64,000 bases of DNA from an uncultured Actinomycetota bacterium. GTDB lineage: Bacteria; Actinomycetota; Actinomycetes; Mycobacteriales; Mycobacteriaceae. Below the pieces are notes generated by a model. That model made no database searches, was not told the DNA's origin, and saw nothing but the letters and a program-made list of their open reading frames with translations. Numbering within the stretch: the stretch's first letter is position 1; every line of letters begins with the position of its first letter. The DNA lies in assembly GCA_963794245.1 (NCBI GenBank), contig CAWCDD010000005.1, positions 498,059 to 562,058 of the forward strand, in the 5' to 3' direction. Below, piece after piece: positions 1 through 64,000 of the stretch. Both the position numbers and the translations under genes were made by a program.

Positions 1-1078
1 CGCTGAGCACTTTCGACTGGAACTGGTTGGGCAATGGGAAGTATCCGTAGTCTTCCAGGTCGGCCTGTCCTGGCCCGAGGGTGGACTGCAAGAAGCCCCG
101 CACCGTCATCGCGGTCAGTGTGTCGGGATATCTCGAGCACACCAGCTCGTAGGTCGCGAGCACGATCGGGTAGGCGCCGGGTTGAGTGGGCTTGTAGAAC
201 GACGAGATGTCTAACACGATGTCGTTGCCCTGGCCGACGATCTTCGCGCCGGCGATGGTCTTGCCGACCGTGTCAGCGTTGATGGCGACAGGGTCCGGCC
301 CGGCCGAGGTCACGATTCTCGCGGCGAACAGCCGCTGCGCCTGGGCGAACGACCATTCGTTGTACGTGATCGCGCCCTCGGTGTTCTTGATCATGGCAGA
401 TGTGCCTTCGTTGCCTGGGGCGCCTTGGCCGACCCCGCCGTTGAACACCTTGCCGGTTCCCTTGCCCCACGCCCCGCCCGAGGCGGCATCGAGGTAGCGC
501 TGGAAGTTGTCGGTGGTGCCCGAGGCGTCGCTACGGAATACCACGTGGATGGGTTCGGAGGGCACTATGTCGTTGAGCGCTTTGATTGCCGGGTCGTCCC
601 ACCGTGTGATGGTGCCGTTGAAGATCTTGGCCAGCGTCGGGGCGTCGAGCGCTAGCCTGTCCACGGCGTCCAGGTTGTAGGTTATCGCCAGCGGGCCGAA
701 CACCACCGGCAGGTTCCACACATCTGAGCGGCACCGCTGCTTGGCCGTGTTGTACTCGTCTCCGGCGAGCGGAGAGTCCGAGCCGCCGAAATCGGTTTGG
801 CCTGATAGGAATTCGCTCACTCCGGCACCCGAGCCGTTGGACGTGTAGGTGACGGTCTTCCCGGTACAGGCCTTTTCGTAGGCTTTGATAAACCGGGTCA
901 TCGCATTGGCCTGCGCGGTGGAGCCACTGGCCTTCAATGTTGGTTTGCCGCCACACTCCACTACCACCGAGGTGGCGTAAGAGGGCACGGCTTTTTCTTT
1001 GGCGCATGCCGTAAGGACCAGCAACGTGACGGCCAGCAAGCTCAGTATCGTCGAAGGTTGCTTCAGTGAAATTCGCAT
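1..1078 (-). CDS. pstS: Phosphate-binding lipoprotein PstS (ABC transporter substrate-binding protein); C-terminus runs off the left edge
   Basis: Not in the ORF track because there is no stop inside the window. Hand translation of the minus strand from ATG at 1076-1078 gives [25 protein letters not shown] (lipobox LTAC), then [35 protein letters not shown]...[14 protein letters not shown]...[15 protein letters not shown]. The frame stays open to nt 2. Motifs are PstS/PBP2-type. Confidence 0.8.
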
Positions 1079-1158
1079 AATAGTTAGCCTCCGGCCGTTA
1101 GAGCGATGCGCTGTAGCTGAACAAGATTGGCGTAGTGCTGGTGTGACGGTGCGGGGTG

Positions 1159-1833
1159 CTAGTCGGGCTTTAGGGCGGGAGCCACCTGATCGATCCGGAC
1201 GGTCAGCTCATCGAGGGCCCGGTCGAAGTCGACGGCCCGGCCGGTGCGCACGGGGTCGGGGATCGACCAGTGCAGCCGCCGGCTGTCGGGGGAGAGTTCC
1301 TCGTGGGCGTTATCGCAGACCGCGATCACCACGTCGGTCGGCTTGACGACATCATCCAGATGCCGCGGGGTGTGAGGCCGCATCGCTAGCTTGCGCCGCG
1401 TCGCCGCGGCTATTGCCGATGGGTGCACCTGAGCGGCGGGATGAGTCCCGGCCGAGGTTGCCGGCAGCGAACTGCGGCGATTCCACACCGCCACGGCCAA
1501 CTGGCTGCGTGCCGAATTCTGGGTGCAGACGAACACCACCCGCTTGGCACGCCACTCTGCCGAGGGCACCAACAAACCCAGCGAGTCGGTATTCAACTGC
1601 AGATAGCTACGACGACGATCTCCCTCCGAACGAACTCGTCGCACGATGCCGGCACCCTCCAGCACCCCTAAATGGTGGGCGACCAGACTCGAGGACATCG
1701 ACAGCACGGCCTGAAGCTCCGAGGGCGATGCATCCGCAATCAGCAATCGATCGACGATCACCAGCCGACCGGGGTCGGCCAGGGCGGCGTGGATTTGGAC
1801 CCTCCGCACCTCGTCCGCAGATAGCTCAATCAT
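1159..1833 (-). CDS. ArsR-family wHTH domain fused to an LMW-PTP-type arsenate reductase (ArsR-ArsC fusion)
   Basis: 224-aa ORF. The N-half has [15 protein letters not shown]...[45 protein letters not shown], an ArsR/SmtB HTH with no Cys. The C-half has [15 protein letters not shown] (CX5R P-loop), [11 protein letters not shown] and IPDP, matching the LMW phosphatase/ArsC fold. Confidence 0.8.
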
Positions 1834-2033
1834 AATTAAGTCAATTAGTACTGAGCTATCGACGAAAGGTCAAGGGGCTGGCGGGACTTCATCGTCCCGT
1901 TGTTCTTTGTTCATCCGCAAGCGGTCCGAATTCACTCGCGGACAAAATGAACAGCGACGCACTGCGATCCGCCCGATCGAGCGCGACGTTGCGCCAGTCA
2001 CCGAGGTTGTCGCGCGACCCGAGACGCGCGAAA

Positions 2034-2429
2034 TCAGCTGCAGCAATTCGGGTCGAGGACCGCGCACAGGGCGGCCATGGCATCCCAGTGGGGACGGTGG
2101 TAGACGTTCATGCCGCGGCGCTCCGATTCGACAAGGCCCGCCTTGCGAAGTTGACCGAGGTGGTGACTGACGGTTGACTCGGTCAAGTTGAGAACCGTGG
2201 CGAGCTCCCGGGTGTTCTCCTCACCGGCCGATGAGCTGAAGAGAAACGACATGATCTTGACTCGCGCGGGATCTGCCAACGCCTTTAAGCGTAAAGCCAC
2301 CCGCAGGGCGTCGTCATCGCTCATGGGGCCAGCGGCCACCGGGGCGCAGCATACCGGCGCGGTGATGTCGACCAATGGCAGTGTCTTCGGCACGGACCCA
2401 TTCTGCCATAGAAGTTTGACATATATCAA
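2034..2429 (-). CDS. arsR: ArsR/SmtB-family metalloregulator with N- and C-terminal vicinal Cys pairs
   Basis: 131-aa maximal ORF. HTH: ALADPARVKIMSFLF...TRELATVLNLTESTVSHHLGQLRKAGLVESERRGMNVYH. Cys pairs PVCCAP and PNCCS. The first 12 codons overlap an operator-like repeat, so GTG at 2393 (VPKTLPLV...) is the more likely start. Confidence 0.8.
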   Translation of the reverse strand: MIYVKLLWQNGSVPKTLPLVDITAPVCCAPVAAGPMSDDDALRVALRLKALADPARVKIMSFLFSSSAGEENTRELATVLNLTESTVSHHLGQLRKAGLVESERRGMNVYHRPHWDAMAALCAVLDPNCCS

Positions 2430-2475
2430 AAAGGTGGCAGTCTGGTGAAGTCAGAGAAGTTTGATATATGTCTCA
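2411..2475 (+). promoter_or_regulatory. Divergent arsR/cadI control region with two direct copies of an operator-like 20-mer
   Basis: GAAGTTTGACATATATCAAA (2411-2430) and GAAGTTTGATATATGTCTCA (2456-2475) are 16/20 identical and 45 bp apart. They share an AT-rich dyad core TTTGAyATATrTC in GC-rich surroundings. A GGAGG SD at 2484-2488 precedes the cadI ATG at 2498. Confidence 0.55.
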
Positions 2476-2497
2476 TACCTGATGGAGGCCTGTCCCG

Positions 2498-2965
2498 ATG
2501 TCCCGCGTTCAACTTGCCCTCAACGTCGATAACCTCGATGACGCAGTCACGTTCTACTCCAAGCTCTTCAATACCGAACCCGCCAAACGGAAGCCGGGCT
2601 ACGCCAACTTCGCCGTCGCTGAGCCACCGCTCAAGCTGGTGCTGCTGGAGAATCCCGGAAAGGGCGGCACGCTCAACCACCTGGGGGTGGAAGTTCAGTC
2701 AACCGAGAAGGTGCACAACGAGATCGCCCGGTTACAAGGCGAGGGCTTGTTCACCGATGAAGAGATGGGAACGACGTGTTGCTTCGCCACCCAAGACAAG
2801 GTGTGGGTAACCGGCCCTGCCGGAGAGAAGTGGGAGGTCTACACCGTGCTGGCCGACTCCGACACCTTCGGCACTAGCCCACAGCACCCGGACCTGGATG
2901 CCGAAGGCGGCAGTTGTTGTGGCGCAACGGTCACCGAGTCGCAGGAAGCCGCGGCGAGCACGTAG
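2498..2965 (+). CDS. cadI: Glyoxalase/VOC-family CadI/ArsI-like protein (cadmium-induced protein / C-As lyase family)
   Basis: 155-aa ORF starting MSRVQLALNVDNLDDAVTFYSKLF, close to my memory of Mtb CadI (Rv2641). It has the vicinal Cys pair in GTTCCFATQDKVWV typical of ArsI, and a second CC near the C-terminus (GGSCCGA). Confidence 0.8.
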   Translation: MSRVQLALNVDNLDDAVTFYSKLFNTEPAKRKPGYANFAVAEPPLKLVLLENPGKGGTLNHLGVEVQSTEKVHNEIARLQGEGLFTDEEMGTTCCFATQDKVWVTGPAGEKWEVYTVLADSDTFGTSPQHPDLDAEGGSCCGATVTESQEAAAST

Positions 2966-2987
2966 TGCTGCTGAGCAGGACAGCCGG

Positions 2988-3021
2988 GATCGGCGGGCAC
3001 TTCCTCACGGGCCCGCCGATC
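2988..3021 (+). terminator. Stem-loop downstream of cadI (intrinsic-terminator-like, no U tract)
   Basis: GATCGGCGGGC (2988-2998), 12-nt loop, GCCCGCCGATC (3011-3021): a perfect 11-bp GC-rich stem 23 nt after the cadI stop. Confidence 0.5.
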
Positions 3022-3107
3022 TTGAGCTCATCACGAGATCGCGTTGCCGGCCAAGCATGAAGCCGATGTTTCGCCGATGGCGCGATTGCAGATGGATTCG
3101 ATATGAG

Positions 3108-3128
3108 TCAATATTGATGTATGTCAAA
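3108..3128. promoter_or_regulatory. Operator-like site overlapping the arsR start codon
   Basis: Perfect palindrome TCAATATTGA (3108-3117). On the minus strand, TTTGACATACATCAA (3114-3128) is 14/15 identical to TTTGACATATATCAA at 2415-2429. Confidence 0.5.
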
Positions 3129-3501
3129 GTCAGGCTACTCGGCGGCGGTACCGCACTGCCAGATCAAGCCGCTGGTGCGCGCACCGTTGTCTACACAGAC
3201 GGCCCTGGAGATAGCGGCGATGTTCAAAGCGCTATCGGACCCGGTGCGGTTACGCCTGTTTAGCTCCATAGCCAGCCACGCTGGCGGGGAGGCGTGCGTC
3301 TGCGAGATCTCGCAGGGCGTCGACCTGACGCAACCCACCATCTCCCATCACCTGAAGGTGTTGCGCGAGGCCGGGTTATTGAGATCTCAACGTCGCGCCT
3401 CGTGGGTGTATTACGCGGTTGTCCCGGAGGCGCTGAAAACCTTGTCGGCACTGCTGAGCGCCGACGCCGACACTGCACCATCTGCGGAGGTATACGCATG
3501 A
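3121..3501 (+). CDS. arsR: ArsR-family arsenite-responsive repressor (canonical CVC site)
   Basis: 126-aa ORF with FKALSDPVRLRLFSSIA, GGEACVCEISQGVDLTQPTISHHLKVLREAGLL and WVYY. Its stop overlaps the acr3 ATG (ATGA at 3498-3501). Confidence 0.9.
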   Translation: MSKSGYSAAVPHCQIKPLVRAPLSTQTALEIAAMFKALSDPVRLRLFSSIASHAGGEACVCEISQGVDLTQPTISHHLKVLREAGLLRSQRRASWVYYAVVPEALKTLSALLSADADTAPSAEVYA

Positions 3502-4610
3502 CCGACACCGTTGTCCCCGACGCCGCCCCCGCGGTGGTAGGCAAGCTGTCCAACCTCGACCGGTTCCTACCGGTATGGATCGGGCTGGCTATGGCGGCGG
3601 GCCTGCTGTTGGGCCGCTGGGTGCCCGGGGTGAACAACGTGATCCAGAAATTTCAAATCGACGGCATCTCCCTTCCGATCGCGCTCGGGCTGCTCATCAT
3701 GATGTATCCGGTGCTGGCGAAGGTCCGCTACGACCGGCTCGACACGGTAACGGCTGACCGCAAACTCCTGGTCAGCTCGCTGCTGCTGAACTGGCTGCTC
3801 GGGCCGGCGTTGATGTTCGCGTTCGCCTGGCTGCTACTGCCGGACCTTCCCGAGTACCGCACCGGCCTGATTATCGTCGGGTTGGCCCGCTGCATCGCCA
3901 TGGTGATCATCTGGAATGACCTTGCCTGCGGCGATACGGAAGCCGCAGCCGTGCTGGTGGCCCTGAACTCGATCTTTCAAGTCGTGATGTTTGCTGTGCT
4001 GGGCTGGTTCTATCTTTCGATACTTCCGGGCTGGCTCGGGCTGCCACAAACAACGATCACCACCTCGCCGTGGCAGATCGCCAAGGCGGTGATCATCTTC
4101 CTCGGTATACCGCTACTGGCCGGCTACCTGTCCCGACGGTTCGGGGAACGAGCCAAGGGTCGCGACTGGTACGAGCAGACCTTCCTGCCCTGGGTCGGGC
4201 CCTGGGCGTTGTACGGGCTGCTTTTCACCATCGTCATTCTCTTTGCACTGCAAGGAAATCAGATCACCAGCCGACCCTTGGACGTGGCGCGGATCGCTCT
4301 TCCGCTGCTCGCTTACTTCGCGGTCATGTGGGGCGGAGGCTACTTGCTAGGCGCCGTCCTGCATCTGGGCTACCCACGGACCACCACCCTGGCCTTCACC
4401 GCGGCCGGCAACAACTTTGAGCTCGCCATCGCCGTTGCCATCGCCACCTACGGCGCCACCTCCGGGCAGGCACTCGCCGGCGTAGTCGGTCCCCTCATCG
4501 AGGTACCCGTCCTGGTTGCGCTGGTCTACGTCTCGCTGGCACTGCGACGTCGGTTCGGCCCGCGCCACATCACCGCCCCCGCAGGCTCGCTCGCGCAGAA
4601 GCGTGCGTGA
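3498..4610 (+). CDS. acr3: Arsenite efflux permease, ACR3 family
   Basis: The ORF track gives 3294..4610. The internal ATG at 3498 (MTDTVVPDAAPAVVGKLSNLDRFLPVWIG...) removes the overlap with arsR and gives about 370 aa and about 10 TM segments. The conserved GLARCIAMVIIWN Cys motif is present. Confidence 0.9.
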   Translation: MTDTVVPDAAPAVVGKLSNLDRFLPVWIGLAMAAGLLLGRWVPGVNNVIQKFQIDGISLPIALGLLIMMYPVLAKVRYDRLDTVTADRKLLVSSLLLNWLLGPALMFAFAWLLLPDLPEYRTGLIIVGLARCIAMVIIWNDLACGDTEAAAVLVALNSIFQVVMFAVLGWFYLSILPGWLGLPQTTITTSPWQIAKAVIIFLGIPLLAGYLSRRFGERAKGRDWYEQTFLPWVGPWALYGLLFTIVILFALQGNQITSRPLDVARIALPLLAYFAVMWGGGYLLGAVLHLGYPRTTTLAFTAAGNNFELAIAVAIATYGATSGQALAGVVGPLIEVPVLVALVYVSLALRRRFGPRHITAPAGSLAQKRA

Positions 4611-4687
4611 CCGTCGACGACACAGGACTTCCATTGCGACCTGCGCTTTAACCCAGCACCGAATCATCCAGACCTAGGACCAGAGCG

Positions 4688-5092
4688 ATGAGCAAAATTG
4701 AGGTTTTCGAACCCGCGTTGTGTTGCGCCACCGGCGTGTGCGGTGCAGATGTCGACCAAGGCCTGGTGACGTTTTCCGCCGACTTGGATTTCGTCCGCAG
4801 CCGCGGTGGCGACGTTTCCCGCTACAACCTGGCGAGCGAACCGCTTGCGTTCGCCACTAATGACGCCGTGCGGGCGTTCCTGCAGATTGTTGGCTCCGAC
4901 GGACTGCCGCTGGTCCTCGTGGATGGGGTCACCGCCATGACTGGGCGCTACCCTGACCGTGCCCAGCTCGTTGCGTGGAGTGGGGCCGAGACGCCGGTAT
5001 CCACGGGACCGGTGATGCTTCCCATCACCGAAACGGGCTCGCCTGGCACTGGTTGCTGCAGCGGCAACGACTCAGACACGACGTGCTGCTGA
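4688..5092 (+). CDS. arsD: Arsenic metallochaperone/weak repressor ArsD
   Basis: 134-aa ORF: MSKIEVFEPALCCATGVCG (Cys12-Cys13-Cys18 triad), thioredoxin-like fold, C-terminal CC pairs (GTGCCSGNDSDTTCC). Confidence 0.9.
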   Translation: MSKIEVFEPALCCATGVCGADVDQGLVTFSADLDFVRSRGGDVSRYNLASEPLAFATNDAVRAFLQIVGSDGLPLVLVDGVTAMTGRYPDRAQLVAWSGAETPVSTGPVMLPITETGSPGTGCCSGNDSDTTCC

Positions 5093-5093
5093 C

Positions 5094-6863
5094 ATGAAGT
5101 TTCTGGACAGTCCCCCACGGTTTCTGTTCTTCACCGGTAAGGGCGGGGTAGGCAAAACCTCCATCGCGTGCGCTGCTGCAATCACCTTGGCCGCCGAGGG
5201 CAGCAAGGTCCTGCTGGTCAGCACCGACCCGGCCTCGAATGTGGGGCAGGTCTTTGGATTGAGCATCGGCAACACCATCACCGCGATCCCGTCCGCCGCA
5301 GGGCTCTCGGCGTTGGAGATCGACCCCGAACAGGCCGCCGACGCGTACCGCGAACGCATCATCGGCCCGGTCCGCGGGCTGCTGCCTGAGGCGGAGGTGG
5401 CCTCGATCACCGAACAACTCTCCGGCTCGTGCACTACCGAGATCGCTTCCTTCAACGAATTCACCGAACTGCTCACCGATTCCGACGGCCAAATCGGCCG
5501 GTTCGACCACGTGTTGTTCGACACGGCACCGACCGGGCATACCATCCGGCTGCTGCAATTGCCCGGCTCGTGGACCGACTTCCTCAACGACGGCAAGGGC
5601 GACGCGTCCTGCCTGGGGCCGCTAGCCGGCCTGGACAAACACCGCACCGTCTACGCCGCTGCGGTGGCCGCGTTGGCTGATCCGCAGCGCACCCGCCTCG
5701 TGCTGGTGGCCCGCGCCCAGAAATCCACACTCGCGGAAATCACCCGCACCCACCGTGAACTCGCCACTATCGGACTGAGGCGTCAATACGTCGTCATCAA
5801 CGGAGTGCTGCCCGCCCCCACCGAGGACGGCGACCCGCTCGCCACGGCGATCTACCATCGCGAGCAGCAGGCGATCGCATCCCTGCCCGACGAACTGCGT
5901 TCTCTACCAATCGATCAGGTTGGACTCAAGCCCACCAACATCGTCGGCGTGGACGCATTGGCGACATTGTTTACTCCGAATGCGGACATAGGCGACCGGC
6001 CAAATGAACCATCCCTCGGCATCGTCGACGCCCCGTTGGCGACCCTGATCGACGAACTCGTCGCCGCCGAGCACGGATTGATCATGTGTATGGGCAAGGG
6101 CGGGGTCGGCAAGACAACCATCGCCGCCGCGATTGCGGTGGCGCTCGCCGACCGCGGCCACCACGTGCACCTCACCACCACCGACCCGGCCGGGCACCTC
6201 ACCGACACACTGCACGGAACACTGGACAACCTGCAGGTGTCGGGCATCGACCCTATCGAGGCGACTCGCCTCTACCGCGACCACATACTGGCTACCAAGG
6301 GTGCCGCACTCGACGAACAGGGCCGAGCGACACTTGCCGAAGACTTACGCTCCCCGTGCACCGAGGAGGTCGCGGTGTTCCAGGCGTTCTCCCGCGTCAT
6401 CAGCGAATCACAGCACAAGTTCGTGGTCGTCGACACTGCACCGACCGGACACACGCTGCTGCTACTCGACACAACCGGCTCCTACCACCGCGAAATCGCC
6501 CGGCAACTGGGCAACCGGCACTTCACGACTCCGCTGATGAGGTTGCAGAACCCGCAGCAAACCAAAGTCATCATCGTCACTCTCGCCGAAACCACCCCGG
6601 TCCTCGAAGCCGCGGGGCTCGAGAGCGAACTCGAACGCGCCGATATCCACCCCTGGGCCTGGATCGTCAACAACTCGCTCGCGGCCGCAAACCCTACGGC
6701 ACCTCTGCTCCGCCAGCGGGCACTCGCGGAGCTGCCGGAGATCGACAAGGTGAGAAACCATTACGCAGATCGGGTTGCCATAGTGCCACTGCTTGCGGCC
6801 GAACCAGTTGGCATTCCAGCTTTGGAAGCACTCACTGAGCCGCGAGCTGCGATGACCCGCTGA
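5094..6863 (+). CDS. arsA: Arsenite-stimulated ATPase ArsA (two-domain A1-A2)
   Basis: 589-aa ORF. Two P-loops, GKGGVGKTS and GKGGVGKTT. Two DTAPTGHT signal-transduction motifs. Metalloid-site Cys in SGSCTTEIASFNEF, GDASCLGPLAGL and RSPCTEEVAVFQAF. Confidence 0.95.
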   Translation: MKFLDSPPRFLFFTGKGGVGKTSIACAAAITLAAEGSKVLLVSTDPASNVGQVFGLSIGNTITAIPSAAGLSALEIDPEQAADAYRERIIGPVRGLLPEAEVASITEQLSGSCTTEIASFNEFTELLTDSDGQIGRFDHVLFDTAPTGHTIRLLQLPGSWTDFLNDGKGDASCLGPLAGLDKHRTVYAAAVAALADPQRTRLVLVARAQKSTLAEITRTHRELATIGLRRQYVVINGVLPAPTEDGDPLATAIYHREQQAIASLPDELRSLPIDQVGLKPTNIVGVDALATLFTPNADIGDRPNEPSLGIVDAPLATLIDELVAAEHGLIMCMGKGGVGKTTIAAAIAVALADRGHHVHLTTTDPAGHLTDTLHGTLDNLQVSGIDPIEATRLYRDHILATKGAALDEQGRATLAEDLRSPCTEEVAVFQAFSRVISESQHKFVVVDTAPTGHTLLLLDTTGSYHREIARQLGNRHFTTPLMRLQNPQQTKVIIVTLAETTPVLEAAGLESELERADIHPWAWIVNNSLAAANPTAPLLRQRALAELPEIDKVRNHYADRVAIVPLLAAEPVGIPALEALTEPRAAMTR

Positions 6864-6947
6864 CCAACGCCGAGATCGACGTTGTCGTCGGCGGACCGAT
6901 AAGAGGTGCCGGCGGTTCGAACTGCCCGCAAGGCTCGGCCGGTAGTT

Positions 6948-7037
6948 TGGCGGTGGCGGAGGGATTTGAACCCTCGGACGGTTTTAGCCGTCACACGCTT
7001 TCGAGGCGTGCTCCTTAGGCCGCTCGGACACGCCACC
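6948..7037 (-). tRNA. tRNA-Ser (anticodon CGA), CCA encoded
   Basis: Reverse complement: GGTGGCG-TG-TCCGAGCGGCCTAAGGAGC, anticodon arm CACGC-CTCGAAA-GCGTG, long variable arm, T arm GAGGG-TTCAAAT-CCCTC, CGCCACC-G-CCA. The 3' end faces the ars cluster. Confidence 0.9.
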
Positions 7038-7066
7038 GCCGAGCAGCTTACCCAAACAGTCGCCGC

Positions 7067-7582
7067 TCACCCCAATCGCTGGCGAGCGAAGAACTCCTCC
7101 AGCGGCACGGCGCACTCCTGGGCGAGCACACCGCCGCGGACCTCCGGTCGGTGATTGAGCCGGCGGTCGCGGACCACGTCCCACAGCGATCCGACGGCTC
7201 CGGTCTTGGGTTCCCACGCACCGAACACCAGCCGCGCGACGCGCGCCAGGACCAGGGCGCCCGCGCACATCGTGCAGGGTTCGACGGTGACGGCCAACGT
7301 GGCTCCCTCCAGCCGCCACCCGTCGCCGAGCACCGTGGCCGCCGCGCGCATCGCTACGACTTCCGCGTGCGCGGTCGGATCACCAAGGGCCTCACGGGCA
7401 TTCGCCGCCCGCGCAAGTTCGGTTCCGTCGGCAGCGACGACCACCGCGCCGATCGGCACATCGCGGGGGCCCGCCGTCGCGGCGGCCTCCAGCGCGGCCC
7501 GGATCAGCTCTTCGTCGGTCCTCACCGATCCAGTCTGACGGCGGCGACCCGCCGCGCCCGGCTTCGCCGCGCTTGCGATCAC
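7067..7582 (-). CDS. tadA: tRNA adenosine(34) deaminase TadA (Rv3752c-like)
   Basis: Contains HAEVVAMR and TVEPCTMCAGAL, the CDA zinc motifs H(A)E and PCxxC. The maximal ORF is 171 aa. GTG at 7525 (VRTDEELIRAAL) would give 152 aa, as in Mtb. Confidence 0.85.
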   Translation of the reverse strand: MIASAAKPGAAGRRRQTGSVRTDEELIRAALEAAATAGPRDVPIGAVVVAADGTELARAANAREALGDPTAHAEVVAMRAAATVLGDGWRLEGATLAVTVEPCTMCAGALVLARVARLVFGAWEPKTGAVGSLWDVVRDRRLNHRPEVRGGVLAQECAVPLEEFFARQRLG

Positions 7583-8100
7583 CGACCGAGGCGGTCGATC
7601 ACCGCCGACAGCTGGTCGGCGAAGCCCATCTCGCGGGCGATGCGGCCCAATTGCTCGTCGGCGTAGAGGTCGGACTCATCGAGGATGACGCCCAGCACCG
7701 CCTCGGGCAGCCCGATGTCGGACAGCAACCCGAGGTCGCCTTCTTCGAACGGATCCGCTTCCTCCAGGTCCTCGGGATCGATGTCGGCGTCCAGGTTGTC
7801 CAGAACTTCGGCGGCGATGTCGTAGTCCAGTGCCGCCGTCGCATCCGAGAGCAGCAGCCGGGTTCCCGACGGTGCGGGACGCACGATGACGAAGAATTCG
7901 TCGTCGATGTCGAGGAGCCCAAAGACCGCTCCCGCACTACGCAGTTCACGCAATTCTGTCTCGGCGGCAGCCAGGCTCGTCAGCGATTTGGGGGCCATCA
8001 CAGAGCAACGCCATTGGCCCTCTTCGCGAACGACGGCGACGCCGAAGCCGTCCGGTGTGTCCACGGACGGGCCTTGCGTTGCGGCCCGCTCTCGTCCCAT
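7579..8100 (-). CDS. Conserved acidic protein, Rv3753c-like (tRNA adenosine deaminase-associated protein family)
   Basis: 173-aa ORF. Its stop overlaps the maximal tadA ORF, the C-half is acidic (DADIDPEDLEEADPFEEGDLG), and its syntenic position is between tadA and tyrA. Confidence 0.65.
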   Translation of the reverse strand: MGRERAATQGPSVDTPDGFGVAVVREEGQWRCSVMAPKSLTSLAAAETELRELRSAGAVFGLLDIDDEFFVIVRPAPSGTRLLLSDATAALDYDIAAEVLDNLDADIDPEDLEEADPFEEGDLGLLSDIGLPEAVLGVILDESDLYADEQLGRIAREMGFADQLSAVIDRLGR

Positions 8101-8204
8101 GGGCGCCTACGCTAGTCGCTGACCAGGCCGCTTGACCAGAAGGCGCAAACCAGCGAGGGGACCTGGACACACCGTCATCCGCCCAACTGTGCCAATCTTG
8201 GACT

Positions 8205-9176
8205 GTGGCTGGGACTGCGACGAGGACCCCGGTGTGCGTGCTCGGGTTGGGACTTATCGGCGGATCGATAATGCGGGCGGCCTCGGCTGCCGGCCGTGAG
8301 GTGTTCGGCTACAACCGCTCGGTGGAGGGCGCGCACGGAGCGCTCGCCGACGGCTTTGACGCCACTACCGAGCTCAATGACACACTGACCCGCGCCGCCG
8401 ACACCGGCGCGTTGATCGTGCTGGCCGTACCGATGCCGGCCCTGCCGGCGATGCTCGCCCACGTCAGCGAACTGGCCCCGAAGTGCCCGCTCACCGACGT
8501 CACCAGCGTCAAGACGGCGGTGCTCGACGAGGTCGTCGCGGCCGGTCTGCGGGACCGCTTTGTCGGCGGTCACCCGATGACCGGCACCGAAAGCTCGGGT
8601 TGGGCGGCCGGGCACGCCGGATTGTTCACGGCGGCTCCATGGGTGATCAGCGTCGACGACCACGTGGACCCGGTGGTGTGGTGGATGGTGATGACGTTGG
8701 CGCTGGATTGCGGCGCGCTGGTGGTGCCGGCCAAATCCGACGAGCACGACGCTGCCGCGGCTGCCATCTCACATCTGCCGCACCTGCTCGCCGAGGCCCT
8801 CGCGGTGACGGCCGCCGAGATCCCGCTGGCCTTCGCGCTGGCCGCGGGCTCTTTCCGCGACGCCACCCGGGTGGCCGGCAGCGCCCCGGAGCTGGTGCGC
8901 GCGATGTGCGAAAGCAACTCGGTTCATCTGCTGCAGGCAGTCGACCGCATGATCGACCTGCTGAGTCGCGCCCGCGACTCGCTGGACTGGGACAACTCGG
9001 TGGCCGAGCTCGTCGAGGCGGGTCACGCCGCGCGAACGCGTTACGACAACTTCCCGCGCTCCGACATCTTCGCCGTCGTGATCGGCGCGCCGAACTGGCG
9101 CGACGAACTGGCCGCTGGCGGCAGGGCGGGCCAGGTGATCAGATCCGCTCTGCCAATCCGGGATAGTCCACGATGA
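8205..9176 (+). CDS. tyrA: Prephenate dehydrogenase
   Basis: 323-aa ORF with N-terminal Rossmann motif [19 protein letters not shown], and a dimerisation domain containing SHLPHLLA. Syntenic with Rv3754. Confidence 0.85.
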
Positions 9177-9735
9177 ACCCTTCGTCGTCGACGGTCACGG
9201 TGGTGTCGGCGACCGGTGAACGCAACTTGATCCCGTCCGGGCCGCCCTGCCCGATGTAGCTCACCGTGGCCGCGGTGACGGTCATCTCGGGCACGTTGAC
9301 ATAGACCATTGGCAACGTGATGGTTTCGGCCCGCTCGTGCAGCCCCAGACGACGGATGGGCAGCGCGTTGAAGAATGGGCTGAACACCACGTCGACGTCG
9401 AGTGCGCCGTTGTACCCCTCGCGTCGCTCGCCCTGGTGGTCGGTGATCATCCACATGTTTTCCTCGTCGCGGGCGATCGCCAGCTGGCGTTCCCGCTCGG
9501 CGAGGGTGATCGTCAACCCGAACCTCTTGGTGGCTCCGCTCTCGTCGGTCTGCACTTCGTAGAAGGCGCCGAATGCCGGGTTTGTCTCGGTAGCCGCGGC
9601 CACGATGCGGCCCGCGGCCTTAATTCGCTTGCCGGACACCTGTACTCGCACCGATTCCATGCGGGAGATGTCCGGCGCGCGCCAGGTAAGCATCGCGTTC
9701 CAGACGCGCTGGGTCGGATCAGAGGGGCTGTTCAC
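9139..9735 (-). CDS. Conserved hypothetical protein, Rv3755c-like (putative glycolipid-binding domain family)
   Basis: 198-aa ORF, convergent with tyrA and overlapping it by 38 nt. Assignment is by synteny and general resemblance only. Confidence 0.55.
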
Positions 9736-9740
9736 ACTCC

Positions 9741-10484
9741 CTACCGTAAGACGTGCCCACCGGCCGCGGCAGGCTGGTCGGCAAGTGCGGTCACCGTCAC
9801 ATTGTCGCGCCGATGAGGTCTGCGCAACCTTCCGGTGCCCGGCACCGAAACCCAGACCGCCATCGCCAGCAGACCGTCGAGGATCAGCGCCAGCGCGGCC
9901 ACCATCAGCGCGCCGACCAGAGCGAGCTGGAATTCACGCTCTTTGATCCCGTCGATCAGGTAGCGGCCCAGCCCGCCGAGGCTCGCATACGCGGCCACCG
10001 TCGCGGTGGCGACCACCTGCAGCGTCGCGTTGCGCAGCCCCCCGAGAATCAACGGCATCGCGTTGGGGACCTCGACGCGCAGCAGCACTTGGGCCTCCGT
10101 CATGCCCATCGCGCGGGCCGCGTCGACCGCCACCGGGTCGACGTTGGCGATGCCCGCGTAGGTGCCGGCCAGCAGCGACGGCACACCGAGCAGCATCAGG
10201 GCAACCAGCGGCGGCCCGAGTCCCAGCCCGAAAAGCAGCACGCCCAGCAGCAGCACCCCGAGGGTCGGTAGTGAGCGCAGCCCGTTGACCGCGCCGACGA
10301 CGAGCAGCGTGCCGCGGCCGGTGTGGCCGATGATCATCCCGACCGGGATCGCGATCAGCGCTGAGGCGCCCACCGCGACCGCGGTGTACTCCAGGTGCTC
10401 CAAGATGCGTGCCGCCAGACCGACCGGTCCGGTCCAGTTGTCGACGGTGAGCAGGTAGGAGATCGCCTGCGCGATGAAGTTCAT
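9741..10484 (-). CDS. proZ: Glycine betaine/osmoprotectant ABC transporter permease ProZ
   Basis: The ORF track gives 9741..10550. ATG at 10484 (MNFIAQAISYLL...) forms an ATGA overlap with the proW stop. Multi-TM BPD-type permease. Confidence 0.85.
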   Translation of the reverse strand: MNFIAQAISYLLTVDNWTGPVGLAARILEHLEYTAVAVGASALIAIPVGMIIGHTGRGTLLVVGAVNGLRSLPTLGVLLLGVLLFGLGLGPPLVALMLLGVPSLLAGTYAGIANVDPVAVDAARAMGMTEAQVLLRVEVPNAMPLILGGLRNATLQVVATATVAAYASLGGLGRYLIDGIKEREFQLALVGALMVAALALILDGLLAMAVWVSVPGTGRLRRPHRRDNVTVTALADQPAAAGGHVLR

Positions 10485-11173
10485 CGCGCACCACCGACCA
10501 CCGGGGCCACCACCGATCGCCGGCGAGCGGTGGCACCCGCGTGCGACCAAGGCGTGGCGACCCGGCCGGCCAGCACGATCAACACGTCGATGACGACCGC
10601 CAACACGAACAGCGCGATGATGCCGGCCAGGATTTGATCGCTCTTGTCGGTCTGATACCCCTCGGTGAACCAGGTCCCCAGGCCGCCGATCCCGATCACC
10701 GAACCCACCGATACCATCGCGATATTGGTCACCACGACCACCCGCAACCCCGCGACCATGACCGGAATCGACAGCGGCAGTTCAACTTTCAGAATTCTCT
10801 TGACGGCCGAGTAGCCGACCGCGGTGGCGGCGTCACTGACCTGAGCCGGCACCGCGTCCAGCGCCTCCAGGACCGCACGCACCATCAGCGCGGTGGTGTA
10901 GGCGGTCAGCGCGACCAGGACGTTGGCCTCGTCGAGGATGCGGGTTCCGATGATCACCGGCAGGGCCACGAACAGCGCCAGCGACGGGACGGTGAACACC
11001 ACACTGGCGGTCGCCGTCGTCAGCCGGCGCGCAATCGGTTGGCGCTGCACCAGCACTCCCAGCGGCACCGCGATCAGCAGCCCAATCAGCACCGGCACCA
11101 ACGACAACCGCAGGTGGATCACGGTCAAAGTCCAGGCGTCGCCCAGGTGTGTGAGCAGATAGTGCATGGTCAC
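10481..11173 (-). CDS. proW: Glycine betaine/osmoprotectant ABC transporter permease ProW
   Basis: 230-aa multi-TM ORF whose start overlaps the proV stop by 4 nt. Syntenic with Rv3757c. Confidence 0.85.
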   Translation of the reverse strand: MTMHYLLTHLGDAWTLTVIHLRLSLVPVLIGLLIAVPLGVLVQRQPIARRLTTATASVVFTVPSLALFVALPVIIGTRILDEANVLVALTAYTTALMVRAVLEALDAVPAQVSDAATAVGYSAVKRILKVELPLSIPVMVAGLRVVVVTNIAMVSVGSVIGIGGLGTWFTEGYQTDKSDQILAGIIALFVLAVVIDVLIVLAGRVATPWSHAGATARRRSVVAPVVGGAR

Positions 11174-12261
11174 CTCCGCCGCTGGGATTCGACCGCGGCC
11201 AGCACGTCGGCGGCGAGCACCCCGCCGATGACCTTGCCATCGTCATCGACGGCGATCCCCACAGTCGACGGCGACGACAGCGCCGCGTCCAGCGCGTGGC
11301 TCAGATTGCCGCCGGGCCGGAACAATGCACCGACGCCGCTCATGCTGTCGGCCAAGGACGCACCACCGCGGTGTCGCCGCAGGCCGTCACCGTCGATCCA
11401 GCCCAGTGGTAGGCCGTGGTCGTCGACCACTACCACCCAATCGGTGAGCGAACGATCGGTCAGCCCACCGGCGGGGATGGTGTCGACGGTGTGCAGCGGC
11501 AGGCCGTTCGCGTCGATCAGCTGCAACCACCGGTAGCCACGGCCGAGACCGATGAATCTGGACACGAAATCGTTGGCCGGCCGCGAAAGCAGTTCGGTGG
11601 GTTGGTCGTACTGCTGCAGCGCGCCGCCTCGGCCGAAGATCGCGACTTGGTCGGCGAGCTTGAGCGCCTCATCGATGTCGTGCGTGACGAACACGATAGT
11701 TTTGTGCAATTCGCTTTGCAGGCGCAGTATTTCGTTCTGCAGCTCGAGGCGAACGACGGGGTCGACGGCCGAGAATGGCTCGTCCATCAACAGGATTGGC
11801 GGATCTGCGGCCAGTGCGCGTGCCACACCGACGCGTTGTTGTTCGCCGCCGGAGAGCTGCGCCGGGTAACGGTTGGCCAGCTTGGCGTCCAGCCCGACGC
11901 GTTCGAGTACCTCGTAGGCCGCTTTGCGGGCCGCCCGGCGGGACTGCCCCCGCAACACCGGCACCGTCGCGACGTTGTCGATGACCCGTTGATGCGGCAT
12001 CAGCCCGGCGTGCTGAATCACGTAGCCGATTCCGAGCCGCAGCTTCACCGGGTCGACGGCCGAAACGTCCTCCCCGTCGACGGTGATGGTGCCCGAGGTC
12101 GGCTCGATCATCCGGTTGATCATCCGCAGCGCCGTGGTTTTGCCGCTCCCGGAGGAACCGACGAAGACCGTCAGCTTGCTGTTGGGGACCACCAGGTTCA
12201 GCCGATCGACGGCGGTGGTCCCGTCGGCGAATGCCTTGCTGACATTGTCGAAGATTATCAA
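11170..12261 (-). CDS. proV: Glycine betaine/osmoprotectant ABC transporter ATPase ProV (with C-terminal CBS pair)
   Basis: 363-aa ORF with Walker A GSSGSGKTT, signature LSGGEQQRV, Walker B ILLMDEPFSAVD, and a CBS-like tail. Confidence 0.9.
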   Translation of the reverse strand: MIIFDNVSKAFADGTTAVDRLNLVVPNSKLTVFVGSSGSGKTTALRMINRMIEPTSGTITVDGEDVSAVDPVKLRLGIGYVIQHAGLMPHQRVIDNVATVPVLRGQSRRAARKAAYEVLERVGLDAKLANRYPAQLSGGEQQRVGVARALAADPPILLMDEPFSAVDPVVRLELQNEILRLQSELHKTIVFVTHDIDEALKLADQVAIFGRGGALQQYDQPTELLSRPANDFVSRFIGLGRGYRWLQLIDANGLPLHTVDTIPAGGLTDRSLTDWVVVVDDHGLPLGWIDGDGLRRHRGGASLADSMSGVGALFRPGGNLSHALDAALSSPSTVGIAVDDDGKVIGGVLAADVLAAVESQRRR

Positions 12262-12283
12262 CGCGTCACACCCCGGCCGGCCG

Positions 12284-13231
12284 TCATTGTGTAAGCGGAT
12301 GGTTGAAGCCGTTGTCCCGCACCCAGTTTCGAGCAGCCTGGTCGGGATCGATGCCGGAGTTGCCGGCCACGGCCGCGTTGAGCCCGGCCAGGCCGTCAGT
12401 GGTCAGTTTCGCCGAGACCGCATCCAGGACCACCTTCAGGTGGTCGGACTTCTTCTGCGAATTCACCAGCGGCACAATATTGCCGGCCACGAAGTTGTGT
12501 TCGGGATCCTCCAGCGTCACCAGATGATTTTGCGGAATCGCCGGTGAGGTGGTGAAGATGTTGGCCGCGGTGACCTTTCCGCCGACCAACGCGCGCACCG
12601 TCACCGCGCCGCCACCGTCGTCGATGACGATGAAGTTACCGGGACTGATGTTGAGCGAGTATTTCTGCCGCAGTCCGGGTAAGCCGGATGGGCGGTTCTC
12701 GAACGCCGACGGCGCCCCGAATTTCACTTCCGGCGAGTGAGCGGCCAGGTCGGCGATGGTTTTAAGGTTCCACTCGGCGGCGGTTCCGCTGGTGACGCTG
12801 ACCGTGTCGGTGTCGGAGGCCGGTGACGGCGTCAGAAGCGACAGGTCACCCGGCAATTTCTGGTAGAGCTCCAATTCGACGGCGTCGAGCATGGTCGCGG
12901 TCGAGTTGGGGGCGAAGTACCGCAGCAGGTTGCCGACGTATTCCGGTACCAAATCGATGGAATGGTCTTTGAGTGCCGGGATGTACGTCTCGCGACTGCC
13001 GATGCCCATTCGCCGTCCGACGTCGAAACCGTTGGCCTGCAACGTTTGTGCATAGATCTCCGCGATGATCTGGGATTCCGGGAAGTCAGCGGACCCGACG
13101 ACGATGGATTTCATGCTGCGCATTTCCGGTGCCAGCGGATCGGAATTGCTGCAGGACGCGACCAGGCACGTGGCCGTAAAGCACACGGCCGCGGGGATGA
13201 TCGCGCGGTGCACGCGCCGCAGCATCCTCAT
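12284..13231 (-). CDS. proX: Osmoprotectant-binding lipoprotein ProX
   Basis: The ORF track gives 12284..13693. The upstream 154 codons are G/P-rich shadow of the opposite-strand gene. ATG at 13231 gives MRMLRRVHRAIIPAAVCFTATCLVASCSNS, a signal peptide with lipobox. Confidence 0.85.
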   Translation of the reverse strand: MRMLRRVHRAIIPAAVCFTATCLVASCSNSDPLAPEMRSMKSIVVGSADFPESQIIAEIYAQTLQANGFDVGRRMGIGSRETYIPALKDHSIDLVPEYVGNLLRYFAPNSTATMLDAVELELYQKLPGDLSLLTPSPASDTDTVSVTSGTAAEWNLKTIADLAAHSPEVKFGAPSAFENRPSGLPGLRQKYSLNISPGNFIVIDDGGGAVTVRALVGGKVTAANIFTTSPAIPQNHLVTLEDPEHNFVAGNIVPLVNSQKKSDHLKVVLDAVSAKLTTDGLAGLNAAVAGNSGIDPDQAARNWVRDNGFNHPLTQ

Positions 13232-13334
13232 AACGCTGACACTAACGGCAGAAACGGCCCGGCGCTGTCGCCATGGAGCAGGTGGTTTGCGTGGTTTGGT
13301 TTCATTCTGCGCAGGATGGGACAAAGATGGATCT

Positions 13335-13724
13335 ATGAGCAGCAACCCCCCTGGCTCGCCAGGCAACCCGCCGCCAAAGCCCATTCCGGGGCCTCCCCCT
13401 GAGGTCGCGCCGGCGCCTCCCCCACCGCCCCATGCCGGCAAGAAACCCAGCGAACCGGCCATCGGGTTCACCCGAGCGGGCGCCCTGTGGACGGCATTGA
13501 TCGCGGGCTTCTTGATCCTGATCCTGTTGCTGATCTTCATCACCCAGAACACGACGTCGACCCCGTTCCAGTTCTTGGGCTGGCATTGGAACCTGCCACT
13601 GGGGGTGGCCATCCTGCTGGCGGCCGTGGTCGGCGGGTTGCTCACCGTGACCGTCGGCACCGCGCGCATGCTGCAACTGCGTCGCGCAGCCAAGAAGCAG
13701 CACGCCGCGGCAACGCGGCACTAG
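13335..13724 (+). CDS. Proline-rich membrane protein, Rv3760-like (LapA/DUF1049-type TM domain)
   Basis: ATG at 13335 (MSSNPPGSPGNPPPKPIPGPPPE...) followed by two TM helices (ALWTALIAGFLILILLLIFI, LPLGVAILLAAVVGGLLTVTV). Confidence 0.7.
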   Translation: MSSNPPGSPGNPPPKPIPGPPPEVAPAPPPPPHAGKKPSEPAIGFTRAGALWTALIAGFLILILLLIFITQNTTSTPFQFLGWHWNLPLGVAILLAAVVGGLLTVTVGTARMLQLRRAAKKQHAAATRH

Positions 13725-14767
13725 CCGGGCAGCTTGGACAGCTCCCCAAGCCCACGGGCGATCAACGGCGCGACCACCTCGGGCATGTGTTCGGAGTCTT
13801 TACCGCTGGCCTGATCCGACATGCGCCTGCGGAAGTCGATGCCGGCGGCGATGATGGCCAGCTTGAAGTAGGCCAACGCCATGTAAAACTCCCAATGCGC
13901 CAGCGGTATGCCGGCGACCAGCGAGTACCGGTCGGCCAGCTCGTCGGCCGTGGGCAGCAGCGGCGAAGTCCAGGCGGCTTGCGCATTGACGATCAGATCC
14001 AGTGCCGGGTCGCGGTACACACACATCAGGGCCGCGTCGGACAGCGGATCCCCCAGCGTCGAGAGCTCCCAATCCACCACGGCGCGCACCCGCGTCGGGT
14101 CGTCGGCGTCCAGGATGGTGTTGTCGATCCGGTAGTCACCGTGCACGATCGAGGTGCGACCCTGTCGCGGAATCGCTTGCTGCAGACCGGAATGCAGTCG
14201 TTCGACGTCGGCGTCACGATGGTCGTCGGGCAGCCGCACCAGTTCCCATTGCGAGCCCCAGCGACGTACCTGACGTTCCAGATAACCGCTGGGTTTGCCG
14301 AAGTCGGCCAGTCCCACCGCATTCGGGTCGACGTTGTGCAGGTCGACGAGCACCCGGATCAGTGCGTCGACGCATTTGTCGATCACGGTGTGGTTGAAGG
14401 CTTCGAGTTGAGCGCGGCGGCGCACCACCTGCCCGGCAACGAACTCGACGATCTGGAACGGCGCGCCCAGCACGGAGTCGTCCTCGCACAGCGCGATTGC
14501 ACGGGCCACCGGAACGGGCGTGTCCTGCAGTGCTGCCACCACTTTGTACTCGCGGGCCATGTCGTGCGCCGACGGGGTCAACCCGTGTAGCGGTGGACGC
14601 CGCACCAGCCAGTTCGTCTTGTCGTCGTAGACCCGGAACGTCAGATTGGAGCGGCCGCCGGAGATGAAGTCCCCGCGCAATTCGCCGTCGCGCTCGATGC
14701 CGAGCGAACGCAGGTACCGGTCCAGCGCGGGCAGGTCCAGCCCGTCGAGTCGATCAGCCGAAGTCAC
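13721..14767 (-). CDS. fadE36: Aminoglycoside-phosphotransferase-fold kinase (FadE36/Rv3761c-like)
   Basis: 348-aa intact ORF with the Brenner/APH motifs IVHGDYRIDNTIL and VVDWELSTLGDPLSD. Confidence 0.8.
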   Translation of the reverse strand: MTSADRLDGLDLPALDRYLRSLGIERDGELRGDFISGGRSNLTFRVYDDKTNWLVRRPPLHGLTPSAHDMAREYKVVAALQDTPVPVARAIALCEDDSVLGAPFQIVEFVAGQVVRRRAQLEAFNHTVIDKCVDALIRVLVDLHNVDPNAVGLADFGKPSGYLERQVRRWGSQWELVRLPDDHRDADVERLHSGLQQAIPRQGRTSIVHGDYRIDNTILDADDPTRVRAVVDWELSTLGDPLSDAALMCVYRDPALDLIVNAQAAWTSPLLPTADELADRYSLVAGIPLAHWEFYMALAYFKLAIIAAGIDFRRRMSDQASGKDSEHMPEVVAPLIARGLGELSKLPG

Positions 14768-14776
14768 CGAACTTGT

Positions 14777-15385
14777 CTACCATCGCTGATTGCGCGGCAA
14801 CAGGTCCCACACGTGTTCGACCCCATTGACTCCCGCCACGGTCGCCTGGCCGGTCCGCGAGTACAGCAGGCGAGTCACCGATGCGTAGTCGACGGGGAAC
14901 GACAACAGTCGCGCCGTCCCGAGGATCTCGTGCAGCAACAGGTTGATCACCCCGCCGTGGCTGAACACCACAACGGTGTCTTCGGGATCCGCGGACGTGA
15001 CGAGATCGTCCACTGCCGCCGTCACCCGCGCCCGGAACGCGTCTTCGTCGACCGCGCTGGGCAGATGGCCCTGGGCCAGTCGCTCCCACTCTTTCGGGTT
15101 TTCCTGACGGATCTGCTCGACGGGGATGTACAAGGGAAGGTCGCGATCGTATTCGGCGAAGCGCTCGTCAATCTCGACGGACAGCTCACGGGCCGCCGCG
15201 ACCGGTTCGGCGGTCTGCACGGCCCGCCGCTGGGGGCTGCTGATGACCCGGGAGATCGGGAACCGCGCAAGCGCCTCGGGCAGGCGCGCGATCTGGGCCA
15301 CCCCCTCTTCCGACAAGTCCGGGTCGGAACCCTGGCCGTGTTCGCTGCGCAGCGGCAACGCATGCCGGACCAGAAGCACTTGCAT
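14777..15385 (-). CDS. Histidine phosphatase (phosphoglycerate mutase) family protein
   Basis: The ORF track gives 14777..15658. ATG at 15385 gives MQVLLVRHALPLRSE..., the RH(G/A) motif at the N-terminus, and later VVFSHGGVI. Confidence 0.75.
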   Translation of the reverse strand: MQVLLVRHALPLRSEHGQGSDPDLSEEGVAQIARLPEALARFPISRVISSPQRRAVQTAEPVAAARELSVEIDERFAEYDRDLPLYIPVEQIRQENPKEWERLAQGHLPSAVDEDAFRARVTAAVDDLVTSADPEDTVVVFSHGGVINLLLHEILGTARLLSFPVDYASVTRLLYSRTGQATVAGVNGVEHVWDLLPRNQRW

Positions 15386-15511
15386 GTTTCTCCCTAGTCG
15401 TCGGGTACGTGATGTCAGCACCAAAGCCGGTTCGCAGTTTCTCATCGCGCCCTGCCGCGGCGCGCGGCCGTCTCCTAATCTGCAAGAGAGGCCCGATCTC
15501 GAGGAGGACAG

Positions 15512-16171
15512 ATGACGCAGCCGAGCATCGATTGGGACGCCGCCTACCGACAAGAAGCACCACCGCCGTGGAGCATCGGGCGGCCGCAGCCCGAGCTGGC
15601 GACGCTCATCGATCAAGGCAAGGTCCGCGGCGATGTGCTGGACTCCGGCTGCGGCCACGCGGCCCTGTCACTGGTCCTCGCCGCGCGCGGCTACACCGTC
15701 GTCGGGCTGGACGCCAGCGCGACCGCGGTCGACGCCGCGGCCGCGGCCGCCACCGAACAAGGACTGACGACAGCGACTTTCGCGCAGGCCGACGTCACCG
15801 ACTTCGGCGGCTATGACGGGCGCTTCGCCACCATCCTGGACAGCGGGCTGTTCCATGCCCTGCCGCCCGAGGGCCGCCAGGGCTATCTGCAGTCGATCTT
15901 TCGGGCCGCCGCACCCGGGGCCGCGCTCTACATCCTGGCGTTCGCCGCCGGGGCGCTGGGCGACCAGGACGGCCGGCCCGGCCCGCGTGGCTTCACCGAA
16001 AGCGAATTGCGCGACGCCGTCTCGACGCTGTGGCAGGTCGACGAGGTTCGCCCCGCCAAGGTCTACGGCAACGCGGCCGCACTCGATGCCGAGTTGCCGA
16101 ATGCCGAACACGACAACGACGGGCACTTCATGGTGCCGGGGTTCCTGCTCACCGCGCGCAAGCCGGATTAG
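15512..16171 (+). CDS. Class I SAM-dependent methyltransferase
   Basis: 219-aa ORF with motif I VLDSGCGHAALSLVLA and post-I VVGLDAS. Confidence 0.8.
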   Translation: MTQPSIDWDAAYRQEAPPPWSIGRPQPELATLIDQGKVRGDVLDSGCGHAALSLVLAARGYTVVGLDASATAVDAAAAAATEQGLTTATFAQADVTDFGGYDGRFATILDSGLFHALPPEGRQGYLQSIFRAAAPGAALYILAFAAGALGDQDGRPGPRGFTESELRDAVSTLWQVDEVRPAKVYGNAAALDAELPNAEHDNDGHFMVPGFLLTARKPD

Positions 16172-16342
16172 CGGCTCTTCTCGCAATCCTGGCGCCACCC
16201 CGTCGCCGAACGTGCTCTGAGGGCGGGTTTTCGGCGAATTTCTCGCCCTCAAGCACGTTCGACGCGGCTGTTGGTGCCGGGCCGGACTAGCGGTATCCCC
16301 GGAGAATGCTATTCTCCACACAGAGAGTGGGGTGTGCGGACA

Positions 16343-17390
16343 ATGACGACTGCTGGTGAAACCCAACTGGACCCGGGTGTTCTGGGTCGATGGCTCGACG
16401 CCAACGACGCTCCGGGCAGCGGCGAGGAACCGCTGCTGGAGCAGCTCAAGGGCGGTTCGCAGAACACGCTGTATCTGATTGCGCGCGGCAGCGAGCGGAT
16501 GGTGCTGCGGATGCCCGGCGCCCGCGCGGACGCGGCCCGCATCGACGGCCTGCTGCGCGAGATCCGGCTGGTGCGGGCACTGTCGGGCACCGACGTCCCG
16601 CACGCCGAGCTGATCGCCGCCGACGACAGCGGCACCGTGCTCGGCATGCCGTTCTACGTGATGCGGGCGATCGACGGCTGGAGCCCGATGGACGGCGGCT
16701 GGGAGCCACCGTTCGACACCGACCTGGATGCGCGGCGCGGGCTCGCGTTCGAACTCGTCGAGGGCGCCGCCAAGCTGGGCCGGGTCGACTGGCGCGGCCA
16801 AGGACTCGAGGGCTTTGGCCGCCCGGACGGATTCCACGATCGACAGGTCGATCGCTGGCTGGCGTTTCTCGACTCCTACAAGGTGCGCGAACTTCCCGGT
16901 CTGGACGAGGCCGCCGATTGGCTGCGCCGCAACCGTCCCGCGCAGTACACAGCCGGGCATCATGCACGGCGACTATCAGTTCGCCAACGTGATGTTCGCG
17001 CACGGCGGCCCGGCTCGGCTGGCCGCGATCGTGGACTGGGAGATGACGACGGTCGGCGATCCGCTGCTGGACCTGGCCTGGGCGCTGCTGGGCTACGACG
17101 GCGAAAACCCCAGCGACGACGGGTTTTATCTGGACATGAAGGGGATGCCGACGCGCAGCGAATTACTGGGTCACTACGAGAAGGTCAGCGGGCTGTCCAC
17201 CGAGAACATCGACTACTACCTGGTGCTGGCCAACTGGAAACTCGGCATCGTGCTGGAAAAGACCTACGCTGCCGGCGTGCGGACCGGAAAGGTCGACCCG
17301 AAGATCCACGACGCCTTCGGGGCGATGATCCCGCGGCTGATCGCGACGGCGGCCGAGCTGGCGCGTAGCCTGCCGACGCGGCGCGCTGAA
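16343..17390 (+). pseudogene. APH-fold phosphotransferase, frame-disrupted
   Basis: Frame 2 reads MTTAGETQLDPGVLGRWLD...WLRRNRPAQYT up to 16951. The continuation PGIMHGDYQFANVMF...IVDWEMTTVGDPLLD is in frame 0 from 16953, so there is one extra base at about 16952. The intact paralog in this window (27738-) reads ...RPATWTPGIMHGDYHAANVMF across the same point. There is no in-frame stop before the next gene's ATG at 17391. Confidence 0.8.
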
Positions 17391-18178
17391 ATGGGTTACG
17401 CGGATGAACTTTTCGACCTCACCGATCGCGTGGTGCTGATCACCGGCGGCAGCCGTGGGCTGGGACGGGAAATGGCCTTCGCCGCCGCGCGCTGCGGCGC
17501 CGACGTGGTGATCGCCAGCCGCAACTTCGACAACTGCGTGGCCGCCGCCAAGGAAGATCGAGGCCGAGACCGGGCGCACCGCCATGCCTTACGGCGTGCA
17601 CGTCGGACGCTGGGACCAACTCGACGGATTGGTCGACGCCACCTACGAACGGTTCGGCAAAGTCGACACCTTGATCAACAACGCGGGCATGTCGCCGCTG
17701 TACGACAAGCTGAGCAACGTCACCGAGAAGTTGTTCGACGCGGTGGTGAACCTGAATCTCAAAGGGCCCGTTCCGGCTATCGGCGTTGGTGGGTGAGCGG
17801 ATGGTGGCCGCGGGCAGCGGGTCGATCATCAACGTGAGCTCCACCGGGTCGCTGCGCCCGAACGGCGGCATCATTCCCTACGCGGCCGCCAAGGCCGGGC
17901 TCAACGCGATGACCGAAGGACTGGCGCAGGCGTTCGGGCCGACGGTGCGGGTCAACACGCTGATGGCGGGGCCCTACTTGACCGACGTCAGCAAGGCGTG
18001 GGACCTCGGCGGGGACAATAACTTCAGCCACCTCTTCTTGAAACGCGCCGGCGATCCGCGCGAAATCGTCGGCGCCGCACTGTTCTTGGCGTCCGACGCG
18101 TCCAGTTTCACGACCGGTTCGATTCTGCGGACCGACGGCGGAATTCCCTACGTGGCGACGCAACGGGTAGGCGAGTAG
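17391..18178 (+). pseudogene. Short-chain dehydrogenase/reductase (SDR), two frame disruptions
   Basis: MGYADELFDLTDRVVLITGGSRGLG...AAAKE is in frame 0. IEAETGRTAMPYGVHVGRWDQ...NNAGMS...VNLNLK is in frame 1, with an extra base at about 17556. GPFRLSALVGERMVAAGSGSIINVSS...YAAAKAGL...SILRTDGG is in frame 2, with an extra A in the run 17761-17763. Confidence 0.8.
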
Positions 18179-18186
18179 ACATTCGA

Positions 18187-19495
18187 ATGTCTTGGGATTT
18201 CTCTACCGAGCCGGAGTTCGAGAAGAAGCTCGCCTGGGTTCGCGAGTTCGTGCGCGAAGAGGTGGAACCGCTCGAGGTGCTGTTCCCGGGCTGCGAGTTC
18301 TTGCCGCTCAATGACGAGCGCCGGCGCATCGTCGATCCGCTCAAGCAGCAGGTCCGCGACAATGGCTTGTGGGCACCGCATCTGGGCCCAGAGCTCGGCG
18401 GCCAGGGCTTCGGCGCGGTCAAGCTGACGTTGATCAACGAGATTCTGGGCCGCAGCCCGTGGGCGCCGATCGTCTTCGGCACCCAAGCGCCCGACACCGG
18501 CAACGCGGAGATCATCGCCCGCTTCGGGACCCAGGATCAGAAGGACCGCTACCTGTCCGGGCTGCTGTCCGGAGAGATCTTTTCCTGCTTCTCGATGACC
18601 GAACCGCAAGGCGGTGCCGATCCGCGCGTCTTCACCACCCGCGCCGTCCGCGACGGCGACGAATGGGTGATCACCGGGCGAAAGTACTTCTCCTCCAACG
18701 CCGCTGTCGCGTCGTTCTTCATTGTCGTCGCGATCACCGATCCCGACGTTCCCGTCCATAGCGGCGCCTCGACGTTCCTGATCCCCGCCGACACCGAAGG
18801 GCTGATCCTGGAAGCCAACCACCACCTGGTGGGAGCGGACCCGCACGAACCGGGGCATTCCCTGGTGCACTACGACGACGTGCGAGTGCCTCAAGACGCG
18901 CTGCTCGGCGAACCCGGTCAGGGCTTCCTGATCCTGCAGACCCGGTTGGCCGGCGGCCGGCTGCACCATGCGATGCGCGTCCATCGGGATGGCGCAACGC
19001 GCGGTCGAGATGATGTCGCGGCGCGCGAAAAGCCGCTTCACCCAGGGCAGCTCGTTGGCCGACAAGCAGCTGGTGCAAGAGTTCGTCGCCGACTCCTATA
19101 CCGAGCTGATCCCGTTTCGGTTGACCGTGCTGCACGCCGCGTGGCTGATTGACAGCGGCGACGAGCATGGTGCGCGCGCCGAGATCGGCGCCTGCAAGAT
19201 CCTTGCGTCGCAGGTCTTGAAATCGATTGCGCTGCGCGCGATCCAAGTGCATGGTGCGCTCGGGCTCACCGATCAGCTGCCCCTGGTCAACGTGTTGTTG
19301 GGCGGCATCGCGCTCGGTCTGGCCGACGGGCCGACCGAGGCACACAAGGTCAATCTGGCCCGGATGCTGCTCAAGGGGTACGACGCCGAAGAAGGCGACT
19401 GGCCCAGTGAGATGCTCGAAGTTCGCCGTGCCGCGGCCCGGGAGAAGTACGGCGCACTCGTCGGTAGCGTTCCCGCGCAACCACATTCGCCATGA
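18187..19495 (+). pseudogene. Acyl-CoA dehydrogenase, one frame disruption
   Basis: Frame 1 reads MSWDFSTEPEFEKKLAWVREF...SMTEPQGGADP...LQTRLAGGRLHHAMR up to 18978. SIGMAQRAVEMMSRRAKSRFTQGSSLADKQLVQ... follows in frame 2 from 18980, so there is an extra base at about 18979. Confidence 0.8.
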
Positions 19496-20099
19496 CGAAC
19501 AGAGTCACCGCGGCTGTCGAACGCGCCCTGGACGACCGGCAACGCGAGGCTACCGAGGAGGTCGAACGCATCCTGGCCGCCGCGGTGCGGGTGATGGAGA
19601 CGGGTCGCGCCCGAGCCGCCGCGCGTCAGTGACATCGTCACCGAGGCCGGCTCGTCGAACAAGGCGTTCTACCGGTACTTCGCCGGCAAGGACGATCTCA
19701 TCCTGGCCGTGATGGAACGCGGGGTCGGGATCGTCGTCTCCTACCTGCAACACCAGATGGCCAAAGAGCCACACCCGCAGGACAAGATCGCCCGCTGGAT
19801 CGAGGGCACGCTCGCGCAAGTGGCCGAGCCACATCTGATCAGCAAGAGCCGCGCCGCGGCCGGTCAGATGTCGGCCGACTGGCGCGCGGTCGACCAGGAA
19901 ATGATGCGGCCGCTGCGAGACCTGCTGGTCGAACCGGTTGCGGCGCTGGGCAGTAACGATGTCGAACGCGACGTCGAGGCGGTGTTCTGCTGCACGGCGG
20001 CGACGATGCGACGATACGTGGGCTCGGCCGAGTCGGCCCGGGCCCGACGACATCGCACATGTGGTCCGGTTCTGTCTCAACGGATTGGGAGTCAATTGA
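19492..20099 (+). pseudogene. TetR-family regulator, two frame disruptions
   Basis: ATG at 19492 overlaps the ACAD stop (ATGA). MTNRVTAAVERALDD...AAVRVME is in frame 1. RVAPEPPRVSDIVTEAGSSNKAFYRYFAGKDDLILAV... (the HTH) is in frame 2, with extra base 19600. PDDIAHVVRFCLNGLGVN-stop is in frame 0, with an extra G in the run 20040-20042. Confidence 0.75.
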
Positions 20100-21068
20100 T
20101 GCGCGCCGTTGTCTGTCGCTCCTACGGTCCGCCGGAAGAGTTTGGTGCTCGACGACGTTCCCGAGCCCGTCCCGGCACCCGGCCAGATGTTGGTGCGGGT
20201 CCACGCCGCGGCAGTCAACTTCCCCGACGTGCTGTTCATCGCCGGCAAGTACCAGATCAAGATTCCACCGCCGTTCATACCGGGCAATGAGATTGCCGGG
20301 GAGGTGATCTCCGTCGGTGATGGCGCGCCGTTCCGTCCAGGCCAGCGGGTAGCCGGAACCACCTTCGGAGCGTTCGCCGAACAGGCGCTGCTCGACACGA
20401 CTCAGGCCTCGCTGGTGCCCGACGACGCGGACTTCGCATCGGCTGCGGCCTTCGGCGTGACCTACCGCACCGCGTATCACGCCTTGCGCTCGACCGCCGC
20501 TGTGGCAGAAGGGGATTGGGTCGTGGTGCTGGGCGCGGCAGGCGGAGTGGGTTTGGCCGCTGTTGATCTGGCCGTGGCGATGGGGGCTCGGGTGCTGGCC
20601 GCGGCGTCGAGCCCGGAGAAACTCGAGCTGTGCCGGCAGCGCGGCGCCGAAGCCACGGTCGACTACGACCGCGAGGATCTCAAGACACGCATCCGCGAAC
20701 TCACCGGGGATGCCGCCCGAGTGGTGCTGGATCCGGTCGGGGGATCGTATGCGGAGCCGGCGCTGCGCGGTCTGGCGCGCGGCGGCACCTTCGTCACCCT
20801 GGGCTATGCGGCGGGCACCATCCCGGCCATTCCGCTCAATCTCATTCTGCTCAAAGATATCTGCGTGCGGGGTATGGAGATCCGCACCTTCATGAGCGAC
20901 TACCCCGATGAGGCCGTCCGCGACATCGAAGAGTTGGCGCAGATGTTCGCCGCGGGCACGGTCCGTCCTTACATCGGCGCGCGATTCCCGCTGTCGGAGA
21001 CCCCGGCCGCGTTGCGGCACGTGGCCGATCGCAAGGTGCTGGGCAAGGTCGTCATCGACGTCGCGTGA
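20099..21068 (+). pseudogene. Zn-independent quinone oxidoreductase (MDR family), N-terminal frame disruption
   Basis: ATG at 20099 overlaps the TetR stop (TGATG). MRAVVCRSYGPPEE is in frame 2, then LVLDDVPEPVPAPGQMLVRVHAAAVNFPD...GAAGGVGLAAV... is in frame 0. There is an extra T in the TTT run 20141-20143. The rest of the gene (the 319-aa ORF) is intact. Confidence 0.7.
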
Positions 21069-21084
21069 CCCGGCTGGTTGCCGC

Positions 21085-22982
21085 CTAGGGCGTGACGATG
21101 TTGAAGCTCGGGTCCGGTTTGTCCAGCACATCCAGCAACGTCTGCAGTGCCGACCGGTCTCCGGAGATGTCGAGCCCGGCTGAGGTGAAGTCGCCCATCG
21201 CCACCGCCAACAAGCGAGACTTGCTTGTCCAGCTTGACCGTAACGGCCGCCGAGGCGGAGTCGGCGGCGACTTTGCGGTAGACAAGCACCCCGTTGCGCA
21301 GGTTGAGCCGGTAGTTGACCGCCAGATCGGCAAAGGAGATGTCGATGGCAATATCGAGGTCCCAGCTGCGCGGCCCGTTGACGCTAATGGCAAGGCTGTC
21401 AAGGATCTGCTCCGGCGTCAGTTGACTGAGCATCGACATAGAAGTGGCCGTAGTAGCGGTGCCGAAATTCCCGTCGCGCAATTCGGTTGCGCCGCTCATG
21501 AAGAAGTTGCGCCACGTCGCATTCTCGGCGCCGTAGCCCAGTTGCTCCAAGGTGTCCACGTACAGCGCGCGGGCCGCGCCGTGATCGCTGTCGGTGAAGA
21601 TCGCATGATCCAGCAGCGTCGCGGCCCAACGAAAATCACCGGCGTCGAAAGCCGCTTGGGCAAGCTCGACGACGCGATCGATCCCGCCCATCGCCTCGAC
21701 GTAGCGGGGCGCCAGCGCCTCGGGCGGGTGCGGCCACAGCCGGCCGGGATTGCCGTCGAACCAACCCATGTAACGCTGGTAGACGGCCTTGACGTTGTGG
21801 CTGACCGACCCGTAGTAACCGCGGGTATGCCATACCTGGTCCAAAGCCGGTGGCATCTGGAACATTTCGGCGATCTCCACGCCGGTGTAGCCCTGGTTGA
21901 GCAGCCGCAATGTCTGGTCGTGCAGGTAGGCATACAGGTCCCGCTGCAGCGACAAGAATTCGACGATGCTGTCCTGGCCCCAGGTCGGCCAGTGATGGGA
22001 CGCGAACACGACGTCGGAACGCCCGGCGAAAGTGTCGATCGCTTCGGTGAGATAACCCGCCCAGGCGTGCGGGTCTCGGACCAGGGCGCCGCGCAAGGTG
22101 AGCAGGTTGTGCAGATTGTGGGTGGCATTCTCGGCCATGCACAACGCGCGGAAACGCGGGAAATAGAAATGCATTTCGGCGGGAGCCTCGGTGCCGGGCG
22201 CCATCTGAAACTCGATCTCCACACCGTCGATCGTGTGCTTTTCGCCGGTCTGGCGGATGTCGATGGTCGGGACGATGATGGCGACCTCGCCGGTGGACGG
22301 GGCCTGGCCAAGCCCGCAACCAACCTGCCCCTGGGGTCCGCGTTCCAGCAGGGTGCCGTACATATAGGTGGCCCGCCGGGTCATCGCGGGTCCGGCGTAG
22401 ACGTTCTCCTGCACGGCATGCGCGGTGAAGCCCTCCGGCGCCAGCACCGCGACCTTGCCGGCATCGACGTCCGCCTGCGAGGTCACGCCCAGCACGCCGC
22501 CGAAATGGTCGACGTGGCTGTGCGTGTAGATCACCGCGACGACGGGGCGATCGCCGCCGCGGTGGGCGCGGTAGAGGTTCAGCGCCGCCGCGGCCACCTC
22601 GGTGGACACCAGTGGGTCGATGACGATGATCCCGGTGTCACCTTCGATGAAGCTGATGTTGGAGAGGTCGAGAGCCGCGGACCTGATAGATGCCCGGCAC
22701 CACCTCGTACAGGCCTTGCTTGGCGTTCAGCCCCGATTGGCGCCACAGGCTGGGGTGCACCGAGGTTGGCGCGGGACCGTCGAGGAAGGCGTAGACATCG
22801 TTGTCCCACACCACACGTCCGTCGGCCGCCTTGATGACGCAGGGCGACAAGGACGCGATGAAGCCACGATCGGCATTGTCGAAATCCGTTGTGTCATCCC
22901 AGGGCAGGGCATGTTCGCGATGCGCCGACTCGATGATCGCGGTGGGAGGTTTGTGGTCCACCGGCAATACCTTGCCATTAAC
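21085..22982 (-). pseudogene. Alkyl/aryl sulfatase (MBL fold + SCP2 tail; Rv3762c-like), two frame disruptions
   Basis: Three minus-strand pieces. The first is ...KPPTAIIESAHREHALPWDD...GLYEVVPGIYQVRG. After an extra base at 22673 comes LDLSNISFIEGDTGIIVIDPLVSTEV...THSHVDHFGG...VTVKLDK. After an extra base at 21223 comes KSRLLAVAMGDFTSAGLDISGDRSALQTLLDVLDKPDPSFNIVTP-stop at 21085. The start is uncertain (GTG around 22982). Confidence 0.8.
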
Positions 22983-23136
22983 GCACCCTTGCCCGAAAGC
23001 ACATGTCGAGAGCAGACGAGTTAACCGCAGACGAAACAATTTGCCTGAAACCTCTTTTGCGCGGCCCGGCAAACCCGCATACTGCGTTCACGGCCCCCAA
23101 TGTTGAGGACCGCAACGATCGGGCAAAGGAGAACAA

Positions 23137-23613
23137 GTGAAGCGTGAACTGACGGTCGCGGTGGCCGGAGCAGCAATTCTGGTCGCCGGTATATCCGGCT
23201 GTTCGAGCGACAAGAAGAGTTCGAGTGGGTCCTCGTCGGGCACAAGCACTTCCGCAAGTGCCAGCGGAGGTGGTGGCACCAAGGTGATCATCGACGGCAA
23301 GGACCAGAACGTAAGCGGCTCGGTCGTGTGCACGACGGTAGGCGGCAACGTCAACATCGCGATCGGCGGGGCCGCGACCGGCATCGCCGCCGTGCTGACC
23401 GACGCCAACCCGCCCCAGGTGACGTCCGTCGGGCTGGGCAACGTCAACGGCGTGACGCTCGCGTACGCCGCGGCCGGCGGCGGAGGCAACGCCTCGGCCA
23501 CGAAGAGCGGCAACAGCTACAAGATCACCGGAACCGCCACTGGCGTTGACATGGCCAACCCGACGCAACCGGTGAACAAGCCCTTCGAGATCGACGTCAC
23601 CTGCACTAGCTAA
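23137..23613 (+). CDS. lpqH: 19-kDa lipoprotein antigen LpqH
   Basis: 158-aa ORF with a GTG start. Signal plus lipobox AGISGCSS, a Ser/Gly-rich linker, and a conserved C-terminal domain ([16 protein letters not shown]...FEIDVTC). Confidence 0.9.
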
Positions 23614-25126
23614 GCGAGGCTGCGGGCGGTTGCCACCCGTTGAGTGGCAACCGCACCGTGAACTCGGTGTGACCGGGTGAGCTGTTGACGGTGATCGTCC
23701 CGTTGTGCGCCTTGACGACGGCGGAGACGATCGCCAGTCCCAGCCCGGTGCTGCCCCCCTTGCGGGAACGCGAGGTGTCGCCGCGGGCGAACCGCTCGAA
23801 CACCTCTGACTGCAACGTCGCCGGAATGCCGGGGCCGTTGTCGATCACCTGCAGCAAACTGTGCGTCGGTTCGGTGCTCAACCGCGTCGTCACGACGGTC
23901 CCGGCGCCGGTGTGGATGCGCGCGTTGGCAAGCAGATTCGTCAGCACCTGGTGGAGCCGTGCCGCATCGCCGACCACGATCACAGGCTCCTCGGGCAGGT
24001 CGAGCTCCCACTGATGATCCGGTCCCGCGACATGCGCGTCGCTGACCGCATCGACCGCCACCCGTGACAGGTCAACCGGTTCGCGTTCCAGCGGCCGGCC
24101 CGAGTCCAGACGGGCCAGTAGCAGCAGATCCTCGACGAGGCGGGTGATCCGCTCGGTCTCGGAAGCGACGCGGCTCATCGCATGTGCCACCGCCTCGCGG
24201 TCGTCGCCCATGCGCTGGGTGAGTTCGGTGTAGCCGCGGATCGCGGCCAGTGGCGTGCGCAGCTCGTGACTCGCGTCGGCGACGAACTGACGGACCCGGG
24301 TCTCGCTGGCCTGCCGCGCCGACAGCGCGGCCGCGATGTGGTCGAGCATCCGGTTCAGCGCCGACCCGAGCTGGCCCACCTCGGTGGAGGCGTTGGCGTC
24401 GGATTCGGGAACCCGCACCGGCAGTTCGACCTCGCCGCGATCCAGTTGCAGGTCGGAAACCCGGCGCGCGGTCTGCGCGACGCGGCGCAGCGGCGCGAGC
24501 GCTCGCCTGATGATCACCATCCCGGCGATCGTCGCCGCGGCCAATGCGACCACGGTGACGATCCCGAAAATCACCAGCATCTGGAGCAGCGTGGCGTCGA
24601 CGTCGGACATGGACAGTCCGGTGACGATCACGTCACCGCCGCGCCGGCTCGGGGCCGCGACGACGCGGTAGCGGCCGAGGCCGTCGAGATCCAGGGTCAC
24701 CGGCTGGCGGCTGCCGGCGATCGCCGCCAATTGGTTCTGGGCCTTGTCGCTCAGCGCGGCCCGGGAACCAATGCTGGTCAGGTAGCCGGCGTCGACCGTC
24801 TTACCATCGCTGACGACTGCGGCGACCATGCCCGCCGGCTGGCCGGGAGCGTCGAGGAACCGCGGGCCGGGGCCCGGCCGCGGGTAGTAGGAGTGCTGGT
24901 GGTGCTCCCAGCCGGGGCGGTTCGGTTCGGGGTACATCAACGCCGAGCGGTGCGAGGTCCCACCGAGTTGCCCGTCGAGCTGGCGCACCAAGTGATGATT
25001 CAGCGATAGTTCGGTGGCCGCGGTGATCCCGACGCAGACCAGGGCGAGCACGACGACCTGCCCGACCAAGAGCCGCAGCCGAAGCGACCAGACTCGCCGT
25101 GTCCTAGCGGGCTGGCTTGAGGACAT
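23606..25126 (-). CDS. tcrY: Two-component sensor histidine kinase TcrY
   Basis: The maximal ORF runs to 25135 (GTG). ATG at 25126 gives [11 protein letters not shown].... Two TM segments, HAMP, H-box [12 protein letters not shown] and G boxes ([25 protein letters not shown]). Confidence 0.9.
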
Positions 25127-25808
25127 AGCCCGCACCGCGCAGCGTGTGGATCATCGGGTCGCGGCCGTTGTCGATCTTCTTGCGTAAGTAGGAGATATAC
25201 AGCTCGACGATGTTGGACCGCCCGCCGAAGTCGTAACTCCATACCCGATCGAGAATCTGCGCCTTGCTCAGCACCCGCTTGGAATTGCGCATCATGAACC
25301 GCAACAGCTCAAACTCGGTGGAGGTCAACGAGATCGTTTCACCGGCACGAGTCACCTCGTGGCTGTCCTCGTCCAGCACCAGGTCCCCGACCACGAGCTG
25401 CGCGCCGCTGTCCATCGTCGTGACTCCGGTGCGCCGCAACAGCGCTCGCAACCGCAGCACGACCTCTTCGATGCTGAACGGTTTGGTGACATAGTCGTCG
25501 CCACCCGCGGTCAACCCGGCGATGCGGTCTTCCACCGCGTCCTTGGCCGTCAACAACAGCACCGGCAGCTGCGGATTCTCTTCGCGCAGTTTGTGTAATA
25601 CGTCGAGCCCGCTCATATCGGGCAACATCACGTCGAGCACGACCACGTCGGGTCGCTGGGCACGGGCCGACGCGATGGCCGACGATCCGTCACCGGCGGT
25701 CGCGATGTTCCAGCCTTCGTACCGCAGCGCCATCGACACCATTTCGGCCAGGACCGATTCGTCATCCACGACCAGCACGTTGATCGGATTGCCGTCCGCA
25801 CGGCACAT
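25104..25808 (-). CDS. tcrX: OmpR-family response regulator TcrX
   Basis: ATG at 25808 (MCRADGNPINVLVVDDE...) gives 234 aa as in Mtb. Receiver domain D...D...K and a winged-helix C-terminus (LSKAQILDRVWSYDF...). Confidence 0.9.
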   Translation of the reverse strand: MCRADGNPINVLVVDDESVLAEMVSMALRYEGWNIATAGDGSSAIASARAQRPDVVVLDVMLPDMSGLDVLHKLREENPQLPVLLLTAKDAVEDRIAGLTAGGDDYVTKPFSIEEVVLRLRALLRRTGVTTMDSGAQLVVGDLVLDEDSHEVTRAGETISLTSTEFELLRFMMRNSKRVLSKAQILDRVWSYDFGGRSNIVELYISYLRKKIDNGRDPMIHTLRGAGYVLKPAR

Positions 25809-25933
25809 GACAACGCGCTCTACGGAGGTTCGAGGCTGCGTCACAGGTTCCAGTATCCGCGCGCGACTGGGCCGCCGCTATGACATTCCTTTGTGTGTCC
25901 TGTGAAACAGCAGGCGAGCCTGCTCGGCGGTGC

Positions 25934-26089
25934 CTAGTACCAGTACCGCCTACCGGCGACCGGTCGGCCGACCGAGCCAAGGATCCACAGCACCGCGCCG
26001 ATGACGATTAGGACAATTCCAATCGTCCACAGCAACGGAATGGCGAAAACATATCCAAGAATGAGGAGAACGATACCCAAGACGACCAT
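25934..26089 (-). CDS. 51-aa two-TM small membrane protein (below the ORF-track length cutoff)
   Basis: Hand translation: MVVLGIVLLILGYVFAIPLLWTIGIVLIVIGAVLWILGSVGRPVAGRRYWY-stop. An AAGGAAA SD lies 7 nt upstream, and it starts 12 nt after the stop of the upstream small gene. Codons are richer in A/T at the third position than in neighbouring genes. Confidence 0.65.
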   Translation of the reverse strand: MVVLGIVLLILGYVFAIPLLWTIGIVLIVIGAVLWILGSVGRPVAGRRYWY

Positions 26090-26100
26090 GACAGTTTCCT

Positions 26101-26337
26101 TTACGCGAGGGAATCTAAGTTACTGGGCATTGAACTGGGTTGCGGTACATGGCAATCCTTGACTTTCGGGTTGACGCCCCCGTAGTTCAAAGGCCCCGCG
26201 ACCACCGTCAGCGCGATGTTTCCCGCCGTGACACAATTTGTTTGCCCGGTTTTGAAGTAATCGCGTTGCCATGCTGCGAAAACCCCAATGAGCAGCCACA
26301 CCAAGACGATCGCGCCGATTATTCCGCGACCACGCAT
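26101..26337 (-). CDS. 78-aa single-TM small protein with two Cys
   Basis: MRGRGIIGAIVLVWLLIGVFAAWQRDYFKTGQTNCVTAGNIALTVVAGPLNYGGVNPKVKDCHVPQPS.... A GGAGG SD lies 6 nt upstream of the ATG at 26337. Confidence 0.65.
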   Translation of the reverse strand: MRGRGIIGAIVLVWLLIGVFAAWQRDYFKTGQTNCVTAGNIALTVVAGPLNYGGVNPKVKDCHVPQPSSMPSNLDSLA

Positions 26338-26454
26338 CGTGACCTCCGTTGTGTTCGAGAAGGATTTTCTCGGTGCCTAGACGATACCCGTTAGACCCGT
26401 GTCTAAACATCGCCGTGGCCAACTTGTGGACCCCTGAAAGCAACGACCTGAGCA

Positions 26455-26620
26455 CTACGAATGACCGGCCAGCCATTCCGCGGCCCGTCTCTTGGAGGCC
26501 CGGGACAGCCACGCGTCCGCAATCAGCTCGGCCAATTCCGTCGTCGTGATTTCCGGCAGCCGGGCGGCGCGCACCAATACCGAAGGGTGCCCGTCGAAAT
26601 GGTCGGTGGTACGCCCTAGT
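26455..26620 (-). pseudogene. Possible C-terminal remnant of a small conserved protein (no start codon)
   Basis: The minus frame reads ...TTDHFDGHPSVLVRAARLPEITTTELAELIADAWLSRASKRRAAEWLAGHS-stop (stop at 26455-26457). Upstream, this frame runs into the 3' end of the methyltransferase gene in another frame, with no plausible start. Confidence 0.3.
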
Positions 26621-27557
26621 GGCGTCGCTGCGCCGACACGTACAGGGTGGGCGGCATGGCGTCGTCGGAGCCTTCCGGCACGGTGCGGTTGTAGCGTGCC
26701 ATCAACTCCGGGAAGGTAGCGGCCGCCACCTCCCAGCCGTGTTCACGCAGCCACTCGTCGACCGGGGTGCGCTCCTCCGCGTACCAGAGGTCGTCGAAAT
26801 CCGTGATCTCGGTGTCGACCAGCTTGGCGGCCGCTGCGCGCATGCGCTGCATGTCTTCTCGCTGCCGGCGTACCCGATCGGGATCGGTAAACCCTTGGCT
26901 GGGAACGTTGGAAGCCAGCCAGCTACCCGGCGCGCTCAGCGAATGCATGCGCTCGAACAACAGATCCTGGGCCTGCGACGGCAGGTAACGCACCAGCCCC
27001 TCGGCGGACCAGGCGCTCGGCTTCGACGGGTCAAAACCCGCATCCTGCAATGCTTTTGGCCAGTCCTGACGCAGATCGATCGGTATGGTGACCAGTTCGG
27101 CCGTCGGGTCCGCGCCGTGCTCTTTCAACGTCCCCGTTTTGAAGTCCAGCACCTTAGGCTGATCGAGTTCGTACACCACCGTGCCGTCGGGCCACGGCAG
27201 TCGCCAGGAGCGCGCGTCGAGACCGGAGGCCAGGATGACCACCTGGCGGACACCGGCGTCGGCCGCACCGAGAAAGAATTCGTCGAAGAACGCCGTGCGG
27301 GTCGCCATGAAGTCGATCATCAGCTGTAGCCGGGTGCGCATATCGGGTTCGATTTCGACGGCCTTGGCCAGCAGGGCGGGATCGGCGTAGATGCTCCACA
27401 TCCCCTCCCCCGCGGCGTCCACGAAGACACGCGCGAACGGGTCGTTGATGAGCGGATTCTCGCTCTCGGTCTCGGCGGCGCGGGCCGCCGCTACGCCGAG
27501 TGCGGTGGCCCCCACGCTCTGAGTGATGTCCCAGGAATCGTTATCGGTACGCGGCAT
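26616..27557 (-). CDS. SAM-dependent O-methyltransferase family protein (Rv3767c-like)
   Basis: The ORF track gives 26616..27704. ATG at 27557 gives [30 protein letters not shown]...[15 protein letters not shown]..., the mycobacterial putative methyltransferase family. Confidence 0.85.
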
Positions 27558-27737
27558 CGCCAGTCCTCTCCACCGGTGATAGTCGGTTGCGTTCACTATT
27601 CTTCCAGCCGCGGACGCCTCCCGGCACGCTCGGACCGTGACTTCCCCTGTTTTCCCAGGGGGCCCACAGCTTGGCAAGGAGGTCCGGTACACACCGAAAC
27701 CCAACGGGTGCGCGCTCGCAGAGTAGGTTCACAGCAC

Positions 27738-28799
27738 GTGGAGCACGTGGACTTGAACGCCGTCGCGGAATGGATGTCCGGGCAGGGACTGGGCGAGGGC
27801 CCGCTGCAGGATGTTTCGGCCGTCACCGGCGGAACGCAGAACGTGATGCTGCGGTTCGTCAGGTCCGGACGGCCCTATGTGCTGCGGCGCGGACCACGAC
27901 ACCTGCGTCCGCGCAGCAACAGCGTGATCCTGCGGGAAACCAAAGTCCTTGCGGCGCTGGCCGGTTCTGATGTGCCGCACCCGCACCTGATCGCGGTGTG
28001 CGACGACACGAGTGTGCTCGGCGAGGCCGTCTTCTACCTGATGGATCCGGTCGACGGATTCAACGCCGGCGAGGGACTGCCGCCGCTGCATGCCGGCGAT
28101 GCCGGCGTGCGGCACGGCATGGGCCTGTCGATGGCCGATGCGCTGGCGAAGCTGGGTGCCGTCGACCACGTCGCGGTGGGTCTCGCCGACTTCGGCAAGC
28201 CGGAGGGCTTCCTGGAACGCCAGGTGCCGCGCTGGCTTTCGGAGCTGGACTCCTACAGCGAGTACGACGGCTACCCCGGGCCGCAGATCCCGGGCATCGA
28301 GGAAGTGTCGACCTGGCTGGAACGTCACCGTCCGGCGACGTGGACGCCCGGCATCATGCACGGCGACTACCACGCCGCCAACGTGATGTTCTCCCGCACC
28401 GGGCCGGACGTGGTCGCGATCGTCGACTGGGAGATGTGCACGATCGGTGACCCGCTGCTGGATCTGGGCTGGCTGCTGGCCACCTGGCGCCAGCCGGACG
28501 GGTCCAGCGTGTTCAGCCACGCCCTGGGCGGACAGGACGGATTGGCCAGCACCGACGAACTATTCGAGCGCTACGCCGCCAACACCACCCGCGACCTGTC
28601 GCATATCACCTGGTACACCGTGCTGGCCTGCTTCAAGCTGGGCATCGTGATCGAGGGCACGCTGGCCCGCGCGTGTGCCGGCAAGGCCGAGAAGGAGGTC
28701 GGCGATCAACTCCACGCGGCCACGGTCCACCTGTTCGAGCGTGCGCTGACCCAGATCGAGTCCGAGGGGGCCCGGGTGACCGGATTAGCATCTCCTGAC
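27738..28799 (+). CDS. APH-fold phosphotransferase (3' end uncertain)
   Basis: GTG at 27738 (VEHVDLNAVAEWMSGQGLGEG...), then GIMHGDYHAANVMF and IVDWEMCTIGDPLLD. In the given sequence the frame reads through to 29546 (656-aa ORF). Third-position GC collapses at 28782-28796, and a G5 run (28766-28770) precedes out-of-frame stops at 28777 and 28796. Confidence 0.65.
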
Positions 28800-29281
28800 G
28801 TGCCTCCTTACCCAGAGGAACCCGACTATTACTCCGAGCCGACGATGGCGGCGCGATACGGCGGTTACGACCCCGCGCCCGAGCCGGAGCCCCCGACACC
28901 GTGGTATCGGCGCCCGCTAGCGCTGGTCGCGGCGGGCGCAGGTCGGGGTGATCGTGCTCGGCCTGGCGATCTACGCCGTCGTCACGTTGGTGAGCGGCTC
29001 GCCGGCCCCGAGTCCGGCGACACGACGACGCCCACGCCGTCCCCCACCACGGCGGTGACCAGCACGGCCGCGGAACCCCGACATCGGCATCACCCGCCGG
29101 GCGGCGGAGGCGGTGGCGCCCCGACGCAGACGGTGACCGAGACGGCTCCACCACCGAGCACCGACACTCCCACGACGACTGTTCCGCCGAGCACCGTCAT
29201 GGTGTCACCGAGCACGGAGACCAGCACGGTTACCCAAACGGTGACGGTGCCGACGCGCGGCCGTTCAATCCACGCCCATAG
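28800..29281 (+). pseudogene. Pro/Thr-rich membrane-anchored protein, apparently frame-disrupted
   Basis: GTG at 28800 gives VPPYPEEPDYYSEPTMAARYGGYDPAPEPEPPTPWYRRPLALVAAGA in frame 0. A clean TM helix, VGVIVLGLAIYAVVTLVSGSPAPSPA, is only in frame 1 (28942 to about 29019). TTTPTPSPTTAVTSTAAEP...TETSTVTQTVTVP is back in frame 0. The true stop is unclear. Confidence 0.4.
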
Positions 29282-29355
29282 CGGTCCGAGAAGCCGAGCA
29301 ACTAGGGTCATGGCCATGAGTCGGCTCGAGCGCGGCCTGGCACGGTCTACGGGAC

Positions 29356-29535
29356 ATGCGCTTCGACTTGTATGCGCAGCCCATGCGGCAGGTGAGTGTG
29401 GAGCTAAAGATCGTGTTCTTCGCGATCCACGTGCCGATCGCCGGCGGGAAGACTCTGAAAATCCCGATGATCGCGACGGTTGGGCCGATGCCGGACAAGT
29501 CCAAGGAGAGCGACGCCGCCGACGGCGACGCGTAG
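29356..29535 (+). CDS. Possible 59-aa ORF (strand ambiguous)
   Basis: MRFDLYAQPMRQVSVELKIVFFAIHVPIAGGKTLKIPMIATVGPMPDKSKESDAADGDA-stop. Third-position GC is very high, but the minus-strand ORF 29265..29714 shares the same third-position phase. Few T-first codons mildly favour the plus strand. Confidence 0.25.
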   Translation: MRFDLYAQPMRQVSVELKIVFFAIHVPIAGGKTLKIPMIATVGPMPDKSKESDAADGDA

Positions 29536-29543
29536 CGCTCAAC

Positions 29544-29571
29544 TGAGCGCGCCCGAAGGGATTCGAACCCC
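29544..29571. repeat. Left copy of the 28-bp direct repeat (partial duplicate of the tRNA-Arg 3' end; att-like)
   Basis: TGAGCGCGCCCGAAGGGATTCGAACCCC is identical to 32258-32285. The sequence beyond it does not fold into a tRNA. Confidence 0.8.
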
Positions 29572-29761
29572 TTGCCCCGGTCAGGGTTCACGGACGAACG
29601 CACCACATGGCTCGGGGTCGGTGGAAGCAGGACAGTCAGACCCGATCGGGTACGGTTTAACACGTCGGTAACCTTGTCGGCGCTCAGGGATGACTTGTTG
29701 AACGTTGGGCTCATTGCCCAGCCACGATCCCGTCGCCTTCCGAGACTTCTCAGAGGAATCT

Positions 29762-30928
29762 ATGTCTTCGCGTGCCAGCAGTACCCCTTATTTCAACGCG
29801 TCCAAACAAAGCGATCCGGCAGCTCTCTTCGCGTTGCCTGCTGGTTCCACCGCGATCGTCTACTGCGAGGGCCAGTTCGGCGAGCAGGACGGTAAGACCG
29901 CCAACGGCCTGGTCAGGCACTCGGAGAAATACGAGATCCTCAGCGTCATCGACAGCCTCCGCGCCGGCATGGATGCCGGGAAGTTCCTCGACGGCACCGC
30001 GAACGGCATCCCGGTGCTGGCTTCGCTCACCGAGGCCATCTCGCATGCCGGCCACGTACCCGACTACCTGATCTGCGGGCTGGCACCTGCCGACGGCCTA
30101 CTGTCGAGCGAGCAGCGGGTCGTGCTGCTCGACGGCATCGCCCGTGGGATGCACATCATCAACGGCCTGCACGAGTTCCTCAACGCCGACGCCGAATTCG
30201 TGGCGGCCGCCGTGATCGCGGGTGTCACCATCACCGACGTGCGCCGACCCAAGGCCAAGCGCGACCTGCATCTGTTCTCCGGCCGGATCTTCGACGTCAC
30301 ATGCCCCAGGATCGCGATCCTGGGTACGGACGGGGCGATCGGTAAGCGCACCACCGCCACGCTGCTGGTCCAGGCACTGAACGCGCGTGGCATCAAGACG
30401 GTCATGGTCGGCACCGGTCAGACCACCTTGATCCAGGGCGGTAAGTACGGCGTCGCGCTGGATGCGCTGGTCCCCCAGTTCTGCTCGGGCGAGGTCGAGC
30501 ACCAGGTCGTCGCCGCGTTCGAGGGCGAGGATCCCGACGTGATCGTCGTCGAGGGCCAGGGCGCACTCAGCCACCCCGCGTACATCACATCGGCGCACAT
30601 CCTGCGTGGCAGCCGCCCGGCCGGCGTGATCGTGCAGCACGCACCGAAGCGCAAGGTGCTCGGCGACTTCCCGATGGTGGCGATGCCGACCGCGGCCAGC
30701 GAGATCGCACTGATCGAGGCGTTCGCCGACACCCGCGTCATCGGGGTCACGATCAACCACGAGGAAATGACCGAAGACGAGCTGAGCAACGCGATCTCCG
30801 AACATCACTCGCAACTCGGCATCCCGGTCACCGACCCTCTGACGCGCCCCTCGTCGGATCTGGTCGACATGGTGCTGACGGCTTTCCCCGCGCTCGCGGT
30901 GGTGGCCGACACGAACACCTCGGTGTGA
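29762..30928 (+). CDS. DUF1611-family P-loop protein (DgcN-like N-acetyltransferase family)
   Basis: The ORF track gives 29705..30928; ATG at 29762 (MSSRASSTPYF...) is likely. It contains AIVYCEGQFG..GKTANGL and the P-loop ILGTDGAIGKRTTA. Confidence 0.7.
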   Translation: MSSRASSTPYFNASKQSDPAALFALPAGSTAIVYCEGQFGEQDGKTANGLVRHSEKYEILSVIDSLRAGMDAGKFLDGTANGIPVLASLTEAISHAGHVPDYLICGLAPADGLLSSEQRVVLLDGIARGMHIINGLHEFLNADAEFVAAAVIAGVTITDVRRPKAKRDLHLFSGRIFDVTCPRIAILGTDGAIGKRTTATLLVQALNARGIKTVMVGTGQTTLIQGGKYGVALDALVPQFCSGEVEHQVVAAFEGEDPDVIVVEGQGALSHPAYITSAHILRGSRPAGVIVQHAPKRKVLGDFPMVAMPTAASEIALIEAFADTRVIGVTINHEEMTEDELSNAISEHHSQLGIPVTDPLTRPSSDLVDMVLTAFPALAVVADTNTSV

Positions 30929-32091
30929 CGCTTCGGCTCGAGACCGATCTCGACAAGGTCGAGCAGAACACGCGCATCCTGGTTGACCGGCTGGCCTCCA
31001 AGGGCATTCGGGTCACCGGCATCACCAAGGCCGTGTTGGGCTCGCCGGGAGTCGGCGCGGCGATGCTGCGCGGCGGCGCCTGCGGCCTCGGCGATTCCCG
31101 GGTGCCGAACCTCGCCCGGCTGGCCGGTCTGGACCGACCACTGTCACGCACGTTGGTCCGCTCTCCCATGCTCAGCGAAGTGCCACGGGTCGTTGACGTC
31201 GCCGACGTCAGTCTAAACACCGAGGCCGTCGTGCTGGCCGCGCTCGATCAGGCCGCTTCCCAGCAGAAGCGGACGCACGCCGTCGTGCTCATGGTCGAGC
31301 TGGGTGACCTTCGCGAGGGAATCGTGATCGGCGACGCCCCCGAGGCCGTGCGGGCCGTCCTCGCTCACTCCTCCCTCCGGCTTGCCGGGCTCGGCGCCAA
31401 CCTCGCCTGTCAGAGCGGTGTCGTGCCTGACGACCGGAACATGGGCATCCTCACCGGGCTCGTGGACGACGTCGAGGCACTGCACGGGATCTCCCTCGAC
31501 GTCGTCTCAGGCGGCAACTCGGCGAACCTGAGCTGGGCTCTGCGCACCCAGGACGTCGGCCGCATCAACGAGCTCCGACTCGGCGAAGCCATCCTGCTCG
31601 GCGTCGATCCGCTGTACCGGACGCCGATCCCCGGCCTACACACGAACGCCTTCACGTTGACCGCCGAGGTCATCGAGGTCGGCATGAAGCCGGCTCAGCC
31701 GTGGGGTGATCGTGGCCAGGCGGCCTTCGGTGAGGCGCCGGTCCGCACCGGCAGCAAGACCGTGCGTCAAGCAATCCTGGCCCTCGGTCGCCAGGACGTG
31801 GACCCAGACAGTCTGCAGCCACCCGAGGGCATCACGATCCTCGGGGTGAGCAGTGATCACCTCGTAGTCGACCTCGGCGATCACTCTGTCGCGGTCGGCG
31901 ACGAAATCGGCTTCGGCGTCGGCTACGGCGCACTCGTGCGGGCGATGACGTCGCCCTTCGTCACCAAGATCGAGCACCTTGGCCGTTCGGTCGCACCCGA
32001 GGCGATCCAGGCGCCGACACCGGTCCAGGTTTCGACCCCCCGCCCGGTGCCGGACACCGATGCCGGTGGCGAACCGCCCTTCCCAGCTTGA
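30925..32091 (+). CDS. PLP-dependent amino-acid racemase, alanine-racemase N-terminal-domain family (COG3457-like)
   Basis: 388-aa ORF with a GTGA start/stop overlap with the upstream gene. It contains ITKAVLG (candidate PLP Lys), VVSGGNS and RLGEAILLG, with a Pro-rich tail. Confidence 0.65.
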   Translation: MTLRLETDLDKVEQNTRILVDRLASKGIRVTGITKAVLGSPGVGAAMLRGGACGLGDSRVPNLARLAGLDRPLSRTLVRSPMLSEVPRVVDVADVSLNTEAVVLAALDQAASQQKRTHAVVLMVELGDLREGIVIGDAPEAVRAVLAHSSLRLAGLGANLACQSGVVPDDRNMGILTGLVDDVEALHGISLDVVSGGNSANLSWALRTQDVGRINELRLGEAILLGVDPLYRTPIPGLHTNAFTLTAEVIEVGMKPAQPWGDRGQAAFGEAPVRTGSKTVRQAILALGRQDVDPDSLQPPEGITILGVSSDHLVVDLGDHSVAVGDEIGFGVGYGALVRAMTSPFVTKIEHLGRSVAPEAIQAPTPVQVSTPRPVPDTDAGGEPPFPA

Positions 32092-32257
32092 GTGCCTGCT
32101 CCGCACAGTCCATCTCGGCATATCCGGTGTCACCGTCCGACTGCTGCTGGCCGTTGATCGAAGGACGAATCTTAAAGAAAGAGGACGGGCGCTACATGGG
32201 GCCGTCGTCAATGACCAACCGGGCCGCTTCCCACCCTGACGGAATGGGTCTCTGAGT

Positions 32258-32285
32258 TGAGCGCGCCCGAAGGGATTCGAACCCC
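32258..32285. repeat. Right copy of the 28-bp direct repeat (within and just 3' of tRNA-Arg)
   Basis: Identical to 29544-29571. Confidence 0.8.
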
Positions 32286-32334
32286 CAACCTTCTGATCCG
32301 TAGTCAGATGCTCTATCCGTTGAGCTACGGGCGC
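32262..32334 (-). tRNA. tRNA-Arg (anticodon ACG)
   Basis: Reverse complement: GCGCCCG-TA-GCTC-AACGGATA-GAGC-A-TCTGA-CTACGGA-TCAGA-AGGTT-GGGGG-TTCGAAT-CCCTT-CGGGCGC-G. CCA is not encoded. Confidence 0.9.
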
Positions 32335-32372
32335 CTGTCTTCAGTTATGTCTTTGTCCTCGAAAGGACTCAG

Positions 32373-32461
32373 CGGAGGCGAGAGGATTTGAACCTCCGGT
32401 CCCCTTTAAGGGGGACAACTCATTAGCAGTGAGTCCCATTCGGCCGCTCTGGCACGCCTCC
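32373..32461 (-). tRNA. tRNA-Ser (anticodon GCU)
   Basis: Reverse complement: GGAGGCG-TG-CCAGAGCGGCCGAATGGG, anticodon arm ACTCA-CTGCTAA-TGAGT, long variable arm, T arm GGAGG-TTCAAAT-CCTCT, CGCCTCC-G. Confidence 0.9.
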
Positions 32462-32550
32462 CTTGGACTTCCTGAGGGTACCCGACACAGTGCGGGCGTC
32501 CCTGAACCGCCGGAGGCATAGCGTACACAGCGGGGACATATGCTGTCGAA

Positions 32551-33625
32551 ATGACTGCCCGCCTACGGCCAGAGCTGGCCGGGCTGCCAGTTTATGTTCC
32601 TGGTAAGACGGTGCCGGGTTCGATGAAACTGGCCAGCAACGAGACGGTGTTCGGCCCGCTGCCCAGTGTCCGCGCCGCCATTGCGCAAGCGACCGACATC
32701 ATCAACCGCTACCCGGACAACGGCTGCGTGCAACTCAAAGCCGCACTGGCCAAGCATCTGGGTTCGGGTTTCGAACCCGAGCACGTCGCCGTCGGCGCCG
32801 GCTCGGTCAGCCTGTGCCAGCAGCTTGTTCAGATCACCGCCGCGGCCGGCGACGAGGTGATCTTCGGATGGCGCAGCTTCGAGCTCTACCCGCCGCAGGT
32901 CCAGGTCGCCGGCGCGACGGCAATCAAGGTGCCGCTGACCGACCACACCTTCGACCTCTACGCCATGCTCGCCGCGATCACCGAACGCACCCGGCTGATC
33001 TTCGTCTGCAACCCCAACAACCCGACCTCCACGGTCGTCGACCCGGACGCGCTGACCCGCTTCGTCGAGGCCGTTCCGCCGCACATCGTGATCGCCATCG
33101 ACGAGGCCTATGTCGAATACATCCGCGACGGCATGCTGCCCGACAGCCTGGGTTTGGTCCGTTCTCGGCGCAACGTTGTTGTGCTGCGGACCTTTTCGAA
33201 GGCATACGGACTGGCGGGCCTGCGCATCGGCTACGCGATCGGCCACCCGGATCTGATCACAGCGCTGGACCAGGTATTCGTGCCGTTCTCCGTCACGAGC
33301 ATCTCGCAGGCCGCCGCCATCGCGTCGCTGGACGCCGCCGACGAATTGTTGGCCCGCACCGACGCCCTGGTCGCCGACCGCGTTCGGGTGAGCGCGCAGT
33401 TGCGCGATGCCGGGTTCACTTTGCCGCCGTCGCAGGCGAACTTCGTCTGGCTGCCGTTGGGAGCCGCGCACTCAGGATTTCGTCGCGCAGGCGGCCAACG
33501 CGGGGATCGTCGTTCGCCAGTACGGCAGCGACGGCGCCCGCGTCTCCATCGGTGCGCCGGACGAAAACGATGCGCTGCTGACATTTGCCCGCGACTGGAT
33601 TACCCACCCGGAGGTTGACGAATGA
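32551..33625 (+). pseudogene. hisC2: Histidinol-phosphate/aromatic aminotransferase HisC2, one frame disruption near the 3' end
   Basis: Frame 1 reads MTARLRPELAGLPVYVPGK...NPNNPT...RTFSKAYGLAGLRIGY...QANFVWLPLGA up to 33465. RTQDFVAQAANAGIVVRQYGSDGARVSIGAPDENDALLTFARDWITHPEVDE-stop follows in frame 2 from 33467, so there is an extra base at about 33466. Confidence 0.8.
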
Positions 33626-34083
33626 GCCTTGCCCGCAAGAAGTTCGATGAGTTCAAGGAACGCAGCGACAAGATCGACGACGCCGAGCTCGACGATTTCT
33701 GGGCGAGCCTTCCGCCGGCGACGGTCGACGGCATGATGGGCGAGTGGAAGGGCGGCGAGTTCGCCACCGGCCACATGATGAACGGGCAGCTGGAGAAGGC
33801 CGGTTGGTACGGCAAGACGTTCAAGTCCGCCAGCGACGTCCAGCCGCTGGTCTGTCTGGACGCCGACGGAAACAAGTTCTCCAACAAGGAGATGGGCAAG
33901 GGCGAGGCCAGCCTGTGGCTCGAGGACTTCCGCGGCGAGGTCACCGCGACGATGGTCTACGACGGCCAGCCCGTGCACGATCACTTCAAGACGGTCGACG
34001 ACGACACCGTGATGGGCATCATGAACGGCAAGGGTGTCCGGGATAACGGCCGGTATTACTACTTCTACCTCGAGCGGGTGTAG
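33622..34083 (+). CDS. GXWXG/DUF4334 domain protein
   Basis: 153-aa ORF whose ATG overlaps the hisC2 stop (ATGA). It contains MMGEWKGGEFATGH, the GXWXG motif. Confidence 0.7.
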   Translation: MSLARKKFDEFKERSDKIDDAELDDFWASLPPATVDGMMGEWKGGEFATGHMMNGQLEKAGWYGKTFKSASDVQPLVCLDADGNKFSNKEMGKGEASLWLEDFRGEVTATMVYDGQPVHDHFKTVDDDTVMGIMNGKGVRDNGRYYYFYLERV

Positions 34084-34097
34084 CTCCGGGCCTGCTG

Positions 34098-34200
34098 CGC
34101 TCGCAGTGTGCGCATAGGGCTTTGAGTGTGCGGCCTTGGCGGGATTTCGGCGGTTTTCCCGCCCTGAACGCACACTCGACGCCGCGAGCGCACACTCGCC
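34098..34200. repeat. REP-like nested palindrome between convergent genes
   Basis: AGTGTGCGC (34105-34113) and GAGTGTGCG (34124-34132) pair with CGCACACTC (34169-34177) and GCGCACACTCG (34188-34198). There is a central hairpin GGCGGGA(34138-34144)/TCCCGCC(34157-34163). Confidence 0.7.
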
Positions 34201-34205
34201 CGTGG

Positions 34206-34790
34206 CTAGCCGGCGGGGTTGCGGCCGGTGAACGCGACGAGTTGGTCCAAGGCGCTCGCATCGGCGGGCACGTCGACCGGGTCGTCGAACCCGGCGGTGC
34301 CGCGGAATTCCGGTCGGATGGTGCTGTGCGCCAAATCCAGCACATACTCGGCCAGCGGTTCCGGCGCGTCGACGTCGCGTCCCACGGCTTTCGCGTAATC
34401 CCAAGCGTGGACCAGGAATTCGATCGAGAAGATGCCACACGCCGACTTGGCCGGCATCTCGCCCTTACCGAACGGCACGTTGCCGTCCAGGCCCCGATGA
34501 TGCCAAGCATCCAAGGCGGGCCGCGCCGCCGCGATGATCTGCCGTTCCACCGAGTCGTGCGGTTCGAGCTGCGGGAACTCCACGCCCGCCATGCCGCCGA
34601 TGGCGGTGATCGATTTCAGCAGATGCTCGGTCAACTGGGTCACGTCGTATTCCGAGCACGGCGTCTGCCGCGCCATGTCGTCGCCGGCGATGGTGTGCAG
34701 CACGTGCTGCAGCACCCCGAGGGTGTCTTCGGCGCCCTGCAGTTCGTCGGCCGGTGGAGAATCTGGTCCGGGTCGCAAATCACGAGGCAT
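34206..34790 (-). CDS. DinB/mycothiol-dependent maleylpyruvate-isomerase-like family protein (Rv3773c-like)
   Basis: The maximal ORF runs to 34826. ATG at 34790 (MPRDLRPGPD...) leaves 23 bp to the divergent echA21 start. It contains QTPCSEYDVTQLTEHLL and a C-terminus ending LVAFTGRNP. Confidence 0.7.
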   Translation of the reverse strand: MPRDLRPGPDSPPADELQGAEDTLGVLQHVLHTIAGDDMARQTPCSEYDVTQLTEHLLKSITAIGGMAGVEFPQLEPHDSVERQIIAAARPALDAWHHRGLDGNVPFGKGEMPAKSACGIFSIEFLVHAWDYAKAVGRDVDAPEPLAEYVLDLAHSTIRPEFRGTAGFDDPVDVPADASALDQLVAFTGRNPAG

Positions 34791-34813
34791 ATCCGCCACG
34801 CTACGGTCTCGAT

Positions 34814-35638
34814 ATGGGCGATACATACGAATCCGTCACCGTGGAGATCAAAGACCACGTTGCGCAGGTGACGCTGATCGGACCCGGTAAGGGCAACGCG
34901 ATGGGGCCCGCCTTCTGGTCGGAGATGCCGGAGGTGTTCGCAACCCTGGACGCCGACCGCGACGTGCGTGCCATCGTCATCACCGGATCGGGCAAGAACT
35001 TCAGCTATGGCCTGGACGTGCCGGCGATGGGCGGGGCGTTCGCCGGGGTGCTGGCCGAAGGTGCGCTGGCCCGCCCGCGCACCGACTTCCATGCCGAGAT
35101 CAAGCGCATGCAGGGCGCGATCACCGCGGTGGCGGACTGCCGCACCCCGACCATCGCCGCGGTGCACGGGTGGTGCATCGGCGGCGGCGTCGACCTGATC
35201 TCCGCGGTCGACATCCGCTACGCCAGCGCCGACGCCAAGTTCTCGGTCCGCGAAGTCAAACTCGCCATCGTCGCCGACGTCGGCAGCCTGGCCCGGCTTC
35301 CGCTGATCCTGAACGACGGCCATCTGCGGGAGCTGGCATTGACGGGCAAGGACATCGACGCGGCCCGCGCCGAAAAAATCGGCCTGGTCAACGACGTGTA
35401 CGACGACCCCGGCAAGACCCTGGCCGCGGCGCATGCGACGGCCGCGGACATCGCCGCCAACCCGCCGCTGACGGTGTATGGCATCAAGGACGTGCTGGAC
35501 CAACAGCGCATCTCCGCGGTTTCCGAAAGCCTGCGCTATGTCGCCACCTGGAACGCCGCCTTCTTGCCTTCCAAAGACCTGACCGAGGGCATATCGGCGA
35601 CGTTCGCCAAGCGTCCGCCGCAGTTCACCGGGGAGTAG
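34814..35638 (+). CDS. echA21: Enoyl-CoA hydratase/isomerase EchA21
   Basis: ATG at 34814 (MGDTYESVTVEIKDHVAQVTLIGPGKGNAMG...) with crotonase motifs ITGSGKNFSYGLD and VHGWCIGGGVDL. Confidence 0.85.
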   Translation: MGDTYESVTVEIKDHVAQVTLIGPGKGNAMGPAFWSEMPEVFATLDADRDVRAIVITGSGKNFSYGLDVPAMGGAFAGVLAEGALARPRTDFHAEIKRMQGAITAVADCRTPTIAAVHGWCIGGGVDLISAVDIRYASADAKFSVREVKLAIVADVGSLARLPLILNDGHLRELALTGKDIDAARAEKIGLVNDVYDDPGKTLAAAHATAADIAANPPLTVYGIKDVLDQQRISAVSESLRYVATWNAAFLPSKDLTEGISATFAKRPPQFTGE

Positions 35639-35663
35639 CCGGGCTCCACGTACCCTCGCGGGG

Positions 35664-36908
35664 GTGGCAACGATGACTGCAGACGGCAAGATCCGGGTCC
35701 CGGCCGACTTGGACTCGGTCACCGCGGTCGGCGAAGAGGACCGCTCGGAAATCGCCAGCGCCGCCGTCGAACGCATCTGGCAGGCCGCCCGTCACTGGTA
35801 TCAGGCCGGCATGCACCCGGCGATCCAGTTGTGCATCCGGCATCGTGGTCGCGTCGTGCTCAACCGCGCGATCGGCCACGGCTGGGGCAATGCGCCCACC
35901 GATGCGCCGGACGCCGAGAAGGTCCCCGTCACCACGGACACACCGTTTTGCGTGTACTCGGCGTCCAAGGGCATCACCGCGACCGTCGTGCACATGCTCA
36001 CCGAACGCGGGGTGTTCTCGCTCGACGACCGCGTCTGCGACTACCTTCCCGGCTACACCAGTCACGGCAAGGACCGCACCACGATCCGGCATGTGCTGAC
36101 CCACAGCGCGGGTGTCCCGTTTGCGACGGGGCCCAAGCCGGACCTGAAACGCGCCGACGACCACGAGTACGCGCAGGAGCAGCTCGCCAAGCTGCGACCG
36201 CTGTACCGGCCGGGGCTGGTGCACATCTACCACGCGCTGACCTGGGGCCCGCTGATGCGCGAGATCGTCTACGCGGCCACCGGCAAGGACATTCGCGAGA
36301 TCCTGGCTACCGAAATCCTTGACCCGCTGGGCTTTCGGTGGACGAACTTCGGCGTCGACAAACAAGACGTCCCACTCGTCGCGCCGAGTCACGCCACCGG
36401 CCAGACGCTGCCGCCGGTGATCGCCCAGATCTTCCGTAAGGCGATCGGCGGAACCGTGCACGAAATGATTCCCTATACGAACACCCCGGGCTATCTGACC
36501 ACCGTGGTCCCGTCATCGAACACCGTCTCAACCGCCGACGAGATGTCACGCTTCGCCGAAATCTGGCGCCGCTACGGCGAACTCGACGGTGTACGGGTAC
36601 TGCAGGCGGAAACGATGCGAGGCGCGGTCGCCGAATCCCGACGGTTGCGGCCGGATTTCGCGGTGGGTCTGATGCCGGCCCGCTGGGGCACGGGCTTCAT
36701 CCTCGGCACGAACCGATGGGGGCCGTTCGGGCGCAACGCGCCGGCCGCATTCGGCAATCTCGGCCTCAGCAACATCGCGATGTGGGCCGACCCCGAGCGC
36801 AACCTGTCCGCCGGTCTGATCAGCAGCGGCAAACCCGGCCGCGACCCCGAACTGCGCCGCTACACCGCGCTGATGAACACCATCGCGGCACAGATCCCTG
36901 CCGACTGA
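35664..36908 (+). CDS. lipE: Beta-lactamase-fold esterase/lipase LipE
   Basis: 414-aa ORF (GTG; alternative ATG at 35673) with the S-x-x-K nucleophile motif VYSASKGITA. Syntenic with Rv3775. Confidence 0.8.
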   Translation: MATMTADGKIRVPADLDSVTAVGEEDRSEIASAAVERIWQAARHWYQAGMHPAIQLCIRHRGRVVLNRAIGHGWGNAPTDAPDAEKVPVTTDTPFCVYSASKGITATVVHMLTERGVFSLDDRVCDYLPGYTSHGKDRTTIRHVLTHSAGVPFATGPKPDLKRADDHEYAQEQLAKLRPLYRPGLVHIYHALTWGPLMREIVYAATGKDIREILATEILDPLGFRWTNFGVDKQDVPLVAPSHATGQTLPPVIAQIFRKAIGGTVHEMIPYTNTPGYLTTVVPSSNTVSTADEMSRFAEIWRRYGELDGVRVLQAETMRGAVAESRRLRPDFAVGLMPARWGTGFILGTNRWGPFGRNAPAAFGNLGLSNIAMWADPERNLSAGLISSGKPGRDPELRRYTALMNTIAAQIPAD

Positions 36909-36959
36909 CCCGCTGACGCTGCACTAGGCGGGTTTAAGCCTTTCGGGCAACAATGGTGC

Positions 36960-37982
36960 ATGGATTCGGGCCGCTTCCGCGAGTTGCTCGGTGCGCCCGG
37001 GCCGTTCGCGTCGGTCTATTTCGAGGACTCGGCGGACGACGGCGACCCCAGTCCTGGGCTCGAGCTGAAATGGCGCGCCCTGCGCGAAGAACTTCAGCTG
37101 CAAGGGGCAACCGAAACAATCACCGCGGCAATCGAGCACGCGGTCCTGCACCTGCGTTTGCCGATCGGCCGCGGCGGGCGCGCGGTGATTGCCGGCGCGA
37201 CGGGGGTCCTGGTCAACGAGTACTTACTCCGGCCGACTGCCCGGCCGGTCGTCCGAGTCTCCGAATTGCCGTACATCGTCCCGGTCCTCGAATACGGCGT
37301 TACGCAGTCAGATTATTTGCTGGTGGTGGCCGACCGGACCGGCGCGCTCATCACCAGCCACTGTGATGCCACGCGGCTTTCCGAAGCCATCGAGGTCGAC
37401 GTTGCGGACCGGATCAGCGAACTCGTGCACGACACGTCGTTCAGCGCACTGTTCTTGGTTGGCGATGAGGAGTCCCGGTCGAGTCTGCTGGCAGCACTGC
37501 CAGACCGGATCCGGAAGCAGGTGACGTCGCTGCCGATCGCGGTCCGGCGCGGCGGATATGACTTCGAGGAGATTCAACGGGCCATCGACTCCACCCTGCT
37601 CTCGCAACGCCGCAGCGCCATGGACACTGCGGCAGCACGTTTCACCGACGAGCTTGGCCGGCGATCCGGGCTGGCTGTCGAGGGACTCGGTGCGGTCTGC
37701 GCTGCCCTGCGCCAGGGCGCGGTCGACACGATGATCATCGGCGAGATCGGCGACGCCACCGTGGTCGCCGACGAGGGCATGACCGCTGTCGCGCCGAGCG
37801 CCGACGCGATCTCCGAGCTGGGCGCCGCCGCCGCTAAGACGCTACGCGCCGACGAAGCCTTGCCGCTGTTGGCGATTTCCGTCGGGGCCACGCTGGTCCG
37901 CACCGATGAGCGGATTGCTCCCGCCGACGGAATCGGCGCCGTCCTTCGCTACGCGCCGACGCTGCATCAGGCTCGCCGCTGA
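36960..37982 (+). CDS. Bacterial eRF1-like (baeRF/Vms1-related) family protein
   Basis: 340-aa ORF. The N-terminus FRELLGAPGPFASVYFEDS and the overall layout resemble the actinobacterial eRF1-like proteins (for example Mtb Rv2629) as I remember them. This is not verified by search. Confidence 0.5.
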   Translation: MDSGRFRELLGAPGPFASVYFEDSADDGDPSPGLELKWRALREELQLQGATETITAAIEHAVLHLRLPIGRGGRAVIAGATGVLVNEYLLRPTARPVVRVSELPYIVPVLEYGVTQSDYLLVVADRTGALITSHCDATRLSEAIEVDVADRISELVHDTSFSALFLVGDEESRSSLLAALPDRIRKQVTSLPIAVRRGGYDFEEIQRAIDSTLLSQRRSAMDTAAARFTDELGRRSGLAVEGLGAVCAALRQGAVDTMIIGEIGDATVVADEGMTAVAPSADAISELGAAAAKTLRADEALPLLAISVGATLVRTDERIAPADGIGAVLRYAPTLHQARR

Positions 37983-37988
37983 ACACTG

Positions 37989-38075
37989 CGGTGGCGGAGG
38001 GATTTGAACCCCCGGACGGTTTTAGCCGTCTCTCGCTTTCAAGGCGAGTGCATTAGGCCGCTCTGCCACGCCACC
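37989..38075 (-). tRNA. tRNA-Ser (anticodon UGA)
   Basis: Reverse complement: GGTGGCG-TG-GCAGAGCGGCCTAATGCA, anticodon arm CTCGC-CTTGAAA-GCGAG, long variable arm, T arm GGGGG-TTCAAAT-CCCTC, CGCCACC-G. Confidence 0.9.
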
Positions 38076-38111
38076 GCTGACAAGGGTAACGGGGCTAGTA
38101 CCGTGGCCCGC

Positions 38112-39092
38112 ATGCGCGCCATCGTCGCCGAATCCTCCGATCAACTCCTCTGGCAGGAGGTACCCGACGTTTCAGCCGGGCCCGCCGAGGTGCTGATCAA
38201 GGTCACCGCGGCCGGCGTCAACCGCGCCGACGTGCTGCAGGCCGCCGGCAAGTATCCGCCCCCGCCGGGCGCCAGCGACATCATCGGCATGGAGGTATCC
38301 GGCGTCATTTCAGAAATCGGGGCCGAATTGGGCTCCGGTGTGACGGAATGGGCTGTCGGACAGGAAGTTTGCGCGCTGTTAGCGGGCGGAGGCTACGCCG
38401 AGTACGTCGCGGTACCCGCCGCACAGCTGCTGCCGATTCCCGACGGCGTCGACCTGGAGGACGCTGCGGGGCTGCCCGAGGTGGCCTGCACGGTGTGGTC
38501 GAATCTGGTGCTGACCGCCCATCTCCGCGAGGGCCAGCTGCTGCTGATGCACGGCGGGGCCAGCGGCATCGGAACCCACGCGATTCAGGTCGCCCGCGCG
38601 TTGGGCGCCCGGGTGGCGGTCACCGCCGGGTCCGAAGAAAAGTTGCAGACCTGCCGCGACCTGGGCGCCGAGATCACCATCAACTATCGCGACGAGGATT
38701 TCGTCGCGCGCCTGCAGGAGGCCGGCGGCGCCGACGTGATCTTCGACATCATGGGCGCCTCCTATCTGGACCGCAATCTCGACGCCCTGGCCACCGACGG
38801 ACAGCTGGTCATCATCGGCATGCAGGGCGGTCTCAAGGGCGAGCTCAACATCGGCAAGCTGCTGGCCAAACGCGCCCGGGTCATCGGCACCACGCTGCGC
38901 GGCCGGCCGGTGAGCGGCCCGAACAGTAAGGGCGAGATCGTCGCCGCGGTGACGGCGTCGGTGTGGCCGATGATTGCCGACGGCCGGGTTAGGCCGTTCA
39001 TCGGCGCGCGCATGCCGATTCAGCAAGCGGCAGAAGCCCACCAGCAGCTGGTGTCGGGCGAAGTGCACGGAAAGATCGTGCTGGCCGTCTAA
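38112..39092 (+). CDS. qor: NADPH:quinone oxidoreductase (Rv3777-like)
   Basis: The ORF track start at 38004 lies inside the tRNA. ATG at 38112 (MRAIVAESSDQLLWQEVPD...) gives 326 aa. It contains GGASGIGTHAIQ and a C-terminus ending GKIVL. Confidence 0.85.
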   Translation: MRAIVAESSDQLLWQEVPDVSAGPAEVLIKVTAAGVNRADVLQAAGKYPPPPGASDIIGMEVSGVISEIGAELGSGVTEWAVGQEVCALLAGGGYAEYVAVPAAQLLPIPDGVDLEDAAGLPEVACTVWSNLVLTAHLREGQLLLMHGGASGIGTHAIQVARALGARVAVTAGSEEKLQTCRDLGAEITINYRDEDFVARLQEAGGADVIFDIMGASYLDRNLDALATDGQLVIIGMQGGLKGELNIGKLLAKRARVIGTTLRGRPVSGPNSKGEIVAAVTASVWPMIADGRVRPFIGARMPIQQAAEAHQQLVSGEVHGKIVLAV

Positions 39093-39102
39093 CTGTCGGC
39101 CG

Positions 39103-39160
39103 TCGAGTGTGCGCCCAGGGCGGCCAGTGTGCGAGGTGGGCGCCGTCAGCGCACACTCAA
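39103..39160. repeat. REP-like palindrome with the same core as 34098-34200, between convergent genes
   Basis: GAGTGTGCGC (39105-39114) and AGTGTGCGA (39126-39134) face GCGCACACTC (39149-39158). Confidence 0.65.
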
Positions 39161-39188
39161 GGCGATGGCGGCGGGGCGGGCCGAGCGT

Positions 39189-40385
39189 CTAACCCAACGA
39201 CGCCAGCGCGCGCACCAGCTGATCGACTTCGGCCATCGTCGAGTAATGCGCCAGCCCGACGGTCACCGCGCCGCCAACGTCGTTGGCGCCCAGCGCATCG
39301 AGCACGCGTGAACTCTCGTTGGAGACGGCCAGAATTCCGTTGTCCGCCAAGCGCTGAACGACCCGCTCGGCGGGCACGCCCTGCAACGCGAAGCTGACCA
39401 GCGGTATCCGCACCTCCGGGCGACCGATCAGCATCATCAACGGCAACGACCGCAACGAGACCATCAGGTAGTCGAAGATCCGGTTCAGATACGAGGCAGC
39501 GGATTGCATCGACACCGAGAGCCGCTCGCGCCGGCTGCCGCGCGCCGACTCATCCAATGCCGCAAGGTATTCGATGCTGGCAACCACGCCGGCCAGCAGA
39601 CCGAACTGATGCGCGCCCACCTCAAGCCGGGCCGGGCCGGTGGCATTGGGATCGGCTGAGACCGAGCTGAACGTGTTGATCAGCGCCGGATCGCGGAACA
39701 CCATCGCGCCGATCGGCGGGCCGCCCCACGCGAGAGCGTTCACCGCGACCACGTCGACCTCGGCTTCTTTGATGTCGAGCAGTCGGTAGGGCGCCGCCGC
39801 GGAATGATCGACGATCACCAGCCCGCCGACGTCGTGGATCAGCTTGGTCATTGCCCGCAGATCGGTGACCGTCCCCAACGTTCCCGACGCCGAGGTGACC
39901 GCCACCAGCCGCGTCGACTTCCCGATCAGGCTCTCCCACTGCCATGTCGGTAGCTCACCGGTTTCGATGTCGACCTCGGCCCACTTCACCTTCGCGCCGT
40001 AGCGGTGCGCGGCCCGCAGCCACGGGGCAATGTTCGCCTCGTCGTCCAGGCGGCTGACGATCACCTCGTACCCCAGGCCGGCGCGCGAGGATGACGCCTC
40101 GGCCAACGAGGACAACAGGATCGCGCGATCGGCGCCCAGCACGATGCCCGCCGGGTCGGCGTTGAACAGATCTGCCACGGCCGTCCGGGCCGCGTCCAGC
40201 ACGGCCGCACTGCGCTGCGCCGCCGGGTGCGCACCCACGGTGCTGGCACCGGATCTGCGGAACGCCGTGGAGACGGTGGTCGCGACGGAATCGGGTATCA
40301 GCATGCCGGCCGGCGCATCGAAGTGCGCCCATCCGTCACCCAGGGACGGATGCAGTCCGCGCACCCGGGCGACGTCATAAGCCAT
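39189..40385 (-). CDS. Class V aminotransferase / cysteine desulfurase-like (Rv3778c-like)
   Basis: The maximal ORF runs to 40472. ATG at 40385 gives [32 protein letters not shown].... PLP-fold type I. Confidence 0.8.
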
Positions 40386-40503
40386 GCCAGCCACCTTAGA
40401 GCTTCCGCAATTCCGCGAAATTGTGACGGTAGTGGGTGCCACAGACGTTAGAGCCAGCCGGTGGCTTCCCAAGCCAGGTCACCCGGCCAGCCATACTAGT
40501 CGA

Positions 40504-42474
40504 GTGGGGCTCTGGTTCGGAACGCTGATCGCACTGTTTTTGCTGATCGCCCCGGGGACAATCGTTGCGCGTATCGCCCAGCTAACGTGGCCTATCGCGG
40601 TCGCAGTTGGCCCGGCGCTGACCTACGGTGTCGTCGCGCTGGCGATCATTCCCTACGGTGCGCTCGGAATCCCTTGGAACGGTTGGACTGCGCTCGCCGC
40701 GCTGGCCGTCGTGTGCGTGGTGGTCACGTGTTTGCAGGTGCTACTCGCCCGCTACCGCGACACCGACGCCGAGGCGCGCGGGATCCGCGGCTGGCCCGCG
40801 CTGGCGGTGGCCGCCGGTGTGCTACTGGGCACGCTGCTGATCATGTGGGCGGCCTATCGCGGCATCACGCATTGGCAGTCCGTTCCCAGCACCTGGGACG
40901 CGGTATGGCACGCCAACGAGGTGCGCTTCATGCTCGACACCGGCCAGGCGTCCTCCACCCACATGGGCGAGCTGCGCAACGTCGACACCCACCAGGCGCT
41001 GTACTACCCGTCGGTGTTCCACGCCCTGACCGCGGTGTTCTGCCAGCTCACCGGTGCGGCGCCGACCACCGGCTACACCCTGAGCTCGGTGGCGGCCTCG
41101 GTGTGGCTGTTTCCGACCAGCGCGGCGATCCTGACCTGGCATCTGCTGCGCCCCATGACGACCGCGGGACGCACGGCCGCGATCGCGGCCACCGCCGCGG
41201 CGCTGTCGGCGTCGTTCACCTCGGTGCCCTACGTCGAGTTCGGTGTGGCCGCGATGCCCAACCTGGCGGCCTACGGCGTCGCGATCCCGACGTTCGCCTT
41301 GATCACCTCGACGCTGCGGCATCGCGACCGCATCCCGCTGGCCGTGCTGGCGCTGGTCGGCGTGCTGTCGGTACACCTGACCGGCGGCTTCATCGTCATT
41401 TTGTTCCTGTTGGGCTGGTGGCTGCTCGACGTGCTGTGGCATCCGGTCCGCGGCCGGCTCGCCGACGTCGGAATCCTGGCCGCCACGGCGGTGCCCACCG
41501 GGCTGATCCTGGCGCCCCAGTTCATCGGGGTACTCAAGCAGGCCGACATCATCGCCGGGCACGCCTTCCCCAGCTTCAAGAGCGCCAAGCAGGGCGTTAT
41601 CGATGCGCTACTGCTGCACACCCGCCACCTCAACGACTTCCCCACCCAGTACGGCCTGGTCATGCTGGTCTACCTCGGGATGGCGTACCTGCTGTACAAG
41701 CGCATCTGGTGGCCGGTGGCGATCTGGGTAGTGCTGACCGTGGCGACCATCTACTCGGGGGCACCGTTTCACAACGCGTTCGGCGCCGCGATCGAGGAGT
41801 TCAGCCAGTTCTTCTACAACGATCCGCGCCGGCTGACGTCCGTGGTGGCGATGCTGGTGACGCCGATGGCGGCCGTCGCGTTGTTCGGGGCGGTCGTGCT
41901 CGTGGTCGCGATCGCCAAGCGAATCACCGGCCGGTTCAAGCAGCTGCCTGCACCGGTCTGGGTCACGACCACCGCGGCCCTGCTGGTGCTGACGACCGTG
42001 TTCACCGCGCGGCATTACTTCTATCGACACCTGGTGCTGTTCGGCGACAAATACGACTCGGTGATGATCGACCAGCGCGACCTGATGGCCATGACGTATC
42101 TGTCGAAACTGCCCGGTGCACGCGACACCTTGATCGGCAACGCCAACACCGACGGCACCGCGTGGATGTACGCGGTGGCCGACCTGCACCCGCTATGGAC
42201 CCACTACGACTATCCCCAGCAGACCGGGCCGGGACCGCAGCGCTACGTCTTCTGGGCGTTCGCCAACCACGGCGATTCCGATCCGAGGGTGGTTGAGGCA
42301 ATCAAGGCGCTCAATATCCGGTACATCTACACCAGCTCGCCCACGGTTCGCGGGTTCGCCGTACCCGACGGACTAGTGTCGCTGGATAAATCGAAGTCGT
42401 GGGCGCTGATCTACGACAATGGTGGGGCCAAGATCTACGAATGGCGCGGAAATGCCACACCGCCCCGCCCCTAG
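40504..42474 (+). CDS. GT-C-type polytopic membrane glycosyltransferase (Rv3779-like)
   Basis: The maximal ORF starts at 40384 but would overlap the divergent gene's start. GTG at 40504 (VGLWFGTLIALFLLIAPG...) gives 656 aa. It has at least 12 TM segments plus a C-terminal soluble domain. Confidence 0.75.
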   Translation: MGLWFGTLIALFLLIAPGTIVARIAQLTWPIAVAVGPALTYGVVALAIIPYGALGIPWNGWTALAALAVVCVVVTCLQVLLARYRDTDAEARGIRGWPALAVAAGVLLGTLLIMWAAYRGITHWQSVPSTWDAVWHANEVRFMLDTGQASSTHMGELRNVDTHQALYYPSVFHALTAVFCQLTGAAPTTGYTLSSVAASVWLFPTSAAILTWHLLRPMTTAGRTAAIAATAAALSASFTSVPYVEFGVAAMPNLAAYGVAIPTFALITSTLRHRDRIPLAVLALVGVLSVHLTGGFIVILFLLGWWLLDVLWHPVRGRLADVGILAATAVPTGLILAPQFIGVLKQADIIAGHAFPSFKSAKQGVIDALLLHTRHLNDFPTQYGLVMLVYLGMAYLLYKRIWWPVAIWVVLTVATIYSGAPFHNAFGAAIEEFSQFFYNDPRRLTSVVAMLVTPMAAVALFGAVVLVVAIAKRITGRFKQLPAPVWVTTTAALLVLTTVFTARHYFYRHLVLFGDKYDSVMIDQRDLMAMTYLSKLPGARDTLIGNANTDGTAWMYAVADLHPLWTHYDYPQQTGPGPQRYVFWAFANHGDSDPRVVEAIKALNIRYIYTSSPTVRGFAVPDGLVSLDKSKSWALIYDNGGAKIYEWRGNATPPRP

Positions 42475-42486
42475 ACGTACAAGAGG

Positions 42487-43026
42487 ATGGTGACCGGATT
42501 GACTAACGGCAACGACGACGACGGCGTCGAGATCATCGGTGGCGTCGATCCGCGGATCATGGCGATTCGCGCCGCGGCCGACGACGAGGATTCCGACGAC
42601 CGCTCCCTGACCGATCTGGTCGAGCAGCCCGCCAAGGTGATGCGTATCGGCACCATGATCAAGCAATTGCTCGAAGAGGTGCGTGCGGCACCGCTCGACG
42701 ACGCCAGCCGCAAACGACTCCGTGAGATCCACGCCACCAGCATCCGCGAGCTCGAAGAGGGTCTGGCGCCCGAGCTGCGCGACGAACTCGATCGCCTCAC
42801 CCTGCCGTTCGACGAGAACGCCGAGCCGTCCGACGCGGAGTTGCGCATCGCACAGGCCCAGCTGGTCGGCTGGCTGGAGGGGCTGTTCCATGGCATCCAG
42901 ACCGCGCTGTTCGCCCAGCAGATGGCCGCCCGCGCCCAGCTCGAGCAGATGCGCCAAGGAGCCCTGCCCCCCGGAATCGGGCGATCGGGCCACGTACCCG
43001 GACATGGCACCGGGCAATACCTGTAA
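42487..43026 (+). CDS. bpa: Bacterial proteasome activator Bpa/PafE (Rv3780-like)
   Basis: 179-aa ORF ending in GHGTGQYL, the C-terminal GQYL 20S-docking motif. Confidence 0.85.
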   Translation: MVTGLTNGNDDDGVEIIGGVDPRIMAIRAAADDEDSDDRSLTDLVEQPAKVMRIGTMIKQLLEEVRAAPLDDASRKRLREIHATSIRELEEGLAPELRDELDRLTLPFDENAEPSDAELRIAQAQLVGWLEGLFHGIQTALFAQQMAARAQLEQMRQGALPPGIGRSGHVPGHGTGQYL

Positions 43027-43036
43027 GCAGATAACG

Positions 43037-43882
43037 GTGCCGGAACCTGCTCCTCATATCGAGACCAGCAACGCGTGGGTGGAATTCCCCATCTTCGACG
43101 CCAAGTCGCGCTCGTTGAAGAAGGCCTTCCTGGGCAAGGCGGGCGGCACGATCGGACGCAACAACTCCAACGTGGTCGTCGTCGAAGCGTTGCGCGACAT
43201 CACCATGTCGCTCGAACTGGGCGACCGAGTCGGTCTGGTCGGCCATAACGGAGCCGGGAAATCGACGCTGCTGCGCCTACTTTCGGGCATTTACGAGCCC
43301 ACCCGCGGCTGGGCGAAGGTCACCGGCCGGGTCGCGCCGGTTTTCGATCTCGGCGTCGGGATGGACCCCGAGATCTCCGGGTACGAGAACATCCTCATCC
43401 GCGGCCTGTTCTTGGGGCAGACCCGCAAACAAATGCTGGCCAAGGTGGACGAGATCGCCGAGTTCACCGAGCTCGGGGATTACCTGGCGATGCCGCTGCG
43501 CACCTACTCCACCGGGATGCGGGTCCGGTTGGCGATGGGCGTGGTCACCAGCATCGACCCCGAGATCCTGCTGCTCGACGAGGGCATCGGCGCCGTGGAC
43601 GCCGACTTCCTGAAGAAGGCCCAATCGCGATTGCAGGGGTTGGTGGAGCGGTCCGGGATCCTGGTCTTCGCAAGCCATTCCAACGAATTCCTGGCCCGGC
43701 TGTGCAAGACCGCGATGTGGATCGACCATGGCGTCATCCGCATGTGCGGTGGCATCGAAGACGTGGTGCGCGCCTACGAGGGCGAGGACGCGGCCAGGCA
43801 CGTCCGCGAGGTGCTTGAAGAGACCCGCGTGCAGATCCAGGCCGACAACCCGCTGGCACAAAGCGCTTCCGGGGATGAGTGA
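43037..43882 (+). CDS. rfbE: Polysaccharide (galactan) export ABC transporter ATPase RfbE/Wzt
   Basis: The ORF track gives 42683..43882. In-frame GTG at 43037 (VPEPAPHIETSNAWVEFPIF...) avoids overlap with bpa. Walker A GHNGAGKST, signature YSTGMRVRL, Walker B ILLLDEG. Confidence 0.85.
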   Translation: MPEPAPHIETSNAWVEFPIFDAKSRSLKKAFLGKAGGTIGRNNSNVVVVEALRDITMSLELGDRVGLVGHNGAGKSTLLRLLSGIYEPTRGWAKVTGRVAPVFDLGVGMDPEISGYENILIRGLFLGQTRKQMLAKVDEIAEFTELGDYLAMPLRTYSTGMRVRLAMGVVTSIDPEILLLDEGIGAVDADFLKKAQSRLQGLVERSGILVFASHSNEFLARLCKTAMWIDHGVIRMCGGIEDVVRAYEGEDAARHVREVLEETRVQIQADNPLAQSASGDE

Positions 43883-44789
43883 ATCCATCTTCGCCGTCGT
43901 GGTCACCCACCGGCGCCCAGACGAACTCACCAAGTCGCTGGGCATGCTCAGCGCGCAGACCCGGCTGCCCGATCACCTGATCGTCGTCGACAACGACGGC
44001 GGTGCGGATAGCCGGATCCGCGACCTGGTTGCCGCCCAGCCGATCTCGACCACCTACCTGGCGTCGCGCCGAAACCTCGGCGGCGCAGGCGGTTTCGCGC
44101 TGGGCATGCTGCACGCACTTGCGCAGGGTGCCGATTGGGTGTGGCTGGCCGACGACGACGGTCGCCCGCAAGACTCCCGGGTGCTGGCCACGCTGCTGGC
44201 CTGCGCCGAGAAGTACGCCCTGGCCGAGGTGTCGCCGATGGTGTGCAATATGGACGACCCGGAGCGACTGGCGTTCCCACTGCGGCGGGGCCTGGTATGG
44301 CGCAGGCGCGCAAGCGAATTGCGCACCGAAGCCGGGCAGGACCTACTGCCCGGGATCGCGTCGCTGTTCAACGGCGCGTTGTTCCGGGCGGCCACCCTGG
44401 AGGCCATCGGCGTCCCGGACATGCGACTGTTCATCCGTGGCGACGAGGTGGAATTGCACCGCCGGCTGGCGCGGTCCGGCCTGCCGTTCGGGACCTGCCT
44501 CGATACGATCTACCTGCATCCCTGTGGATCCGACGAGTTCCGGCCGATCCTGGGCGGCCGCATGCACACCCAGTATCCGGACAACCCCACCAAGCGGTTC
44601 TACACCTACCGCAACCGCGGTTATCTGTTGTCGCAGCCTGGTCTGCGCAAACTGCTGGTTCAGGAGTGGGTTCGGTTCGGTTGGTTCTTCCTGATCTCCC
44701 GGCGCGACCCCAAGGGTCTGCTGGACTGGATTCGGTTGCGCCGCTTGGGACGTCGTGAGCAATTCGGCAAGCCTGGAGGATCCACATGA
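43875..44789 (+). CDS. glfT1: Galactofuranosyltransferase GlfT1
   Basis: ATG at 43875 (MSESIFAVVVTHRRPDEL...VVDNDG...) gives 304 aa as in Mtb Rv3782. GT2 fold. Confidence 0.85.
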   Translation: MSESIFAVVVTHRRPDELTKSLGMLSAQTRLPDHLIVVDNDGGADSRIRDLVAAQPISTTYLASRRNLGGAGGFALGMLHALAQGADWVWLADDDGRPQDSRVLATLLACAEKYALAEVSPMVCNMDDPERLAFPLRRGLVWRRRASELRTEAGQDLLPGIASLFNGALFRAATLEAIGVPDMRLFIRGDEVELHRRLARSGLPFGTCLDTIYLHPCGSDEFRPILGGRMHTQYPDNPTKRFYTYRNRGYLLSQPGLRKLLVQEWVRFGWFFLISRRDPKGLLDWIRLRRLGRREQFGKPGGST

Positions 44790-44862
44790 CACGCGTCATC
44801 GACGATGCAGAGCGGAGCGATGTGGGGGTACCTCCCGCTTGCGGGGGAGAGGAGTGGCGCAC

Positions 44863-45693
44863 ATGACATTCGTCGACGCCGCCGCACAGTCGCGGACCTT
44901 TACCCGGGCCCGCGGCGACTTGGTCGACGGATTCCGCCGTCGCGAGCTGTGGCTGCACCTGGGCTGGCAGGACATCAAGCAGCGGTACCGCCGCTCGGTG
45001 CTCGGTCCGTTCTGGATCACCATCGCGACCGGCACCACGGCCGTCGCGATGGGCGGGCTGTATTCGAAGCTGTTCCACCTCGACCTGGCCGTGCACCTGC
45101 CCTATGTCACCCTCGGCCTGATCATCTGGAACCTGATCAACGCCGCCATCCTGGAAGGCGCCGACGTGTTCGTCGCCAACGAGGGGCTGATCAAACAATT
45201 GCCGACGCCGTTGAGCGTGCATGTCTATCGGCTGGTGTGGCGGCAGATCATCCTGTTCGCGCACAACATCGTCATCTATCTCGTCGTCGCGATCATCTTT
45301 CCGAAACCGTGGTCATGGGCCGATCTGTCGGTGATTCCGGCGCTGGGACTGATCGTGCTCAATTGCATCTGGGTGGCACTGTGCTTCGGCATCTTGGCGA
45401 CTCGCTATCGCGACATCGGTCCCCTGCTGTTTTCGATTGTGCAGCTGCTGTTCTTCATGACGCCGATCATCTGGAACGACGACACGTTGCGGCAGCAGGG
45501 CGCCGGGCGCTGGGCGAGCATCGTCGAACTCAACCCGCTGTTGCACTACCTCGACATCTTGCGTGCGCCGCTGCTGGGCGCACATCAGGAGCTGCGGCAC
45601 TGGGAAGTAGTTCTGGTGCTGACCGCCGTCGGCTGGATACTGGCGGCGTTCGCGATGCGCCAATACCGCGCCCGGGTGCCGTACTGGGTCTAG
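44863..45693 (+). CDS. rfbD: Polysaccharide export ABC transporter permease RfbD/Wzm
   Basis: ATG at 44863 (MTFVDAAAQSRTF...WQDIKQRYRRSVLGPFW...) gives 276 aa and 6 TM segments. ABC-2 family. Confidence 0.85.
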   Translation: MTFVDAAAQSRTFTRARGDLVDGFRRRELWLHLGWQDIKQRYRRSVLGPFWITIATGTTAVAMGGLYSKLFHLDLAVHLPYVTLGLIIWNLINAAILEGADVFVANEGLIKQLPTPLSVHVYRLVWRQIILFAHNIVIYLVVAIIFPKPWSWADLSVIPALGLIVLNCIWVALCFGILATRYRDIGPLLFSIVQLLFFMTPIIWNDDTLRQQGAGRWASIVELNPLLHYLDILRAPLLGAHQELRHWEVVLVLTAVGWILAAFAMRQYRARVPYWV

Positions 45694-45843
45694 CGGGTTA
45701 CCTCGGCGCTCCGGCCGGGTCACCGCTGTTCGCCAAGGATCCTTTGAGAATCCGCCAAGACACTCGTCAGACGCTGAGCTGACAGGAAACCTCCTGAACA
45801 ACAGGCGATTTGGCAGGCGCTGGCACACGGCGAAAGGCTTCAT

Positions 45844-46194
45844 ATGCGCAACCTGTGCGACAGTGAACGAATCGCGGTGCCAGCGCCTATCCTTGCGAGC
45901 AAAGATGCCGAAACTCGACGCCGGAACCCGTCGATGGAGGAATATGCGATCGTGAGCGACGTCTCGGTAATCGGTTGCGTTGGGACGTTGATCGTGGCGA
46001 CCCGCGGTGCATACGGCGCCGGCGAGGTGTTGGTGACCGTGCGGGGCTCGAAGGAGACCTTATTGGCATGGTCGGACGAACCGTTACCGAAGGGCAGCAA
46101 GGTGTTGGTGGTTGAGGAGCGGGGCGCGAGGACGGTAGTCGTCGAGCCGTGGAACCAGCCGGGCAGCACCTCACCTGACCTCAACGACGACTGA
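45844..46194 (+). CDS. NfeD-like OB-fold protein lacking TM segments
   Basis: 116-aa maximal ORF (alternative ATG at 45934, MEEYAIV...). VGTLIVATRGAYGAGEVLVTVRGSKETLLAWSDEPLPKGSKVLVVEERGARTVVVEPW resembles the soluble C-terminal domain of NfeD proteins that partner SPFH proteins. Confidence 0.55.
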   Translation: MRNLCDSERIAVPAPILASKDAETRRRNPSMEEYAIVSDVSVIGCVGTLIVATRGAYGAGEVLVTVRGSKETLLAWSDEPLPKGSKVLVVEERGARTVVVEPWNQPGSTSPDLNDD

Positions 46195-46231
46195 CTTTCC
46201 GACAAACAGCGAAACTGCAAGGAGTCCAACG

Positions 46232-47356
46232 ATGCTCGGTTACAAGGTGCCCGCCCCCGACGAGGCAATGCTGATCTCCGGCGGCAGAGCCAAAAGCAAC
46301 GCTCCGTTCCGCGTGGTGACCGGCCACGGCGCCTTCATCCTTCCGATCTTTCGCAAGGCGCGATTCCTGACGCTGGCCATGTGTGAGGCCGAGGTCGCCG
46401 AAAAGTGCGTCACCCAGCAAGGCATCACCTTGAACGTCCGGTCGGTGATCGCCTTCAAGGTCGGCAACGACAACGAGAGCATCATCAGCGCCGCGCAGCG
46501 GTTCCTGTCCGATCAGGACCAGATGGCCGTGCTCACCGGTCGGATCTTCGCCGGTCACCTGCGCTCGATCATCGGCTCGATGACCGTCGAGCAGATCATC
46601 CGCGAACGGCAGAAGCTGGCCACCGAAGTGCTCGACGGCTCCAAGGAAGAGATGGCCCGAATCGGGCTGACCGTCGACGCGCTGCAGATCCAGTCCATCG
46701 ACGACGACGGGCTCGGCTACATCAACGCGATGTCGGCGCCGCACAACGCGGCCATCCAGCAGATGGCGCAGATCGCGCAGGCCCAGGCGAACCAGAAGGC
46801 CGCGGAGGCCGAGCAGGAGTCACAGCGCCAGCAAGCCGAATTCGCCCGTCAGACCGCTGTCGTCAAGGCCCAGTACAAGGCCGAGGTCGACAAGGCGCAG
46901 GCGGAGGCCGCCCAGTCCGGCCCGCTGGCCGAAGCCGAGGCTCAGCGCGAGGTGTTGGCGATGCGAACCGAACTGGCCCAGCGCGCTGCCGAACTGCGCC
47001 AGCAGGAGTTGGTCGCCGAGGTGGTCAAGCCCGCGGAGGCCGAAGCCGAGCGCGTCCGGATCTTGGCTGTCGCGGACGCCGAGAAGATGAAGATCCTGGC
47101 CGAGGCGGCGGCGTCGCACAACCGCGTCGCGCTGGACAAGGCACTCATCGACCAGCTACCTCAAATCGTCGAGAAGGCTGCGATCGGCCTGTCGAACTCC
47201 AATCTCACGGTGCTCAACGGCGCCGAAGGCCTCGGCCAGGTCGCCGCCGGGCTGGTTTCGCAGGGCATGGCCATCTTCGATGCGCTGCGCGGCGAGGTCA
47301 TCGACTACGAGGCCGACGCGACCTTCACCGGAACCACGGACGCGCCGTCACACTAG
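46232..47356 (+). CDS. Flotillin/SPFH (band 7) family protein without an N-terminal membrane hairpin
   Basis: 374-aa ORF with an AAGGAG SD 8 nt upstream of the ATG. It begins directly at the SPFH core (YKVPAPDEAMLISGG...GHLRSIIGSMTVEQIIRERQK), followed by a long Ala/Glu/Gln coiled-coil flotillin repeat. Confidence 0.8.
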   Translation: MLGYKVPAPDEAMLISGGRAKSNAPFRVVTGHGAFILPIFRKARFLTLAMCEAEVAEKCVTQQGITLNVRSVIAFKVGNDNESIISAAQRFLSDQDQMAVLTGRIFAGHLRSIIGSMTVEQIIRERQKLATEVLDGSKEEMARIGLTVDALQIQSIDDDGLGYINAMSAPHNAAIQQMAQIAQAQANQKAAEAEQESQRQQAEFARQTAVVKAQYKAEVDKAQAEAAQSGPLAEAEAQREVLAMRTELAQRAAELRQQELVAEVVKPAEAEAERVRILAVADAEKMKILAEAAASHNRVALDKALIDQLPQIVEKAAIGLSNSNLTVLNGAEGLGQVAAGLVSQGMAIFDALRGEVIDYEADATFTGTTDAPSH

Positions 47357-47392
47357 GCCATCACGAATAGTGCTGTACTGCAACCAATTTCG

Positions 47393-58079: not shown

Positions 58080-61000
58080 TGGCTACCGAGACCTCGCGCG
58101 ACTTGGCCGAAGAACTACCATCTACGTCCGTGAAGGGCGCGGGAGCAAGTCACCGGATCGCTCGCGTCGTGGCGGTCGTCGCCGGTCTGCTCGGAGCCCT
58201 GCTGGCCATCGCCACGCCCCTGCTGCCGGTCAACCAAACCACCGCCCAGCTCAACTGGCCACAGAACGGCAGCTTCGAAAGCGTCGAGGCGCCGCTGATC
58301 GGATATGTGGCCACCGAGCTGAACATCTCCATCCCCTGCCAGGCCGCTGCCGGGCTGACAGGGCCCCAGAACGCCGGCAGGACGGTGTTGTTGTCGACGG
58401 TGCCCAAGCAGGCTCCGAAAGCCGTCGACCGCGGGCTGCTGATCCTGCGCGCCAACGACGAGCTGGTGCTGGTCGTGCGCAATGTCCCGGTGGTCACCGC
58501 CCCGTTGAGCCAGGTGCTCAGCCCGGCCTGCCAGCGCCTGACCTTCACCGCGCACGCCGACCGGGTCACCGCCGAATTCGTCGGGCTGACCCAGGGGCCC
58601 AACTCCGAGCATCCCGGCTCGCCGCTGCGCGGGGAGAAGAGTGGCTACGACTTCCGGCCGCAGATCGTCGGGGTGTTCACCGACCTGGCCGGACCGACGC
58701 CGCCGGGTCTGAGCTTCTCGGCAACCGTCGACACCCGCTACAGCAGCAGCCCGACGCCGCTGAAGATGGCCGCGATGATCCTCGGCGTGGTGCTGACCGC
58801 CGTCGCACTGATCGCGCTGCACGTCCTCGACACCGCCGACGGCACCCGGCACCGCCGCTTCCTGCCGTCGCGGTGGTGGTCGATCGGCGCTCTCGACGCG
58901 CTCGTCATCGCCGTGCTGGTGTGGTGGCACTTCGTCGGGGCCAACACCTCCGACGACGGCTACATCCTGACCATGGCCCGGGTGTCCGAGCACGCCGGGT
59001 ACATGGCCAACTACTACCGCTGGCTGGGCACGCCGGAGGCGCCCTTCGGCTGGTACTACGACCTGTTGGCGCTGTGGGCGCACGTCAGCACCAACAGCGT
59101 CTGGATGCGGCTACCCACCCTGGCGATGGCGTTGACCTGCTGGTGGGCGATCAGCCGCGAGGTCATCCCCCGGCTGGGCCACGCCGTGAAGGCCAACCGT
59201 GCGGCGGCATGGACAGCGGCGGGACTATTCCTGGCGACCTGGTTGCCGCTGGACAACGGGCTGCGCCCCGAGCCGATCATCGCCCTCGGCATTCTGCTGA
59301 CCTGGTGTTCGGTGGAACGGGCGGTGGCCACCAATCGACTGCTGCCGGTGGCGCTCGCCTGCATCATCGGCGCGCTGACGCTGTTCTCCGGGCCGACCGG
59401 CATCGCGTCCATCGGCGCCCTGCTGGTCGCGATCGGGCCGCTGCGCACCATCGTGCACCGACGATCCAGACAGTTCGGCGTGCTGCCACTGCTGGCGCCG
59501 ATCGCCGCCGCGGCCACCGTCACCGTGATCCTGATCTTCCGCGACCAGACGCTGGCCGGCGAGATGCAGGCGACGGCGCTCAAGCGGGCGCTCGGACCCA
59601 GCCTGAGCTGGTTCGACGAACACCTCCGCTACGAGCGGCTGTTCATGGCCAGCCCCGACGGATCCGTCGCCCGGCGCTTCGCGGTGCTGGCGGTGCTGCT
59701 CGCGCTGGGCATCACGGTGGCAATGTCGTTGCGCAAGGGCCGAATTCCGGGCACCGCCGCCGGACCGAGCCGCCGCATCGTCGGCATCACGATCATCTCG
59801 TTCCTCGCGATGATGTTCACGCCGACCAAATGGACACACCACTTCGGCGTGTTCGCCGGTCTGGCGGGCTCGCTCGGTGCGCTGGCCGCGGTCGCGGTGA
59901 CGAGTGTGGCGATGCGCTCGCGCCGCAACCGCACCGTGTTCGCCGCGACGGTGCTGTTCCTGGTGGCATTGTCGTTCGCCAGCGTCAACGGTTGGTGGTA
60001 TGTCTCCAATTTCGGTGTGCCATGGTCGAATTCATTCCCGGCATGGCACTATGCGTTTGCCACCGCGCTGCTCGGCCTGACCGTGCTGGTACTACTGCTG
60101 TCGGCCTGGTTTCACTTCATGTCCCCCGACAACGGCCCTCCCAAGACCCGCGCCGGGGCGCGGATGGCCGGAATTATTCAGTCCCCGTTGGCAATTGCGG
60201 CGTGGCTGCTGGTCACGTTCGAAGTCGTCTCGCTGACGCTGGCGATGATCGGACAGTACCCCGCCTGGTCGGTGGGCCGGTCCAATCTGGAGGCCCTGGC
60301 CGGCAAGTCCTGTGGACTGGCCGAGGACGTCATGGTGGAGCAGGATCCCAACGCCGGCATGCTGTCGCCGGTGTCCGGCTCGGTGGGCGATGCACTGGGT
60401 GCCGGGCTGTCAGAAGCGTTCACGCCCAACGGTATTCCCGCCGATATCTCGGCTGACCCGGTGATGGAGCGTCCGGGCGACCGCAGCTTCATCAACGAAG
60501 ACGGAAAGACGACCACCAGCGAGGCCGGCACCGAGGGCGGTACCAGCGCCGCGCCGGGTGTCAACGGCTCACGCGCCCAGCTGCCTTACAACCTTGATCC
60601 CGCGCACACCCCGGTACTGGGGAGCTGGCGGTCCGGCATCCAGGTACCGGCGATGTTGCGCTCGGGTTGGTACCGATTGCCGCCGCGCGACAAGGCGAAG
60701 CCGCTGCTGGTGGTGTCGGCCGCCGGTCGATTCGATCCCCGTGAGGTGCAGCTGCAGTGGGCCACCGATGAGCAGGCGGCCAGCGGACACCCGGGCGGGT
60801 CGTTCCAATTCTTCGACGTCGGCGCGTCCCCGGCGTGGCGCAACTTGCGGCTGCCGTTGTCGCTGATTCCCGACACCGCCACCCAGGTCCGCTTGGTCGC
60901 CAACGATGAGGATCTGGCGCCGCAGCACTGGATCGCGGTGACGTCGCCGCGGATTCCCCAGCTGCACACGCTGCAGCAGGTGGTGGGTTCGGCGGCCCCG

Positions 61001-61345
61001 GTGTTCCTGGACTGGCTGGTGGGTCTGGCGTTCCCGTGCCAGCGACCATTCGGCCACCAAAACGGTGTGGACGAAACACCGAAATGGCGCATCCTGCCGG
61101 ACCGGTTCGGCGCCGAGGCCAACTCGCCGGTGATGGACAACAACGGCGGTGGGCCGCTTGGTGTCACCGAGTTGCTGGTGAAGGCGACCACGATGGCCAC
61201 CTATCTCAAGGACGACTGGTCGCGCGATTGGGGCTCGCTGCAACGCCTGACGCCGTACTACTCCAACGCCCAGCCCGCCCGTCTCCAGTTGGGGACGGCG
61301 ACGCGCAGCGGCCTATGGGACCCGGCTCCGCTTCGCCGGGGCTAG
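58079..61345 (+). CDS. embC: Arabinosyltransferase EmbC
   Basis: 1,088-aa intact ORF with N-terminus ...RIARVVAVVAGLLGALLAIATPLLPVNQTTAQLNWPQNG, the Emb family layout (13 or more TM segments plus a C-terminal CBM-like domain), and an ATGA overlap with aftA. Confidence 0.95.
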   Translation: MATETSRDLAEELPSTSVKGAGASHRIARVVAVVAGLLGALLAIATPLLPVNQTTAQLNWPQNGSFESVEAPLIGYVATELNISIPCQAAAGLTGPQNAGRTVLLSTVPKQAPKAVDRGLLILRANDELVLVVRNVPVVTAPLSQVLSPACQRLTFTAHADRVTAEFVGLTQGPNSEHPGSPLRGEKSGYDFRPQIVGVFTDLAGPTPPGLSFSATVDTRYSSSPTPLKMAAMILGVVLTAVALIALHVLDTADGTRHRRFLPSRWWSIGALDALVIAVLVWWHFVGANTSDDGYILTMARVSEHAGYMANYYRWLGTPEAPFGWYYDLLALWAHVSTNSVWMRLPTLAMALTCWWAISREVIPRLGHAVKANRAAAWTAAGLFLATWLPLDNGLRPEPIIALGILLTWCSVERAVATNRLLPVALACIIGALTLFSGPTGIASIGALLVAIGPLRTIVHRRSRQFGVLPLLAPIAAAATVTVILIFRDQTLAGEMQATALKRALGPSLSWFDEHLRYERLFMASPDGSVARRFAVLAVLLALGITVAMSLRKGRIPGTAAGPSRRIVGITIISFLAMMFTPTKWTHHFGVFAGLAGSLGALAAVAVTSVAMRSRRNRTVFAATVLFLVALSFASVNGWWYVSNFGVPWSNSFPAWHYAFATALLGLTVLVLLLSAWFHFMSPDNGPPKTRAGARMAGIIQSPLAIAAWLLVTFEVVSLTLAMIGQYPAWSVGRSNLEALAGKSCGLAEDVMVEQDPNAGMLSPVSGSVGDALGAGLSEAFTPNGIPADISADPVMERPGDRSFINEDGKTTTSEAGTEGGTSAAPGVNGSRAQLPYNLDPAHTPVLGSWRSGIQVPAMLRSGWYRLPPRDKAKPLLVVSAAGRFDPREVQLQWATDEQAASGHPGGSFQFFDVGASPAWRNLRLPLSLIPDTATQVRLVANDEDLAPQHWIAVTSPRIPQLHTLQQVVGSAAPVFLDWLVGLAFPCQRPFGHQNGVDETPKWRILPDRFGAEANSPVMDNNGGGPLGVTELLVKATTMATYLKDDWSRDWGSLQRLTPYYSNAQPARLQLGTATRSGLWDPAPLRRG

Positions 61346-61839
61346 CTACAGCCCCGGCAGGCAATTGACGAACGGGATGCACGGCGGCGACGGCGACCGC
61401 GGCGGGGGAGGCCGCGATGAGGTCCAGCCATCGATCACGGTGTTCCCGAACACATGAAAGGAAAGCCGCACCATGGCTTCTGCAACGCCTCCGGCGGCGG
61501 CGGACCAGATCCCTCCCAAATACCGGGGCCAGCGTTCCCATGCCCCCAGACGACGCCGTACCAGGTGTGGCACTGCGTCATGTCCCAAGAAACATTCGTC
61601 CCCGGACATCCGCGACCGGTCTGCGGGTGCAGCCCGGTTTTTTCATCCCCCGGGCAACACGTATACGGTCCGGATGCGCCGGGCGGTACCGGTCCGTCTT
61701 CTGGGACAAGGCCGTGTACAGACAGCGCAGAGCCGGACTGTGCCTGTGCGGTAGCGAGGGTGAGCCCCATGCCGCCGACCGCGACACCGGACAGCAGCAC
61801 CCCGGCAAAGATCTTCTTGGTGGTGTGAATGTGTGACAT
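61346..61839 (-). CDS. Secreted Cys-rich small protein (possible frame disruption near the 3' end)
   Basis: ATG at 61839 gives MSHIHTTKKIFAGVLLSGVAVGGMGLTLATAQA (signal peptide), then ...YTCCPGDEKTG...GCPGTNVSWDMTQCHTWYGVVWG...KPWCGFPFMCSGTP-stop at 61435. A high-GC3 continuation, TVIDGWTSSRPPPPRSPSPPCIPFVNCLPGL-stop (61346-61348), lies in another frame directly abutting the embC stop. Confidence 0.55.
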
Positions 61840-62000
61840 CGCCTCGCGCCTCTTCTCAGGATGCTGCCGACCAGTATTCACCTGGATGAACCCCGTCTTA
61901 TGGGATATCGGCTGCTCGAATCAGCAGAACAGCGGCGACTCGCTACCGATCCCAAACACTTGGCGGCGCCCGGGCGGTTCGGGGGCATTGCCGCGTGTGA

Positions 62001-62038
62001 TTGGTAAGCATAAACTTACGGTTCGTGGTGGCTTACCA
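62001..62038. promoter_or_regulatory. Perfect inverted repeat upstream of / overlapping the start of the ArsR-family gene
   Basis: TTGGTAAGC (62001-62009) ... GCTTACCAA (62030-62038), with a nested GTAAG/CTTAC. This is an AT-richer patch, followed by a GGAGGGG SD-like motif at 62042-62048. Confidence 0.45.
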
Positions 62039-62351
62039 ATCCGGAGGGGACGCGTGGCTGGCCCTGGCGGACCGCACGCGTCGGGCCATCATGGAGCGGC
62101 TTGCGCATGGTCCGGCGCCCGTGGGGGAACTGGCCCGGGATCTACCCGTCAGCAGGCCGGCCGTTTCACAGCACCTCAAGGTGCTCAAGGGCGCGGGGCT
62201 GGTACGCGACCACGCGGCGGGAACCCGGCGGGTCTATCAGCTCGACCCCACCGGCCTCGAGGCGCTGCGCGCCGAACTGGACCGGTTCTGGACGCAGGCC
62301 CTGGCCAACTACGCGGCCACGTTCAACGAGATCGAAGGAGATGCGTCATGA
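62001..62351 (+). CDS. ArsR/SmtB-family transcriptional regulator (no metal-site Cys)
   Basis: The HTH is LADRTRRAIMERLAHGPAPVGELARDLPVSRPAVSQHLKVLKGAGLV. The maximal ORF starts at TTG 62001 inside the palindrome, so the true start is probably GTG 62025/62028 or later. Its stop overlaps the next ATG (ATGA). Confidence 0.75.
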   Translation: MVSINLRFVVAYQSGGDAWLALADRTRRAIMERLAHGPAPVGELARDLPVSRPAVSQHLKVLKGAGLVRDHAAGTRRVYQLDPTGLEALRAELDRFWTQALANYAATFNEIEGDAS

Positions 62352-62836
62352 CGCAGCCGGGAATCCCGGAGATTCAGCACCAGGTGATCGTCAACGCCAC
62401 AATCGAGCGTGCGTTCGCCGTCTTCACCGAGCAGTTCGGCGACTTCAAGCCGCGCGAGCACAACCTGCTGGCGGTCCCGATCGCCGAGACGGTGTTCGAA
62501 ACGCATGCGGGAGGCCACATTTACGACCGCGGCACGGACGGCAGCGAGTGCCGATGGGCGCGAGTGCTGGTTTACGACCCGCCGCACCGGTTGGTGTTCA
62601 GCTGGGACATCAGCCCGGCTTGGCAGGTGGAACCCGACCCCTCGCGGACCAGCGAGGTCGAGGTGCGCTTCACCGCAGAGTCGGAAAATCGCACCCGCGT
62701 CGACCTGGAACACCGCCACCTGCAGCGGCACGGCGCGGGCTGGCAGTCGATTGCCGACGGCGTCGACGGCGACGCGGGCTGGCCGTTGTACCTGCATCGC
62801 TATGTCGGCCTGGTGACTGCCGGAGCGGGGCAATGA
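62348..62836 (+). CDS. SRPBCC (AHSA1/START-like) domain protein
   Basis: ATG at 62348 (MTQPGIPEIQHQVIVNATIERAFAVFTEQFG...) gives 162 aa. This is the typical partner of ArsR-type regulators. Confidence 0.7.
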   Translation: MTQPGIPEIQHQVIVNATIERAFAVFTEQFGDFKPREHNLLAVPIAETVFETHAGGHIYDRGTDGSECRWARVLVYDPPHRLVFSWDISPAWQVEPDPSRTSEVEVRFTAESENRTRVDLEHRHLQRHGAGWQSIADGVDGDAGWPLYLHRYVGLVTAGAGQ

Positions 62837-63459
62837 GCGCCGCTTCCATGATGAGCATGGCCCACGCCGAACGGGCCGACCTCGCGGATTTTCTGACCAC
62901 CCTGGCGCCGCAGGACTGGCAGATGCCCAGCCTGTGTTCCAAGTGGACCGTCAAAGATGTTGTCGCCCATGTGATCAGCTACGAAGAGCTCGGCACCCTG
63001 GGCCTGCTGAAGCGTTTCGCCAAAGGCTGGGTTGTCCGGGCGAACCAGGTGGGCGTCGACGAATTCGCGAAGCTCAGCCCACAACAGCTGTTGGCATTTC
63101 TACGCAACCACCTGCAACCGCGAGGATTGACCGCGGGTTTCGGCGGCATGATCGCCCTCGTCGACGGCACGATCCATCACCAGGACATCCGCCGCTCGCT
63201 GGGTCGGCCGCGCAGCGTTCCGGCCGACCGGCTAGAGCGGGTGCTCGGCGTGGTACCCGGTAACCCACGGCTGGGTGCCGGCCGCAGGATCAGGGGGCTG
63301 CAGCTGCGGGCCACCGACGTCGCCTGGGCGCATGGCCGCGGACCCGAGGTGACGGGCCCGGGCGAAGCGCTGCTGATGGCGATGTCGGGCCGCCGCGCGG
63401 CGCTGGCCGATCTCAGCGGCCCCGGCTGCGCCACTCTGGCTGCAAGGATGCCCGAATAG
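62833..63459 (+). CDS. DinB/maleylpyruvate-isomerase-family mycothiol-dependent enzyme-like protein
   Basis: ATG at 62833 (MSAASMMSMAHAERADLADFLTTLAPQDWQMPSLCSKWTVKDVVAHV...) gives 208 aa, with an ATGA overlap with the upstream gene. Confidence 0.7.
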   Translation: MSAASMMSMAHAERADLADFLTTLAPQDWQMPSLCSKWTVKDVVAHVISYEELGTLGLLKRFAKGWVVRANQVGVDEFAKLSPQQLLAFLRNHLQPRGLTAGFGGMIALVDGTIHHQDIRRSLGRPRSVPADRLERVLGVVPGNPRLGAGRRIRGLQLRATDVAWAHGRGPEVTGPGEALLMAMSGRRAALADLSGPGCATLAARMPE

Positions 63460-63540
63460 CACTCCTGGGCGCGCCAACGCGCCCCTTGTGCGGCCCCGCG
63501 TCCTCACCCGACAAGGGGCCGTCGCTTACCATCGGACCCC

Positions 63541-64000
63541 GTGCCCCAAGACGGTAAACAGCGATCGCAGCGGATCCTCCGCTTGGTCGCCGTCATCGCC
63601 GGGCTTGCGGGCCTGCTGTTGTGCCTCACCGTTCCGTTGCTCCCGGTCAAACAGACCACCGCAACCATCGCGTGGCCGCAGGGGGTCGTGGACGGGCATG
63701 TCACCCAGATCACCGCACCCCTGGTGTCCGGGGCGCCGCGGGCACTCGACATCTCCGTTCCCTGCCCCGCGATAGCCACCCTGCCGGCCAGCGGCGGGTT
63801 AGTGGTGTCGACCCTGCCGACCGGCGGCGTGGACTCGGGCAAGAACGGCCTGTTCGTCCGTGCCGACAAGGACGTGGTCGTCGTCGCGTTCCGGGACACG
63901 GTGGCCGCGGTGGCGAAGCGCTCGGCCATCGCCGCGGGTGCCTGCAGCGTGCTGCACGTCTGGGCCGACGCCGGCGCCGCGGGCGCCGATTTCGTCGGCA
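63541..64000 (+). CDS. embA: Arabinosyltransferase EmbA (5' part; continues beyond the window)
   Basis: Hand translation from GTG 63541: [48 protein letters not shown]...[30 protein letters not shown].... This closely parallels my memory of the Mtb EmbA N-terminus. Confidence 0.85.

What the first reader, a model, noticed from the sequence alone, without database searches (positions are those of the whole stretch)
16343..22982. Six consecutive genes each broken by single extra bases while flanking and essential genes are intact
Reading-frame junctions, each placed by following a conserved protein sequence from one frame into another, lie at these positions:
- about 16952 (APH kinase)
- about 17556 and 17761-17763 (SDR)
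- about 18979 (acyl-CoA dehydrogenase)
- 19600 and 20040-20042 (TetR)
- 20141-20143 (quinone oxidoreductase)
- 21223 and 22673 (alkyl sulfatase)

Each of the nine junctions is most simply explained as +1 nt; some fall in short homopolymers. By contrast arsA (589 aa), the PPE (1,772 aa), aftA (646 aa), embC (1,088 aa) and everything from 34 to 61 kb read through cleanly.

The APH-SDR-ACAD-TetR-QOR part of this run, together with the intact phosphatase and methyltransferase genes at 14.8-16.2 kb, has no counterpart between Rv3761c and Rv3762c in H37Rv as I remember it.

There are two readings. One is genuine reductive decay of an accessory lipid-metabolism module plus the sulfatase. The other is a locally low-quality stretch of an insertion-prone assembly. 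The clustering argues against uniformly random error but cannot exclude the second reading.
Basis: seen in the sequence. Interest (0 to 1): 0.7.

Follow-up and report, generated by a model that had tools for sequence, protein, structure and literature searches.

The report
Assembly-error frameshifts, not decaying genes
Six neighbouring mycobacterial genes look broken because single extra bases sit in the deposited sequence, but the pattern points to a consensus error of a long-read metagenome assembly, not to real gene decay.

Summary
All nine junctions are single extra bases, present in the window and absent from every one of 73 related mycobacterial loci. I found four more of the same kind: 23027, 23046, 26381 and 29347.

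The "gene decay" reading fails.
- Deleting the nine in-gene bases restores full-length ACAD, TetR, QOR and sulfatase ORFs and an uninterrupted APH+SDR frame, with no internal stop in 2,165 codons. APH still lacks its own stop because of a separate -1.
- On the window's own branch, nonsynonymous:synonymous changes are 16:41, against 17:54 in intact flanking genes.
- The nearest relative (~95.5% identical) has none of the lesions.

The lesion spectrum is unnatural. All 13 are +1, mostly outside homopolymers, and confined to 12.4 kb. At nearly every site the window carries, side by side, the two bases that relatives carry as alternative alleles of one column.

A control long-read-style contig (L083) shows the same signature: five clustered +1 insertions, absent from five short-read assemblies of the same population. 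In four of them the extra base is the alternative allele.

The window's proteins trace to one unannotated 863-kb contig of the Nanopore-only MAG type.

Verdict: consensus artefact, low biological interest.

The parts
16343..17389 (+). APH-family phosphotransferase gene, split by +1 at 16950. Its stop (TGA 17387-17389 in relatives) is out of frame because of a window-specific -1 near 17380.
   Evidence: Pfam APH positions 3-167 lie in one frame and 158-224 in the next. Alignments. After repair the ORF runs on into SDR.
16950..16950 (+). Extra base C. The window has AC where relatives have a single column (A in 25, C in 48; Lys/Gln codon).
17391..18178 (+). SDR (FabG-like) oxidoreductase gene, split at 17554 and 17767.
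   Evidence: Pfam adh_short positions 1-44, 43-113 and 110-190 fall in three frames. The repaired protein matches NCBIfam SDR models end to end.
17554..17554 (+). Extra base. The window has GAAGATC where relatives have GAAGTC, GAGATC or GAAATC (third position of a Glu codon, A or G).
17767..17767 (+). Extra base. The window has GGGCCCG where relatives have GGG|GGC followed by CCG (third position of a Gly codon: G in 30, C in 38).
18187..19495 (+). Acyl-CoA dehydrogenase gene (435 aa after repair), split at 18979.
   Evidence: Pfam N-terminal and middle domains lie in one frame and the C-terminal domain in another. The repaired ORF is intact.
18979..18979 (+). Extra base G. The window has CGCGTCC where relatives have CGC|CGG (Arg third position) followed by TCC|GCC.
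19492..20099 (+). TetR-family regulator gene (201 aa after repair), split at 19599 and 20031.
   Evidence: Pfam TetR_N begins at profile position 19 in the 19595-20287 frame. The repaired ORF is intact.
19599..19599 (+). Extra base G. The window has GAGA where relatives have GAA (51) or GAG (21), a synonymous Glu codon.
20031..20031 (+). Extra base. The window has GCCGAGTCGG where relatives have GCC-AGT or GCC-GGT (Ser/Gly polymorphism). The placement of the extra base is ambiguous by 1 nt.
20099..21068 (+). Quinone oxidoreductase (zinc-ADH/PIG3 family) gene, shifted 37 nt after its ATG.
   Evidence: Pfam ADH_N and ADH_zinc_N. The repaired protein matches TIGR02824 positions 1-324 of 325.
20136..20136 (+). 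Extra A (A to AA). This is the only in-gene event with no polymorphism among the 73 relatives at the adjoining columns.
21085..22982 (-). Alkyl sulfatase (metallo-beta-lactamase fold, Rv3762c-like) gene on the minus strand, split at 21225 and 22672.
   Evidence: Pfam Lactamase_B, Alkyl_sulf_dimr and Alkyl_sulf_C positions 2-76 lie in one frame, and Alkyl_sulf_C positions 71-125 in another. The repaired gene has 631 codons and no stop.
21225..21225 (-). Extra base. The window has CT on the + strand where relatives have a single column (C in 43, T in 26, G in 4; Ser/Asn codon).
22672..22672 (-). Extra base. The window has GA on the + strand where relatives have a single column (A in 51, G in 22; Phe/Leu codon).
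23027..23027 (.). Extra base in the intergenic region upstream of the sulfatase. The window has GC where relatives have C or G.
23046..23046 (.). Probable extra base in the same variable intergenic region. It is less certain because it appears only in the 9-sequence alignment.
26381..26381 (.). The window has TAGA where relatives have TAG and L001 has TAA.
29347..29347 (.). The window has TC where relatives have T or C. Whether this position is coding is unresolved.

Best explanation
The extra bases are consensus errors in a long-read-only metagenome-assembled genome. The organism is an uncultured Mycobacterium of the M. simiae complex. In the living organism the six genes are almost certainly intact and functional.

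The most likely mechanism is this. In the stretch from about 16.9 to 29.4 kb, reads from two closely related co-occurring strains were collapsed into one contig. At some single-nucleotide differences between the strains, the consensus or polishing step wrote both alleles one after the other instead of choosing one. Each such site gains exactly one base, and the frame shifts wherever the site lies in a gene.

Shown:
- The bases are window-specific.
- All are +1.
- They are clustered.
- They lie at polymorphic columns and carry both alleles.
- Removing them restores the genes' reading frames, and the genes still show purifying selection.
- The same signature occurs as a proven error in a control contig.

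Inferred:
- The window comes from a Nanopore/Flye/Medaka assembly.
- Strain mixture, rather than low coverage alone, is the cause.

My confidence that this is an artefact of some kind is about 0.93. My confidence in the 'both alleles in series' mechanism specifically is about 0.7.
For: 1. Uniqueness. Each of the nine in-gene insertions is absent from all 73 aligned relatives, including L001 at about 95.5% nucleotide identity.

2. Spectrum. There are 13 insertions of exactly +1 and only one -1. There are no nonsense substitutions and no larger in-gene indels. Only four of the 13 duplicate a neighbouring base.

3. Repair. Deleting the bases gives ACAD of 435 aa, TetR of 201 aa, QOR of 323 aa, an SDR of 262 codons and a sulfatase of 631 codons, with no internal stops in 2,165 codons. 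The repaired proteins match family models end to end.

4. Selection. Changes on the window branch are N:S = 16:41 in the six genes and 17:54 in the flanking intact genes (Fisher p = 0.69). The branch rate is no higher, at 2.6% against 3.0% of codons. Identity to L001 is flat across the region.

5. Allele signature. At 8 of 10 sites by a strict test (null 0.28), or 10 of 10 by a lenient test (null 0.42-0.64, P = 1.7e-4 to 0.011), the window's dinucleotide consists of the two alleles that relatives carry in one column. Four of these are synonymous third positions. The sites at 26381 and 29347 fit as well.

6. Ground-truth control. L083 is a 1.2-Mb contig with a Flye-style name, held in ENA and NCBI. 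It carries five +1 insertions within 2.9 kb that split two genes. All five are absent from five independent short-read assemblies of the same population. In four of the five, the extra base is the allele that other species carry at the adjoining column.

7. Technology association. Singleton +1 events in coding sequence number 10 across 21 Microflora Danica Nanopore MAG loci, against 1 across 52 isolate or other MAG loci.

8. Source. The window's proteins occur on one 863,458-bp contig, held in NCBI and ENA without names or accessions. This is the same footprint as identified Microflora Danica MAG contigs: P0052/L060 at 280,633 bp and P0056/L027 at 6,168,405 bp. Those MAGs are Nanopore-only, assembled with Flye and polished with one round of Medaka, without short reads (PMC12313526). 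R10.4 consensus is near-finished only from about 40x coverage (PMC9262707).
Against: - No reads and no independent assembly of this same strain were available. The JGI metagenome scan found nothing closer than 95-96% amino-acid identity, so for this window the errors are inferred and not observed.
- The identity of the source assembly is inferred from database footprints. Look-ups of the window's own proteins returned no record.
- One in-gene event (20136) shows no polymorphism among relatives.
- The allele-match test has a high null rate, because many columns vary among 73 diverse relatives.
- I found no paper that describes this exact 'two alleles in series' behaviour for Flye or Medaka. The nearest published analogue is indel errors in unphased PacBio assemblies that were cured by phasing (PMC5632298).
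- Why only about 12 kb is affected is not explained by any data I could obtain.
Confidence: 0.87

Rival explanations
1. The insertions are assembly errors, but of a different origin. They are random residual insertion errors of a thinly covered stretch of a long-read assembly and have nothing to do with strain polymorphism.
For: Clustered indels are expected where coverage dips, and R10.4 consensus needs about 40x coverage. One Nanopore MAG locus, L008, shows mixed +1 and -1 singletons. Event 20136 and control event L083:3564 show no matching allele.
Against: Random errors would include deletions and would favour homopolymers. Here 13 of 14 events are +1 and most are not in runs. Random errors would not be enriched at polymorphic columns with the matching second allele.
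Confidence: 0.08
2. The lesions are genuine. One strain is undergoing reductive decay of an accessory lipid-metabolism module and of the sulfatase gene.
For: Six consecutive non-essential genes are hit, while essential cell-wall genes (aftA, embC, dprE1/E2) are intact. Some members of the M. simiae complex, such as M. genavense, carry a few singleton frameshifts in the same genes (L003).
Against: - There are no nonsense mutations or in-gene deletions.
- The N:S ratio on the window branch equals that of intact neighbours and is far from neutral.
- Divergence is not accelerated.
- Every lesion is +1 and lies at a polymorphic column.
- Identical-type events occur in intergenic DNA (23027, 26381).
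- The sister genome L001 is intact.
- The truncated ACAD product is found on only one contig in 15 billion proteins.
Confidence: 0.04
3. The shifts are functional, through programmed +1 ribosomal frameshifting or transcriptional slippage that yields full-length products.
For: Nothing beyond the fact that all shifts go in the same direction.
Against: The nine sites share no motif. None is conserved in any of the 73 orthologous loci. Two genes would need two recoding events each. The same kind of insertion occurs in non-coding DNA.
Confidence: 0.01

Closest known systems
Frameshift (indel) consensus errors of long-read-only bacterial and metagenome assemblies, normally detected with IDEEL-type protein-length tests and removed by short-read polishing
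   Same: The errors are single-base indels that split ORFs. They are specific to one assembly, absent from short-read assemblies of the same population (shown for control L083), and enriched in Nanopore-only MAG loci. The literature background is PMC9262707 and PMC12313526.
   Different: The classic Nanopore error is a length miscall in a homopolymer, usually a deletion. Here the events are insertions only, mostly outside homopolymers, tightly clustered, and sited at polymorphic columns.
Indel errors in collapsed (unphased) haplotype assemblies of diploid genomes, cured by phasing (Korlach et al. 2017, PMC5632298)
   Same: The consensus is built over two similar haplotypes and acquires indels that break genes. 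The remedy is to separate the haplotypes.
   Different: That case concerned PacBio assemblies of diploid vertebrates. Here the 'haplotypes' would be co-existing bacterial strains in a soil or sediment metagenome. The mechanism was not demonstrated at read level.
Pseudogene clusters of host-restricted mycobacteria (M. leprae, M. ulcerans)
   Same: Runs of neighbouring metabolic genes have disrupted frames while cell-wall genes stay intact.
   Different: True decay shows mixed lesions (deletions, stops, IS elements), relaxed selection, and sharing among sister genomes. None of these is seen here.

Membership tests
Genuine pseudogene cluster (reductive evolution) | Reading frames are disrupted relative to intact orthologues. 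| tested here: met
   Nine +1 insertions lie in six genes.
Genuine pseudogene cluster (reductive evolution) | The lesion spectrum is mixed: deletions, insertions of various sizes, and nonsense substitutions. | tested here: not met
   All in-gene lesions are +1 apart from one terminal -1. There are no stops in 2,165 repaired codons.
Genuine pseudogene cluster (reductive evolution) | Selection is relaxed on the lineage that carries the lesions. | tested here: not met
   N:S on the window branch is 16:41, against 17:54 in the intact flanks (p = 0.69), and the rate is not elevated.
Genuine pseudogene cluster (reductive evolution) | Lesions are reproducible in independent genomes or assemblies of the lineage. 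| tested here: not met
   The lesions are absent from L001 (95.5% identity) and from all other relatives. The truncated ACAD product occurs on one contig only. No same-strain assembly exists to test further.
Long-read consensus artefact (strain-collapsed MAG) | The sequence derives from a long-read-only metagenome assembly. | tested here: inconclusive
   The source is one 863-kb contig, unannotated, held in NCBI and ENA. This footprint is identical to that of identified Nanopore MAG contigs. The record itself could not be retrieved.
Long-read consensus artefact (strain-collapsed MAG) | The extra bases are absent from reads or from an independent assembly of the same population. | not testable with these tools
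   No reads or same-strain assembly exist for the window. The feature is met for the analogous control L083 against five short-read assemblies.
Long-read consensus artefact (strain-collapsed MAG) | The error type is uniform and non-biological, and removing the errors restores intact conserved genes. | tested here: met
   There are 13 +1 events. The reading frames of all six genes are restored, and the repaired proteins match family models end to end.
Long-read consensus artefact (strain-collapsed MAG) | The errors coincide with sites of strain-level polymorphism, and both alleles are present. | tested here: met
   8 of 10 sites pass the strict test and 10 of 10 the lenient test, in both cases above the null rate. 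In the control, 4 of 5 do so. The polymorphism is inferred from relatives, not from the sample's own reads.
Programmed ribosomal frameshifting | A conserved slippery or stimulatory motif is present, and the shift is conserved in orthologues. | tested here: not met
   There is no shared motif, and no orthologue carries any of the shifts.

The most novel reading that the evidence does not exclude
The 13 extra bases are real. They would record a very recent, spatially confined burst of +1 insertions in one environmental Mycobacterium strain, for example a patch of error-prone repair synthesis. The burst would have inactivated a conserved six-gene block too recently for any other sign of decay to accumulate.
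Probability: 0.03. Interest if true: 0.6.

Novelty: not a real feature. Interest (0 to 1): 0.08.

Why it matters
Biologically this matters little. The APH-SDR-ACAD-TetR-QOR module and the Rv3762c-like sulfatase should be treated as intact in this organism and not counted as pseudogenes.

Practically there is a useful warning. Public Nanopore-only MAGs, some of which serve as GTDB species representatives, can carry tight clusters of +1 insertions that imitate localized gene decay. Four features recognise them without reads:
- Every event is +1.
- The events lie outside homopolymers.
- The extra base is the alternative allele of the adjoining column.
- dN/dS is unchanged.

These features could be turned into a reference-free filter before pseudogene or genome-reduction analyses of MAG catalogues.

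Tried and rejected
- Looking up the window's own proteins to name the source record returned nothing.
The best hit was 95-96% amino-acid identity, and ACAD was read through in the relatives.
- A GC3 frame plot was too noisy to use as a whole-window frameshift detector.
- Relatives fetched for 1-10 kb (L169) and for 29.7-32 kb (L170) are not syntenic. Those parts of the window were checked only at ORF and Pfam level.
- A merged minus-strand ORF around 29347 proved not to be a conserved protein.
- I looked for a common sequence motif, such as a methylation site, around the insertions and found none.
- I considered programmed frameshifting and rejected it.
- Literature searches did not find a description of this exact artefact for Flye or Medaka.
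Full report
**What is at the locus**

The window is high-GC mycobacterial DNA. From 8 to 26 kb it carries, in order:
- a tyrA-like gene
- a proXVWZ-like betaine transporter
- an Rv3761c-like APH-family gene
- a histidine phosphatase and a methyltransferase
- the block under study
- an LpqH 19-kDa lipoprotein gene
- a histidine kinase/response regulator pair

The block under study consists of:

| Gene | Coordinates | Strand |
|---|---|---|
| APH-family kinase | 16343-17389 | + |
| SDR | 17391-18178 | + |
| Acyl-CoA dehydrogenase | 18187-19495 | + |
| TetR regulator | 19492-20099 | + |
| Quinone oxidoreductase | 20099-21068 | + |
| Rv3762c-like alkyl sulfatase | 21085-22982 | - |

Pfam domains run from one frame into the next in every one of the six genes.

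**Checking the observation**

A genome-collection scan with the QOR protein returned 80 colinear loci.
- The closest is L001, a Microflora Danica Nanopore MAG at about 95.5% nucleotide identity.
- Next come M. montefiorense at about 91%, then M. triplex, M. genavense and other members of the M. simiae complex.

MAFFT alignments with 9 relatives and then with 73 relatives show window-only single-base insertions at 16950, 17554, 17767, 18979, 19599, 20031/2, 20136, 21225 and 22672.

The same method finds further events:
- +1 at 23027 and, less securely, at 23046, both just upstream of the sulfatase start
- +1 at 26381 and at 29347
- a window-specific -1 near 17380 that puts the APH stop codon out of frame

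No isolated window-specific 1-nt indel occurs in 10.0-16.9 kb, or in 34.8-47.3 kb and 53-64 kb. So 13 +1 events lie within 12.4 kb and none in about 30 kb of other tested sequence.

The truncated ACAD product is present verbatim in the public protein collection. The lesions are therefore in the deposited record.

**Why this is not gene decay**

- Deleting the inserted bases restores full-length ACAD (435 aa), TetR (201 aa), QOR (323 aa) and sulfatase (631 codons) ORFs and an uninterrupted SDR frame of 262 codons. APH then reads into SDR as one 634-aa ORF, because the separate -1 near 17380 removes the APH stop.
- There is not one internal stop in 2,165 codons.
- The repaired proteins match family models end to end.
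- I polarised substitutions with L001 as sister and L009, L008 and L013 as outgroups. The window branch has 16 nonsynonymous and 41 synonymous codon changes in the six genes, against 17 and 54 in the intact flanking genes (Fisher p = 0.69). The branch rate is no higher, at 2.6% against 3.0% of codons.
- Identity to L001 is flat across the region.

Eleven or more independent indels accumulating neutrally in 6 kb would come with many unconstrained substitutions, some stop codons and some deletions. None is seen. The sister genome lacks every lesion.

**What the lesions look like**

All 13 are +1, and only four duplicate a neighbouring base. The others place a different base between two bases, for example A^C^A, A^G^A or G^A^G. 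From general knowledge, spontaneous 1-nt indels in bacteria concentrate in homopolymer runs and include at least as many deletions as insertions.

At nearly every site the window carries a dinucleotide XY where relatives have one column that varies between X and Y:

| Position | Window | Relatives (one column) |
|---|---|---|
| 16950 | AC | A in 25, C in 48 |
| 17767 | extra C in GGGCCCG | GGG or GGC |
| 18979 | extra G in CGCGTCC | CGC or CGG |
| 19599 | GAGA | GAA or GAG |
| 20031 | GA | A or G |
| 21225 | CT | C or T |
| 22672 | GA | A or G |
| 23027 | GC | C or G |
| 26381 | TAGA | TAG or TAA |
| 29347 | TC | T or C |

Four of them are synonymous third codon positions, and the rest are natural amino-acid polymorphisms.

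By a strict criterion 8 of 10 sites fit, against a null rate of 0.28. By a lenient criterion 10 of 10 fit, against null rates of 0.42-0.64, giving P = 1.7e-4 to 0.011. Only 20136 shows no polymorphism among relatives.

**A control with known truth**

While fetching relatives I obtained L083. It is a 1.2-Mb contig with a Flye-style name, held in ENA and NCBI. I also obtained five short-read metagenome assemblies of the same population from different samples, L084-L088.
- L083 differs from all five by five +1 insertions within 2.9 kb. There are no deletions and no homopolymer involvement. The insertions split an aminotransferase gene and a DUF6541 gene that are intact in the short-read assemblies.
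- In four of the five, the extra base is the allele that other species (the window and M. montefiorense) carry at the adjoining column: GC for C|G at two sites, CG for G|C, and GA for A|G.

This is the same signature as in the window, and in L083 the insertions are demonstrably assembly errors.

**Association with technology**

In the 74-sequence alignment of the six genes I counted singleton +1 events in coding sequence.
- The 21 Microflora Danica Nanopore MAG loci have 10 (four in L058, three in L008, one each in L001, L062 and L080).
- The 52 isolate or other MAG loci have 1.

**Source of the window**

Its proteins occur on a single 863,458-bp contig held by NCBI and ENA, without protein names or accessions. 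This footprint is shared with contigs I can tie to Microflora Danica MAGs: 280,633 bp is L060 and 6,168,405 bp is L027.

Those MAGs were produced from Nanopore R10.4.1 reads with metaFlye and one round of Medaka, with no short-read polishing (PMC12313526). The same group reports near-finished consensus only from about 40x coverage (PMC9262707). [quoted passage not shown]

Indel errors caused by building a consensus over unphased haplotypes, and cured by phasing, are documented for PacBio assemblies (PMC5632298).

The attribution of this particular window to such an assembly is inference. The record itself could not be retrieved.

**Most likely mechanism**

Over about 16.9-29.4 kb the contig represents two co-assembled strains. 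At some of their SNPs the consensus step emitted both alleles in series.
- The signature and its status as an error in the analogous control are shown.
- The strain mixture in this sample, and the reason the affected stretch is limited to 12 kb, are inferred.

A plainer low-coverage explanation remains possible. It does not account for the insertion-only spectrum or for the allele matches.

**Verdict**

The feature is an artefact of the deposited sequence. Its only wider value is as a recognisable signature for cleaning MAG catalogues.

Noticed in passing
window 17377-17389: A window-specific 1-nt deletion in the last codons of the APH gene puts its TGA (17387-17389) out of frame. After the +1 errors are removed, APH and SDR read as one 634-aa ORF (16271-18178). 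This could be another consensus error or a real stop-loss fusion.
   Followed up: partly
window 28767-28779: A second APH-family gene (Pfam APH at 27813-28521) has a window-specific 7-nt insertion at its extreme 3' end. The insertion shifts the conserved TGA (28777-28779) out of frame, so the ORF runs on to 29543.
   Followed up: partly
window 18172-18177: A 6-nt window-specific insertion lies in the SDR-ACAD spacer. It interrupts the AGGAG ribosome-binding motif that all relatives keep about 8 nt upstream of the ACAD ATG (18187).
   Followed up: no
window 16301-16317: A perfect 7-3-7 palindrome, GGAGAAT-GCT-ATTCTCC, lies 26 nt upstream of the APH start. It sits inside a 50-nt block that is 100% identical in L008 and L009. 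It looks like an operator, plausibly for the TetR regulator encoded in the same block.
   Followed up: no
window 16208-16260: A terminator-like hairpin (GAACGTGCTCTGAGGGCG ... CGCCCTCAAGCACGTTC) follows the methyltransferase gene. It is present in the window, M. triplex (L013) and M. genavense (L003), and missing from L001, L008 and L009. It is a presence/absence polymorphism of a small palindromic element.
   Followed up: partly
L083 3564, 5501, 5876, 6040, 6433: A public 1.2-Mb long-read-style contig (ena:ERZ25039454:contig_3202) carries five clustered +1 insertions. They split an Aminotran_5 gene (into 106 + 286 aa) and a DUF6541 gene (into 157 + 341 aa). Both genes are intact (398 and 659 aa) in five short-read assemblies of the same population.
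   Followed up: yes
L058 and L008 (coordinates given as window equivalents: 18607, 20111, 21539, 22334 for L058; 16584-22022 for L008): Other Nanopore MAG loci, which are GTDB species representatives, carry their own private frameshifting singletons in the same six genes. L058 has four +1 events and L008 has seven mixed +/-1 events. The problem is therefore not confined to this window.
   Followed up: partly
window 29705-32091; L170 8829-11131: The DUF1611 plus alanine/ornithine-racemase gene pair sits in a quite different neighbourhood (MmpL/MmpS, LCM methyltransferase) in Mycobacterium sp. Dal123C01. This suggests a mobile two-gene cassette.
   Followed up: no
window 1-8000; L169: The first 8 kb have lower GC (0.61-0.64) and carry arsenic-resistance genes (an SBF/ACR3-type transporter at 3294-4610 and arsA at 5094-6863). 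The arsA segment is 89% identical to an ENA contig where it lies next to a DnaB helicase gene. This fits a horizontally acquired island.
   Followed up: no

Follow-up and report, generated by a model that had tools for sequence, protein, structure and literature searches.

A probable decayed integrative-element remnant at a mycobacterial tRNA-Arg(ACG) gene carries a two-gene operon with a conserved structured leader

How did two metabolic genes come to lie between duplicated ends of a tRNA gene? This question is raised by positions 29544-32285 of the 64,000-nucleotide stretch of mycobacterial DNA analyzed here (the window), where the 28-mer TGAGCGCGCCCGAAGGGATTCGAACCCC occurs exactly at 29544-29571 and again at 32258-32285, with no other exact occurrence and no third copy found when up to three mismatches were allowed. 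The proximal copy lies inside a functional tRNA-Arg(ACG) gene on the minus strand (32262-32334, Rfam tRNA model 68.8 bits; ARAGORN gives 32261-32334, also minus) and, by the Rfam boundary, comprises the last 24 nt of the tRNA plus 4 nt of trailer. The distal copy appears to be a displaced, truncated tRNA-Arg 3′ end, again 24 nt with the 4-nt trailer, and would be the far-side att remnant. It was not seen to belong to any longer conserved non-tRNA sequence. An earlier note on this DNA had placed the two copies at the same positions, had described the proximal one in the same way and had read the pair as attL and attR, left by integration at the 3′ end of a tRNA gene. Beyond the tRNA-Arg, on the side of the site that is fixed, comes a conserved neighbour, tRNA-Ser(GCT) (32373-32461, minus strand), and after it a hisC2-like aminotransferase gene (32551-33618); this tRNA-Ser/hisC2-like arrangement is conserved in all 80 related loci, and the exact HisC2 protein of the window is not on record in other assemblies. 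We consider it probable that the segment is what remains, after decay, of an integrative element that inserted site-specifically into the 3′ half of tRNA-Arg(ACG), and that it resembles the cis-mobilizable elements (CIMEs).

The 2,686 bp between the repeat copies (the islet) contains two ORFs only, both on the plus strand. The first encodes a DUF1611 protein of 388 aa (29762-30928) with a Rossmann-like N-terminal domain and a P-loop C-terminal domain (PF07755, 216.6 bits; PF17396, 77.4 bits), and the second an Orr-like PLP amino-acid racemase, also of 388 aa (30925-32091; Ala_racemase_N, PF01168, 60.2 bits). They overlap through a GTGA start/stop at 30925-30928, an arrangement of translational coupling. 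Comparison with the other islet copies gave dN/dS values of 0.16-0.20 for DUF1611 and 0.31-0.33 for the racemase, and this range indicates that both genes are functional. Neither Pfam searches of the ORFs nor tblastn with three kinds of integrase (those of loci L052 and L019 and of phage BQuat) detected an integrase in the islet, in agreement with the note's description of two coupled genes without a recombinase. None was found elsewhere in the 64-kb window either, and neither an integrase nor a detectable remnant of one is present in any of the six islet copies. Scanning the islet for promoter and terminator consensus sequences likewise gave nothing.

The note had asked for the deviation of the islet in GC and codon usage to be measured. 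No deviation was seen: GC is 0.62-0.70 in islet and flanks alike, and GC3 is 0.84-0.86 in the islet versus 0.80-0.92 in the flanks, so that composition offers no hint of a foreign source. Such a match with its surroundings would suit genes native to this position, with the repeat arising by chance or by local duplication. We regard this explanation as very improbable, given that none of 100 dinucleotide-preserving shuffles contained two matches to the 28-mer, that both genes are absent from the five nearest relatives and that the same site holds integrases and other repeat-bounded inserts in many genomes.

For comparison we used 80 Mycobacterium loci, with the neighbouring hisC2-like gene as anchor. 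Both genes are present in only three of them (L029, L047 and L036), which are more distant from the window than the five nearest relatives, each with a second tRNA-Arg fragment 2.77-3.03 kb away, so the relatives do not all carry the genes. In the five nearest relatives (L001-L005) the single repeat copy is the tRNA itself. The clearest case is a scar-free pair of filled (L047) and empty (L048) sites, with L030 also empty: positions 4000-6909 of L047 align unbroken to 6843-9750 of L048, from the left flank into the tRNA, and 9718-10100 of L047 align to 9718-10100 of L048. The comparison of empty and filled sites that the note had called for therefore yields single-copy sites, although in the nearest relatives such a site is occupied by 650-1470 bp of other DNA, unrelated from one relative to the next, against 8 nt in the window. 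Because these sites are not cleanly empty, at least one further rearrangement has to be assumed in the lineage of the window. Together, the single-copy relatives, the L047 pairing with L048 and L030 and the integrase-bearing elements at the same site bear out the attL/attR reading. Among the marks of a tRNA-associated island, duplication of the tRNA 3′ end and presence/absence polymorphism are both seen here, and a recombinase of its own is not.

A tree of the hisC2 region covering 81 loci distributes the carriers over three distinct clades, in each of which their closest neighbours are without the islet. When the same genome pairs were used for islet and flanks, dS of the islet genes was 0.20-0.29 compared with 0.42-0.97 for 9-13 flanking genes, lying below every flanking gene in all three comparisons, which points to horizontal spread. 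Lower dS could in part reflect stronger constraint on codon usage, or recombination with copies of the module outside the islet, one of which (L085) nests within the islet clade. These data bear most directly on an account in which a single ancient insertion descended vertically and was lost many times, by recombination between the repeats or by integrase-driven excision, leaving scattered survivors. All islet copies have homologous ends and so a single origin, repeat-mediated loss would leave just such scar-free empty sites as we observed, no copy has an integrase and the composition matches the host. We nevertheless judge this account unlikely, since it has to accommodate an islet that has diverged less than each of its flanking genes in three genome comparisons, and many independent precise losses would be needed to leave carriers in three separate clades. 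Nor does it fit the left flank of L036, which is wholly different, or the tRNA itself, whose 3′ half differs from that of the five nearest relatives at a polymorphic base. The window has C at this base (GAACCCC[C]AACC), as does L036, and all five nearest relatives have T. A replacement of this kind is what integration would be expected to produce, although the base varies recurrently across the genus, which weakens it as a single-base footprint.

Horizontal spread need not involve an integrase. The islet might instead have travelled on larger pieces of chromosome, through distributive conjugal transfer or transformation for instance, and been patched in by homologous recombination at the tRNA-Arg/tRNA-Ser block and the left flank, the repeat being a relic of one old integration. 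The two-tRNA block is near-identical across species and could have served as an anchor, and the very similar module in L085, at a non-tRNA locus, implies that exchange independent of att sites does happen. Several observations make this quite unlikely as the route into the present site. High similarity ends at the repeats, with hisC2 beyond the tRNAs at a dS of 0.54-0.79 and left flanks that are 81% identical or unrelated; the only sequence shared on the left is a tRNA fragment of 28-46 nt, too short for efficient exchange; and the tandem arrays with att-type junctions in L106 and L006 point to site-specific events.

Returning to site-specific integration, the ends of the islet show what has been kept and what has been lost. 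The most complete copy is that of L036, in which the distal tRNA fragment measures 46 nt and reaches the anticodon loop. Alignable sequence shared by the window and L036 runs from 29570 onward (7013 onward in L036), with a deletion junction at 29571/29572 (GAACCCC joined to TTGCCCC) and a left-end remnant of the islet at 29572-29657. Missing from the window is about 300 bp that in L036 separates the tRNA fragment from this point, including a left arm with three YTGTCGTCR repeats. L029 and L047 have a separate 17-nt deletion at the distal att site, and the two kinds of deletion indicate that this site has decayed independently. The 28-bp repeat is thus the deletion-shortened remnant of a 46-nt fragment and not the attachment core. 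L036 retains both arms; the window keeps both copies of the core, the distal one cut to 24 nt of tRNA, and has lost the left arm. With that arm gone and the core shortened, the window copy is probably fixed in place and no longer excisable.

At the other end, a right arm (32092-32257) adjoins the tRNA. One degenerate arm-type motif, CCGTCGTCAA, lies at 32202-32211. The conserved part of the arm (32204-32256) has homologues at the ends next to the tRNA in L036, L047 and L110, and also in the 90-bp spacer that L019 and L017 have between the integrase gene and tRNA-Arg. As for the left arm, it recurs with its three repeats in L106 and in the IMG/VR contig L173. To the left of the islet, a long ORF (27576-29546) has a TGA stop formed by the first three bases of the distal repeat; we rejected this overlap as coincidence. 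Position-specific GC shows the last ~650 nt of the ORF (from ~28,900) to be non-coding in that frame, and the real gene end on this side is a TAG at 29533-29535 in a different frame, which is kept in relatives.

Throughout the genus, the junction of tRNA-Arg(ACG), tRNA-Ser and hisC2 is variable and a hot spot for insertion. In twelve loci a further 3′ fragment of tRNA-Arg lies at a distance of 1.8-8.4 kb and the cargo varies, and at least three families of tyrosine integrase adjoin the tRNA (the L052, L019 and L020 types), with truncated or frameshifted integrase copies in L034, L037, L017 and L011. The L019 integrase (PF00589, 83.8 bits) lies beside a RepSA protein (438 bits) and an FtsK-like Tra protein, and L173 is a prophage remnant encoding portal, protease and major head proteins. 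In L106 the order is islet, right arm, tRNA fragment, left arm and second element, an order that we read as tandem accretion. We did not recover a single element with both arms and an integrase, the left-arm homologue being on L173 and the right-arm homologue on L019, nor did we find a parental element carrying this cargo together with an integrase. An L052-type integrase is unlikely to have been the helper, because the islands of that type have a different tRNA-proximal arm, GAAAGTATCAGGAAAGTGTC.

Phages use the same attachment site. The 3′ half of the tRNA is matched in 82 Mycobacterium phage records, and in those listed individually the match falls inside the immunity repressor gene, except in one (Nadezda, unannotated there). 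Among temperate actinobacteriophages, an attP that matches the 3′ half of tRNA-Arg(ACG) occurs in corynephage beta and in cluster G mycobacteriophages such as BQuat, where attP is inside the repressor gene and that gene adjoins the integrase gene. These phages share with the islet both the attachment site and an identity block that covers the tRNA 3′ half, and the prophage remnant L173 has the left arm of the islet. Their own genes set them apart: the islet contains two metabolic genes and no phage structural, lysis or regulatory gene. A cluster G prophage remnant was rejected as the source, since no locus, the islet copies included, has a homologue of the integrase, repressor or excise protein of BQuat.

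Actinomycete integrative and conjugative elements of the pSAM2 type (AICEs) integrate into the 3′ ends of tRNA genes, and L019, where int, repSA and an FtsK-like tra adjoin tRNA-Arg(ACG), is of this kind. The likeness extends to the L019 spacer, homologous to the islet's right arm, in which the TGTCGTCA repeats recur. The islet differs in that its cargo operon was not seen in L019, and in that xis is lacking from the window and int, repSA and FtsK-like tra were found by tblastn neither in the window nor in any islet copy.

The closest parallel is with CIMEs. These derive by decay from integrative conjugative or mobilizable elements, retaining attL and attR without the genes for integration and transfer, and they become movable once a related element has joined them in tandem accretion (PMC5704250; the relevant passage of that article cites Pavlovic 2004 and Bellanger 2011, and Zhang & Loria 2017 for Streptomyces). 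Like them, the islet is without integrase and transfer genes and is bounded by a duplicated tRNA 3′ end. Its right arm is homologous to that of integrase-bearing elements at the same site (L019 and L017) and its left arm to the ends of L173 and L106, it stands in a tandem array with a second element in L106, and it occurs in several lineages with less divergence than the host chromosome. The parallel is incomplete, because CIMEs keep both att sites and the window copy is without one arm and part of the core. The islet is also very small, with its two metabolic genes only. That it may be excised or transferred with a helper has indirect support in the L106 tandem array, the dS below that of the flanks and the patchy distribution.

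These comparisons suggest the following course of events. A tyrosine integrase would have recombined a copy of the tRNA 3′ half borne by the element with the chromosomal gene, the original identity block probably running from the tRNA 3′ end through the anticodon loop. Integration would have rebuilt the tRNA from element DNA and displaced the native 3′ end, which became the distal repeat, and would have brought in, without any integrase, a leader-controlled two-gene operon of DUF1611 and the Orr-like PLP racemase. This unit is found at the identical site, again with no integrase, in three or more distinct lineages of Mycobacterium and has diverged less than the surrounding chromosome, so that it most likely spread horizontally by means of another element's integrase, probably through tandem accretion followed by co-excision. 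Candidate helpers are AICEs of the L019 type or related prophages, whose att arms share TGTCGTCA repeats with those of the islet. In the window copy, the ~300-bp deletion removed the left arm and cut the tRNA fragment to 24 nt. The note's suggestion of a decayed or trans-mobilised element is supported. The data show the repeat, the insertion polymorphism, the absence of an integrase, the homology of the arms, the lower dS and the deletion; movement in trans, the identity of the helper integrase and the present immobility are what we infer from them. As a mycobacterial case of an islet without integrase at a tRNA attachment site, the locus is well documented: sites occur both filled and empty, and there are tandem arrays, integrases in decay and elements that may have acted as helpers.

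As a decayed mobile island, the islet is of an ordinary kind; its undescribed part is an RNA leader. A conserved structured leader of 103 nt (29658-29760, plus strand) precedes the DUF1611 gene and scores 89.1 bits (E 7e-18) with the covariance model R1. The motif was found 5′ of all 63 distinct DUF1611 homologues searched and had no significant match in 1.44 Mb of loci without a DUF1611 gene. The leader matches no Rfam family and was undescribed until now: scans of the window and six other loci against Rfam 15 returned no match within it at E values up to 1. It is a candidate cis-regulatory RNA, with a predicted hairpin that would sequester the Shine-Dalgarno sequence and another helix that pairs CUCAGGG with CUCUGAG. 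If it is a riboswitch, its ligand would give an experimental handle on the substrate of DUF1611, a widespread family, and the presence of the motif 5′ of DUF1611 genes is the most useful by-product of this analysis.

A bolder and tentative reading, which we hold to be possible rather than likely, is that the islet still works as a hitch-hiker and is not debris. It would then be a minimal cassette without integrase that has retained its arm-type repeats for integrase binding, has been moved repeatedly between Mycobacterium species by the integrases of tRNA-Arg-specific ICEs or prophages, and delivers the racemase/DUF1611 operon under a riboswitch-like leader that is new to description and whose conservation extends from Mycobacterium to Pseudonocardia and Microbacterium. 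Were this true, the ligand of the leader would reveal what DUF1611 enzymes act on.

What the two proteins do is indicated at the level of families. The domain assignments that the note had made (DUF1611 and a PLP enzyme of alanine-racemase fold) hold, and its proposed link to D-glutamate N-acetylation through DgcN survives as a family-level lead only: the DUF1611 protein reaches 146.2 bits against the 480-bit cut-off of the NCBIfam equivalog model for DgcN (NF041892), and the racemase 322 bits against a cut-off of 480 for the ornithine racemase model Orr (NF040742), both far under the thresholds. The DUF1611 protein belongs to the same fold family as DgcN and has relatives in the PDB (2G0T, 2OBN and 7XRJ). 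The racemase aligns over its full length to the Orr model and, on its sequence, is best described as related to Orr without assigned membership. DgcA, the partner of DgcN, is an enolase-type N-acetyl-amino-acid racemase, whereas the partner of the islet DUF1611 protein is a PLP racemase of fold type III. Annotation should flag both genes as horizontally acquired and accessory, and the names DgcN and Orr are unsuitable for them. Nothing relevant on DUF1611, COG3367, PF07755 or COG3457 was found in the literature. Outside the islet, no integrase was found beside the module in at least 20 other contexts, nor were fragments of tRNA-Val or tRNA-Phe found flanking it in L105 and L089. Very similar versions of the gene module are present away from tRNA genes, as in L085, and at other loci an M19 dipeptidase gene is a recurrent neighbour.

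Two exact copies of the 28-mer TGAGCGCGCCCGAAGGGATTCGAACCCC lie in the 64-kb window, at 29544-29571 and 32258-32285, confirming the earlier note's observation, and no third copy is present in the window with up to three mismatches allowed. Recurrence of the repeat by chance is excluded (two matches in 0 of 100 dinucleotide-preserving shuffles). The proximal copy coincides with the end of a minus-strand tRNA-Arg(ACG) gene (32261-32334 by ARAGORN; 32262-32334 by Rfam, 68.8 bits), and the repeat therefore consists of the final 24 nt of the tRNA plus 4 nt of trailer. The islet lies downstream of the tRNA 3' end, the geometry expected for integration. Between the repeats we found only two open reading frames, both on the plus strand and joined by a GTGA overlap, encoding a DUF1611 protein (29762-30928; PF07755 216.6 bits, PF17396 77.4 bits) and an Ala_racemase_N protein (30925-32091; PF01168 60.2 bits). 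The flanks are made up of conserved mycobacterial genes, with a histidine kinase and response regulator pair, an LCM-type methyltransferase and an APH-family kinase on the left, and tRNA-Ser(GCT) and a hisC2-like aminotransferase on the right. A check for deviating GC or codon usage, proposed in that note, gave a negative answer, as the islet does not differ from its flanks in GC content or GC3.

When comparing 80 Mycobacterium loci anchored on the hisC2-like gene (L-numbers denote fetched comparison loci or contigs), we found that the nearest relatives of the window, M. montefiorense (L001, HisC2 95% identity), M. triplex (L004), L002, L003 and L005, lack both islet genes and carry the tRNA itself as the sole repeat copy. 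The same two genes occupy the same site in three more distant genomes, L029, L036 and M. paraffinicum M11 (L047), each with a second tRNA-Arg fragment 2.77-3.03 kb off. Against the islet-free M. scrofulaceum (L048), L047 forms a clean filled/empty pair, its left flank running unbroken into the distal repeat just as that of L048 runs into the tRNA, with collinear right sides; M. paraffinicum DSM 44181 (L030) likewise has an empty site. In the hisC2-region tree the islet carriers fall into three separate clades, with non-carriers as the nearest neighbours of each, a distribution that vertical descent of the islet with many precise losses fits poorly.

Vertical descent is also a poor fit to the synonymous divergence. 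Relative to other islet copies, the islet genes have dS of 0.20-0.29 versus 0.42-0.97 for all of the 9-13 flanking genes in the same genome pairs, so that the islet is the least diverged stretch in every comparison, with a divergence close to that between the window and islet-free M. montefiorense. Both islet genes are under purifying selection (dN/dS 0.16-0.33 in the same comparisons). Exchange of the islet on larger fragments through homologous recombination is disfavoured, as the close similarity does not extend past the repeats: dS of the adjacent hisC2 is 0.54-0.79, and left flanks are 81% identical or, for L036, unrelated. A polymorphic base in the functional tRNA, GAACCCC[C/T]AACC, is C in the window and L036 and T in the five nearest relatives. 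This C is what the tRNA would be expected to have if element DNA had replaced its 3' half; it serves as supporting evidence only, because the position varies recurrently in the genus.

The most complete islet copy is L036, with a distal tRNA fragment of 46 nt in which identity runs through the anticodon loop and stops exactly at its far edge, a sublocation that is reportedly classic for tyrosine integrases. Its left arm, the islet end next to the distal fragment, follows as ~300 bp after the tRNA fragment; within it, GACTGTCGTCATCGTTGTCGTCGGAACTGTCGTCAGC carries the YTGTCGTCR repeat three times. In L029 and L047 the tRNA fragment is 17 nt shorter owing to an internal deletion. In the window, everything between GAACCCC and TTGCCCCGG is gone, removing the arm and keeping 24 nt of tRNA, and the 28-bp repeat is therefore a remnant rather than the attachment core. 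The distal att site has been damaged differently in each lineage. The right arm, the final 55-80 bp ahead of the tRNA, is common to the window, L036, L047 and a further islet copy, L110.

The tRNA-Arg(ACG) site is a hot spot for attachment. In 12 of the 80 loci, a further piece of the tRNA-Arg 3' end, 23-43 nt long, is found 1.8-8.4 kb downstream, enclosing varied cargo that includes a Fic protein, a catalase, a PE protein, a TIR-NACHT-WD40 protein and a TetR regulator. Three tyrosine-integrase families directly adjoin the tRNA: the L052 type (L052, L038 and L049, a split copy in L069 and truncated remnants in L034 and L037), the L019 type (intact in L019, frameshifted in L017, truncated in L011) and the L020 type (L020, L007, L041 and L006, in the last of which it lies beyond a tRNA fragment, pushed away by a later 3.6-kb insert). 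The tRNA 3' half is also matched in the phage collection by 82 Mycobacterium and 55 Gordonia phage records and by corynephage beta; in the cluster G phage BQuat, the match falls within the gene for the immunity repressor, immediately upstream of that for the integrase. Together with the insertion polymorphism, this hot spot supports the earlier reading of the repeats as attL/attR products of integration.

Two side observations concern the same site. The TIR-NACHT-WD40 cargo of the repeat-bounded island in L051 (3008-7669, minus strand) is a 1,553-aa protein of defence-typical architecture. In addition, almost every close relative of the window has different DNA separating the conserved left-flank gene from tRNA-Arg. 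These stretches span 650-1470 bp (L001 8254-9724; L003 9060-9711; also L002 and L004) and for the most part show no relationship to one another, which makes the tRNA trailer hypervariable even without a recognisable repeat-bounded island.

The islet had been described as lacking a recombinase, and this holds throughout: none of the six copies (window, L036, L029, L047, L110 and L106) contains an integrase or a detectable remnant, and the right-end indels leave no room for one, so that by parsimony the common ancestor of the copies was already integrase-less. The 90 bp that separate the integrase gene from tRNA-Arg in L019 and L017 are homologous to the right arm and hold two TGTCGTCAAA repeats. 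Ahead of the L019 integrase (PF00589 83.8 bits, plus an N-terminal SAM-like domain match) come a replication initiator of the pSAM2 RepSA type (PF20199, 438 bits) and an FtsK/SpoIIIE-type protein, together the gene set of a pSAM2-type actinomycete integrative conjugative element. This element occupies L019 3807-8348, at tRNA-Arg(ACG) in a Mycobacterium metagenome-assembled genome, with decayed copies in L017 and L011. The left arm recurs in L106 and in the IMG/VR contig L173, whose start falls within the tRNA fragment and arm and whose genes beyond these encode portal, head protease and major head proteins. In L106 (8280-8530), the DUF1611-racemase islet is followed by a partial right arm, a 41-nt tRNA-Arg fragment and the left arm of a second element, a tandem array with an att junction of the kind that accretion would produce. 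No single element with both arms and an integrase was recovered among these loci; the short repeat common to both arms suggests that they were served by one family of integrases.

The best explanation is that the islet is a CIME-like element, following the definition of cis-mobilizable elements in PMC5704250. It would have originated by site-specific integration at tRNA-Arg(ACG), would already have been integrase-less while spreading among Mycobacterium lineages, and most likely moved by means of a resident or co-integrated element sharing its site specificity. The window copy is decayed by now and is probably fixed.

The DUF1611 protein is unusually conserved, with 83-86% identity to proteins of Pseudonocardia, Nocardioides, Microbacterium and Herbiconiux, and the gene pair with ~120 nt of upstream sequence is found in many contexts. 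It accompanies an M19 dipeptidase gene in Pseudonocardia (L081), L112, L114, L115 and L140, and is flanked by a TetR gene and kup in metagenome-assembled Mycobacterium genomes (L085-L087), the L085 copy being nested inside the islet clade. It also lies 3' of tRNA-Phe(GAA) in L089 (12231-12315), 7 nt after the stop codon, and 3' of tRNA-Val(CAC) in L105 (8336-8638), 230 nt away, in both cases oriented to the tRNA as at tRNA-Arg; no duplicated tRNA fragment was detected in these two loci. The nearest NCBIfam models, DgcN (D-glutamate catabolism protein, 146 bits) and Orr (ornithine racemase, 322 bits), score far under their 480-bit cut-offs, and PDB relatives of DUF1611 are uncharacterised or carry generic annotation only. 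A rather doubtful proposal is that the module provides a salvage route for D-amino acids or dipeptides containing them, in which a free amino acid would be racemised by the PLP enzyme and modified by the DUF1611 enzyme.

The most promising lead from the islet is an undescribed leader RNA, a structured stretch of 103 nt ahead of the DUF1611 start (29658-29760, plus strand) that is conserved across several actinobacterial orders, from Mycobacterium to Pseudonocardia and Microbacterium. It has no Rfam 15 family match, and we found no description in the literature. A covariance model with a seed of 46 sequences detected it before 63 of 63 distinct DUF1611 homologues searched (47-123 bits; ~20 outside the seed alignment), with no significant match in 1.44 Mb of Mycobacterium loci lacking DUF1611. 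Of its three hairpins, the 5' one shows compensatory changes in 4-5 of 6 pairs, the second is GGGC/GCCC, and the third, CUCUGAG-loop-CUCAGAGGA, is predicted to sequester the Shine-Dalgarno sequence. In the 63-sequence alignment, which is fitted to the model and so favours structure, 93.7% of cells pair and double changes number 37 versus 11.3 ± 2.9 in shuffles. An upstream CUCAGGG can instead pair with CUCUGAG (96.5% of alignment cells paired), giving two mutually exclusive structures, and the modelled leader is a candidate riboswitch-type regulator.

Two minor features were noted in the left flank. Between the response-regulator and methyltransferase genes, a low-GC patch (25750-26500; 0.54-0.58 versus ~0.66 nearby) contains a 130-aa minus-strand ORF (26120-26512) with no Pfam match. 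In the 656-aa ORF at 27576-29546, which starts with the APH kinase domain, the codon-position GC signal is lost near 28.9 kb, within a Pro/Thr-rich stretch, and the final 59 codons ahead of the islet are in another frame (29356-29535) and conserved in relatives. A frameshift, the fusion of genes or the presence of two distinct genes may account for this pattern at 28900-29546.
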